Assembly (NCBI GenBank): GCA_030390025.1
Contig: CM059431.1
Coordinates: 140,184,001 to 140,248,000, forward strand
Origin: Squalus acanthias
Lineage: Eukaryota
DNA length: 64,000 bases
Reading direction: 5' to 3'
Made by a program: the position numbers and the translations under genes. Within the stretch, counting starts at the first letter, position 1, and each line of letters starts with the position of its first letter. Shown here one piece after another: positions 1 through 64,000 of the stretch. The notes under the pieces were generated by a model. It did no database searches and had not been told where the DNA came from. It saw only the letters and a list, made by a program, of their open reading frames with translations.

Positions 1-139
1 AAACAGCAGGTTACACCCACTACGCGCTCACTGCCTGTAAACTGAGGCAGCCTCACGGTTTCTCACTCAATGCCACCGAGTGTTTAACTTGCTTTGTTTT
101 GCGCAGTCTTTCAGGAACAGCGGTGTAGGAAATGTGTTT

Positions 140-590
140 CGCAACATTAAAAACAGGAACAGGTTATTCAGTCCCTTGAACCTGATCCGCTCTTCAGTCA
201 GATCATGGCTGATCTGCACCTCAGCTCCATTCACCCGCCTTTGCTCCATATCCGGCGGTGCCCTGACCCAGAGAAACATGTTGGTCTCAGTCCTGTAATC
301 TACAATTGACCCCCAGCATCCACAGCCTTTTGGGGGAGCGAGTTACAGATTTCCACTACCCAGTCTGTGAAAAAATACTTCCTGATTTCACTCCTCAACA
401 GCCTGGCTCCAATTTTAAGGTTGTGTTCCCTTGTTCGAAATCACCCACCAAAGGAACTTGCTTCTCCCTATCTGCCCCATCGGAAAATTTTATAAATTTA
501 AACATCTCGATGAGATCACCCTCAATCTTCTAAATACAAGGGAATTCAAGGCAAGTTTATGCGACCTATCCAATGAATTGAACCCATTGT
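140..590 (-). mobile_element. Degenerate CR1 LINE 3' fragment
   Basis: Resembles the reverse complement of the CR1 3' ends at 36700-37055 and 50300-50690. Confidence 0.65.
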
Positions 591-691
591 AGTTCTGAGT
601 TAAAACAAAACTGCAGCAAATATCAGGGTGAATTGTTCTGATTCATGGGGCTGCAAGAAAGTGGGGATTGAGAATCTGGATTTAAAAGCAG

Positions 692-739
692 CGCCCGAAC
701 AGGGACTTGAACCTTGAGTCTCAGATTAAAAGTCTGATG
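692..739 (-). pseudogene. 5'-truncated tRNA-Lys(UUU) fragment
   Basis: Minus strand CATCAGACTTTTAATCTGAGAC-TCAAGGTTCAAGTCCCTGTTCGGGCG matches the anticodon arm, T arm and 3' acceptor strand of vertebrate tRNA-Lys(TTT); the D arm and 5' acceptor strand are missing. Confidence 0.75.
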
Positions 740-818
740 AGATGTTAAACCGTTGCCTCGCCTGCCCTCCCCGGTGGACCCTGAAGACCCCACCGCAATA
801 TTGGAAGAGGATCAGGGG
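736..818 (+). mobile_element. DeuSINE (Deu-domain) fragment
   Basis: gatgagatgttaaaccg...ggtggac...gaagagga.cagggg resembles the Deu core and the reverse complement of 10690-10790. Confidence 0.6.
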
Positions 819-1041
819 CTTAATCGAATCAGCCGCCTGTTAAAGTCTGCACCCGATTTTCCATCCCATTCCTTTCAATTTTAAGGAAAATCAGGCATCT
901 AATTCCATATCGCTCGTTTAGACCATCACCCGGAATTCAAATTCATGTGTACAAATTCCTCTTGGAGGTCAGCTCTACAGGGGCACTATCGCATCGGCTG
1001 CCTGTTGTACCCGTCGCTTCATATTCAATTCTAGTGAAGCC

Positions 1042-4000
1042 AATGGAGCTCAATATCAGGTGGGGAGTGTGGGGGCGATAATGGGACTGAATATCAGGCG
1101 GGGAGTGTCGGGCGGCCGATAATGGGACTGATTATCAGGCGGGGAGTGTAGGGGGGGCGATAATGGGACTGAATATCAGGCGGGGAGTGCAGGGCGACAG
1201 ATAATGGGACACAATATCAGGCGGGGAGTGTAGGGGGGGTGAAAATGGGACTGAAAATCAGGTGCAGAGTGTAGGGCAACTGATAATGGGACAGAATATC
1301 AGGCAGGGTATGTAGGTGCGATAATGGGATTGACTATCAGGCGGGGTGTGTAGGGGCGATAACGGGACTGAATATCAGGCGGGGAGTGTAGGGGGGACGA
1401 TAATGGGACAGAATATGAGGCGGGGAGTGTAGGGCAGCTGATAATGGGACAGAATATCAGGCGGGGATTGTACGGGTGATAAAGGGACTGAATATCAGGC
1501 AGGTAGTGTAGGGGTGATAATGGGACTGAATATCAGGCGGGGATTGTAGGGGCCGATAATGGGAGTGAATATCAGGCAGGGAGTGCAGGGGCTGATATTG
1601 GGACTGAATATCAGATGGGGTGTGTAGGGCAGCCGATAATGGGACTGAATGTCAGGCAGTGAGTGTGGCACGGCTGAAAATGTGACAGAATATCAGGTGG
1701 GGAGTGTAGTGCGGTCGATAATGGGACTGAATATCAGGCGGGGAGTGTAGGACGGCCGATAATGGGACAGAATATTAGGCGGGGAGTGTAGGGGCCGATA
1801 ATAGGACTGAAAATCAGGCGGTGAGTGTAGGGGGACCGATAATGTAACTGAATATCAGGCGGGGAGTGTAGGGCAGTCAATAATGGGACTGAATATCAGG
1901 CGGGGAGAGAAGGGGCCGATAATAGGACTGAATATCAGGCAGGGAGTGTAGTGCAGCCCATAATGGGACTGCATATCAGGCGGGGATTGTAGGGGGGCTG
2001 TAAATGGGACAGAATATCAGGCGGAGAGTGTACGGGCCGATAATATGACTGAATATCAGGCGGGGAGTGTAGGACGGCCGATAATGGGACAGAATATTAG
2101 GCGGGGAGTGTAGGGGCCGATAATAGACTGAAAATCAGGCGGTGAGTGTAGGGGGACCGATAATGTAACTGAATATCAGGCGGGGAGTGTAGGGCGGCTG
2201 ATAATGGGTCTGAATATCAGGCGGGGAGTGTAGGGGGGCTGATAATGGGACTGAATATCAGGCGGGGAGTGTAGGGGGGCCGATAATGGGTCTGAATATC
2301 AGGCGGGGAGTGTAGGGGGCTGATAATGGACTGAATATCAGGCGGGGAGTGTAGGGGGACCGATAATGGGACTGAATATCAGGCGGGGAGTGTAGGGCGG
2401 CCGATAATGGGACTGAATATTAGGCGGGGATTGTAGGGGTGATAATGGGACTGAATATCAGGCGGGGAGTGTAGGGGTCGATAATGGGACTGAATATCAG
2501 GCGTGGAGTGTAGGGACCGATAATGGAACTGAATATCAGGCGGGGAGTGAAGGGCAGTCGATAGTGCGACTGAATAACAGGCGGTGAGTGTAAGGGCCGA
2601 TAATGGGACTGAATTTCAGGCGGGGAGTGTAGGGGGGACGATAATGTGACTGAATATCAGGCAGGGAGTGTAGGGGGGACGATAATGGAACGGAATATGA
2701 GTCGGGCAGTGTAGGGCAGCTGATAATGGGACAGAATATCAGGCGGGGATTGTACGGGTGATAAAGGGACTGAATATCAGGCAGGTAGTGTAGGGGTGAT
2801 AATGGGACTGAATATCAGGCGGGCATTGTAGGGGCCGATAATGGGACTAAATGTCAGGCAGTGAGTGTGGTGCGGCCGAAAATTGGACAGAATATCAGGT
2901 GGGGAGTGTAGTGCGGTTGATAATGGGACTGAATATCAGGCGTGGAGTGTAGGGACCGATAATGGAACTGAATATCAGGCGGGGAGTGAAGGGCAGTCGA
3001 TAGTGCGACTGAATAACAGGCGGTGAGTGTAAGGGCCGATAATGGGACTGAATTTCAGGCGGGGAGTGTAGGGGGGACGATAATGTGACTGAATATCAGG
3101 CAGGGAGTGTAGGGGGGACGATAATGGGACAGAATATGAGTCGGGCAGTGTAGGGCAGCTGATAATGGGACAGAATATCAGGCGGGGATTGTACGGGTGA
3201 TAAAGGGACTGAATATCAGGCAGGTAGTGTAGGGGTGATAATGGGACTGAATATCAGGCGGGGATTGTAGGGGCCGATAATGGGACTGAATGTCAGGCAG
3301 TGAGTGTGGTGCGGCCGAAAATGGGACAGAATATCAGGTGGGGAGTGTAGTGCGGTCGATAATGGGACTGAATATCAGGCGTGGCGTGTAGGGGCCGATA
3401 ATATGACTGAATATCAGGCGGGGAGTGTAGGACGGCCGATAATGGGACAGAATATTAGGCGGGGAGTGTAGGGGCCGATAATAGGACTGAAAATCAGGCG
3501 GTGAGTGTAGGGGGACCGGTAATGTAACTGAATATCAGGCGGGGAGTGCAGGGCAGTCATTAATGGGACTGAATATCAGGCGGGGAGAGAAGGGGCCGAT
3601 AATAGGACTGAATATCAGGCGGGGAGTGTAGTGCAGCCCATAATGGGACTGCATATCAGGCGGGGATTGTAGGGGGGCTGTAAATGGGACAGAATATCAG
3701 GCGGAGAGTGTATGGGCCGATAATATGACTGAATATCGGGCGGGGAGTGTAGGACGGCCGATAATGGTACAGAATATTAGGCGGGGAGTGTAGGGGCCGA
3801 TAATAGGACTGAAAATCAGGCGGTGAGTGTAGGGGGACCGATAATGTAACTGAATATCAGGCGGGGAGTGTAGGGCGGCCGATAATGGGTCTGAATATCA
3901 GGCGGGGAGTGTAGGGGGGCTGATAATGGGACTGAATATCAGGCGGGGAGTGTAGGGCGGCCGATAATGGGTCTGAATATCAGGCGGGGAGTGTAGGGGG

Positions 4001-7000
4001 GCTGATAATGGGACTGAATATCAGGTGGGGAGTGTAGGGCGGCCGATAATGGGACTGAATATCTGGCGGGGATTGTAGGGCGGCCGATAATGGGTCTGAA
4101 TATCAGGCGGGGAGTGTAGGTGTGATAATGGGACTGAATATCAGGCGGGGAGTGTAGGGGTCGATAATGGGACTGAATATCAGGCGGGGAGTGTAGGGGT
4201 GATAATGGGACTGAATATCAGGCGGGGAGTGTAGAGGTCGATAATGGGACTGAATATCAGGCGTGGAGTGAAGGGCAGTCGATAGTGGGACTGAATAACA
4301 GGCGGTGAGTGTAAGGGCCGATAATGGGACTGAATGTCAGGCGGGGAGTGTAGGGGCCGATAATAGGACTGAATATCAGGCGGGGAGTGTAGGGGGGACG
4401 ATAATGTGACTGAATATCAGGCAGGGAGTGTAGGGGGGACGATAATGGGACAGAATATGAGTCGGGTAGTGTAGGGCAGCTGATAATGGGACAGAATATC
4501 AGGTGGGGATTGTACGGGTGATAAAGGGACTGAATATCAGGCAGGTAGTGTAGGGGTCATAATGGGACTGAATATCAGGCGGGGATTGTAGGGGCCGATA
4601 ATGGGACTGAATATCAGGCAGGGAGTGTAGGGGCCGATATTGGGACTGAATATCAGACGGGGTGTGTAGGGCAGCCGATAATGGGACTGAATGTCAGGCA
4701 GTGAGTGTGGCGCGGCCGAAAATGGGACAGAATATCAGGTGGGGAGTGTAGTGCGGTCGATAATGGGACGGAATATCAGGCGTGGCGTGTAGGGGCCGAT
4801 AATACGACTGAATATCAAGCGGGGAGTGTAGGACGGCCGATAATGGGACAGAATATCAGGCGGGGAGTGTAGGGGCCGATAATGGGACAGAATATCAGGC
4901 GGGGAGTGTAGGGGCCGATAATACGACTGAATATCAGACGGGGAATGTAGGGGCCGATAATAGGACTGAATATCAGGCGGGGAGTGTAGGTGCCGATAAT
5001 ACGACTGAATATCAGACGGGGAATGTAGGGGCCGATAATAGGACTGAATATCAGGCGGGGAGTGTAGGGGCCGATAATAGGACTGAATATTAGGCGGGGA
5101 GTGTAGGGGCCGATAATGGGACTGAATATCAGGCGGGGAGTGAAGGGGGGCCGATAATGTGACTGAATATGAGACGGGGAATATAGGGGGGCCGATTTGG
5201 GACTGAATATCAGGCGGTGAGTGTAGGGGGACCGATAATGTAACTGAATATCAGGCGGGGAGTGTAGGGCAATCGATAATGGGACTGAATATCTGGCGGG
5301 GATTGTAGGGCGGCCGATAATGGGACTGAATATCAGGCGGGGAGTGTAGGGCGGCCGATAATGGGGCTGAATAACAGGCGGGGCATGTAGGGGCCGATAA
5401 TGGGACAGAATATCAGGCGGGGAGTGTAGGGGGCAAATAATGGGACTGAATATCAGGCGGGGAGTGTAGGGCCGATAATGGGACTGAATATCAGGCGGTG
5501 ATTGTAGGGGGACCGATAATGTAACAGAATATCAAGCGGGGAGTATAGGGCAGTCGATAATGGGACTGAATATCTGGCGGGGAGTGTAGGGGCCGATAAT
5601 GGGAGTGAATATCAGGCGGGGAGTGTAGGGCAGTCTATAATGGGACTGAATATCTGGCGGAGAGTGTAGGGACCGATAATGGGGCTGAATATCAGGCGGG
5701 GAGTGTAGGGGTGATAATGGGACTGAATATCAGGCGGGGAGTGTAGGGCGGTCTATAATGGGACTGAATATCTGGCGGAGAGTGTAGGGACCGATAATGG
5801 GACTGAATATCAGGCGGGGAGTGTAGGGGTGATAATGGGACTGAATATCAGGCGGGGAGTGAAGGGCAGTCGATAGTGGGACTGAATATCAGGCGGTGAG
5901 TGTAGGGGCCAATAATGGGACTGAATATCAGACGGGGAATGTAGGGGCCGATAATAGGACTGAATATCAGGCGGGGAGTGTAGGGGCCGATAATAGGACT
6001 GAATATTAGGCGGGGAGTGTAGGGGCCGATAATGGGACTGAATATCAGGCGGGGAGTGTAGGGGGGCCGATAATGTGACTGAATATGAGACGGGGAATAT
6101 AGGGGGGCCGATAATGGAACTGAATATCAGGCGGTGAGTGTAGGGGGACCGATAATGTAACTGAATATCAGGCGGGGAGTGTAGGGCAGTCAATAATGGG
6201 ACTGAATATCAGGCGGGGAGTGTAGGGCGGCCGATAATGGGACTGAATATCAGGCGGGGAATGTAGGGTTGATAATGGGACTGAATATCAGGCGGTGAGT
6301 GTAGGGGCCGATAATGGGACTGAATATCAGGCGGGGAGTGTAGGGTTGATAATGGGACTGAATATCAGGCGGGGAGTGTAGGGTTGATAATGGGACTGAA
6401 TATCAGGTGGTGAGTGTAGGGGCCGATAATGGGACTGAATATCAGGCGGGGAGTGTAGGGGCCGATAATAGGGCTGAATATTAGGCGGGGAGTGTAGGGG
6501 CCGATAATGGGACTGAATATCAGGCGGGGAGTGTAGGGTTGATAATGGGACTGAATAACAGGTGGTGAGTGTAGGGGCCGATAATGGGGCTGAATATCAG
6601 GCGGGGATTGTAGGGCGGCCGATAATGGGGCTGATTATCAGGCGGGGAGTGTAGGGCAGTTGATAATGGGGCTGATTATCAGGCGGGGAGTGTAGGGACC
6701 GATAATGGGACTGAATATCAGGCGGGGAGTGTAGGGGTGATAATGTGACTGAATATCAGGCAGGGAGTGTAGGGGGGACGATAATGGGACAGAATATGAG
6801 TCGGGCAGTGTAGGGCAGCTGATAATGGGACAGAATATCAGGTGGGGATTGTACGGGTGATAAAGGGACTGAATATCAGGCAGGTAGTGTAGGGGTCATA
6901 ATGGGACTGAATATCAGGCGGGGATTGTAGGGGCCGATAATGGGACTGAATATCAGGCAGGGAGTGTAGGGGCCGATATTGGGACTGAATATCAGACGGG

Positions 7001-9400
7001 GTGTGTAGGGCAGCCGATAATGGGACTGAATGTCAGGCAGTGAGTGTGGCGCGGCCGAAAATGGGACAGAATATCAGGTGGGGAGTGTAGTGCGGTCGAT
7101 AATGGGACGGAATATCAGGCGTGGCGTGTAGGGGCCGATAATACGACTGAATATCAAGTGGGGAGTGTAGGACGGCCGATAATGGGACAGAATATCAGGC
7201 GGGGAGTGTAGGGGCCGATAATGGGACAGAATATCAGGCGGGGAGTGTAGGGGCCGATAATACGACTGAATATCAGACGGGGAATGTAGGGGCCGATAAT
7301 AGGACTGAATATCAGGCGGGGAGTGTAGGTGCTGATAATACGACTGAATATCAGACGGGGAATGTAGGGGCCGATAATAGGACTGAATATCAGGCGGGGA
7401 GTGTAGGGGCCGATAATAGGACTGAATATTAGGCGGGGAGTGTAGGGGCCGATAATGGGACTGAATATCAGGCGGGGAGTGAAGGGGGGCCGATAATGTG
7501 ACTGAATATGAGACGGGCAATATAGGGGGGCCGATTTGGGACTGAATATCAGGCGGTGAGTGTAGGGGGACCGATAATGTAACTGAATATCAGGCGGGGA
7601 GTGTAGGGCAATCGATAATGGGACTGAATATCTGGCGGGGATTGTAGGGCGGCCGATAATGGGACTGAATATCAGGCGGGGAGTGTAGGGCGGCCGATAA
7701 TGGGGCTGAATAACAGGCGGGGCATGTAGGGGCCGATAATGGGACAGAATATCAGGCGGGGAGTGTAGGGGGGCAAATAATGTGACTGAATATGAGATGG
7801 GGAATATAGCAGAGCCGATAATGGGACTGAATATCAGGCGGTGATTGTAGGGGGACCGATAATGTAACAGAATATCAAGCGGGGAGTATAGGGCAGTCGA
7901 TAATGGGACTGAATATCTGGCGGGGAGTGTAGGGGCCGATAATGGGAGTGAATATCAGGCGGGGAGTGTAGGGCAGTCTATAATGGGACTGAATATCTGG
8001 CGGAGAGTGTAGGGACCGATAATGGGGCTGAATATCAGGCGGGGAGTGTAGGGGTGATAATGGGACTGAATATCAGGCGGGGAGTGTAGGGCGGTCTATA
8101 ATGGGACTGAATATCTGGCGGAGAGTGTAGGGACCGATAATGGGACTGAATATCAGGCGGGGAGTGTAGGGGCCGATAATAGGACTGAATATTAGGCAGG
8201 GAGTGTAGGGGCCGATAATAGGAATGAATATCAGGCGGGGACTGTAGGGTTGATAATGGGACTGAATAACAGGTGGTGAGTGTAGGGGCCGATAATGGGG
8301 CTGAATATCAGGCGGGGATTGTAGCGCGGCCGATAATGGGGCTGATTATCAGGCGGGGAGTGTAGGGCGGTTGATAATGGGGCTGATTATCAGGCGGGGA
8401 GTGTAGGGACCGATAATGGGACTGAATATCAGGCGGGGAGTGTAGGGGTGATAATGGGACTGAGTATCAGGCAGGGAGTGAAGGGCTGTCGTAGTGGGAC
8501 TGAATAACAGGCGGTGAGTGTAAGGGCCGATAATGGGACTGAATATCAGGCAGGGAGTGTAGGGGCCGTTAATGGGACTGAATATCAGGCGGTGAGTGTA
8601 GGGTTGCCGATAATGTGACTGAATATCAGACGGGGAATGTAGTGGTCCGATAATGGGACTGAATATCAGGCGGTGAGTGTAGGGGGGTTGATAATGGGAC
8701 TGAATATCAGGCGGGGAGTGTAGGGTGGTGATAATGTGACTGAATATCAGACGGGGAATGTAGGGGGGCTGATAACGGGACTGAATATCAGGCCCGGAAT
8801 GTAGGGGCCGATAATGGGACTGAATATCAGGTGGGGAGTGTAGGGCAACCTATAATGGGACTGAATATCAGACGGTGAGTGTAGGGGCCGATAATGGGAC
8901 TGAATATCAGGCGGGGAGTGTAGGGGTCGATAAAGGGACTGAATGTCAGGTGGGGAGTGTAGGGCAACCGATAATGGGACTGAATATCAGGCGGGGAGTG
9001 TAGGGACCGATAATGGTACTGAATGTCAGGCGGGGAGTGTAGGGGTGATAATGGGACTGAATATCAGGTGGGGAGTGTAGGGCAACCGATAATGGGACTG
9101 AATATCAGGCGGGGATTGTAGGGCGGCCGATAATGGGACTGAATGTCAGGCGGGGAGTGTAGGGCGGTCAATAATGGGACTCAATATCAGGCGGGGAGTG
9201 AAGGGCATCTGATAATGGGACTGAATTTCAGGCGCCGAGTGTAGGGGCCGATAATGGGACTGAATATATGTTGGGGAGTTTAGGAGCCGATATTGTGACT
9301 TAATATCATGCGGGGAGTGTAGGGGCCGATAATGTGACTGATATCAGGCGGGCAGTGTAGGGGCCGATAATGTGACTGAATATCATGTAGGGGCGGCTGA
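1042..9400 (+). repeat. G-rich tandem array, ~36-39-bp monomer (GATAATGGGACTGAATATCAGGCGGGGAGTGTAGGGGCC), about 220 copies
   Basis: Directly visible periodic repeat with a strong G strand bias and higher-order block duplications. Confidence 0.98.
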
Positions 9401-9664
9401 TGGGATTCCACCCATTTTGCACTGCTGGCGAAGGATAATCATAGCCTCAGGTTGTGGGAGGACCAGCACCCGGTACAGTTTCACTCCCGACCTGTACCTC
9501 ACAGGTGCAGCGGTTAAATCATATTTTACCTCTTAGACAGAGTGACTTTGGTAAGATACTGTCAAGCTGTCAATCTCCCCTCTGTGTAAAGAGACATACT
9601 CCTGGTGTTTTTCCTAAACTCTGCCTTCAGCAGAAGTTCTCAGTGTTCAGTGATGATGGTGGAA

Positions 9665-10095
9665 TCTTCTTCTTAGGCAGTCCCTCGGAACCGAGGATGA
9701 CTTGCTTCCACATTAAAAATGAGTTCTCAGGTGACTGATGAGTCCAATGCGGGACCTACAGTCTCTGTCACAGGTGGGGCAGACGGTGGTTGAAGGGGCT
9801 GGTGGGTGGGGTGCTTGGGTTCGCGTGCGCTCCTTGCGCTGCCTGCGCTTGGCTTCCGTTTGCTCCCGGCGAAGAGATTTGAGGTGTTTGGCGCCTTCCC
9901 GGATGCTTCTCCTCCACTTTGTGCGGTCTTGGGCCAGGGATTCCCAGGTGTCGTTGGGGATGTTACACTTTTTCAAGGAGGCTTTGAGTGTGTCCTTGAA
10001 GCGTTTCCTCTGCCCACCTGGGGCTCTCTTGCCGTGCCAGAGCTCCGAGTAGAGCGCTTGTTTTGGGAGTCTCGTATCGGGCATGCGGACAATGT
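9665..10095 (-). mobile_element. RTE-clade LINE 3' fragment
   Basis: [15 protein letters not shown]...[12 protein letters not shown] and C-terminal [21 protein letters not shown], with an (AAG)n tail; near-identical to 20610-21100. Confidence 0.85.
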
Positions 10096-10494
10096 GACAA
10101 TGGTGGAATAATGAGGTGTTAATAGTTAGCCATGGATTCCCCTTCGCAGCAGATGCCCTATAATTGGCAGCCTTATCACGGCCACTTCCTTCTGAAGTAA
10201 CGAGACACGGATCTTGCCTGACAGGTGCCCAATGGGACACGGCAACCAACTTACCCAATGCAGGGGAGAGGCGCCTTAACAATGGCTCGGCGTCAATCTC
10301 CAGTAAAATTAATCCACGGCTGAGAACTTCCCGTCAAGTGGAGGCGATCCCTCTCCAGCAATTCGTAGGAACCTGTCAACAGAATCAAATTTATAAATCA
10401 CCAACAATGGAAGCAGGGAACGCCCCACTCAGCAACGGCACTGATGAAAGAAGAAAGAAGAATGAATGAAAATCAGACAGACAGAGATATTTCC

Positions 10495-10925
10495 GACATA
10501 CAGCGCATTTCACCACCTCAGCGCTTTACAGCCAATTAAGTACTTTTTGAAGTGTGTTCAATGCTACAATGTAGGAAACGTTACAGCCACTTTGTGCACA
10601 GCAAGGTCCAACAAACAGCAATGAGATGAATAACCAGATCATCCGTTTTTAGGATGTCAGGGGATAAATATTGGCCAGGACACCGGGGAGAACTCCACTA
10701 ATTTTCTTTGAAATAGTGGCATTTTTTACTTCCACCCGAGAGAGCAGACGGGGCCTCGCTTTAGCACTTAATTCTAAGTTCTTTCCAAAAGACGGCACCT
10801 CCGACAGTGCGCCGCTCCCTCAGCACTGCACTGAAGTGTCAGCCTAGAATTATGAGTTCAAGTTTCTGGAGCAGGACTTTAACCCAAGGTTCTGTGTCAA
10901 GATTGCTATCAACTGAGGCACAACT
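10495..10925 (-). mobile_element. DeuSINE / SacSINE1-like tRNA-derived SINE
   Basis: gggataaatattggccaggacaccggggagaactcc...gcagacggggcctcg...aaagacggcacctccgacagtgc is the reverse complement of the Deu domain as I recall it. Confidence 0.75.
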
Positions 10926-11240
10926 GACATGCTTAACGTGCCAACTTATTAGGTGCATCTTTTCAATGTTTGGAAGCAAATTCAACAGTAACTTTTAAAA
11001 TGGAATTGGATATATACGTAAAGTGGAAAAACTTGCAATGCCAAAGGGCAGCTAAATGGACAAAGACACGATGGGCGAAATGGCATCTTTCTGTGCTGTA
11101 CTGTTCTCTGATTCTATGATTAAGGTGTAACTGAGTTCAGTGAGTGAAACATAAAGATCCAAACAGAGGGATACTGATAAAGGTGTGACTGAGTACAGTG
11201 AGTGATACACTGAGTTACCAGCAGAGGGCGATAGATAAAT

Positions 11241-13262
11241 GTGTGTCTCAGTAATACCGCAGTGCTACAACCGAGGAAGAAAGAGTCAAATTGGACCCCT
11301 CCGGAGGGTCGCAACCCTAAGCTTGACATGTATGCTCAAGCTGTCAGGAAATGCATCAACGCCAGATTCATCAGCCGTACTCACAAGACAGTCCAGAATG
11401 TCACCCGAGCACAATGCAACGCCATCCACGCACTCAAGACCAACCGCAACATCGTCATCAAACCAGCGGACAAAGGAGGAGCCATCGTCATACAGAACAG
11501 AATGGACTATTGCAAAGAAGCATACCGACAACTGGACAACCAGGAACACTACAGACAGCTACCCGCAGATCCGACCAAAGAACACACCCGCCAACTCAAT
11601 AGACTGATCAAGACCTTCGATCCAGACCTTCAAAACATCCTACACGCTCTCATCCCACGTACTCCCCGCGTAGGAGACTTTTACTGCCTCCCAAAGATAC
11701 ACAAAGCCAACACACCCGGACGTCCTATCGTATCAGGCAACGGAACCCTGTGTGAGAACCTCTCTGGGTACGTCGAGGGCATCCTGAAACCCATCGTACA
11801 GGGAACCCCCAGCTTCTGTCGCGACACTACAGACTTCTTGCAGAAACTCAGCACCCATGGACCAGTTGAACCAGGAACACTCCTCGTCACAATGGACGTA
11901 TCGGCACTCTACACCAATATCCCCCACAATGACGGCATCGCTGCGACAGCCTCAGTACTCAACACCAACAACAGCCAATCTCCGGACGCCATCCTACAAC
12001 TCATCCGCTTCATCCTTGACCACAATGTCTTCACCTTCGACAACCATTTTTTTACCCAAACACACGGAACAGCCATGGGGACCAAATTCGCACCCCAATA
12101 CGCCAACATCTTCATGCACAAGTTCGAGCAAGACTTCTTCGCTGCACAGGACCTCCAACCAACGCTGTACACCAGATACATCGACGACATCTTCTTCCTT
12201 TGGACCCACGGCGAAGGATCACTGAAAGGACTACACGATAGCATCAACAGGTTCCATCCCACCATCAAACTCACCATGGACTACTCCTCAGAATCGGTTT
12301 CATTCTTGGACACACGAATCTCCATCAAAGACGGACGCCTCAGCACTTCACTCTACCGCAAGCCCACGGACAACCTCACGATGCTCCACTTCTCCAGCTT
12401 CCACCCTAACCACGTTAAAGAAGCCATCCCCTATGGACAAGCCCTGCGAATACACAGGATCTGCTCAGACGAGGAGGAACGCAATGGACACCTACGGACA
12501 CTGAAAGACGCCCTCGTAAGAACGGGATATGACGCTCGACTCGTCGATCGACAGTTCCGACGGGCCACAGCGAAAAACCGCATAGACCTCCTCAGAAGAC
12601 GAACACGGGACACAACCAACAGAGTACCCTACGTCGTCCAGTACTTCCCCGGAGCGGAAAAACTACGCCATGTTCTTCGCAGCCTTCAACATGTCATCGA
12701 TGACGACGAACACCTTGCTAAGGCCATCCCCACGCCTCCACTACTCGCCTTCAAGCAGCCGCCTAACCTCAAAAGTACCATCGTTCGCAGCAGATTACCC
12801 ATCTTTCAGGAGAACAGCAACCAAGACACCACACAACCCTGCCACGGCAACCTCTGCAAGACATGCCAAATCATGGACACAGATACCATCATCACACGTG
12901 AGGACACTACCCACCAGGTACACGGTACATACTCATGTGACTCGGCCAACGTTGTCTACCTGATACGTTGCAGTAAAGGATGCTCCAGAGCATGGTACAT
13001 CGGCGAGACCATGCAGACACTGAGACAACGTATGAACGGACACCGCGCAACAATCGCCAGGCAGGAGGGTTGCCTCCCAGTCGGGGAACACTTCAGCAGC
13101 CAGGGGCATTCAGCCTCGGATCTGCGGGTAAGCGTTCTCCAAGGCGGCCTTCGAGATACACGACAGCGCAAAATCATAGAGCAGAAACTGATAGCCAAGT
13201 TCGGCACTCATGAGGATGGCCTCAATCGCGATCTCGGGTTCATGTCACGATACAGAACGTGA
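11241..13262 (+). CDS. Penelope reverse transcriptase + GIY-YIG endonuclease (N-terminus truncated; first codons come from flanking DNA)
   Basis: IKPADKG, LPKIHK...GRPIVS, GTAMG, RYIDD, CHGNLCKTC linker, NVVYLIRC...WYIGET. Confidence 0.93.
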   Translation: MCLSNTAVLQPRKKESNWTPPEGRNPKLDMYAQAVRKCINARFISRTHKTVQNVTRAQCNAIHALKTNRNIVIKPADKGGAIVIQNRMDYCKEAYRQLDNQEHYRQLPADPTKEHTRQLNRLIKTFDPDLQNILHALIPRTPRVGDFYCLPKIHKANTPGRPIVSGNGTLCENLSGYVEGILKPIVQGTPSFCRDTTDFLQKLSTHGPVEPGTLLVTMDVSALYTNIPHNDGIAATASVLNTNNSQSPDAILQLIRFILDHNVFTFDNHFFTQTHGTAMGTKFAPQYANIFMHKFEQDFFAAQDLQPTLYTRYIDDIFFLWTHGEGSLKGLHDSINRFHPTIKLTMDYSSESVSFLDTRISIKDGRLSTSLYRKPTDNLTMLHFSSFHPNHVKEAIPYGQALRIHRICSDEEERNGHLRTLKDALVRTGYDARLVDRQFRRATAKNRIDLLRRRTRDTTNRVPYVVQYFPGAEKLRHVLRSLQHVIDDDEHLAKAIPTPPLLAFKQPPNLKSTIVRSRLPIFQENSNQDTTQPCHGNLCKTCQIMDTDTIITREDTTHQVHGTYSCDSANVVYLIRCSKGCSRAWYIGETMQTLRQRMNGHRATIARQEGCLPVGEHFSSQGHSASDLRVSVLQGGLRDTRQRKIIEQKLIAKFGTHEDGLNRDLGFMSRYRT

Positions 13263-13572
13263 CTTGACATCATGGCCGGTCTTCCCAGGTGTTTTTTTTT
13301 AAAAAGACTAACACAAGAACCTACACAAATTGACAGGATATGCAGCCAGCAGGTGGTTTGACACGTTGGACCCCCTGGGACACATCTCATTGTCTTGGCT
13401 GTGCTCTTTGATGTAGGGAAAGATGTGAATAGATTTTGTCTGTGTTTAAATTGTGAATTCTGGGAGATTCTCTCACTGCTAACTTACCTGACGAAGGAGC
13501 GAACTGCTCCGAAAGCTTGTAAAATTAAATAAATCTGTTGGACTATAACCTGGTGTTGTGCTACTTTTCATT
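11258..13572 (+). mobile_element. Penelope-like element (Neptune-type), 5'-truncated, young
   Basis: Flanked by a 10-bp direct repeat TCAGTAATAC (11248-11257 and 13573-13582); stop-free RT+GIY-YIG ORF; 3' terminal region with a hammerhead motif. Confidence 0.93.
13484..13522 (+). ncRNA. Minimal type I hammerhead ribozyme motif in the Penelope terminal repeat
   Basis: TTAC-CTGACGA-A-GGAGC-gaact-GCTCC-GAAA-GCTT-GTAA: intact core, stem II, palindromic AAGCTT for stem III, and stem I TTAC/GTAA. Confidence 0.75.
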
Positions 13573-13619
13573 TCAGTAATACAGAGCGAGGCACCAAAAT
13601 AATTACATACAATGACATA

Positions 13620-15270
13620 ACAACAAAAAACGCTGGAAAAAACTCAGCAGGCGAGGCAGCATCCGTGGAGAGAGTTAACGTTTGAGGTCGAAGACCTTTC
13701 GTCAGAACTGGAAAAAAGCAGGAAATGAATCGATTTAAAGCAACTATAAAGCTGGGAAAAGGGGGAGGGGATGAAATAACAAAAGGAGAGATAAAGAGAC
13801 ATTGAGAGACATTAAGAGATAATCAAGGCAAGAGGAGGTGTTGATGTAACAGGTTCAGGCTAAATGAAGTGTGAAATGCACTAGCAGAATGGACAGCTGC
13901 CAGCTTCTGGGAGGAAAAAAAAAGGGGGGCCAAACAAAAGGGTGGATGAAAAAATAAAATATAAATGTGATAGGGGCCGAGGTTATGATCAAAAATTGTT
14001 GAACTCGATGTTGAGTCCAGAGGGCTGTAGCGTGCCTAAATGAAAGATGAGGTGCTGTTCATCGAGCTTGCGCTGCGCTTCCGTGGAACAATGTAATAGG
14101 CCGATGACGGTGAGGTGAGAGTGGGAGTGGAGCGGAGAATTAAAGTGACAGGCCACCAGAAGCTCGGGGTCCCCCTTATGGACTGAACGGAGGTGTTCTG
14201 CAAAGCGGTCACCCAATCTGCGTTTGGTCTCCCCAGTGAAGAGGAGACCACATCGTGAGCAGCGAATACAGTATACTAAATTGCAGGAAGTCCAAGTAAA
14301 TCGATGTTTCACCTGGAAGGGGTGTTTGGGGCCCTGGACAGTGGGAAGAGGGGAGGTATAAGGGCATGTGTTGCATCTCCTACGCTTGCACGGGAAGCTG
14401 CCGGGCGAAGAGGAATTGGGTGCTGGGGGTGGTAGAGAAATGGACTAGGGTGTCGCGGAGGGAGCGGTCCCTGTGGAATGCTGAAAGGGGAGGTGAGGGT
14501 AAGATGCGTTTGGTGGTGGGATCACGCTGGAGGTGGCGGAAATGGCGGAGGATGATCCGTTGAATGTGAAGGCTGGTGGGGTGAAAGGTGAGGACAAGTG
14601 GAACTCTATCGTGGTTCCGGGAGGGAGGGGCAGGGGTAAGGGCAGAATTGCGGGAGATAGAATGGACACGGTCGAGGGCCCTTTCGACCACAGTAGAGGG
14701 GAATCCACGTTTGAGGAAAAAGGAAGACATGTCGGAAGCACTGGTATGGAAGGTGGCATCGTCAGTGCAGATGCGGCGGAGGCGGAGAAACTGGGAGAAT
14801 GGAATAGAGTCGTTACAGGAGGCGGGGTGGGAGAAAGTATAGTCCAGGTAGCTGTGGGAGTCAGTGGGCTTGTAGTGAATGTTAGTCAATAACCTATCCC
14901 CAGAGATGGAGACGGAGAAGTCGAGGAAAGGAAGGGAAGAGTCGGAGATAGACCATGTGAAGGTGAGTGAAGGGTGGAAATTGGAAGCATAGTGAATGAA
15001 ATGTTCTAGTTCAGGGCGAGAGCAGGAGACGGCACCGATACAGTCATCAATGTAACGGAAAAAGACGTGAGGGAGGGGACCAGAGTAGGACTGGAACAAA
15101 GAGTGTTCCACATATCCCATGAAAAGGCAGGCATAGCTAGGACCCATGCGGGTCCCCATAGCAACACCTTTAATTTGGAGGAAATGGGTGGAGTCAAAGG
15201 AGAAGTTGTTCAATGTGAGAACAAGTTCAGCCAGGCGGAGGAGGGTGGTGTTGGATGGGGACTGGCTGGG
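13620..15270 (-). mobile_element. Second Penelope-like element (different family), 5'-truncated and frameshifted
   Basis: ORF pieces GVAMGTRMGPSYA, RYIDD, HYKPTDSHSYL (14380-15213), CKRRRCNTC linker and GIY-YIG-like NLVYCIRC...GETKRRL (13989-14312). Confidence 0.9.
13673..13709 (-). ncRNA. Degenerate hammerhead motif of the second Penelope element
   Basis: AGTT-CTGACGA-A-AGGTC-ttc-GACCT-CAAA-CGTT-AACT; the GAAA core reads CAAA. Confidence 0.6.
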
Positions 15271-15854
15271 CGTCTGTGTTTATTATTCATTCACGGGACG
15301 TGGGCGTCGCTGGCATGGCCAGACTTTATTGCCCATCCCTAATTGCCCTTAACTGGGTGGCTTGCTAGACCATTTCAGAGGGCAGTTCATTCACTGAGAT
15401 AATAACTGAAGCCTTACATTCTTGTTAAGAAAGACTTGAGAAATTGGGAATCTTTTCACAACATCGCCCCAAAAATAAACTTAATAATAGATCTGATAGA
15501 GATACTCACCATCCGAGCGACTTTGATCGGGTAAATCGTTGGGATATATTTCTGCTGGTTGGGGAGCTAGAATTGTAAAGCAGAAATGTAAAATCATCAG
15601 CAAAAGATGGCAAGAAAATGTTCGGGGATTATTTTTGTACAGAGTGTTGTAAGGAGTACTTGAAGAATAACATGGGTGGAAGAAGAATCAGTAACATCAT
15701 GATACAGGGGCGGAGAGAAGATAACATTTTGCCGTTATATAGCACCTAGCATGGAGCCACAAAGTGCTTAGTGGACAATGAATTAATTTGAAATGGAGTC
15801 ACTGTGACATGCAGGAAATGCGGCAGCCAATTGGTAAAGAGATTGGTCCCACAA

Positions 15855-16548
15855 GCAGCAATGAAATCAATGGCCAAATACTGAGTGCAGGAGCGAGTTT
15901 TTGTTTTAGAGATAGTAATACCATGTCTGAGTCAGACGGTGAAGGGTTCGAGCACGGCTCCTAAACAGATTCCGATCAGTAGTGACTGAAATATAGTCTG
16001 TACAATAAAGCTTTGCAGAAAGTCCTCAAATTGAGATATCCAGTTTACGATGAGAAAAGGTATATCCGTGTTGTAAAGGGAAGCAGAAAAATGTAAACCG
16101 CTTATCCCTAAGGGCGACTGACAGATGAAAAGTGAGGGCCAGACATGTAGAGATGATTTGTTTTGGGCCTATTCAGAAACATTCTCTCATTACCACAACC
16201 TTGCCTTTTGGCGGCGCTGTGGCTTTGTTAAGGCAACTTTTGACGATCTTTCCTCTGTTAGGAGAATCCAGAACAAGGGGGCATGACCTTAAAATTAGAG
16301 CAAGGCCGTTCAGGAGTGATGTCAGAAAACAACACGGAGATACCTGATCTTATTGTAACCTGTGTATCTCAATTTGAGGACTTTCTCCAAAGCTCTAATG
16401 TGCAGACTATATTTCGGTCTCCACACGTCGGGATCTATTGTAGAGTGGGAGTCGAACACCTCACCTTCTGACTCAGAGATGGTATTACTACCCCTAAAAC
16501 AAAAACTCGCTCCTGCACTCAGTATTTGGCCATTTATCTCATTGCTGC
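15855..16548. repeat. Inverted duplication of ~220 bp of SINE-derived sequence (15855-16074 and 16330-16548)
   Basis: Arms align as reverse complements and include a perfect 41-bp core (15869-15909 and 16494-16534). Confidence 0.85.
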
Positions 16549-16744
16549 CTGTGGCAAAGGCTAATGGAAACCTGGAACTCTCTCCATCGGAAATGTCAAA
16601 AGTCGGGTTGATAGATTTTTTTGGGCAAGGCAATTGAGGGTTACGGAACGAAAGCAGGTAAATGGAGTTAAGTAACCGATTAATCATGATCTCATTGATT
16701 GGCAAAACAGGATCGAGGGGCTGAATTTCCGTCTCACTTACCTA

Positions 16745-16972
16745 TAGAGGGAGATAGAGAGACAGTTGATAGAGAGAGGACCGGCAAGAGAGAGCGGGCA
16801 GACAAAGAGAAAACGTGTGACTGTCACAGAGAGAGCAGGGAGATTTAAGGGGAAAAAACAAAGGAAAAAAGAGAAACAGATACTTAGGGAGAAACAGGCA
16901 GAGGGAGAGCGATGGTAGCGAAGAAGAGAGAGATAAACCAATCGAGAAAGGGAGAAAGAGAAACAGAGAGCT
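16745..16972. repeat. GA-rich low-complexity tract
   Basis: Purine-rich (GA)n-like sequence. Confidence 0.8.
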
Positions 16973-18196
16973 CTTCGCCTTTCCCTCCCCATGGTTCTCT
17001 AGAAAGTGCGGACTGTTTCTATCGTAGCATAACTGCGGCTCAAAGTGTTCGGTTAGATCACACAGAGACTCTCTTTCTATAATGGGGTTCGGCTGCATGT
17101 TACCATACAGCCAGACACAGATTACTTCATAACCAGGTTTGGCATTTGGTCTCTGGTTTAGCAGATAGTCAACCAGGAAACATTTTGTTAAATTGATCCA
17201 GAAATATTGAGGTTGGGCTGTTGATGCCAATGGAGGATTGGATAACTTGAGGAAATGAGCAGCTGTGTCCTCTTCTCTTCACTGGGCAGATTGACCACTG
17301 GGGTTGTACCTGTACACCTGCGGTTCGGATTTTCCTATCTTGTCACATACTGTCACCGTACACAGGTTAACTTCGCAGCACTGACACTGGGATCTTCACT
17401 GAGACCACATGCATTCAGTCTGAGATCTTATGGACATTGTACCTAAAAACTTATTCGTATCTTAACATCTGTAGCATGTCTCATTCATAGAGGTAAATTT
17501 AGATTTATTCCATACCAGTGAAGCTATGGATCAGTGATAGCACAATCGCTTCTGAACCAGAGGGTTGTGTGCTATAAGCCCGTTAGAAGCTGGTATTCAT
17601 TGTCCCAACAGATATATGCCAAGGGAGATTAAACTTTAACCCTTTCACCTTACCTCCTCACTGAGGAACCGTCTGGATTTTACCTCCCAGCCTATGTATA
17701 GAAGTGAATGATGCCTAATATTGCTCGCTGAACTATCTTATATTTCCCAGTTCCGACTGAGTATTGGTTCACCTCACCGACCCTCAATAGGATCCCCACA
17801 GGATACTGAGTGAATGAAGTAACGATTTCTTGTCAAATCTTTAAAGAAGTCATTCAGTAAATCATCCACTGACAATGGTTTATTCACTTCAAAATCAGAA
17901 CCATCATAACATAAACATTGAGTATACCAATAATTAGTAAATAAAATAGTTGTAGACAGGGTCGCCTAGCAATTTTAATAACACACAATTAATAGGCAGA
18001 TAATTAACAACCAGAGATGTTGTATAATCAACTCAGTGTATCAGCGTAATTCAGCATTAGCTGGATCGCTGATGATCAAATTCTAGTTGAGATCAGTGTG
18101 TGAGATGACTGCAGATTGGTGAGATGAATTTCGGATTGACTATTTGGGTATCTGATGAATTAACAGCATTAGATCGCCAGACTGTGGAATAGATTG

Positions 18197-18420
18197 GAGA
18201 ACTTTACCTCGGGCAATAGAGCAAAACGGGCGATAGCGAATCGGCGGCTCATTGGCTCGGCCCGATTCTCTTTCCCATTGACTGTTGATTTCACCGAATC
18301 GGCCGCGCATTGTGCGTTCAGCACAATTCTCTTTCCCATTGACTGTTGCTTTCCCCCAATCGGTGGTTCATTGTGCGCTCGGCCCGATTCTCTTTCCCAT
18401 TGACTGTGCCTTTCACCGAT
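18197..18420. repeat. MITE-like arm with short tandem copies of ...gattctctttcccattgactgt
   Basis: Motif repeated at ~55-bp spacing after a terminus resembling the reverse complement of 9392-9440. Confidence 0.6.
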
Positions 18421-19733
18421 GAGATATTAATCCAGGGCCTTCTCTGAATGTTCAAGTGGACCTAACTGATCCAACAGAAATGATACAAAAAGAGATTGGG
18501 AACTGCCCGGTAAAGGACACTTATCCCTCAACTTTTTGCTCGGGTGTGTAACTGGCATCAGAAATCTGCGGCCTCATAGAAACCGTTCAATTTCCATTTC
18601 AATGATTCCAAACACCAGTTTTAGAGGGGCAAGTTTTTGCCATCCATTCTCGAGCTGTGAGTGTCCCTGGTAAGGTCACAGTGAGTGCCCACCCCAATTA
18701 GCCTCAGAAGGTTCTTCTCGATCCGTTGATGTAGCTGTTTGGTACAACTGAGTGGCTCACTGGGGCACTTCAGAGGGCAGCTAACATAACAGGCAACCAC
18801 ATTGGTGCGGGAATGGAGTCATACACAGGCCAGTTATGTAAACCAGATTTCATTCCCAAAACTGGGCCAGAATAATGTTCACTGATATCAGTTTTTTAAA
18901 TTCCACTTTCTATTAAACAGAATTCAAATTCGCAAACTGCCATCTTAACTCATGTTGTCTGCACTATTAGTACAGTCTCTGGATTACTAGTCCAGTAACC
19001 TAACCACAACACTATCTTCCCTGATAGTTGAAATCTACTCCATTAACTGGCCATTTAACTCATTGCAATGTGTGGGATTTGAGTGACTGTGCCTCAAAAG
19101 TAAGTGAACGGTGTTATAAAATACAAGTATCTTTCTTCCTCCGATTACCTTGTCCTCTCACTGTGTATATATATATTATTTTAGTGAATAGAGGTTAACA
19201 CAAGCCTGACTTCTGATATTTAAATTAAACCAGAGTCTAGTCCCTCGGCCCCTCGATCTGTCAGTCTGTGGCCCACGTGATATTCAAATCGGGTCAATAT
19301 AGTTGTGTGTGCTTGTTGTTCCAATCTGTTCATTGCTGATTACAATGTATTATTGGTTCCCACCCGTTGATATTTGACATCTGTTGAATGCAGTGAAACT
19401 TCGCTATTTATTATGCTGGAGTGAGGAAAGAAAGAGTATAACTGCATCTGGTGTGAATGTAAAATAAAACAGACAATAATATAATATACAGGAGGTCAGT
19501 CTGTATCTGGAAAATAATTTAATTACTAAAGAGTTACATCACAATATCAACCTATCTTCTCTCCGCTTAAATGCTGCCGATACTACTTTGTATTTAGATC
19601 ACTGTTGTTTTTAGGCCCAGACTGGTTCAGAATATGGGGCCGTGTCCATTTACTGCAGTGTAGTTTCCAATGTTTCACTGAACTTTCACAAGTTGTTACT
19701 CATTGAGCGGGTGATTAAATTTGCCACTTCACC

Positions 19734-19739
19734 TTTATT
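19734..19739 (-). terminator. Candidate poly(A) signal of the NLR gene
   Basis: First AATAAA seen on the minus strand, about 700 nt past the stop codon; no transcript support. Confidence 0.3.
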
Positions 19740-19959
19740 TGACATTCTCCAGTACGTGTGTGTAGTTCAGGCTATTTAGAAATTCACCGTTCAGTGTGCA
19801 AATAACAGGAATAGCGATGGAAAAGATTCTGCACTAAATACATTGCTTCAGCAAATATTGATTCCTTATTTTGGGGAGGCAGAAAACACTTCAAATAAAA
19901 GTCCGATTCCATGGGTGCACTATGCACAGGGATCTCCCCAATAGGATACTCTCCCTGGT

Positions 19960-20260
19960 TCATCCCGGACAGTGGGCGTTGGTCCCTATCGAGCAGTGGG
20001 ATCCATCCCAGCTGAACTGACACTATCCCCATCCTGAATCCACACAGGTTTGCTTCCCAGCAGGACTACTGGGCATTGATACCGAGCGGCAACCCTGGGT
20101 AATGTTACCCACAAACTCAGGAATACTGAATCCAATTGTCAGTTTCCCACTGCAGCCCAGACTGAGCCCCACCCTGGGCCCTTCCTGTCTGTGCATTTCC
20201 CCAGTGCACCATTGGGGAACATTCAGCCCCGGATATCCTGCAGAAGCAGCGCTGTGGGGC
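19960..20260 (-). mobile_element. Old SINE remnant in the putative NLR 3' UTR
   Basis: Minus strand ccagggttgccgctcggtatc...cctgctgggaag...gtggattcagg resembles ancient vertebrate SINE central domains (from memory; weak). Confidence 0.35.
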
Positions 20261-20442
20261 TGGGCGGCTGAGTCTCGTGACCCTGTGGCTGGGCCTCTGA
20301 ACTCACAATCGGAGATGACACGGGCACAGCTCAAATGGAAACCCTTAAAGGGGCCGATAGGATTTAAACCCGGAGCGTGGCCGCTTAAAGGGGAGGGGCA
20401 GAAAATCGGCCCAAACTGTTTATATAATGAGACCAGCAATGT

Positions 20443-20545
20443 TTATAAATTGAAATAATCAAACTCCACTCTCAGTCTGAGTCTTGTATCCTGCAGCGAC
20501 TTCAGCTGTTTCTCTCCGGTTAAACTGACCTGATTCCCCAACAGC
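20443..20545 (-). CDS. NLR terminal coding exon ([33 protein letters not shown])
   Basis: Acceptor ctttttcag; phase 2 continues the frame to TAA at 20443-20445; LRR-cap-like sequence. Confidence 0.8.
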
Positions 20546-23500
20546 CTGAAAAAGATTAAAGATTAAACAGGAAATAAACAGATTGAATAACAGAGTAAAT
20601 AACAGGGTGGAAGTGGCATCCCCAGCATCGAAGCTTTGACCACACTCGATCAGCTCCGAAAAACGGGCCACATATTCCGCATGCCCGATACGAGATTCCC
20701 AAAACAAGCGCTCTACTCGGAGCTCCGCCACGGCAAGAGTGCCCCAGGTGGGTAGAGGAAACGCTTCAAGGACACACTCAAAGCATCCTTGAAAAAGTGC
20801 AACATCCCCACCGACACCAGGGAATCCCTGGCCCAAGACCGCGCAAAGTGGAGGACAAGCATCCAAGAAGGTGCTGAACCCCTCGAGTCTCTTCGCCGGG
20901 AGCAAGCGGATGCAAAGCGCAAACAGCGGAAGGAGAGCACGTTAACCCAAACACCCAACCCGCCCGCCCCTTCAACCACCGTCTGCTCCACCTGTGACAG
21001 AGACTGTAGGTCCGGCATTGGACTCATCAGTCACCTGAGAACTCATTTTTAGTGTGGAAGCAAGTCAGCCTCGTTTCCGAGGGACTGCCTAAGAAGAAGA
21101 AATAACAGAGAGACTGGGCTTAATATTTCAATAGTAATTACAGACAAATATTACCCATAAAAGTGATTAGCTCCCACTGATATTTTATCTATTACTTTAA
21201 ACATTACACAAACACTCACCCAATCCGCTCCAGACTCCTGCAGGTCAGTATGAGGCGGCGGAGAGCGGGAACAGATCGGTCTGTGAAGGAGTTTGATCCC
21301 AGGTTCAAAACCGTCAGTGACCGGATTGTACTGAGAGCGGAGACGAGATCCTCAGCACAAGAATCTGTGAGACCGACACTATCCAGCCTGGGATCAGAGA
21401 GAGAGAGAGAAATAACAGGAATCAGGTTAAATCCCCAGTGGTTTTTAATAACACTATTACTGATATTACTGATAATGTGCAGGTTTTATCAATAACACAC
21501 TACTGATATTAATAATGTAGTGTTTATTAATAACAGTAACTGATAATATTATACAGTGTTTATTAATAACACTGTTACTAACAATAATGTATAATGTTTA
21601 TTAATAACACTATTACGGCTACTAATAATAATGTACAGTTTCAGACATCCAGTTATTATAAACACAATCTCACACAGTCTGGTACTTACCACAGTTTCTT
21701 TATTTTACAGTCCGGGTTCCTCAGAGCCGCAGATAACAGTTTCACTCCTGAATCTCCCAGTTTATTGTAACTCAGGTCCAGAACCGTCAGTGATCGGTTT
21801 GTAATGAGAGCGGAGGCGAGATCCTCGGCACAAGATGCTGTGAGACCGTTATTCCATAGTCTAGGATCAGAGAGAGAAATAACAGGAATCAGGGTAAATC
21901 CCAATGTTTTAATAACACCATTACCAATAATGATGTAACATTTTTATTAATAACACTGATACGAATAATAATGTACAGTGTCATACATCCAGTTATTATA
22001 AACACAATCTCTCACAGTCTGGTACTTACTCCAGTTCCTGTATTTTACAGTCCGGTTTCCTCAGAGCCGCAGACAGTAGTTTCACTCCTGAATCTCCCAG
22101 TTTATTATAACCTATGTTCAGAACAGTCAGTGACCGGTTTGTACTGAGAGCGGAGGCGAGATCCCTGGCACAAGAATCTGTGAGACCGACATCAGCCAAC
22201 CTGAGATCAGAGAGAGAGAAATAACAGGAATCAGGTTATCATTAATAACACTATAACAGATACTAATAATAATGTGCAGTCATACATACAGTTATTATAA
22301 ACACAATCGCACACAGTCTGCTACTTACCACAGTTCCTGTATTATACAGTTCGGGTTCCTCAGAGCCGCAGACAGTAGTTTCACTCCTGAATCTCCCAAT
22401 TTATTTCTCCTCAGTCTAAACAAAAACAGAGAGTGAGAAACAACCTGAATCATACCATCGATCTGAAAAAATTTCTCACTCATGGATATTACAGGAAACA
22501 CTGAAAATAATTCAGCAAATTAATAAACTGGTTTTCCTGTCACTGACAATGACACTGACAATCCTGTCGCTGTCCAACTCCCCATATATTCGGGGACTTT
22601 CAGTAAATTTATTAAATAAAGTGCTGTCGATAAAATGCCTTTAAATGTCCCTCAGTCCGGTCTCATTCCCTGATGATCAAAATTAGACTCATGGAGCTTA
22701 GTGACCGGTCACGTCATGTTTGTGGAAATTTGTCTCAATTCTGCTGCTAAAGTAAATCACGGATTTTATGGGAATGGGACGTTTTAACCGGAATTAAATG
22801 ATAAAGCGGTGATTCCCTGTACTTTATACTCTGTGCATTATATTAATCTGTATAATTCCTCGGTGTGAGTTATATTGTTAAACGGCTCTAACTGCTGCTG
22901 TAAAATCCGCCCCCAGGATTTTATGTAACAAAGAGATATTATTCTGTCCTGTTAGAAGTTTTAAATATCTCTGTACTCCGAGTTGATAGGGGAGTGGAGT
23001 CTTTAACTTTATTCCCCATTAAACTGGCTCTACATTTGTTTCAGGTGTAACTGGCCCGACAGATTTTGGGGAATTTTCGTAAGTTCCGTCCCCGAGCGGG
23101 GCCTCACACACAGGGGGCGGATTATGGGGAATTCCCGGGTTCACTGCCCCCGGTTTACCCAGGAGCCGCCCGCTGTGTGCGAGGCCCCTCCGCTGGCCGG
23201 TGTGTGTCTGTACTCCGGGGCTCATACCCCACAACACATTAGATTGCAACCTTTTTACCGGCATATTGTTGCTCGCAAATGCCACTGAAATTTCGGCCCG
23301 GATTCCGAGCGAGGGGCCTGAATTAATGACCCTCTGACTCAGAGGCGAGAGTGCTGCCAGCTGGGGATGGGATGGTGGATTTATTGGAGAGTGTGATGGG
23401 CTGTGTCATTGATGTGTTAAGATAAAGTACCGACGCCCTGCGGGGAATGGTCAGCTCGCCCAATGGCGGTTCACTGCCCGAGAGCTGCGCTCTGCTTTGT

Positions 23501-26500
23501 GCTACTGACTGTTCAGTTTTTCTGCTTCCTTCTCCTACACACGTTGACAGTCCGGTGACTGTCATTCGCCCCTACATCTCGAGAAGAGGGTGCGATGCTC
23601 AGACACATGGACTGCTGCAGTTAATGTCGGTCTATGTGGGCAACAGCGAGAAGGAGCCTCACCAATGGGCGCATCTTAATCAGTGAGGAAACAGCAATAA
23701 ATATAATGTATTGCAATTAAATTATCAGACATTCAATGGCCTGTATTTGCTGATTCGATAAAGACTGTAAAATCCCGACTTTCTCACAAGGATCAGTTCT
23801 AGATTCTCCAGTCCTTAGGGAATTACTAACCGATTCTCTTATTATTGGTCATATTTGTGTTGAATCTGCTGCTCTCTGGTTTAACTGAACTGTTTGCTTC
23901 CCTTCATTACGGAGCAACAACATAATCCGTGACTGTTCTACAATTCGCCCAACAGTTAGAGACAAATAAACAGTTACCTCAACACCCGGCATTTGTGCAG
24001 TACGGGTCCCAGCCGCTGGATTCCTTCACACTGAATGTGGGAGTTCACTAGATTGAGTTCATTTATTGTATCACAGAGTCCAATGACATGAGACAGGACC
24101 ACACAGTCAATCGGGGTCAATCTCAATCCCCCAAATTCAAGTGTTTCCACAGATCCCACTGTGGCCCGAGCCAGTGCTTTATTTTGAGACTCAAACAGGT
24201 AGTGGAATGTGTTCAGGAGGTCCCTTTTACCAGTTTCACTCCCCTTTTTTCCCATCTGTCCTTCAACCTCCTCTTTCACCCAGTCAATCACTCGGCATGT
24301 TGTTTGATGAAGAAATGGACCCAGAATCTCCTCCAGGGGCCGAGCTGCCTGTGCGGAGGAGAGACCTGCAACAAAACGGAGAAATATCTCAAATCGCCCA
24401 TCTTCCTTGCTGTGGGCTTCTCTGAGGAGTTTCAGGATGTCCCCGGGATCTGCAGTCAGGAATTGTGAGAGTGCGGCTACAAACTCTTGGATGGTGAGGT
24501 GCGGGAATGTGTACACCACGCTCTGGGCAGAATAATCTCTCTCCAAAAGTTCCATCATAAACCCAGAGAGGAACTGGGAAGGTTGCAGATTGCAACTGAT
24601 CAAATCTCCATTTCTAAACACAATCTTCTTCTCGGAGACTCCTGTGAAAGCCATTTCACCAATTTTCAGTAACTCATCTCGGGGCATTTCAATCTCTCGG
24701 CCATGGTTTTTCAGAATGTTGTAAATATAGTAGGAATATAGTTGGGTGATGGTCTTGGGAACTCGCTGCTGATTCCTGTCTCTTTGTGTAAAGAAGGGAC
24801 CCAGTGCCAGACCGAGGATAAAGCAGTAGGAAGGGTTGTAGCACATGGTGTACAGGATCTCGTTCTCCTCCACGTGTTTGAAAACAGCTGCTGCCACCGT
24901 CTGATCTTCAAAAAACTTGTTGAAATATTCCTTCCGTTCTTCACCAACAAATCCCAGGATTTCAGCCCAGATACTGATCTCAGCCTTTTCCAATAAATGT
25001 AATGCAGTGGGGCGGCTGGTCACTAGCACTGAACACCCTGGGAGCAGCTTGTGCTGTATTAAACTGTACACAATGTCAGACACTTCACACCAGCATTCGG
25101 GATCTGTGCACATGTGCTGAGGTTCTGTATTTCTCCGATTGTCAGCAAAATCGATCCTATCCTTGAATTCATCCAAACCATCGAATATAAACAGCAATCC
25201 CTCTGGGTTCTTCCAGAGCTCCCTAAGAATATTCCCAAAGTAAGGATACTGATCCAGTATTAGATTCCTCAGGTTTATTCTACAGTTAATAGCGTTCAAA
25301 TCCCGAAATTTAAAACTGAAAACAAATTGAAAGTGTGGGTATATTTTCCCAGTGGCCCAGTCATGAACAATCTTCTGTACCATTGTTGTTTTTCCAATCC
25401 CCGGGACTCCGCTCACTGCTGCTGAACTCCCCCACTCTTCACTCACTGCTGCTGAACTCCCAGAATTGGATCGCCGGAAGAAACCCTTCATTTTCAGGAA
25501 CAAACTTCCTCTCCGGGAAAAACTGCTCTGGAACAATTGATCAGTTCGGACTTTTTCCAGTTCTCTCCGGAGATGTTCCTCTCTCCACTCTTCATGGTCT
25601 CGGCCTCTTGCCAGCAGTTCATGTTCTACAAGTGTCCGATCTCGAACAGTAGAAATGACCGTTAGCTCAGCGAATCGATCAACCAGCTGGAAAACCTTAA
25701 CCTTCTCCTTTATTAGGATAGTGTTCACTCTCAATGTTTCAGTTTGTACCCGGAGTGTTTCCTTGTGTTTCTGTTGTACATCTTCAATTGGAACAGACGG
25801 AAAATGGTTCTCAGTATTAGTTGTATTGACATAAAAACAACTTCTCAATACCATTTCACCATTCAGTAAAATGATGCAAGATTTAATTGGCAGTTTCGAT
25901 AGAGATGCATATAGAAATTAAAACTCAGTTAGTGGCTGAGAACTGTTTCAAATACTCACTTGATTCTAATATTTACTGGGAAATATGGAATAGAATATCA
26001 GTGGGATAAGGACAGACTGTGAAAGGTCAAGTGTCCCACTGTTGCTGTATCAGAACGTGGGCAGGTTATCAGCGTTAATGTGTGAATTGAGAGTGGGACA
26101 CACTGTGAATGGTCAAGTGTCCTACTGTTACTGTATCAGACCTTGGACAGGTTATATAGGGTATTTTGAGAATTGTGAGTGGGACAGACTGTGAATTGCC
26201 AAGTGTCCCACTTTTATTGTATGAGACCTTGGGCAGCTTATCTGGAGCATTGTGTGAATTTTGATTTGGAAAGACTGTGAATGGTCAAGAATCCCAATGT
26301 TACTGTATCAGACCTTTGGTAGGTTATCTAGGGTATGGTGAGAATTGTCAGTGGGACAGACTGTGAATGGTCAAGTGTCCCACTGTTACTGTATCAGACC
26401 TTGGGCAGGATATCTGGGGTATTGTGAGAATTGTGAGTGGGACAGACTGTGAATGGTCAAGTGTCCCACTGTTATTGTATCATAACTTGGCAGGATATCT

Positions 26501-29500
26501 GGGGTATTGTGTGAATTGTGAGTGGGACAGACTGTGAATGGTCAAGTGTCCCACTGTTATTGTATCATAACTTGGGCAGGATATCTGGGGTATTGTGTGA
26601 ATTGTGAGTGGGACAGACTGTGAATGGTCAAGTGTCCCACTGTTACTGTATCAGACCTAGGGCAGGTTATCTGGGGCATTGTGTGAATTGTGAGTGGGAC
26701 AGACTGTGAATGGTCAAGTGTCCCACTGTTACTGGATCAGACCTAGGGCAGTTTATCTGGGGCATTGTGTGAATTGTGAGTGGGACAGTCTGCGAATGGA
26801 TGGACGTTCCACTCGGCGTTCTATTTAACCATTGGCTGAGTTTCCGACCCCATATCCACTCCATCACGAAGTCTGCCTACTTCCACCTCTGCCATATCGT
26901 CAGTCTCCACCCTTGCCTCAGCTCATCTGCTGCTGCAACCCTCATCCGTGCTCTTCATTACATCCGGACTCGACTATTCCAATGGCCTCCTGGTTGGCCT
27001 CCCACCTTACACCCTCCATAAACAAGCTCATTTAAAACTCTGCTGCCCATGTCAGAATTCGCATCAATCCTGTTTACCCATTACCCATGTGCTACATTGG
27101 CTGCCGGTCAGGCAACGTCTCGATTTAAAAATTGTCATTCTTATTTTAGCCCCCCCCCCCCCCCCCCCCGGTTATCTCTGCAACCTCCTCCAGCCACACA
27201 ATCCTCCGAGTTAACTGTGCTCCTTCAATTCATGCCCCTTTCGCATATCGGATTTACTTCGCTCCATCATTGGCGGCCGTGCCTTCAGCTGCCAGGACGC
27301 TGAGCTCAGGAATTCCCATCCTAAACCTTTCCTTCCCTTAACAGAAGGTTCACTGCAAATGTCTCAGTGTTTGGACGGGTTAACTGGGGTATTGTGTGCA
27401 CTGAGAGATGGACAGTCTGTGAATAGACAGGAGGTAAATTGTTATTGTTTCAGGACTTGCGCAGGTTATCCAGTGTATTGTGTACACTGAGAATGATGAT
27501 TTAAGGTATGACGTAATAAAGACTCACTACGCACTTGAACATAAAGCAAGGCTTTAATCAACTTGTAACAAAACATGGAGGTCTAGTTAGCAGTCACTCG
27601 CTTCCTGTTTCCAGATTGTCTCTGCCCAAGGTGGGCCCATGCCTGAGTATTTATACTCCCTGGACGGCGCCCCAGCTGGCCGCCCAGTAGTACTTCCTGA
27701 GTTGTTACTTGCGATTTATGACATTCTTCCTCCCTAAAAGGTTTGGAAGTCCAGTCTTCCTTTAACGGACTAGGCGGACCAGAAATAGCCGTAGACGTTT
27801 AGCTCTCTGCTTGTGACCGGAAGGCACGTCTCCCCGGACCGTGTCCTGGTCCCTGGGTCGCTTGGCCCGTACCGGTAAGTCAGTAGAGTCCGCGTCATCT
27901 TGATCATCCTGTGGAGGACTGGGAATATCATGACTCCGGGTGCGGGTCCCCACAGGTGCTGAGCTGGCCTCATCCCGGGTCGTGGCTGGAGATTGTCCGG
28001 CGTCCTGGTTTCGGGTGGCCATCCTACGGGGAGCGTCCAGCTCCCTGAGTTGATCCGGTAGCGTTGCCGGCAGATCCCCCGATGTCCCAAGCGGGGCATC
28101 ATTTTCATAGGGGTGCGGAGTGTTGATATCATTGTCGGGGGATCCTTCATCATTCGGGCCCGTATGACCGGTTGGGCAGGGAGCCAGATCTCGGAGCGAG
28201 ACGGTGGTCTCCCGGCCATCAGGGTACCGTACGTGCGCATACGTGGGGTTTACCTCCGTTAACTCCACCTCGTCATCGAGAGGGTCGTTTTTGGCAGACC
28301 GGACGAACCTCCGGAGTAGCACCGGGCCTGGAGCCACCAACCATGACGGTAGAGACGTCCCATGTGTAGAGCGACGCCGGAATTTGAAGAATCACTCATG
28401 AGGCGTGACATTAGTAGACGTGGAGAGAAGAGACCTGATAGAGTGTAACACGTCGGGGAGCACCGTTTCCCACTGCTGGTCCGGTAGGTTGCGTGACCTT
28501 AGTGCCAGACGGACAGCGTTCCAGATGATGGCATTGTATCGTTCAACCTGTCCGTTACCGATTGGGTGATATGGTGTCGTCCTACTTGAGGCGATTCCCC
28601 GTTGGGAGAGATAACTTTTAAGTTCACTCGACATAAAGGAGGGACCCCGATCAGTGTGGATAAAATTGGCCGTCCCGCAAAGGGAAAAGACCTGATCGAG
28701 GCATTTAATTACCGTAGAGGTAAGCATATTAGGGCAGGGGAAGGCGAAGGGAAAGCGTGAATACTCGTCCACCATCGTAAGTAGGTAGGTGTTCCTTGTC
28801 GACGAAGGCAATGGCCCTTTAAAGTCTATGCTGAGCCTCTGCATAGGCTGCATTGCATGTATGAGTAAGCCATCTGATGGGCGAAAGAATTGTGGTTTCA
28901 ATTCTGCACAAATCCTACAGGAGGAGCATGTTTTCTTTACGTCCTCGGTTGAAAATGGTAGATTTTTGGAGCGCACAAAGTGCAACATGCGGGTCACACC
29001 AGGATGGCATAAGTCCATATGCAAATCCGCCAGAGTCGACGTTGACATTGAGGAGCAAAATGCCCGTGTGAAGGTATCTGGGGCCACGTTCTGTTTGCCG
29101 GGTCGGTAACAGATAGTATATCCAAAGGCAGCCAGCTCCATCCTCCAGAGTTGAATTTTATTGTTTTTGATTTTCGTGCGCCTCCGGTTATCCAACATGA
29201 AGGCCACAGAGCGCTGGTCAGTTATAAGCGTAAAATGACGCCGAGCAAGAAAATGACCCCATTGGCGTACAGCCTCGATGATGGCCGTAGCCTCCTTCTC
29301 GACGGGGGGGTAATGGAGCTCGCTACCCTGCAAGGTTCTGGATAGGAATGCCACGGGTCGGCCACCTTGATTCAAGGTAGCGGAGATCGCCACCTCCGAT
29401 GCATCGCATTCGACCACAAAAGGAAGATTTTCGTCAATGGAGCGAAGCGTGGCTTTCTCCAGCTGTCGTTTGAGAAGGTTGAAGGCAGAAATAGCCGTAG

Positions 29501-32500
29501 CTTCCAATGGAAAAGACTTCGCATGGAGCAGGGGCTGTATTTTATCGGAGAAGTGTGGTATCCATTTTGCGTAATAAGCAAACATGCCAAGTGCCCGACG
29601 AAGAGAGCCGAGGTTCGTCGGGGGAGGGAGCTCCTGAAGTGGACGAAGTCGCTCTGGGTCCGGTTTAATAACACCGTTGCCCACCCAGTAGCCAAGAATG
29701 TTCACCGATGGCACCGACTTCACCGATTTGGATTCGTTTAACGTTAAGTGGCGACGGCGGAGTACGTCAAAAAATCTCTGAAGATTGGCGTCATGCTCCT
29801 TTTGATCATGGCCGGCAATAGTGATATTGTCTAAATACGGAAAGGTATCCGTCAAGTTCTCTTGCCGGACTAGGCCATCCATGGCCCGTTGGAAGACGGC
29901 CACCCCATTGGTGACCCCGAATGGAAGGCGGCGAAACTGGAAAAGCCGACCATTGGCCTCAAAGGCCGTATACTTCCTGTCGGAGTCTTGCAGTGGCACC
30001 TGATGGTACGCGCTTTTTAAATCGAAGGTCGAGAATACCTTGTATTTGGCAAGGTTGTTGACCATGTCATCTATGCGTGGCAGCGGGTAGGCATCCAGAT
30101 CGGTATATAGATTAATAGTCTGCGAATAATCGATACACAGACGTTTTTTATGTTGTTTTAAGGGATTCCTCACGATGACGACCTGAGCCCGCCAGGGAGA
30201 TGAACATGGCTCGATAATACCGTCGACTAAAAGGCGAGAGATTTCCGCCTCAATAAACGCTCGATCGTCTTGGCTAAAGCGCCGCGATTTGGTGGCTATG
30301 GGTTTACAGCGGGGGGGAAGATTGGCAAACAGGGAGGGTTCACCGAGTAAGGCCGCCGAGAGTGCACAAAACGGCACCTTAGAAATGGTAAGCTCCGGCC
30401 TTGACCCTCCAAACTCAAAAGTGATCTTCTTGTGCTGCTTCTGGAAGTCCTGTCCCAGAAGCACATCGCTGCATAAGTTTGCGAGTACTCCGAGCCGGGT
30501 GGAGAGATACGTGCGGCCGTTGAGGATGAGGTTGACCAGACAGAAGCCAGAAGAATTGGTGGTCAGAGTCGTCAGAGCCATTGCAATCTCCCTGTCCGAG
30601 GGATAAATGTGCAGTTTTAACCTGTTGACAGCCCGCTTACTAATGAAGCTGTCAGAGCTGCAGGAGTCGATTAGCGCGCTTAGAGTGTGCCCATTTACTG
30701 AAACCTTCGTGGCTGCATGGGACAAACTTTGGGGAAAAACAGCCGTGATGGGAGGAGGGGCAATTTTCCCTTCGGCAACTGTAGCCTTAACAGTAGTTCT
30801 TGGGGGAGGAGCAGCTCCACAGATAGCAGCTGTGAAGCTAACAGGAGCTCTCGACCGGTATACTTTAGAGGAGCGGCCTTTCTTGTTAGCAAAGGCCCGT
30901 GACTGGCATACCTTGGAAAAGTGTCCTTTCTTGCTGAAATGATTGCAGGTCACATTACGAGCCGGGCAAAATTTTCTGTGATGGCACGCCCCTCCACAAA
31001 AGAAACACTTTCTTCCTGATTGTCAGGATGCTGCTAGGGCGGGGTCGTCATCAGTGAAGGCCTCTAGGGTAGGGTCGTCGTCCGTTAGAGTAGAGTCAAC
31101 ATCAGTGGGGGCATCCGCCCGAGACCTACCGAAAGACTCATTAAAGGAGATAGCCGCCGCCCGTGCACGTGCTGGGAGATAAGTGTCTGCATTTTTCTTG
31201 GCCAAGTCCAAGGAACACGCCTGGTCATAAGCAGCCCGTAAATTGAGGGTTTTATTTTCCAGCAGGCGCTGACGTATAAAAGGGGACGCGATTCCATTGA
31301 TAAAGGAATCGCGGATTAGTTCCTCTTGATACTGTTCAGCTGTAACTGCTTTAAGGTTACAATCCTTGCTGAGCCTGCGAAGTTTCTGGAGAAATTCATC
31401 GAATGATTCCCCAGGCTGCTGCCGAGTTGTGGCCAGTAGGTGTCGAGCAAATATTTCATTTGGGGACTTGACATATAGCTGCTGTAAGATTTCGATAGCA
31501 GTGTCATAGACTATACAGTCCTCAATATAATCATACACATGAGGAGACACGTAGTTGATAAGCATTCGTAACTTATTAGGGACATCCGCCCCACATTCTT
31601 CAAGAAAGTTGCTAAAGGTACGAAACCAATGCTTCCATACCTTCGCTGCCGCAGGTGCATTCGGGTCCAGGTCGAGACGAGCGGGTCTAAGGAGTTTCTC
31701 CATGATGGATCAGTTTCTTGCCCTAGTTCCCTTCTGTGGTTCGAGTTGCAGCTGGTTGTTCCGAATCACCCAAAGCGTGGAGACGATATCAAGTTGATTA
31801 AATTGACGTAATAAAGACTCACTACGCACTTGAACATAAAGCAAGGCTTTAATCAACTTGTAACAAAACATGGAGGTCTAGTTAGCAGTCACTAGCTTCC
31901 TGTTTCCAGATTGTCTCTGCCCAAGGTGGGCCCATGCCTGAGTATTTATACTCCCTGGACGGCGCCCCAGCTGGCCGTCCAGTAGTACTTCCTGAGTTGT
32001 TACTTGCAATTTATGACAAGGTATTCAGAGTTTAGGCTGTGAAAAGATTTGATGAGTTTTGTTTGGTCACGAGACTTCGGTATTGAAATGTTTTAATGGA
32101 ATTCACAAAATTAATGGAGGAAACAGGCTCACAATAAGCAAAATAATTAATAATGGAGTGAATTGAAAGTCAGTAGTAAGAAGGTAAATCAGGGTACTTT
32201 TGTCACCCAAGTTAATAGATCGGCTGGACCAGTTGCCAGTGAAGGACAGTAAGGGGCCTCGTTAGACGGGGTAGGGACAATTGAAAGTATTTGTGTAGAT
32301 ACACGGAGAGGAGGGGCAGGTGGGTCATCTCTAAAACAGGGACAGGCTTATTTTGGGTCAAATACCCAGTTTCTGTACCTAATCATTCTCCTGTTATAAT
32401 GAGCCGGATTTTCCGATCCCACGGGCGCGTACGAGGTGTGTACGCACCCGTAGGCCTCGCAAGTGCCGGTTTCAGGCAATAGAAGTTCATGGGTTGAAAA

Positions 32501-35500
32501 CAGGCACTTCCCATCTGTCATAATCCGCCTGCCCGGGAGAAGTGCCTCTGCGGATGGAGAGTTGCGCTTTTTGAATAACTTCCGCCCGCTGAAAGGCCAT
32601 AGAATTCTTATGCCTGGTAAAAGCAGTGATGAAAAATAGAAAAATTAAATTTGATAACTCATTTATAAATTAAAAATACTCTTCAAAAAAAGGTAAGTTT
32701 ATTTTTAGCCCCGTAAAAATATTTAAAAAATTTTTCAAAAATTTAATTTTTATTTTTTTTAACTAAATGGAATTTTAGTTAATTTTAATTTAGTAATGTT
32801 TTTTTTAATGTATTTAATGTTTTAATGTGTTTTTAAATGTGATCTCCATTCATACTTTTGACAGTTCTGTGCGTACAGACCTGTCAAAAATATGAAGGAG
32901 GATTCCCGTCTTTGATTGGTTCGCCTAGCCCACGTGATCCCAGGGGCACACGTGATCCCAGGGGCGCTTGCGATCCGCATGCGTATCCGGAGAGGCCCAG
33001 GATCGCAAGCCTCTGGACCTATGGAACATTTAGGGAGGTTTGTACATTTTTCCGATCGGAGGCATCCGCACGAAGGAAGGCTCGCAATGGAAATTGAGGG
33101 CCATTGTTTTTCAGAAATTGCGAACAATTTTTTCAGCAGTTTCACACATAGGTTGATTGAAAGTGTTTTATAACAATCCGCTGTCATGTCACCGATTAGG
33201 TACAGAAATAGAACTATAGCCCACTTCACTCAATTTAATGTTAGAGCAGAAAACATTTACAGTTCATTTGAAATGTTCTACCATTAATTATACGCCGTTG
33301 TTTAATTTTGGTCTTAGTTTCCTATACTTCAGGTTTGGGAACTAACATATGTTTCCGTTAGTCATTACATTGGGTCTAAAAAGACTCGTGAATTGAAGGA
33401 CTATTCTTTGAGTAGAATAATGTTCGCTCTTTCACTGCATTTGGGAAGCTAGACAATGACCTCCTAGTCAGCCTGAACATTATGGCCCGGATTTTGCTGT
33501 AATAATAATGGCGAGACTTTCATCGCTCGCCGTTATTACTGGGCAAAATTGACAGCAACTTCTTGTGACCGCACATGCGCAGTTATAGGTGGAAATCCAG
33601 AAGTTGCTGTCAGAGATACCCTGCTCTTCCACAAGAGGCGCTGTTGCAGTCCTCGCCGATAGAGTCGGCATTGAAATCACTGCAATGGCGTAAACTTGGG
33701 GTACTTACCCAGTAGTTCCACACTAAAGACGGCTGAAAGATTTAGGGCGAGTGCATTCAGGGGTAAGTGAGTTTTTAAACGGAGTAATATGTGATAATTA
33801 CTGCTGAACAATCTTTCTGGCACAGAAAAAATAATTATAAATGTGTGGAGTCTCATACCCACAGAAGAAAATTAATGTTGCTGATTTAAAATATATATAT
33901 ATGTTTGGATATTTATTTTTCTGTTTGTCACCTTTATTTCTCTTCCTTAATCCCATGTATATTTCTCAAACTTTATTTCATTTTCTCTACATGATATAAA
34001 TGAAATTAATATTTTCTGTTTTATAAATCCTGGTTTGGAATCTGAATTTCTCAGTGAGGATACTTCCATGTGATTGGTTGAAGAGCCTCGCTGTTTCTTC
34101 GTCTTCTCACTGTCCACAGATCCCCTGTAGAGGGCTGGAAAAGACAACTGATGGCAGCATGTCTGTGCTGTAAAGATGGTCAAATCTTTGTGGGTAGCTG
34201 TCCACGTGCCTTTGACGCTGTTTTGTAATCCTGCAATGTGTGTGCGGGATTTTGCAGTGTATCGGGATGCTGCCAGGTCTGTATGGGGTTTCACGGTGTA
34301 TCGGGAGCCTGCAAAGTATGTATAGGGTTTTCACAGTGTATCAGGATCCTGCCAGGTGTGTATGGGGTTTCAGAGTGTATCAGGATACTGCCAGGTGTGT
34401 ATGGGGTTTCACAGTGTATCAGCATCCTGCCAGGTGTGTATGGGGTTTCACAATGTATCGGAATGCTGCCAGGTGTGTATGGGGTCTGACCGGGTATCAG
34501 AAACGTGCTAGGTGTCTATGGGGTTTCGCAGTGTATCATAAACCTGCCAGGTGTGTATGGGGATTCACAGTGTATCAGGATCCTGCCAATAGTGTATGGG
34601 GTTTCACAGTGTATAAAGATCAGGCCAGGTTTCCTGGAGTGTATACGGGATGGTTTCCTGGACCAATATGTCGAGTAACCAACTAGAGATCAGGCCATCT
34701 TAGACTGGGTATTATGTAATGAGAAAGGATTAATTAGCAATCTTGTTGTGCGAGGCCTCTTGGGTCAGAGCGATCATAATATGATCGAATTCTTCATTAA
34801 GATGGAGAGTGAAGTAGTTCACTCAGAGACTAGGGTCCTGAATTTAAATAAAGGAAACTACGATGGTATGAGGCGCGAGTTCGGTAGGATTGATTGGGGA
34901 ATGTCACTCAAAGGGTTGATGGTGGAGAGGCAATGGCAAGCATTCAAAGATTACATGAATGAACTACAGAATTTGTTCATCCCAGTTTGGCATAAAAATA
35001 AAACAAAAAAGTTGAATCAACCGTGGCTAACAAAGGAAATTAGGGATAGCATAAGATCCAAGGAAAGGACATATAAATTGGCCAGAAAAAGCAGAAAACC
35101 TGAGGATTGGGAGCAGTATAGGATTCAGCAAAGAAGGACAAAGGGATTAATTAAGAGGGGGAAAATAGAGTATGAGAGTAAGGTTGCGAGGAACATAAAA
35201 ACTGACTGCAAAAGCTTTTATAGATATGTGAAGAGGAAAAGATTGGTGAAGTCAAGCGTAGGTCCCTTGCAGTCAGAATCAGGGGAATTTATAATGGGGA
35301 ACAAAAAAATGGCAGACCAATTAAATACATACTTTGGTTCTGTCTGCACAAAGGAGGACACAAATAACCTCCCAGAGATGTCGGGGAACATAGGGTCTAA
35401 TGAGAAGGAGGAACTGAAAGAAATCAGTATTCGTAGGGAAATAGTGTTAGGGAAATTGACGGGATTGAAGGCCGATAAATCCCCAGAGCCTGATAATCAA

Positions 35501-38500
35501 CATCCTAGGGTACTTAAGGAAGTGGCCCTAGAAATAGTAGATGCATTGCTGGTCATCTTCCTAAATACTATAGACTCTAGAACAGTACCCATGGATTGGA
35601 GGGTAGCTAATGTTACCCCACTATTCAAAAAAGGTGGTAGAGAGAAAACGGGGAAATATAGACCAGTAAGCCTGACATCGGTAGTGGGGAAAATGCTAGA
35701 GTCCATTATAAAAGATGTAATAGCAGAGCACTTGGAAAACAGTGACAGGATCGAATAAAGTCAACATGGATTTACAAAAGGCAAATCGAGCTTGACTAAT
35801 CTACTGGAATTTTTTGAGGATATAACTGGTAAAATGGATAAGGGAGAACCAGTGGATGTGGTGTATTTGGACTTTTAGAAGGCTTTCGATAAGGTCCCGC
35901 ATAAGAGATTAGCGTGTAAAGTTAAGGCACATGGGATTGGGGGCAAGGTATTGACTTGGATAGAGAACTGTTTGGCAGAAAGAAAGCAAAGAGTTGGAAT
36001 AAACAGGTCTTTTTCCGAGTGACAGGTGGTGACTAGTGGGGTACCGCAGGGATCGGTCCTAGGACCCCAGCGATTCACAATATATATTAATGATCTGGAC
36101 GATGGAATTGGATGTAATATCTCCAAGTTTGCAGACGACACAAAGCTGGGTGGGAGTGTGTGCCGTGAGGAGGATGCCGAGAATCTCCAGTATGATTTGG
36201 ACAGGTTGGGGGATTGGGCAGAAGCATGGCAGATGCAATATAATGTCGATAAATGCGAGGTTATCCACCTTGGTGTCAAAAACAGGAAGGCAGATTATTA
36301 TTTGAATGGCAATAGATTGGGAGAAGGGGAAGTGCAACGAGACCTGGGTGTCCTTGTGCACCAATCGCTGAAGGTAAGCATGCAGGTGCAACAGGCGGTT
36401 AAGAAGGCAAATGGTATGTTGGCCTTCGTAGCGAAAGTTTTCGAGTACAGGAACATGGATGTCTTGCTGCAGTTGTACAGGGCCTTGGTGAGACCACACT
36501 TTGAGTATTGTGTGCAGTTTTGGACGCCTTATCTGAGGAAGGATGTCCTTGCCATGGAGAGAGTGCAGCGAAGATTCACCAGACTGATACCTGGGATGGC
36601 AGGAATGGCGTATGAGGAGAGATTGGGTCGATTGCGCTTACACTCACTGGAGTTTAGAAGAATGAGAGGAGATCTCATTGAAACTTATAAAATTCTAACA
36701 GGACTAGACAGACTAGATGCAGGAAGAATGTTCCCGATGGCCAGGGAGTCCAGAACCAGGGGTCAGTCTTAGGATAAGGGGTAAGCCATTTAGGACAGAG
36801 ATGAGGAGGAATTTCTTCACCCAGAGAATGGTGAACCTGTGGAATTCTCTACCACAGAAGGCAGTAGAGGCCAATTCATTAAATATATTCAAGAAAGAGT
36901 TAGATATATTTCTTAAAACTAAAGGGATCAAGGGATATGGAGAGAAGGCAGGGATAGGGTACTGAATTTGGATGATCAGCCATGATCTCATTGAATGGTG
37001 GAGCAGGTTCGAGGGGCTGAATGGCCTACTCCTGCTCCTATCTTCTATGTTTCTATGGGGTTTCACAGTGTATCAGGTTGCTGCCAGGTGTGTTTCGGGT
37101 GTCACAGTGTATCAGGACCCTGACAGTTGTGTATGGGGTTTCACAGCGTTTCAGGATTCTACCAGGTATATATGGGGTTTCACAGTTTATCAGTATCCTG
37201 ACAGACGTGTAGGGATTTCACAGTGTATCAGGATCCTGCCAGGGGTGTATGGGTTTTCACAGTGTATCAGGATGCTGCTTAGTGTGATTGGGGTTTCACA
37301 GTGTTTCAGGATCCTGCCAAGTGTGTATGGGGTTTCACAGTGCATCAGGATCCTGCCAAGTGAGTATGGGGTTTAACAATGTATCGGGATGCTGCCAGTT
37401 GTTTATAGTGTCTCAGAGGGTATCAGAAACCTGCCAGGTGTCTATGGGGTTTCACAGTGTATCAGGATACTGCCAGTTGTGTCTGGTCTTCCACAGTGTA
37501 TTGGGATGCTGCCAGGTGTGTATGGGGTTTCACAGTGTATCGGGAGCCTGCAAAGTGTGTATAGGGTTTCACAGTGTATCAGGATCCTGCCAGGTGTGTA
37601 TGGGGTTTCACAGTGCATCTGGATCCTGCCAGGTGTGTATGGTGTTTCACAATGTATCGGAATGCTGCCAGGTGTGTATGGGGTTCCACAGTGTATCAGG
37701 AACCTGCCAGGTGTTTATGGGAATTCGCAGTGTATCAGGATCCTGCCAGGTGTGTATGGGGTTTCATAGCGTATCAGGACCCTGACAGTTGTGTATGGGG
37801 TTTCACAGTGTATCAGGATTCTACCAGGTATATATGGGGTTTCACAGTTTATCAGTATCCTGACAGGCGTGTAGGGATTTCACAGTGTATCAGGATCCTG
37901 CCAGGGGTGTATGGGATTTCACAGTGTATCAGGATGCTGCTTAATGTGATTGGGGTTTCACAGTGTATCAGGATCCTGCCAAGTGAGTATGTGGTTTAAC
38001 AATGTATCGGGATGCTGCCATGTGTGTATGGTGTCTCACAGGTCATCAGAAACCTGCCAGGTGTCTATGGGGTTTCACAGTGTATCAGGATCTTGCCAGT
38101 TGTGTATGTAGATTCACAGTGTATCAAGATCCTGCCAGGTTTGTATGTGGTTTCACAGTGTATCAGGTTTGTACCAGGTGTGTATGGGGTTTCACAGTGT
38201 ATCAGGATTCTACCAGGTATATATAGAGTTTCACAGTGTATCAGAATCCTGACAGGCGTGTAGTGGTTTCACAGTATATCAGGATCCTTCCAGGGGTGTA
38301 TGGGGTTTCACAGTGTATCAGGACCCTGCCAGGGGTGTATGGGGTATCAAAGTGTATCAGGATGCTGCTTAGTGTGATTGGGGTTTCACAGTGTTTCAGG
38401 AACGTGCCAGGTGTGTATGGGGTTCCACAGTGTATCAGTATCCTACCAAGATTGTATGAGGTTTCACAGTATATCGGGATCTTGACAGGTGTGTATGGGG

Positions 38501-41500
38501 TTTCACAGTGGATCAGGATCCTGCCAGGTGTGTATGGGGTTTGACATTGTATCAGGATCCTGCCAGGCGTGTATGGGGTTTCACAGACTACAGCATCCTG
38601 CAAGGTGTGTATGGGGTTTCACAGTGTTTCAGGATCTTGCAAGGTGTGTATGTGGATTCACAGTTTAGCAGGATCCTTCCAGGTGTGTATGAAGTTTCAC
38701 AGTGCGTCACGTTCCTGACAGGTGTGTATGGCGCTTCACAGTATGCTAGGATCCTGCCAGGTGTTTATGGCGTTTCACTGTGTATCAGGATTCTAACACG
38801 TGTGTAAGGGGTTTCACAGTGTATCAGGATCCTGCCAACTTCGTATGGGAATTCACAGGGTATCGGGATCATGCCAGGTGTGTATGGGGTTTCACAGTGT
38901 ATACTGATCCTGCCAGATGTGTATGGGGTGTCACAGTGTATCAGCAACCTGCCAGGTGTGTATGGGGTATCGCAGACTATCAGGATACTGCCAGGTGTGT
39001 ATGGGGTTTCACAGTGTATCAGGATTCTACCAGGTGTGTATGGGGTTTCACAGAGTATCAGGATCCTGTCAGGTGTGAATGGGGTTTCACAGTTTATCAG
39101 GGTCCTGCCAGGTGTGTATGGGGTTTCGCACACTATCAGGATACTGCCAGGTATGTAAGGGGTTTCACAGTGTATCAGGATTCTACCAGGTGTGTATGGG
39201 GTTTCACTTTGTATCAGGATCCTGACAGGTTTTTATGGGGCTTCACAGTGTATCGGGATCATGCCAGGTGTGTATGGGGTTTCACAGTGTATCAGGAACC
39301 TGCCAGGTTCGTATGGGTTTTCACAGTCTACAGCTTCCTGCCAAGTGTGTATATTGTTTCAAAGTGTATCAGGATCCTGCCAGGTATGTATGGGGTTTCA
39401 CAGTCTACTGGATTCTGCCAGATGTGTATGGAGTTTCACATTGTATCAGGATCCTGCCAGGTGTGTATGGGGTTTCACAGTGTATCAGGATCCTGCCAGG
39501 TGTGTATGGTGTTTCACAGTGTATCAGGACCCTGCCAGTTGTGAATGGGGTTTCACAGTTTATCAGGGTCCTGCCAGATGTGTATGGGGTTTCACAGTAT
39601 TTCGAGATCCTGCCAGGTGTGTATGGGGTTTCACAATGTATCAGAATCCTTCCAGATGTATATGGGATTTCACAGTGTATCAGGATTCTGCCAGGTTTGT
39701 GCGGGTTTTCACAGTGTATCAGCAATCTACCAGGTGTGTATGTAGTTTCACAGTATTTCAAGATCCTGCCAAGTGTGTATCGGGTTTCACAGTGTATCAG
39801 GACCCGGACAATTGTGTATGAGGTTTCACAGTGTATCAGTTTCCTCACAGACGTGTAGGAGTTTCACAGTGTATCAGGATCCTGCCAGGTGTGTATGGGG
39901 TTGACAGTGTATCGGGATCCTGTCAAGTTTGTCTGAGGTTTCACAGTGTATCAGGATCCTGTCAGGAATGTGTGGGGTTTTCAGTGTTTCATTTTTCCGC
40001 CAGGTGTGTATGGGGTTTCACAGTTTATCAGGGTCCTGCCACCTATGCGTTGGGTTTCAAAAGTATCAGGATCCTGCAAGCTGTATGGGGTTTCACTGTG
40101 CATCTTGATCCTTCCAGGTATGTATGGGGTCTCACAATGTATCAGGATACTGCCAGATGTGTATGGGGTTTCACTGTGTATCAGGATCCTGCCAGCTGTT
40201 TTGGGGGTTTCACTGTGTATTAGGATCCTGACAAGTATGTATGGGGCTTCACAGAGTATCGGGATCATGCCAGGTGTCTATGTGGTGTCTCAATGTATCA
40301 GGATTCTGCCAGATATGTATGGAGTTTCACAGTGTATCAGGAACCTACCAGGTTTGTATGGGGGTTCACAGTCTACAGATTACTGCCAAGTGTGTATGTT
40401 GTTTCAAGATATATCAGGATCCTTCCAGGTATGTATGGGGTTTCACAGTCTACTGAATCGTGCCAGGTGTGTATGGAGTTTCACAGTGTATCAGGATCCT
40501 GCCAGGTGTGTATGGGGTTTCACAGTGTATTAGGATCCTGCCATTTGTGTATGGTGTTTCACAGTGTATCAGGATCCTGCCAGTTGTGTCTGGGGTTTCA
40601 CAGATTATCAGGATCCTGCCAGATGTGTATGTGGTTTCACAGTGTATCGCGATCATGCCAGATGTGTATGGGGTTTCACTGTGTATCGGGATCCTATCAG
40701 GTGTGTTTGGGGTTTCACAGTGTATCAGGATCCTGCCAGGTGTGTACGAGATTTCACAGTATATCAGGATCCTGCCAGGTGTGTGCGGGTTTTCACAGTT
40801 TATCAGAATTCTACCAGGTGTGTATGGTGTTTCAGAGTATATCCAGATCCTGCCAGGTGTATATGGGGTTTCACAGTGTATCAGTATCCTGCCAAGATTG
40901 TATGAGGCTTCACAGTGTATTGGGATCATGCCAGGTGTGAATGGGGTTTACAGTGGATCAGGATCCTGCCAGATGTGTATGGGGTTTCACATTGTATCAG
41001 GATCTGCCAGGACTGTATGTGATTTCACAGACTACAGGATCCTGCAAGCTGTGTATGGGGTTTCACATCGTATCAGGATCCTGCATGGTGTGTATGGCGC
41101 TTCATAGAGTACTAGGATCCTGCCAGGTGTGTATGGCGTTTCACAGTGTATCAGGATACTGCCAGCTGTGTATGGGGTTTCACACTGTATCAGGATGCAG
41201 CCTGGTGGATATGGCGTTTCACAGTGTGTCAGGTTTCTACCGGGTATGTAAGGGGTTTCTCAGTGTATCACGATCCTGCTAGCTGTTTATTGGGGTTTCA
41301 CGTTGTATCAGGATCCTGCCAAATTTGTATTGGGTTTCACAGGGCATCGGGATCATGTCAGGTGCGTATGGGGTTTCACAGGGTATACTGATCCTGCCAG
41401 GTGTGTATGGGGTTTCGCAGTGTATCAGGATACTGCCAGGTGTGTATGGGGTTTCACTGTGTATCAGGATCATGCCAGCTTTTTTTGGGTTGTCACTGTG

Positions 41501-44500
41501 CATCAGGATCCTGACAAGTTTGTATGGGGTTTCACAGTGTATCAGGAACCTGCCAGGTGTGTATGGGGTTTCACAGTCTGCAGGTAGAATAGATTACGGA
41601 GAACCAGTGGAGTCGGTGTATTTAGATTTGCAGAAGGCTTTCGATAAGGTCCCGCACAAGAGATAAGCGTGCAAAGTTAAAGCACATGGGATTGGGGGTA
41701 AGGTACTGTCTTTGATAGAGAACTGCTTGGCAGACAGGAAGCAAAGAGTTGGAATAAACGGGTCTTTTTCCGAGTGGCAGGCAGTGACTAGTGGGGTACC
41801 GCAGGGATCGTTGCTAGGACCCCAGCTATTCACAATATATATAAATGATCTAGACGAGGGAACTAGATGTTATATCTCAAGTTTGCAGAATACAGAAAGC
41901 TATGTGGGCGTGTGTGCTGTGAGGAGGATGCAGAGAAACTCCAGTATGATTTGGACAGGATGAGTGATTGGGCAGATGCATGGCAAATGCAGTATAATGT
42001 GGATAAATGCGAGTTTATCCACTTCGGTGGCAAAAATAGGAAGACAGATTATTATCTGAACGGCAATAGATTGGGAAAAGGGGAAGTGCAACGAGACCTG
42101 GGCGTCCTTGTGCACCAGTCGCTGAAGGTATGCATGCAGGTGCAGCAGGCGGTTGAGAAGGCAAATGGTATGTTGGCCTCCATAGGGAGAGGATTCGAGT
42201 ACAGGAGCAAGGATGTCTTGCTGCAGTTGCAGAGGGCCTTGGTGAGATCACACCTCGAGTATTGTGTGCCGTTTTGGTCGCCTTATCTGATGAAGGATGT
42301 TCTTGCCATGGAGCGAGTGCAGAGAAGATTCACCAGACTGATACCTGGGATGGCAGGAATGACGTATAAGGAGACATTGGGTCGATTAGGGTGGAGTTTA
42401 GAAGAATGAAAGGGGATCTCCTTGAAACTTACAAAATTCTAACAGGACTAGACAGACTAGATGCAGGAAAGATGTTCCCGATGGTGGGGGAGTCCAGAAC
42501 CAGGGGTCACAGTCTAAGGATAAGTGGTAAGCCATTTAGGACTGAGATCAGGAGGAATTTCTTCACCCAGAGAGTGGTGAATCTGTGGAATTCTCTACCA
42601 CACAAGGCAGTTGAGGCCAATTCATTAAATATATTCAAGAAGGAGATAGATATATTTCTTAATGCAAAAGGGATCAAGGGATATGGGGAGAAGGCAGGGA
42701 CAGGGTACTGAGTTTGGATGATCAGCCATGATCTCATTAAATGGCAGAACAGGCTCGATGGGCCGAATGGCTTACTCCTGCTCCTATCTTCTATGTTTCT
42801 ATGCTTCCTGCCAGGTGTGTATTTGTTTTCATAGTGTATCAGGATCCTGTCAGGTATTTATGGGGTTTCACAGTCTACTGGATCCTTCCAGGTGTGTATG
42901 GAGTTTCACAGTGTATCAGAATCCTGCCAGGTGTGTTTGGGGTTTCACAGTAAATCGGGATCTTACCAGGTGTGTATGGGGTTTCACAGTGTTTCAGGAT
43001 CCTGCCAGTTGTGTCTGGGCTGCCACAGTGTAACGGGATCCTGTCAGCTGTGTATGGGGTTTCACAGTGTATCGGGATCATGCCTGATGTATATGGGGTT
43101 TCACATTGTATCAGCATCCTGCGACGTATGTATGGGATTTCACAGTGTATCAGGATCCTGCTGGGAATGTGTGTTGTTTCACAGTGCATCAGGATCCTGC
43201 CAGGAGTGTATGGGGATTCACAGTGTATTAGAATCCTGCCAGCTGTGTATGGGGATTCACAGTGCATCAGGATCCTTTCAGCTGTGAATGGCGTTTCACA
43301 GTGTATCAGGATCCTGCCAGGTGTGTATGGGGTTTCACAGTGAATCAGGATTACATAGAAACATAGCAGATAGGAGCAGGAGTAGGCCATTCGGCCCCTC
43401 GAGCCTGCTCCTCCCTTCAATGCGATCATGGCTGATCATCCAAATTCAATACCCTGTCCCTGCTTTCTCCCCATATCCCTTGATCCCGTTAGCCTTAAGA
43501 AATGTATCTAACTGCTTCTTGAATATATTTAATGAATTGGCCTCAACTGCCTTCTGTGATAGAGAATTCTACAGGTTCACCACTCTCTTGGTGAAGAAAT
43601 ACCTCCTCATCTCAGTCCTAAATGGCTTACCCCTTATCCTTAGAGTGTGACCCCTGATTCTGGACTCCCGTGACATCGGAAACAGCCTTCCTGCCTCTAG
43701 TCTGTCTAGTCCTGTTAGAATTTTATAAGTTTCAATGAGATCCCCTCTCATTCTTCTAAACTCTAGCGAATATAAGCCTAATCGACCCAATCTTTCTTCA
43801 TACATCATACCTGCCATCCCAGGTATCAGTCTGGTGAATCTTCGCTGCACTCCATCCATGGCAAGAACATCCTTCCTCAGATATGGCGACCAAAACTGCA
43901 CACAATACTCAAGGTGTGGTCTCTCCAAGACCCTGTACAACTGCAGGAGTCCTGCCAAGAATTTCTGGGGATTCATAGTTTATCAGGATCCTGCCAGGTG
44001 TGTATGAGGTTTCACAGTGCATCAGGGTCCTGCCAGGAACGTGTGGGGTTTCACAGTTTATCAGGATTCTGCCAGGTGTGTATGGGGTCTCACAGTGTAT
44101 CGGGATCATGCCAGATGTGTATGGGGTTTCACAGTGTACCGGGATCCTGCAATAGCTGTATGGGCTTTCAAAGTGTATCAGGATCCTGCCAAGGGTGTAT
44201 GCGGCTTCACATTGTATCACGATCCTGCCAGTTGTGTGGGGGATTTCACAATGTATCAGGATCATGCCAGGAATGTGTGGGGTTTCACAACGTATCAGGG
44301 TCCAGCCTGGTTTGCATGGGGATTCACCGTATGTAAGGATCCTGCCAGTTGTGTTTGGGTTTTCGCAGTGTTTCAGGATGCTACGAGATTTGAATGGCGT
44401 TTCACAATGTATCGGGATCCTGCCAAGTGTACATGGTGTTTCACAGTGTATCAGGATCCTGCCAGGAATGTGTGAGGTTTCACAGTTTATCAGGATCCTG

Positions 44501-47500
44501 CCAGGTGTAAATGAGGTTTCAAAGTGCATCAGGGTCCTGCCAGGAATGTGTAGGTTTTCACAGTGTATCAGCTTCCTGCCAGGTTTGTATGGGGTTTCAC
44601 AGTGTATCAGGATCATAATGAGAAGTCGCACAACACCAGGTTATAGTCCAACAGATTTATTTAATTTTACAAGCTTTCGAAGCAGTTCGCTCCTTCGTCA
44701 GGTAAGTTAGCAATGAGAGAATCTCCCAGAATTCACAATTCTCTCATTGCTAACTTACCTGACGAAGGAGCGAACTGCTTCGAAAGCTTGTAAAATTAAA
44801 TAAATCTGTTGGACTATAACCTGGTGTTGTGCGACTTCTCATTTTTGTCCACCCCAGTCCAACGCCGGCATCTCCACATCATATCAGGATCATGACAGTT
44901 ATGTGTGTTTTTTCTCATTGTATCAGGCTCCTGCCAGGTGTGTATGGCGTTTCCCAATTATTTCAGGATCCTTTAAGGTGTCTATGGGGTTTCACAGAGT
45001 ATCAGGATCCAGCCAGGTGTGTATGGGGACTCTCATTGTATCAGGATCCTCCCTGGTGTGTATGGGGATTAACAGTGCATCAGGATCCTGCCAGTGTGTA
45101 TGGGGTTTCACAGTGTAACATGATACTTCCAGGTATGTAAGGTGTTTCACAGTGTATCAGGATCCAGCCAGGTGTGTATGGGTTCTCTCAGTGTATCAGG
45201 ATCCTCCCAGGTGTGTATGGTGTTTCACAGTGTAACATGATACTTCCAGGTATGTATGGGGTTTCACAGTGTATCAGGATCCTGCCAGGTGTGTATGGGG
45301 TTAAACAGTGTATCAAGACCATTCCAGGTGTTTCAGGGGTTTCACAGTGCATCAGGAACGTGCCCGGTGTTTATGGGGTTTCACAGTGTATCAGGATCCT
45401 GCCAGGTGTGAATGAGGTTTCACAGTTTATCAGGATCCTGACAGCTGTGTGTGTGGTTTCTCATTGTATCAGGATCCTACCAGGTGTGTATGGGTTTTCA
45501 CAGTGTATCTGGATCCTACCAGGTGTGTATGGGGTCTCAGTGTATCAGGATCCTGCCAGGTGTGTATGGGATTTCACAGTGTATCTGGATCATACCAGGT
45601 GTGTATGGGGTTTCACAGTGTATCAGGATCCTGCCAGGTGTGTATGGGATTACACAGTGTAACTGGATCCTACCAGGTGTGTATGGGGTTTCACAGTGTA
45701 TCAGGATCCTGCCAGGTGTGTATGGGGGTTCACAGTGTATCAGGATTCTGCCAGGATTGTTTGGGGTTTGAAAGTGTATCTGGATCCTACCAGGCGTGTA
45801 TGAGGTTTCACAGTGTAGCAGGATTCTGCCAGGATTGTATGGGGTTTGAAAGTGTATCCGGATCCTGCCAGGATTGTATGGGGTTTCACAGTCTATCAGG
45901 ATCCTGCCAGAAGTTTATTTGGTTTGAGAGTTTTTCGGGAAACAGCCAGGTTTTATACTGGGTTTCACCGTGTAGCAATATCCTGCCAGGTGTGTATGGG
46001 GTTTTTACAGTGTATCAGGATCCTGCCAGGAGTGAAGGTGGTTTCACAGTGTATCAGGATCCGGTCAGGAGTGAAGGGGGCTTCACAGTGTATCAGGATC
46101 CTGACAGGTGTATATGAGGTTTTTACAGTGTATCAGGATCCGGTCAGGAGTGAAGGGGGTTTCACAGTGTATCAGGATCCAGCCAGGTGTGTATGGGGTT
46201 TCACAGTGTATCAGGATCCTGCCAGGTGTGTATGGGGTTTCACAGTGTATCGGAATCATGCCGTCGTTTATGGGGTTTCACAGTGTATCAGGATCCTCCC
46301 AGGAATTTGTGCGGTTTCACAGTGTATCAGGATTCTGACAGGTGTTTATGAGGTTTAACAGTGCATCAGGAATCTGACAGCTGTGTGTGGGGTTTCTCAT
46401 TGTATCAGAATTCTAGCAGGTGTGTATGGGGTTTTTCACTCAATCAGGTTCCTGCCACTTTTGTATGGTGTTTCACATTGTATCAGGATCCTGCCAGGTG
46501 TGTATGGGGTTTCACAGTGTATCAGGATCCTGCCAGGTGTGTATGGTGTTTTACAGTGCATCTGGATCCTGCCAGGTGTGCACAGCGTTTGACAGTTTAT
46601 CAGGATGCTGCCATTAGTGTATGTGGATTCACATTGTATCCGGATCTTGCCAGGTGTGTATGGGTTTTCACTGTGTATCACGATCCTTCCAGGTGTGTAT
46701 GGAGTTTGAAAGTGTATCAGGATCCTGCCAGGTGTGTATGGGGTTTCTCAGTCAATCAGGATTCTGCCAGGTGTGTATGGGGTTTCACAGTGTATCAGGA
46801 TTCTGCCAGGTGTGTATGGGGTTTCACAGTGTATCAGGATCCTGCCAGTTGTAGGTGATGCGCAGTTGGATTAACTGAAGCATACAATACATGCAACTTT
46901 ACCAGTAATTTAAATATCGGATTTAATTTTAAAGTAAAGCTATGCAGAGCTTTTTTGGATTCATCACGAATCCAAATGACGTTCAATGCTGTTTGCCCAG
47001 CCTTTGTACCTCTGACTGCCAGATTCTGACAACCTCTAAACAAACGGCTACTTTCAAACATTCTGATTCTCAACTGAATAAGCAATTTGAAATCTGCAGG
47101 TCATCATTACCTTTTAGGTGCCTGGGTACTTCGGATAAACCTTGTCTGATGTTCATGTAATCAAATGGATCAGAACCTGTTTAAATCAATGAACTTTCAT
47201 GAAATCAGATCTGTGTGATATTATAGTAAAATCTGCAGTGTTTGAATCTGTATTTGAATTCAGTGTGTGATTTTACCGTACCAAGTTCCTGTATTTCTCT
47301 CAGTATTTTGTCCAGCTTTGGTAACCTGTGGCGCATTTTCAGAAAGGATTCCCACATCACCCTTCGAGCCCCAGAGCCTTTCTCCATCACCAGAGTTAGG
47401 AGAAGTTTGGAACTGTCCGCCCGGTTTCCCTTCTCCGCGATCTCAGTGACTTTCTGTAAAGAATAATAATGAATGTATTTGTGAGTGGAGTGAAAGATAA

Positions 47501-50500
47501 ACACTGAGAATGAGAAGGAAAGGATCTGCTCAGTGATGGGATCTCCCAGTTGTTAAGCACAGAAAGCAGTCACTGTGCCGGGTACTGATCTATTCTGAAC
47601 ATGGGCTGAATATTCTGTAAACATCTTGATTCACACATTAACGGCAAATAAATGAGATAGAAGGAAAATAGAAATCAGAAATATTGTTCTAGGCGAGCGA
47701 GGAATCACTGAGAATCGGCAATAGCTTTAATGGGATTAGTTTTCTCTGTCCATCAGTGTCCAAAATGACATCAGATTCCTGATTGACAATGTGATACACT
47801 TGTTTCTCACACTTAGTTCCTGCTGTCACACTTTGTGATATAATTAGAAATAAAACAGCAGCGAATTAGAACTCCAGCGGCAGGGAAGGGATGGAGCTGA
47901 AGTGAGGGAAGCAGCTAGAAAACTGGCTGAGAAATTACAGCGAATAATCAAAACAACCACTGTTGATTTATTGGTCAGCAGAATCGACCAATAATAATAA
48001 TAATGAGGAAAAATCCAATCACTCCGTTCGCTTGTTTCCTCGGTAATTGAAATGACAGACAATTTTTTGCAGAATCGCTGCCGGTATGAAACCTCAGTAA
48101 CCGGGAGCACGTGTCCACCAATAGATAGTCAGGATTTCCACCAACAACTTATATTTATATGGGGCTTTTAAAGTAGAAAAGCATCCCAGGGTGTTTCACA
48201 GAGGCGGAATCAGACAATGGACCCGAGACAAAGAGTGATAAATTAGCAGAGGTGGCCAGAAGCTAGAGGAAAGCTAAGGTTTAAGGAGTAGAGAGAGATG
48301 GAGAGGCGGAGGGGTTGATAGAGTGGATTCCTGAGCGTGGGGCACAAGACAACTGAACGCTCAGCCAACAAGAGCGGTGTGAAGGACTGGTGCACAAGAG
48401 GCAAGAGTCAGAGCAACGGAGAATTCCAGTGGCACGGGAGGCTGTAGGGCTGGAGGAGGTTAAAGAGGTAGGGAAGGTCGAGGTCATTAAGTTATTTAAA
48501 GAGCATAATCAGAATTTTAAAATTAAAGCATTCGAGGAGCAGAAGCCATGAAAGGTGAATGAGCACACCAGTGACATCTGAAGGAAACCTGGTCAGGGGC
48601 AGGCAGCAAAATTCTGGAGTAGCTGGAGATTACAGAAGGCGCAAGGAAGGAGGCCGATCAGGAGAGCATTGGAACAGTCGGGTCTGGACGTCACAAAGGT
48701 AAGGATGAGTTTTCAGCAGGAGATGGGGCGAGGCAGGGGCGGGCAATGTTACGAAGATCTTTGTGATGGAGAGTATATGGGGCAGGGAGTTCAGCTCAAG
48801 CTTGGACGCAGAGATTGCAGAACACCTGGCTTAGTCTCCAGCAGTGGCCGGGGAGGGAGATGGACTCAAGCGACGAGGATACGCAGCTTGTAGTGGGGTA
48901 GCAGACGAGGGCATCAGTATTCCCAATGTTTAACTGGAGGAAAATGGGGAGTGACGTTCCACACCAAGAGCGCAGGGACAGGTCATTTACCCAGTTGTGT
49001 ATAGTTTTGGAAACTCAATTATAGGAAGGAAATAAAGGCAATTGGAAAACTGTTCAGCATGTTCAAAGGGGTGTTACTGGGATGTGCAATTCCTGGGCTG
49101 TGGAATTCCTGTTCGAGGGAATTTGAGAAATTAGGGCTCATGCGACAAGAGTTGAACGGATTACGTGAGAAGTTGATGGAAGTCTTCAGTTTCTGAAAGC
49201 TTGTGCTGAAATAAATGTTTACAGATTGTTTCCACTGTTTTGTCAGAGGCCACAAATTTAGGCAAATTCGAAGTATTAAGGGCGAGGGTGAATACATTCA
49301 TTTCCGTACATGACGGTTAAAATGTATAATTAACTCCCACAAAGTTTTGCAGAAGCAAGTCGATAAATTGTTGTAAAAGATATTTTGGATCTAAGCGGCG
49401 GCAGCACCGGAGGAGGCGGCACCTCGTCGATTTAACGAACCAAAAACAAGGAGTGACGTCACAGGAAAGCGATTGGTTGGTCATTATTTGTCTCCTTTTC
49501 TTGGGCATTGGTTTAAATTAAGAGCCGGGATTCAAAACTAAAAGTTCAAAACGTAAACACTTAATTAATTAAATATATTAGAGATGGCAGGGCAGGCGAT
49601 GTGTTACTGCTGCAACATGTGGGAGCTGGTGGACACCATTGAGGTCCACGGCGACCACATTTGCAGTAAGTGTTGGTTGCCTGAGGAACTTCGGCTCTGG
49701 GTTGATGAGCTGGAATCCCAGATTCAAACACTGAGACACATCAGAGACAGGAAGAGCTACCTGGACGCTGTGTTCCAGGAGGCCGTCACACCCCTTAGAT
49801 TAATTAATTCAAATTTGGTCTGTGGTCAGGCTAAGTGTGTGGGCAAAAATCTGGTAGATGGAGTATAATGTGGGAAAATGCGAGGTTATCCACTTTGGTA
49901 GGAAAAATTAAAAAAGCAAATTATTATTTAAATGGGAAGAGATTACAAAATGCTGAGGTACAGAGTAATCTGGAGGTCCTTGTAAATGAATCACAAAAAG
50001 TTAGCATGCAGGTACAACAAGTTATTAGGAAGGAAAATGGAATGTTGGCCTTTATTGCAAAGGGAATGGTGTATAAAATTAGGGATGTCCTGTTACAACT
50101 GTACAGGGCGTTGGTGAGACCACTCCTGGAGTACTACGTACATTTTTGGTATCCTTATTTAAGGAAGGATCTCCTTGCATTGGAGACAGTTCAGAGAAGG
50201 TTCACGAGGTTGATTCCAGAGAAGAAGGGGTTGTCTTATGAAGAAACGTTTAGCACGTTGGGCCTATACTCATTGGAGTTTAGAAGAATGAGAGGGGATC
50301 TTATTGAAACATATAAGATTCTGAAGGGGCTTGACAGGGTAGACGCAGAGACGATGTTTCCCCTCGTGGGGGAATCTAGAACTAGGGGGCATAATTTCAG
50401 AATAAGGGAGCACCCATTTAAAACGGAAATGAGGAGGAATTTCTTCTCTAGGAGGTTCGTGAATATTTCGGAGTGTCTTCTCCAGAGAGCTGTGGAGGCT

Positions 50501-53500
50501 GGGTCATTGAATATATTTAAGGTGAAGATACACAGATTTTTGAATGGTAAGGGAATCAACGGTTATGGGGAGCGAGCAGGGAAGTGCAGTTGAGGCCAAG
50601 ATCAGATCAGCCATGATCTTATTGAATTTTCGGAGCAAGCTCGAGGGGCCAAATGACCTACTCCTGCTCCTACTTCTTATGTTCTTATGACTTATGTTAA
50701 TAAGGCATACGGAATACTTGCCTTTATTAGCCGAGGCATAGAATATATGAGCAGGCAGGTTATGCTTGAACTGTATAAAACATTAGTAAGGCCGCAGCTA
50801 GAATACTGTGTGCAGTTCTGGTCACCACATTACAGGAAGGATGTTATTGCACTAGAGGGGGAACAGTGAAGATTTACGAAGATGTTGCCTGGGCTGGGGA
50901 ATTTTAAATATGAGGAAAGATTGGATAGGATGGGGTTATTTTCTTTGGAACAGCGGAGGCTGAGGGGACACATAATTGAGGTGTATAAGAATATGAGGGG
51001 CCTAGATAGAGTGGATAGGAAGGACCTATTTCCCTTAGCAGAATGGTCAATAACCAGGGTGCATACATTTAAAGTAATTTCTCGGAGGTTTAGAGGGGAT
51101 CTGAGGAGAATTTATTCCACCCAGATGTTGGTGGGGGTCTGGATCTCACTGGTTGAAAGGGTGGTAGAGGCAGAAACACTCATCACATTTAAAAATACTT
51201 GGATATGCACTTGAAGTGCCATAACCTACAAGGCTACAGATTAAGTGCTGGAAAGTGGGATTAGGCTGGATAGCTCTTTGTCAGCCGGCACGGGCAAGAA
51301 GGGCCGAATGGCCTCCCTCTGTGCTGTAAATTTCTATGATTCTATGATTCTATGATTGTTTTGGAGAAAAAGGAATGTTAGGGTTCCTGGAGTGAACAGG
51401 TGTTTAGGATTAGACTAGGTGGGATATTAACGCTAATGGGTAGTGAGCAGGAGGTTGGGATTAGACTAGGTGGGATATTAACGGGAAAGGGTCGTGAGCA
51501 GGAAGTTGGGTTTAGACTGGGTGACTCAGGGAGGAGATAACAAACAATTGCACAGTATTGATGGGGGACAGTCTGGTTTCTCCATCCCCACACTGCTTTT
51601 TTGGCTTGTTTCCTCTCTTTGTGTCTCACGATATTTCATCATTTGAGCTCTTCTGTTTTTAATGTATTTTCTTTAACCAACGGGGGATTTTTTTGTGTCA
51701 TCTAACATTTCCCCGATTTACTATTAAGTAGTTTCCTGGTCACTCAGCTCATTGCCTTCATTCTAACACCCGTCAATTGCCTCTGGTCTCTCCTTTTCCC
51801 AGTCCCACTAAAACCGTTTGCCTTTGTCTTCAGTCAACACAAGAGATATACCTGAACCGTTCCCCTGTCCTTTGTACAGAAACTGACGGGTCCACTGGGT
51901 ATTTTCAGTTCTTCATTTCATTGTTTCAGATTCACAATATTTGCTGTTTTATCAATTTCTTTGATATTTTTCAGGTTTCTATTGAGTAACATTCCACGAT
52001 TCCAATATTTGATATTGCAACAATTCTCAGTGGCAGTGAGGAAAGCAAATCTGATGTTGGATGTGCTAACAGGTCAATATTGAGCCAAAATAGTGAGATA
52101 ATCCTGGAACTTTATAAATCATTGACCACACTTAGAATTCTGTGTACAGTTCTGGTTGCCTCAGTAGAGAAAGGTTATTGCAGCTATTGAAGAGAACTAG
52201 AGTGATTGAGAGGGTGGTGGGGTTGGATTTGGAGGAGCAATTTTGTAAATTGGACATATTCTCACTGGAAAAGAGAAAGCTGAGAGGTGATATGATCGCT
52301 GTTTCACTTTGTCCAGTATAGTAGAACCAGAGGACATGGTCTGCGCTTGAAGGAGGGTAAATTCAAAACTACTCTGCGGAAACAATATTTCAGTGAGCGA
52401 GTGGTCAATCTGGGGAACAGGCTCCCTAGGGAGATGGGGGAAGCAGTTTGTATTGATTCATTAAAGGGAAAATTAGATAGATTTATTTCAGAATATCACA
52501 TTATGGGATGTAGTATATGAGTAATTTGAGATATGACATGTGGTAAGTGCAGCATGCTTGGGAGGAACAGGTGTCTTTGGATCTATGGTTCTCAACGCTC
52601 TCCACCTCTGGGGTTTTCCTCAACTAAGTCTGTTGTAGACTAACTTTTAGAGATCGATTTGTCAACAACTCCATTATCACTGTAGCATTGGACTACGAGG
52701 ATGTTAGAAGGGGAAATACACAGACCTCGCTCTTTTCTCATTTAATAATTCCTTTGTTCTTATGTTAGGACATTCTGTCAGTTCTGTGTCCCTCCCACTT
52801 ACGTGATATTCTTGTCCACTGAAATGGTCCTCGCCCGTTAACCAGAGACCGAGTCCCTCCACACCCTCTTCAACCGCCTGTTCCAGTCTGTCCTGGTAGA
52901 ATTTCGTCAACTGGAAGAGCTGGTAATCGTCGCACTTTGTCAAGAACTTATTGGTTGTCGAGTTCGGATCTGTGAACACAAAGAACCACATTAACAAACA
53001 CCTTCTGAAAACCCAACAATCTATAAAGTCAATTCTGTGCAAATTTGTCAAACACGCCATATCAACAGCTTATCGGTTCTAACCACCCCGATCATCCCCT
53101 GTATCTGTAAATGTTCACTATTCGACCTTCAAATACAGATTCCAGCAGTTTACTCTCAACACAATCTCCCCCTCTATCTCATCTCCACTGCTCGATAGCC
53201 TACAAAACCCACCGCGAAATGTGCTAATCCCCTTCATATTCCTTAACTGTATACATATAGATTCTATCTTAACATAATCCAGGGAACATCCTTGTGTTCC
53301 AGAGCGGACATAGAACCCTTTAGTAATACTGGAATCCACAAATATATTTTCACTCTCTTCAAAATGTTATAACCAGGATCGTTTCGCTCCGACTCCCGTT
53401 CAAACCTAAGTCCTGTCTCACAGTTAACAGGTCACAGCACCCAGGAGGACAAGGGCAGAAGGTGCATGGGATCACCATCGGCTCACATTTACCCTCCAAG

Positions 53501-54511
53501 TCACACAGCGACCCGACTTGGACATATATCGCAGTTCGTCATCATCACTGTGTCAACATCATGGAAACCCTACCCAAGTGTTCCTGTTCCAACAGTTTTA
53601 TTAATTCCGCTCTCTAGTCTCAGATCCGGCCATTTTCCACCCTCCAGTCATATCAGCTGATTCCCTCCCACTGCTCCATTCACCCACTCTGGAAAATAAT
53701 TGTTGTTGGTTGATTCAGATCACGGCGGACCCTTCCCTTCTCCCTGAACACACTCTATTGTCCCAAGAACATGAACCCTTCCCTCCTGCTCCAGCCCTGC
53801 CGCTGTACATTCACCTGCCTCATATTTCCCTCCATACGCAGCCCAGTGCAAAACAATCCGGAGATCACCACCTTGAGGCTTGATTTTTAGTCTAGAGCCT
53901 CAGTCTCAATATTCCCGCTATAAACGCATTTATATCCGTGTTACTGGTTTCGACCATGGATATTTTATGCTCCCCTTTCCTTCCCAGAGATGGTCCCAAC
54001 CGTTCCAGGATGCTCTTTCCTCTGGCAACAGGGAGACAACATAACATTCGGGAGCTGCTCAGAGCTGAAGTGTCTGTCTATTCCGCTAAATATAGAATCT
54101 CCCACCAGTATCGCTCTCCTATTCCTGTGCCCCACCTGCCTCTCACGCCCGTCCCACTCTGGGTGACCTCCTGCTACCTAGCACCACACTGTTGCTCAGG
54201 AAGTCCCTGCTCTGAGTTACTGTCTCCATCCACCTTACAATCTCCAATACCAGGTATCTATTGGACAGTTCCAGTACTCAGGGGCTCCCTCCAGCTGTGA
54301 CTGCGATGCCCATCTAGATTGTCACTCACTTCCCTCTTTCTAATCATCCCCTGTCCTGTTCCCTCTTCCTGTGTGAGCTGCAGTATCTTACACGAGATCT
54401 GGACACGTTGACGGGACAGAAATTATATTTTAATAATTTTTTGAACCTACCTTTGTCCTTTCTCATTCTTGAAGATGTTGGATCTTCTCGCCTGTTTGGA
54501 CCTTCAGCCAT
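20443..54511 (-). CDS. NOD-like receptor (CARD-like death fold + NACHT + RI-type LRRs; NLRC3/NLRP-like expanded fish-type family), spliced CDS join(54451-54511,52803-52969,47282-47453,47111-47176,23978-25781,22329-22415,22030-22200,21690-21860,21220-21387,20443-20545), 989 aa
   Basis: All nine introns have GT donors and AG acceptors with matching phases (1,0,1,1,2,2,2,2,2). Exon lengths sum to 2970 nt with no internal stop seen. NACHT Walker A/B and LRR motifs are present. Confidence 0.85.
20610..21101 (+). mobile_element. RTE-clade LINE 3' fragment in the last NLR intron
   Basis: Same family as 9665-10095; zinc-finger C-terminus and aagaagaaga tail; in-frame TAG present. Confidence 0.85.
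21220..21387 (-). CDS. NLR LRR exon (168 nt)
   Basis: [55 protein letters not shown]; acceptor gatcccag, donor gtgagt. Confidence 0.9.
21690..21860 (-). CDS. NLR LRR exon (171 nt)
   Basis: [60 protein letters not shown] flanks. Confidence 0.92.
22030..22200 (-). CDS. NLR LRR exon (171 nt)
   Basis: [56 protein letters not shown]; 171 nt is the canonical size for an RI-like two-LRR exon. Confidence 0.92.
22329..22415 (-). CDS. NLR LRR exon (87 nt)
   Basis: [28 protein letters not shown]; acceptor tttgtttag, donor gtaagt; phase 2-2. Confidence 0.9.
23052..23300. mobile_element. GC-rich palindromic MITE-like element
   Basis: agcggggcctcacacacagggggcgg pairs with ccgcccgctgtgtgcgaggcccctccgct; ends ggccc...gaaatttcggccc. 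Confidence 0.6.
23978..25781 (-). CDS. NLR large NACHT exon (NACHT, HD1, WHD, HD2, first LRR)
   Basis: Walker A GVPGIGKT, Walker [11 protein letters not shown], sensor VLVTSRP, WHD motif [12 protein letters not shown]; acceptor ccaattgaag, donor AG|gtaact. Confidence 0.95.
26000..26800 (+). repeat. Tandem repeat, ~86-bp unit with internal hairpin AGTGGGACA...TGTCCCACT, about 9-10 copies
   Basis: gtgggacag recurs at 26351, 26437, 26522, 26608 and 26694. Confidence 0.95.
26805..27340 (+). mobile_element. Degenerate L2 LINE 3' fragment
   Basis: Broken frames [25 protein letters not shown] and LHWLPVRQR. Confidence 0.75.
27509..27723 (-). repeat. 3' LTR
   Basis: Preceded on the minus strand by a polypurine tract at 27724-27735. 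Confidence 0.97.
27762..31703 (-). pseudogene. Gypsy gag-pol, one reading frame with two in-frame TGA (31023-31025 and 28392-28394)
   Basis: ORFs 31023-31703, 28392-30953 and 27762-28340 share one frame. Motifs: zinc knuckles, protease LIDSCS, RT YLDN and LPFG, RNase H ECDAS, integrase HPG...C..C, DFKGP and GNGQVER. Confidence 0.92.
31804..32018 (-). repeat. 5' LTR
   Basis: Direct repeat of 27509-27723; TATAAA near 31945-31950 and ATTAAA near 31848-31853 on the minus strand. Confidence 0.97.
32400..33105. mobile_element. Non-autonomous DNA-transposon-like element with GC-rich ends and AT-rich core
   Basis: Starts gagccggattttcc and ends ggaaattgagggcc (degenerate TIRs); no transposase. Confidence 0.45.
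33483..34235. mobile_element. Non-autonomous DNA-transposon-like element
   Basis: Terminus ggcccggattttgc with nested palindromes (taataatggcgag/ctcgccgttatta; gacagcaacttc/gaagttgctgtc) and an AT-rich core. Confidence 0.45.
34629..37057 (+). mobile_element. CR1 LINE, 5'-truncated, ORF2 with several stops
   Basis: [34 protein letters not shown]; ttctatgtttctatg tail. Confidence 0.93.
41583..42803 (+). mobile_element. CR1 LINE 3' fragment
   Basis: [13 protein letters not shown]...SGVPQGS; same tail as the copy at 37057. Confidence 0.92.
43352..43946 (-). mobile_element. CR1 LINE 3' fragment
   Basis: [14 protein letters not shown]...; catagaaacatag tail at 43354. Confidence 0.92.
44617..44881. 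mobile_element. Penelope terminal-repeat-only insertion forming a 106-bp perfect inverted repeat
   Basis: Arms 44617-44722 and 44738-44843 match 13451-13572; 12-bp TSD TATCAGGATCAT (44605-44616 and 44882-44893). Confidence 0.92.
47111..47176 (-). CDS. NLR coding exon 4, 66-nt linker ([22 protein letters not shown])
   Basis: Acceptor gatttaaacag, donor AAAG|gtaatg; symmetric phase 1-1; not in the ORF track. Confidence 0.7.
47282..47453 (-). CDS. NLR coding exon 3, second half of CARD-like domain
   Basis: Acceptor tctttacag, donor G|gtacgg; encodes [57 protein letters not shown], a CARD-like helical pattern. Confidence 0.85.
48140..48950 (-). mobile_element. Degenerate L2 LINE 3' region
   Basis: Similar to 56895-57660, with the same caacttatatttatat-type tail. 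Confidence 0.6.
49390..50688 (+). mobile_element. CR1 with 5' UTR and ORF1 start joined directly to the ORF2 3' end
   Basis: ORF1-like zinc finger and coiled coil (CYCCNMWE...[23 protein letters not shown]) followed at ~49830 by the post-RT part of ORF2 and the cttatgttcttatg tail. Confidence 0.75.
50689..51356 (+). mobile_element. CR1 LINE 3' fragment (different subfamily)
   Basis: KAYGILAFI...[15 protein letters not shown]; (ttctatga)n tail. Confidence 0.88.
52030..52510 (+). mobile_element. Old CR1 fragment
   Basis: Degenerate tgtgtacagttctgg and cagtgagcgagtggtcaatctgg motifs. Confidence 0.55.
52803..52969 (-). CDS. NLR coding exon 2, first half of CARD-like domain
   Basis: Acceptor ctttgtgttcacag, donor CAC|gtaagt; encodes [56 protein letters not shown]. 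Confidence 0.85.
54451..54511 (-). CDS. NLR coding exon 1 ([20 protein letters not shown])
   Basis: ccagcATGG start context; acceptor ...ttaatgcag at 54544-54545; donor G|gtaggt; phase 1 fits the next exon. Confidence 0.7.
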
Positions 54512-54964
54512 GCTGGTGACAGGCGTTTCCGGATTCTGATGCTCTGCATTAAATACAATATTAATAGGAGGAATAGATGGAAATATTGAAATGAAAAGGA
54601 GAACGTTGCCTTGTTAAACATGATATCAAGCTCCTCCTCCACCATCAGTACAACAGCTGTTAGCTCTGGGATCGAGCATTTCTCGAGTGTTACGATCAAC
54701 GGTCCACATCAGGTGTGACACAGACAGCTGCCCAGTGAAATCCAGTGAGTCCCGCTGATCTCCACAACCGAGTTCCAGACGGGCTCTCGTCGGCCGAGAC
54801 TCCCCACTGGGAGCGCCCATTGTTGAGATTTACTCACACAGGAGAGGCCAAAACCAGCCTTATTCATGAGGCAGAGAATATTCTGCAGGAAAATATGATG
54901 AATTGAATGATCCTTAACTCGGTTGTACAGTGTGGCGGTATTGTATTATTTTATTTACGTATTG

Positions 54965-56870
54965 ACCACCATTGACCCAGCCCTACACCGACACAACAAT
55001 GACTCAGCCCTACAACGACACCACACTGACCCAGCCCCACACCCACACCCCACTGATCCAGCCCCACATCTACAGCCCACTGACCCAGCCCCAGACAGAC
55101 ACCCCCCTGACCCAGCCCCAGACAGACACCCACTGACACAGCCGCACACAGACACCCCACTGACACAGCACCAATAGGCACCCCACTGAACCCGCCACAC
55201 ACCGACACCCATATGACCCAGCCACACACCGACACCACACTGACCCAGTCCCATACAGACACCCCACTGACCCAGCCCTACACCGACACGCCACTGACCC
55301 AGCCCTACACTAACACCCGACTGACCCAGACACATAGAAACACCACACTGACCCAGGCACAACCGACACCCCTCTGGCCCAGCCCCCACACCGACACCGC
55401 ACTGATCCAGCCCCACACTGACACCCCACTGACCCAGCCCCACAGCCACACCCCACTGACCCGGCCCCACACCCAGACCCCACTGACCCAGCTACATACC
55501 GACACCACACTGACCGAGCCACACATCAACACCCCACTGACCAGTCCCACTTCAACACCCCACTGACCCAGCCCCAAACATAGATCAAACTGGCACTGCC
55601 TCACACCAACACCCGAATGAGCCAGCCACATACAGACACCACAGTGAACAGGCCCACACCGACATCCCACTGACCCAGCCCTACACCCTCACCCCATTGA
55701 CCCAGCCCCACATCCACACCCCACTGACCCAGCCCCACACCCACACCACAATGACTCAGCCCTACAACGACACCACACCGACCCAGGCACACATCAATAC
55801 CTCACTGACCTAGCCCCACACAGACACCCCACTGTCCCAGCCTCACACAGACACCCCACTGATCCAACCCGTCTTAGGTACCCCACTGAACCTGCCCCAC
55901 ACCGAACTCCACTGACACAGACGCACACAGGCATCCCACTGACACAGACTCGCACAGTCACCCCACTGACCCAGCCCCACACAGACACCTCACTGACCCA
56001 GCCCCACAAATACACCCACTGACCCAGCCCCACACCCACACCCCACTGACCCAGCCCCACACAGACACCCCACTGACCCAGCCCCACACAGACACCCCAC
56101 TGACCCAGCCCCACACCCACACTCCACTGACCCAGCCACACTCCACTGACCCAGCCCCACACCCCACTGACCCAGCCACACACCGACACCCCACTGATCC
56201 AGCCCCACACCCACACTCCACTGACCCAGCCCCACACCCACACCCCACTGACCCAGCCCCACACCCACACCCCACTGACCCAGCCCCACACCCACACCCC
56301 ACTGACCCAGCCCCACACCCACACCCCACTGATCCAGCCCCACACCCACACCCCACTGACCCAGACCCACACCCACACCCCACTGACCCAGCCCCACACA
56401 TACACCTCACTGAACCAGCCCCACACCGACACGCCACTGACCCAGCTCCACACCCACACCCCACTGACCCAGCCCCACACCGACACGCCACATACACAGC
56501 CTCACACCGACACCCCTCTGACCCAGCCCCACACCGACACCCCACACCGACACGCCACATACACAGCCTCACACCGACACCCCTCTGACCCAGCCCCACA
56601 CCGACACCCCACACCGACACGCCACATACACAGCCTCACACCGACACCCCTCTGACCCAGCCCCACACGACCCCACACCGACACGCCACATACACAGCCT
56701 CACACCGACACCCCTCTGACCCAGCCCCACACCGACACCCCACATACACAGCCCCACACCCACACCCACATACACAGCCCCACACACCCCACTGACAGAG
56801 CCCCACACCCACACCCCACTGACCAAGCCCCACATAGACATTCCACTGACCCAGACCCAAATAGACACCA
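54965..56870. repeat. C/A-rich ~27-bp minisatellite (CCCACTGACCCAGCCCCACACMSACAC) upstream of the NLR start exon
   Basis: Directly visible; G-rich on the NLR sense strand. Confidence 0.95.
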
Positions 56871-56894
56871 AACGAGACAAGATTAAACTCCTCT

Positions 56895-57660
56895 ACAACA
56901 ACAACAACTTGCATTATTATAGCGCCTTTAACGTAGCAAAACGACCCAATGCACTTCAGAGGAGGGTTACCAAAGAAAATGTGAACCAAGACACACAACG
57001 AGATATTAAGACAGGTGATCAAAAGCTTGTTTAAAGAGTTACGTTTAAGGAGAGTCATAAAGGAAGAGAGACCGAGGTAGAGAGGGAGTTGAAGCGCTTA
57101 GGGCCCATTCAGACGAAGGGAAGGCCGCTAATGGTGAAGCGACTGAAATCGTGGATGTGTAAGAGGCCAGAATTGGAGGAGCGCAGAGATCTCGGAGGGT
57201 TGTATAGGGCTGGAGGGAGCGGCGAGGCCATGAAGGGATTTGAAAACAAGGATGAGAATGTTAAAATCAAGGCGTTACCGGATCAGGAGACAGTGTATGT
57301 CAGAAAGCAAAGAGGTGATGGGTGAACAGGACTTGGTGCGAGTTAGGATACGGGCAGCAGAGTTTTGGATGAGTTCAAGTTTATGGAGAGTGGAAGATGG
57401 CAGGCCGACGATGAATGCGTTGGAATAGTCTAGTCTAGAGGTAACAAAGGAATGGATGTGATTTGCAGCAACAGATGATTGAGGCGGGGCAGAGGCGGGC
57501 GACTTTACGGAGGTGGAAGTGGGCGGTGTTGGTGATGGAGGGGATAGGTGGTCGGAAGCTCATCGCATGGTCACGGTTGCGAACGCTCTGATTCAACAAC
57601 GGACAATGGTCAGAGAGAGGGATGGAGTCGGTGGCTCGGGAACACATTTCGTCACCGGGA
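56895..57660 (-). mobile_element. L2 LINE 3' fragment
   Basis: (caa)n tail and acttgcattattatagcgcctttaacgtag end; broken frame FRPPIPSITNTAHFHLR. Confidence 0.7.
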
Positions 57661-57974
57661 CCGAACACAATGACAAATATTACCTGTCTACCTACACCAC
57701 AGGTGCTGCTCACCCAAGAGAATCCCTCCCAATCACACGGCTGGTTGATATTTGTCATGCATCTCCACACATCAGCAGAGTGCACGATCAAGGAACCACA
57801 TGCAATGGAAGGCCTGATCACACTCACAGACAGAGAAGGGGCGGGGGATTATTTGGAACTGACATGTATTGCAGTCTGGAGAGTCTTATCCTGGATATAA
57901 CAGACATTGTACCAGGCAGGAATCATACATCTCTTCTAATATGAAAATCGGTCTCATATAACATTACAAACAGC

Positions 57975-58165
57975 AAAATAATGACGATGCTGGAAATCTG
58001 TAATAAAAGCAGAACATGATGGAAACACTCAGCGGGTCAGATATTGTCTGTGGGGAGGGGACGGGGGGATTAACGGTTCAGACAAATGACATTAACCCCA
58101 CCTTCCTCTCCCCACAGACACTGCCTGACCCGCTGAGTGTTTCCAGCAATGTGTATTTTTATTTC
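57975..58165. repeat. Hairpin derived from the terminal repeat of the second Penelope family
   Basis: tggaaacactcagcgggtcag (58020-58040) pairs with ctgacccgctgagtgtttcca (58125-58145); similar to 13630-13680. Confidence 0.7.
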
Positions 58166-58884
58166 TAATATTATTACCAAACCCTTTTTAAGTCTATATT
58201 CTGTGTTTTACTTGTTTTGGGTTCTCACCATTTCAGAATACACTGGGAATCTGATGCTCGCTGTGTATCTGATGTTGATTTTGGAAGATCATTCCCTGCT
58301 TGCTTTGAACGGTGTTGTTCTACTTCTGTAATGTGTGTGTCTGTGACCAATGAAACAGGAGGCAAACACTCAGCTGGCGTTTAATATCTTTCACCGTCCC
58401 CAGGACTAAAAATTGGGGATGTCCAAAGGTAATGAAGCTGTGCTCAGCATTCACTATCTGACAATACTCTGTACCTGCTGGTCGCAGGCCTGCTGATCTT
58501 TGAGGTTTGTCTCTACATCGTGTTCAATGAATTGAGTATAATTAGTTTCCCTGTTCAATTTTTCCCCTTGATTTGTCAGCATTTCTGAGCTTTTTTAACA
58601 TTGAGATCTGATGGTGTCGGTGTGAGTTCATCCGCACCTAATAAACAGACACGTGTCCATGTGCTGGGCTTGGCCTCAGACTGTAATCAACTCTCAGCTC
58701 AAATTCCTTTATTCTAAAATACACACAGGATTTACTTGTGACTGTGAGTTTAGAGACAGAGACTGATCTCACTTCACATTCCATTGCACGGACTCATACT
58801 GGATAATTGTGCTCGGTGGTCAGACTCTCCCAGTCTCATGCTCACCATTTCCTGCCTTACCTTGTAACCTTTGTGGACTGCCTA

Positions 58885-59130
58885 CAGGACCGGTGAGTAT
58901 CTGAGTCAATGGGACTCTCTGACCTTTCTCCCCAGTCCATCTCCAGGACCAGTGTATATCTGAGTCAATGGGACTCTCTCTGACCTTTCTCCCCGGTCCA
59001 TCTCCAGGACCACTGTGTATCCGAGTCAATGGGCCTCTCTCTGACCTTTCTTTCCAGTCCATCTCCAGGACCAGTGTGTATCTGAGTCAATGGGACTCCC
59101 TCTGACATGTTTCCCCAGTCGATCTCTGGA
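58885..59130. repeat. Four ~60-bp tandem repeats, three with an exact TGAGTCA motif
   Basis: TGAGTCA at 58902, 58961 and 59083; CGAGTCA at 59022. Confidence 0.85.
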
Positions 59131-59327
59131 AGCTCTTTGAATCGGAAGGGTTCTCTCTGGTTGGTGCTCTCACAATCCTGTGCTGGTTCACCTGCTGTTG
59201 TTCCTCAGTCTACAGTTCCTGTTTACTTCCAGCTGTGGACCTTTCTCATTCACTCAGTCATTCACCGGGAGATGTAATTATGGCAAGACAGAAAATGAGA
59301 CAAATATGCAGGTGTGAAGTAATATTT

Positions 59328-62030
59328 AGGATCATAGATATTTACGGCAGAGAAGGAGGCCATTCGACTCATCAGTTATGTGCCGGCCGAAAAAGAGCTA
59401 TCCAACGTAATCCCACTTCCCAGCTCTTCGTCCGTAATCTTTAGTTTATGGAACTCCAAGTGCATATACCAGTACTTTTAAAATATGATGAGCGTTTCTG
59501 CCTCTACTACCCTACCAGGCAGTGCGTTCCAGACCCCCACCAATCTCTGGGTGATAAAAGTTCTCCTCAACTTCACTTTAATCCTTCTACCAATTACTTT
59601 AAATCAATACCGCCTGGTTATTAAACTCTTAGCTAGGGGAAATCGGTCCTTCCTATCCATTCTATCTTGGCCCCTCATAATGTTATACACCTCAATCAGG
59701 CCTCCCCTCAGCCTCCTCTGTTCCAAAGAAAACAACCCTAGCCAACCAATCTTTACTCATAGTTAAAATTCTCCCTTCCTGGCTACATCCTTGTAAATCT
59801 CTGTACCTCTCTCGTGCAATCACATCTTTCTTGTAATGTGGTGACCAGGAATGTACGCAGTGCTCTAGCTGTGGCCTAATTAGTGTTTTATACAGTTCAA
59901 ACTTAACCTCACTGCTCTTATATTCTATGCCACGGCTAATAAAGGAAAGTATACCGTATGACTTCTTAATCACTTTATCTTCCAGTCCTGCTACCTTCAG
60001 GGATCTGTGGACATGCAGTCCAAGGTCCCTCTGTTCCTCTACACTAATCAGTATCCTTCCATTTATTGTGTATTCCCTTGCCTTGTTAGCCCTCCCTAAA
60101 TGAATTACCCCACACTTCTTCGGATTGAACTCCATTTTCCACTTTTCTGCACACCTGACCAATCCATTGATATCTACCTGTTGTCCATTGATATCTACCT
60201 TTCTGCCTCACCATCAACCACATGACCATTTTTGTATCATCTGCAAACTTCTTTATCATGCCCCCTACATTGAAGTCTAAATGATTGTTGTATACCACAA
60301 CAAAGCAAGGGAAGTAGTACCGAGCCCTGCAGCACCCCAGGTTTCCAGTAATAGAAACATCCATCGACCATTACACTTTGATGCTTGCCAATGAACCAAT
60401 TTGCAATCCAACTTGCCAGTTTCCCTTGCATTCCATGGGCTTTTGCTTTTCTGAAGTCTGCCATGTGGGACCTTGTCAAAGGCCTTGCTAAATCCATGTA
60501 GAGTATATCGACCGCATTACCCTCATCGGCCCAAATTGTTACTTGCTGAAAAAATTCAATCAATTTAGTCAGACACGACCTTCCCTTTAGAAATCCATGC
60601 TGACTGTCCTTGATTAATCCGTGCCTTTCAAAATGACGATTAATATTGTTCCTCAGAATTTTTCTAACAATTTACCCAACACCTAGGTTAGGCTGACTGG
60701 CCTGTAATTATTCAGTCTGTCCCTTTCTCCCCTTTTAAACAACGGTACAACTTTAGCAGTCCTCCAGTACTCCGACACCACACCTGTAGCCAGAGAGGAT
60801 TGAAAACTGATGGCTAGAGCCTCCGCTCGTTCTTCCCTTGCTTCTCATAGCATCCTGGGATACATTTCATCTGGACCTGGCGAGTTATCTACTTTCAAAA
60901 ATGCTAAACCCCTTAATACTTCTTCTCTCACTAGGATTATCTCATCTAATATTTCACACTCTTCCTCCTTAACTACAATGGCTGCATCGTCCTTCGCTTT
61001 TGTGAAAACAAACGCAAAATATTCATTATGAACCGTACCCATATCATCTGCCTCCACTCACAAGCTTTGTATTCGGTCTCTAATAGGCCCGAATCATTCC
61101 TGAGTTATCCTCTTGCTCTTTATGTATTTATAAAACATCTTTAGATTTTCTTTGATTTTACTTGCCAGTATTTTTCATGTCTCACTTTGCTTTTCTCATT
61201 TCCTTTTATTAATTTCAATCCTGCACTTTCTACGCTCCTCTAAGCTTTCTTCAGTATTTAGCTCTCGGTCTCTGACATAAGCTTCCCTTTTTTAGCCAAT
61301 TCTACCCTGTAGTCACTTGACATCCAGGGGGCTCTAGATTTGGGAGTCCAACTCATTTTCTTTGTGGGAACATATTTGCTCTGAACCCTCCCTATCTCGT
61401 CCTTGAATGCCTCCGACAGCTCTGACACTTCACGTAGCTGTTTCCATGCCACTTTTGATAAATCGCATCTCAATGTATAAAATTGGCCATTCCCCAATCG
61501 AGAAATGTTAATCCTGGTCTATCCTTGCCCATTCCCATAACTATATTAAATCTAACTGAATTATCATCACTACCTTCAAAATGATCTCCCAGTGACATCC
61601 CTTCCTCCTAGCCCAGCTTCATTCCCTAAAACTAAGTCTAGAACTGCGCCCTCTCTGGTTGAGCTTGCAACGTAATGGTTAAATAAAGTTCTCCTGAAAG
61701 CATTTTATGAATTCTACGCTGTCTATACCTTTCACACTGAGTCTTACCAGTTAATTTTAGGTAGTTGTAATGCTCTACTATTACTGCCCTACTGTTTTCG
61801 CACTTCTCAAAAATGTGCCTCTTCTAACTCCCTCTGACTAATTGTTGGTCGAAAGTACACTGCAACAGTGTAATTGTCCATTTTTTGCTCTTCAGTTCAA
61901 CCCATATGGCCTCGCTTGATGATCCGACGAACATATCATCACTCCTCACAGCTGTAATTGTTTATTAATCAATATTGAGAGTCTCCTCCTTTTTTGTCGC
62001 CCTCTCTATATCATGTAATGTACACCTTTC
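59328..62030 (-). mobile_element. Long degenerate CR1 LINE
   Basis: Broken ORF2 pieces SPGPDEMYPRML, KFADDTK and RPQLEHCVHSWSPHY; tail near 59330. Confidence 0.88.
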
Positions 62031-62210
62031 CTCCAATGTCTCAGTGAAATAACATTTCAGGGCGCTTTATTTCTTTTGGTAGTCGTCCATTTACTCAGAT
62101 CGGAGCACACCTGCCTGGGTTTCCTGCAACTCCCTAGAGTGTGGGCTGTAAATGTGCCATTTTGTCGCTGCACTACAGACAAACGAGCGGAGTCTGATCT
62201 CACTGGTCGC

Positions 62211-64000
62211 ATCATAGAACATAGAACAGTACAGCACAGTACAGGCCCTTCGGCCCTCGATGTTGTGCCGAGCATTGTCCGAGACCAAGATCAAGCTATC
62301 ACACTCCCTATCACTCTGGTGTGCTCCATGTGCTTATCCAATAACCGCTTGAAAGTTCCTAAAGTGTCCGACTCCACTATCACAGCAGGCAGTCCATTCC
62401 ACACCCCAACCACTCTCTGAATAAAGAATCTACCTCGGACATCCCTTCTATATCTCCCCCCATGCACCTTATAGTTATGCCCCCTTGTAACAGCTGCCTC
62501 TACCCGAGGAAATAGTCTCTGAACATCCACTCTATCTATCCCCCTCATCATCTTATAAACCTCTATTAAGTCGCCTCTCATCCTCCTCCGCTCTAAAGAG
62601 AAAAGCCCCAACTCCCTCAATCTTTCCTCATAAGACCTCCCCCCCAAACCAGGCAGCATCCTGGTAAATCTCCTTTGCACTCTTTCCAATGCTTCCACGT
62701 CCTTCCTATAGTGAGGTGACCAGAACTGCACACAATATTCCAAATGTGGTCTCACCAAGGTCCTGTACAGTTGCAGCATAACCTCACGGTTCTTAAACTC
62801 AAACCCTCTGTTAATAAACGCCAACACACCATAGGCCTTCTTTACTGCTCTATCCACTTGAGTGGCAACCTTCAGAGATCTGTGGATATGAACCCCCAGA
62901 TCCCTCTGCTCCTCCACGTTCCTCAGAACCCTGCCATTGACCCTGTAATCCTTATTCAAATTTGCCCTACCAAAATGAATCACCTCGCACTTATCAGGGT
63001 TAAATTCCATCTGCCATTTTTCGGCCCAGCTCTGCATCCTATCAATGTCTCTTTGCAGCCTACAACTGCCCTCCACCTCATCCACTACTCCACCAATCTT
63101 GGTGTCATCAGCAAATTTACTGATCCACCCTTCACTCCCCTCCTCCAAGTCATTGATAAAAATCACAAACAGCAGAGGACCCAGCACCGACCCCTGTGGC
63201 ACACCGCTGGTAACTGGTCTCCAGTCCGAAAATGTTCCATCCACCACCACCCTCTGCCTTCTATGAGATAGCCAGTTACTTATCCAATCGGCCAAATTTC
63301 CCTCTATCCCACAACTCCTTACTTTCTTCATGAGACGACCATGGGGAACCTTATCAAACGCCTTACTAAAATCCATGTATACGACATCAACTGCTCTACC
63401 TTCATCTACACACTTAGTTACCTCCTCAAAGAATTCAATCAAATTTGTTAGGCAAGACTTACCCTTCACGAATCCGTGTTGACTATCCCTGATTAAGTTG
63501 CCCCTTTCCAAATGGTCATAAATCCTATCCCTCAGGACCTTTTCCATTATCTTACCAACCACCGAAGTAAGACTAACCGGCCTATAATTACCAGGGTCAT
63601 TCCTATTTCCTTTCTTGAAGAGAGGAACAACATTCGCCACTCTCCAGTCCTCTGGCACCATCCCCGTGGACAGTGAGGACCCAAAGATCAAAGCCAGAGG
63701 CTCTGCAAACTCCTCCCTTGCCTCCCAAAGAATCCTAGGATATATCCCATCTGGCCCAGGGGACTTATCGACCCTCAGGTTCTTCAAAATTGCTAAAACA
63801 TCTTCCCTCAGAACATCTACCACCTCCAGCCTATCCACCTTTATCACACTCTCATCCTCAAGAACATGGCCCCTCTCCTCGGTGAACACTGACGAAAAGT
63901 ATTCATTCATCACCTCTCCTATCTCTTCTGACTCCATGCACAAGTTCCCACTACTGTCCTTGACCGGCCCTACCCTCACCCTGGTCATTCTTTTATTTCT
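62211..64000 (-). mobile_element. Young CR1 LINE running off the window end
   Basis: atcatagaacatagaac tail; open ORF2. Confidence 0.95.
62291..63988 (-). CDS. CR1 ORF2 reverse transcriptase region (uninterrupted, partial)
   Basis: 565 stop-free codons with [36 protein letters not shown] and FADD. Confidence 0.92.
   Translation of the reverse strand: MTRVRVGPVKDSSGNLCMESEEIGEVMNEYFSSVFTEERGHVLEDESVIKVDRLEVVDVLREDVLAILKNLRVDKSPGPDGIYPRILWEAREEFAEPLALIFGSSLSTGMVPEDWRVANVVPLFKKGNRNDPGNYRPVSLTSVVGKIMEKVLRDRIYDHLERGNLIRDSQHGFVKGKSCLTNLIEFFEEVTKCVDEGRAVDVVYMDFSKAFDKVPHGRLMKKVRSCGIEGNLADWISNWLSHRRQRVVVDGTFSDWRPVTSGVPQGSVLGPLLFVIFINDLEEGSEGWISKFADDTKIGGVVDEVEGSCRLQRDIDRMQSWAEKWQMEFNPDKCEVIHFGRANLNKDYRVNGRVLRNVEEQRDLGVHIHRSLKVATQVDRAVKKAYGVLAFINRGFEFKNREVMLQLYRTLVRPHLEYCVQFWSPHYRKDVEALERVQRRFTRMLPGLGGRSYEERLRELGLFSLERRRMRGDLIEVYKMMRGIDRVDVQRLFPRVEAAVTRGHNYKVHGGRYRRDVRGRFFIQRVVGVWNGLPAVIVESDTLGTFKRLLDKHMEHTRVIGSVIA

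What the first reader, a model, noticed from the sequence alone, without database searches (positions are those of the whole stretch)
31788..31862. Gypsy element lacks a tRNA PBS; the PBS position is a 13-nt perfect complement of its own LTR poly(A)-signal region
Seen (minus strand): after the 5' LTR comes A-TTTAATCAACTTG with no TGG. It pairs exactly with CAAGTTGATTAAA inside the LTR (31848-31860), which contains ATTAAA. Established: Tf1/sushi-type elements self-prime by pairing the PBS with the transcript 5' end. Here the partner lies about 85 nt downstream of the TATA box rather than at the expected start site. Inference: either a different self-priming mode (for example from the cleaved R region or RNA 3' end), or a hairpin that hides the poly(A) signal only in the 5' LTR, or both.
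Basis: partly seen in the sequence, partly recalled or inferred. Interest (0 to 1): 0.7.

Follow-up and report, generated by a model that had tools for sequence, protein, structure and literature searches.

The report
Self-priming Gypsy retrotransposon lineage in animals
This young jumping gene and its relatives carry, where a host tRNA normally binds, a short sequence that pairs with the element's own end-repeat, so the lineage very probably starts copying itself with a piece of its own RNA, as the fission-yeast element Tf1 does, but with a different RNA fold.

Summary
Confirmed. A 4.5-kb Ty3/Gypsy element (27509-32018, minus; LTRs 98.6% alike; two in-frame stops) has no TGG primer site. After CA-A comes a 13-mer that pairs exactly with 31848-31860 of its own LTR (0 of 5000 shuffles reach 12). 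The pairing is clade-wide. In 23 LTR families (RT-RNase H 45-76% identical), 290 of 299 pairs hold, against 195 in cross-family permutations; there are 22 different 13-mers, all in one register. One copy 98-99% identical to its siblings changed arm and primer site together. A second hairpin starts directly after the arm in 19 of 23 families (null 5.7); the flanking duplexes of the Tf1 'pretzel' are not supported; no chromodomain was found. Self-priming with a cut at UAAA|GCC is likely (about 0.85). Whether the primer is the transcript's first 13-16 bases or an internal arm of a longer leader is open: no RNA data; TATA spacing is not conserved. Only 12 of 23 arms hold a canonical poly(A) hexamer, so occlusion looks secondary. 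This scan reached the same reading before on other copies in this genome.

The parts
32019..32023 (-). target-site duplication TACCT, 5' side
31804..32018 (-). 5' LTR, 215 nt, TG..CA
   Evidence: blastn to 3' LTR, 98.6%
31943..31950 (-). TATAAATA, candidate TATA box of this family; lies in a 32-nt stretch (31922-31953) shared with contigs of about 8-fold higher depth
   Evidence: function not shown
31848..31860 (-). LTR arm = putative self-primer CAAGUUGAUUAAA; ends in ATTAAA (31853-31848); predicted cut between 31848 and 31847
   Evidence: the cut is inferred
31826..31847 (-). hairpin P2, starting at the first base after the arm
   Evidence: 19 of 23 families
31808..31825 (-). U5 hairpin of this copy; not conserved as a class
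31803..31803 (-). one-base spacer between the LTR-terminal CA and the primer site
   Evidence: A 18, T 3, G 2 of 23 families
31790..31802 (-). primer-binding site TTTAATCAACTTG, exact complement of the arm, no TGG
27762..31703 (-). single gag-PR-RT-RNase H-IN frame (RT motif YLDN, no chromodomain), interrupted by in-frame stops at 31023-31025 and 28392-28394
27724..27735 (-). polypurine tract
27509..27723 (-). 3' LTR with second arm copy at 27565-27553 and no primer site behind it
27504..27508 (-). target-site duplication TACCT, 3' side

Best explanation
tRNA-free self-priming. In the element's RNA, the LTR arm folds onto the site one base behind the 5' LTR and forms a 13-16 bp RNA duplex (P1). 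A small hairpin (P2) starts at the next base and can stack on it. The element's RT/RNase H cuts at the P1/P2 junction (..UAAA|GCC..), and the freed 3'-OH primes minus-strand cDNA across U5. The stretch between the cut and the poly(A) site serves for the first strand transfer. The primer is later copied into the plus strand, which rewrites the primer site from the arm and keeps the two matched. In about half of the families the same helix also buries the poly(A) hexamer, in the 5' LTR only. SHOWN: anatomy, missing TGG, fixed register, covariation, P2 enrichment. INFERRED by analogy with Tf1: the cut, the priming, the copying of the primer. OPEN: the primer's 5' end. My split of the total: first 13-16 bases of the transcript 0.45, internal arm of a longer capped leader 0.33, RNA 3' end or a second RNA 0.07.
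For: 23 families: 290 of 299 Watson-Crick pairs at -1..-13 against 195.4 +/- 7.3 in 20000 cross-family permutations (max 235); 22 different 13-mers; the spacer is one base in the register used. With LTR ends fixed by the direct repeat alone, 17 of 19 loci give an exact match of 11 nt or more, and the 2 misses are explained. No TGG at any site. L011, 97.8-98.8% identical to four siblings, has G>T in both LTR arms and the matching C>A in the primer site. Sister families on the RT tree carry different, self-matched arms. P2 starts at +1 in 19 of 23 families against 5.7 +/- 2.0 in shuffles, max 12 of 200. The geometry (arm 3' end at the LTR-proximal end of the primer site) is that of Tf1: PMC7175516 passage, 11-base primer cut by RNase H; PMC11042837 passage, the primer site is copied into the cDNA 3' end.
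Against: No biochemical or RNA-end evidence: the one raw RNA run laid 0 reads, and contigs cannot show ends. The flanking duplexes that Tf1 needs are not supported (mean z -0.01; LTR-end pairing 74 against 95 in shuffles). P2 is kept mostly by fixed letters (CC/GG), with changes in only 3 families, so it may be a sequence motif. L014 has an arm change in both LTRs that the primer site does not follow, L012 has a mismatch in the primer site, and L022 and L063 have one imperfect pair each. One run holds an LTR variant at 31855 with no matching primer-site variant listed. In L002 no complement of the arm was found in the 118 nt present before gag. Families share ancestry, so the permutation figure is not a probability of independent events.
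Confidence: 0.8

Rival explanations
1. Variant within self-priming: the arm is internal. Transcription starts about 30 nt behind the TATA box (near 31920), so the primer is a capped fragment of roughly 70 nt of which only the last 13 bases pair. The 5' end of the transcript would play no part in priming, unlike in Tf1.
For: Clear TATAAATA 90 nt before the arm, with hexamer and GU-rich U5 in ordinary LTR spacing. The TATA stretch is what much deeper contigs share with this LTR. Pairing runs on past the initiator-like A at -11 (41 of 46 pairs at -12/-13 against 19.9; 39 of 69 at -14..-16 against 24.4), then fades rather than stopping sharply.
Against: No TATA at this or any fixed distance in other families, including the nearest one, L001. 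An initiator-like YYAGY sits at -13..-9 in 10 of 23 families and AG at -11/-10 in 16 of 23. L018 has only 50 nt from LTR start to arm end. All self-primers in the papers read are 5'-terminal.
Confidence: 0.33
2. The primer comes from the 3' LTR copy of the arm (same or co-packaged RNA), cut or ended at UAAA.
For: The arm is present in both LTRs and ends in or next to the poly(A) hexamer. The L011 and L014 states fit this too.
Against: The local 5' fold is favoured: the hexamer is almost fully paired in the 5' context. A cut at the 3' copy would remove the stretch needed for strand transfer (inference). No precedent in the papers read.
Confidence: 0.07
3. The helix only hides the poly(A) signal in the 5' LTR, and priming uses an unidentified host RNA (tRNA half or other).
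For: ATTAAA is buried in the 5' context and was open in one of three 3' folds; 12 of 23 arms carry a canonical hexamer.
Against: 11 of 23 arms lack it, and 4 families have a hexamer in the loop. Occlusion does not need a one-base register against the LTR end. 22 different site sequences follow the LTR, not one host RNA. No TGG. The two 10-mers searched did not occur in the supplements of PMC13524379, which include a table of tRNA primer sites (a weak test).
Confidence: 0.1
4. Chance inverted repeat or one-off rearrangement.
For: AT-rich sequence; the region as a whole folds no better than shuffles; one false anchor (L039/L040) did arise in my search.
Against: 0 of 5000 shuffles reach 12 nt; conserved in 23 families.
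Confidence: 0.01

Closest known systems
Tf1/Tf2 (Schizosaccharomyces pombe), Tj1 (S. japonicus) and the Tf1/sushi group of chromoviruses
   Same: No tRNA site; the primer site directly behind the 5' LTR is complementary to the element's own LTR in the priming orientation; Ty3/Gypsy domain order.
   Different: No chromodomain or Tf2-type SH3 family hit in this element or in 16 of 16 relatives scanned. Duplex of 13-16 rather than 11 bp. The flanking pretzel duplexes are not supported; a local hairpin starts at the predicted cut instead. The arm ends in a poly(A)-type hexamer in about half of the families. The 5'-terminal position of the primer is not shown.
Tcn1-clade Gypsy and TAR (Houba, Osr-1) Copia elements of plants and fungi
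   Same: Self-priming predicted from the same signature (10 bp or more of complement, starting 0-5 bp behind the LTR; PMC6317226 passages), so the trait is already known to recur.
   Different: Other lineages and hosts; Tcn1 is a chromovirus relative, TAR is Copia.
Fungal GalEa Copia 'Conserved Hairpin Site' and dictyostelid Skipper polypyrimidine site
   Same: tRNA-less primer positions (PMC5445492 and PMC5006619 passages).
   Different: There the site has no complement in the LTR; here it has.
Named marine-animal Gypsy clades (Mag A/B/C, Cigr-1, Tor2, MolGy1-16)
   Same: Host range and a compact single frame make one of these the likely home (inference). Two Cys-His knuckles and an RRS..P.RY-like end recall Mag-type elements (recalled, from no call).
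   Different: Could not be assigned: no reference sequences were available. PMC6238403 has no occurrence of 'PBS' or 'primer' in its main text.

Membership tests
Ty3/Gypsy LTR retrotransposon | LTRs TG..CA, target duplication, PPT, domain order PR-RT-RNase H-IN | tested here: met
   best solved relative is Ty3 RT
tRNA-primed Gypsy | primer site begins TGG, complementary to the tRNA CCA end | tested here: not met
   (none of the 24 sets examined)
tRNA-half-primed elements | site complementary to an internal part of a host tRNA | not testable with these tools
   no host genome held; indirect evidence against: 22 different sites that follow the LTR
Tf1/sushi self-priming group | primer site complementary to own LTR in priming orientation | tested here: met
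Tf1/sushi self-priming group | [quoted passage not shown] | tested here: inconclusive
   no RNA ends; TATA and initiator signals conflict
Tf1/sushi self-priming group | three-duplex 'pretzel' with two PBS-adjacent duplexes | tested here: not met
   mean z -0.01 for the downstream duplex; LTR-end pairing below shuffles
Tf1/sushi self-priming group | chromodomain at the integrase C-terminus | tested here: not met
   Pfam: none in this element, in 16 of 16 relatives at E<=0.05, or among the precomputed domains of the 120 listed hits
Tf1/sushi self-priming group | RT phylogeny nested in chromoviruses | not testable with these tools
   no named reference sequences could be fetched; the tree holds clade members only
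Tf1/sushi self-priming group | RNase H-dependent cut that releases the primer | not testable with these tools
   needs biochemistry
Mag / Cigr-1 / Tor2 / MolGy clades | RT/RNase H placement with reference elements | not testable with these tools
   supplement searches for clade motifs found nothing

The most novel reading that the evidence does not exclude
A widespread, chromodomain-less animal Gypsy lineage arrived at self-priming independently of Tf1/sushi, by turning a hairpin that hides its poly(A) signal into the primer. RT/RNase H cuts at a P1/P2 helix junction inside the leader, so the primer is a long capped fragment and priming does not depend on where transcription starts. One RNA switch would then couple 5' read-through to the start of reverse transcription.
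Probability: 0.25. Interest if true: 0.75.

Novelty: new variant of a known kind. Interest (0 to 1): 0.52.

Why it matters
Self-priming has been demonstrated only in fission-yeast Tf1-type chromoviruses and predicted for a few other lineages. A large lineage with relatives annotated in crustaceans, cnidarians, a tunicate and cartilaginous fishes appears to do it with another RNA fold. That makes two open questions testable on short RNAs: what an LTR-element RT/RNase H recognises when it cuts an RNA duplex to make its own primer, and whether the primer must be the transcript's 5' end. Such elements would not depend on host tRNA supply and would offer no tRNA-complementary site to tRNA-fragment silencing (inference). 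Pipelines that require a tRNA primer site would also score them as incomplete (inference).

Tried and rejected
No whole genome is held, so copy number, host tRNAs and sister copies could not be examined. Viral-contig scans found no relative. The run search listed no holder on record as RNA. The one raw RNA run laid 0 reads, and the contig runs cannot show starts or ends: no verdict on the start or poly(A) site. ARAGORN found no tRNA in the window; Rfam gave one chance-level hit in the element. A splice-acceptor-like signal upstream of the arm was rejected (4 of 23 against 3.7 in shuffles). A TATA box at a fixed distance was rejected. Pretzel side duplexes were not supported. A first P2 test with dinucleotide shuffles was weaker (summed stem length 105 against 89.2 +/- 4.9, max 106 of 300, L039 still included). 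L039/L040 were dropped: their 73-bp inverted repeat is not at an LTR end; the counts (302 of 312, 24 sets) include them, those do not. Naming the clade failed: 'YLDN' is in no paper, and there were no motif hits in the supplements of PMC6238403, PMC8556966 or PMC13524379. Some files were not searched: one picture PDF in each of the first two papers, and files 13 and 14 of PMC8556966. bioRxiv supplements are closed. The Atlas search confirmed only a retrotransposon Gag. A sequence look-up in earlier findings gave nothing.

Full report
1. Observation. The finding lies at the 5' end of a full-length LTR element on the minus strand. The LTRs are 32018-31804 and 27723-27509, 215 nt, 98.6% identical with 3 substitutions. 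They are flanked by the 5-bp duplication TACCT, and a purine tract abuts the 3' LTR. One frame runs from 31703 to 27762 and is interrupted by two in-frame stops. Pfam gives protease, RT, RNase H, integrase zinc finger and core in Ty3/Gypsy order, with no chromodomain. The best solved relative is Ty3 RT. Behind the LTR-terminal CA stand one A and TTTAATCAACTTG, the exact complement of 31860-31848. In 5000 dinucleotide shuffles of the LTR the best such match never passed 11 nt. The wider region folds no better than shuffles. TATAAATA is at 31950-31943.

2. Relatives. A protein search with the RT-RNase H region gave 2427 hits among 8000 scored candidates. The 120 listed are 60-85% identical; those with names come from crustaceans, cnidarians, a tunicate and two cartilaginous fishes. 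An alignment of 51 of these proteins fetched 80 metagenome loci (the best 80 of 566) and 9 genome-contig loci. The hosts of these loci are unknown. Of the 89 loci, 41 had a gag match and 33 of those could be anchored at an LTR end. The 8 others were as follows. L025, L053, L055, L056 and L080 lack the gag start. L023 lacks a recognisable 5' LTR. L019 has the site at the contig start and a 12-nt match to the arm cut by the contig end, read by eye. L002 shows no complement in the 118 nt present. Among the 48 loci without a gag match, L045 is a rearranged copy of the L013 family with a 19-nt match. L039/L040 were first anchored and then dropped as a 73-bp inverted repeat unrelated to an LTR end. 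The rest gave no usable anchor.

3. Covariation. The 33 loci plus the window form 23 LTR families, with RT-RNase H segments 45-76% identical to the window's. In a register of one spacer base, 290 of 299 positions at -1..-13 are Watson-Crick pairs. Pairing each arm with another family's site gives 195.4 +/- 7.3 (max 235 of 20000). There are 22 different 13-mers. Pairing stays in excess at -14..-16 (39 of 69 against 24.4) and is at background from -17 (49 of 207 against 53.1). Because those anchors were found by looking for inverted repeats, I repeated the test on loci whose LTR end is fixed by the direct repeat alone: 17 of 19 give exact matches of 11-17 nt. The two misses are L018, where the script took the wrong end of a circular contig (true match 11 nt), and L034, whose 5' LTR has a substitution while its 3' LTR matches over 16 nt. 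No site starts with TGG. On the RT tree (22 of 23 families; L050 too short) sister families carry different, self-matched arms, for example the window with L001 and L067, or L011 with L013. Within one young family, L011 (97.8-98.8% identical to four siblings) has G>T in both LTR arms and the matching C>A in the site, while L014 has an arm change in both LTRs that its site does not follow. These are the two states expected if the arm is passed on through the 3' LTR and the site is rewritten from the primer one cycle later (inference). Selection on independent mutations could give L011 too, but less easily. Families are related, so the permutation test shows matching, not independent events.

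4. RNA fold. The fixed point is the arm's 3' end: mostly ..TAAA followed by RCCT. In the fold of the 23-67 nt loop alone, a helix starts at the first base after the arm in 19 of 23 families, against 5.7 +/- 2.0 in shuffles that keep the first four bases (max 12 of 200). It is mostly CC/GG. L082 has it inverted, and L083 and L018 change one pair each, so the evidence is enrichment more than covariation. The two duplexes that flank the primer helix in Tf1's 'pretzel' (described in 10.1101/2022.12.06.519325, passages) are not supported: mean z -0.01 for leader-loop pairing, and 74 paired bases at the LTR end against 95 in shuffles.

5. Poly(A) signal. 12 of 23 arms hold AATAAA or ATTAAA, and 4 families have one in the loop. 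In this copy the hexamer is 0-20% unpaired in the 5' context at all three start points tried. In the 3' context it is open in one fold and mostly paired in two. Occlusion may be a side benefit; it does not explain the one-base register or the arms without a hexamer.

6. Where does the RNA start? Not determined. No listed holder is on record as RNA, the one raw RNA run laid no reads, and contigs cannot show ends. For an upstream start in this family: a clear TATA box 90 nt before the arm, in the stretch shared with contigs of about 8-fold higher depth, and pairing that runs 2-5 bases past the initiator-like A. For a start at the arm: YYAGY at -13..-9 in 10 of 23 families, which resembles the initiator TCAKTY named in PMC3601003 (section 10 and passages); AG at -11/-10 in 16 of 23; an 80-nt LTR in L018; and no TATA box at the window's distance in the 11 other families with an anchored LTR start, nor at any fixed distance.

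7. Mechanism. The orientation, with the arm's 3' end against the LTR-proximal end of the site, is the one needed to prime minus-strand synthesis. It matches Tf1, where RNase H cuts between bases 11 and 12 (PMC7175516, passage) and the primer site is copied into the cDNA 3' end (PMC11042837, passages). I therefore infer a cut at UAAA|GCC, at the junction of P1 and P2, priming from the freed end, and strand transfer through the short stretch up to the poly(A) site. Self-priming in some form: about 0.85 (5'-terminal 0.45, internal arm 0.33, 3'-derived 0.07). Occlusion alone with an unknown primer: 0.1.

8. Comparison and novelty. It works like Tf1/Tj1 (PMC4600332, passages) but should not be filed in the Tf1/sushi group: the chromodomain is absent in the window and in 16 of 16 relatives, and the pretzel is not met. 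A tree with named references could not be built, so independent origin is inferred, not shown. Self-priming is already predicted for Tcn1 Gypsy and TAR Copia elements (PMC6317226, passages). Other tRNA-less sites lack an LTR complement (PMC5445492, PMC5006619, PMC6934838, passages). Ten searches returned no paper that, by title, abstract start or the passages read, describes self-priming in a non-chromovirus animal Gypsy clade. Most listed papers were seen only as listings. The library lacks most subscription journals, Repbase and GyDB, and the original Tf1/sushi papers were not seen. PMC6238403 (passages, supplement search), PMC8556966 (supplement search only), PMC4402516 (passages) and PMC13524379 (passages, supplement search) did not let me name the clade. 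Unsearched supplement files may bear on that.

9. Earlier notes. This scan recorded the same reading for several other copies in this genome. I had formed my reading before seeing them; they are not independent evidence.

10. Verdict. A real, lineage-wide feature; a new variant of a known kind; interest 0.52. The bold reading, internal-arm priming coupled to poly(A) masking and of independent origin, has a probability of about 0.25.

Noticed in passing
window 31922-31953: The TATA-containing 32 nt of the LTR are shared with contigs of about 8-fold higher depth whose flanks still resemble this LTR: an abundant sister LTR family. The GC-rich stretch just before the TATA box resembles a CTCF-type site (recalled motif).
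   Followed up: partly
window 31804-32018: In runs X1 and X4 the LTR contigs are about 5-6 times deeper than the internal contig (110 against 17; 243 against 49), which suggests many solo LTRs or non-autonomous copies; X4 holds an LTR variant with a change inside the arm and a 4-nt insertion.
   Followed up: no
window 23974-25917, minus: 647-aa open frame with NACHT, NOD2 winged-helix and NLRC4 HD2 domains, an NLR-type immune gene exon about 1.6 kb downstream of the element.
   Followed up: no
window 11235-13262, plus: 675-aa open frame with an RT domain, probably a LINE fragment.
   Followed up: no
window 1052-9385, 34255-46848, 54973-56859, 26010-26799: Large minisatellite arrays with units of 39-41, 39, 27 and 86 nt.
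   Followed up: no
L081-L089: Nine loci from assemblies labelled as bacterial genomes carry these animal-type LTR elements; most likely eukaryotic contigs binned by mistake (inference).
   Followed up: no
L045:3289-7703: A copy with identical LTRs whose interior is partly inverted, with a 380-bp inverted duplication in the integrase region.
   Followed up: partly
L009, upstream of and behind the primer site: An 18-nt stretch directly behind and overlapping the primer site is repeated in the same orientation in the LTR about 50 nt before the arm (read by eye); unexplained.
   Followed up: no
L018:98-250: 80-nt LTR, and the primer site occurs twice, 56 nt apart, before gag.
   Followed up: partly
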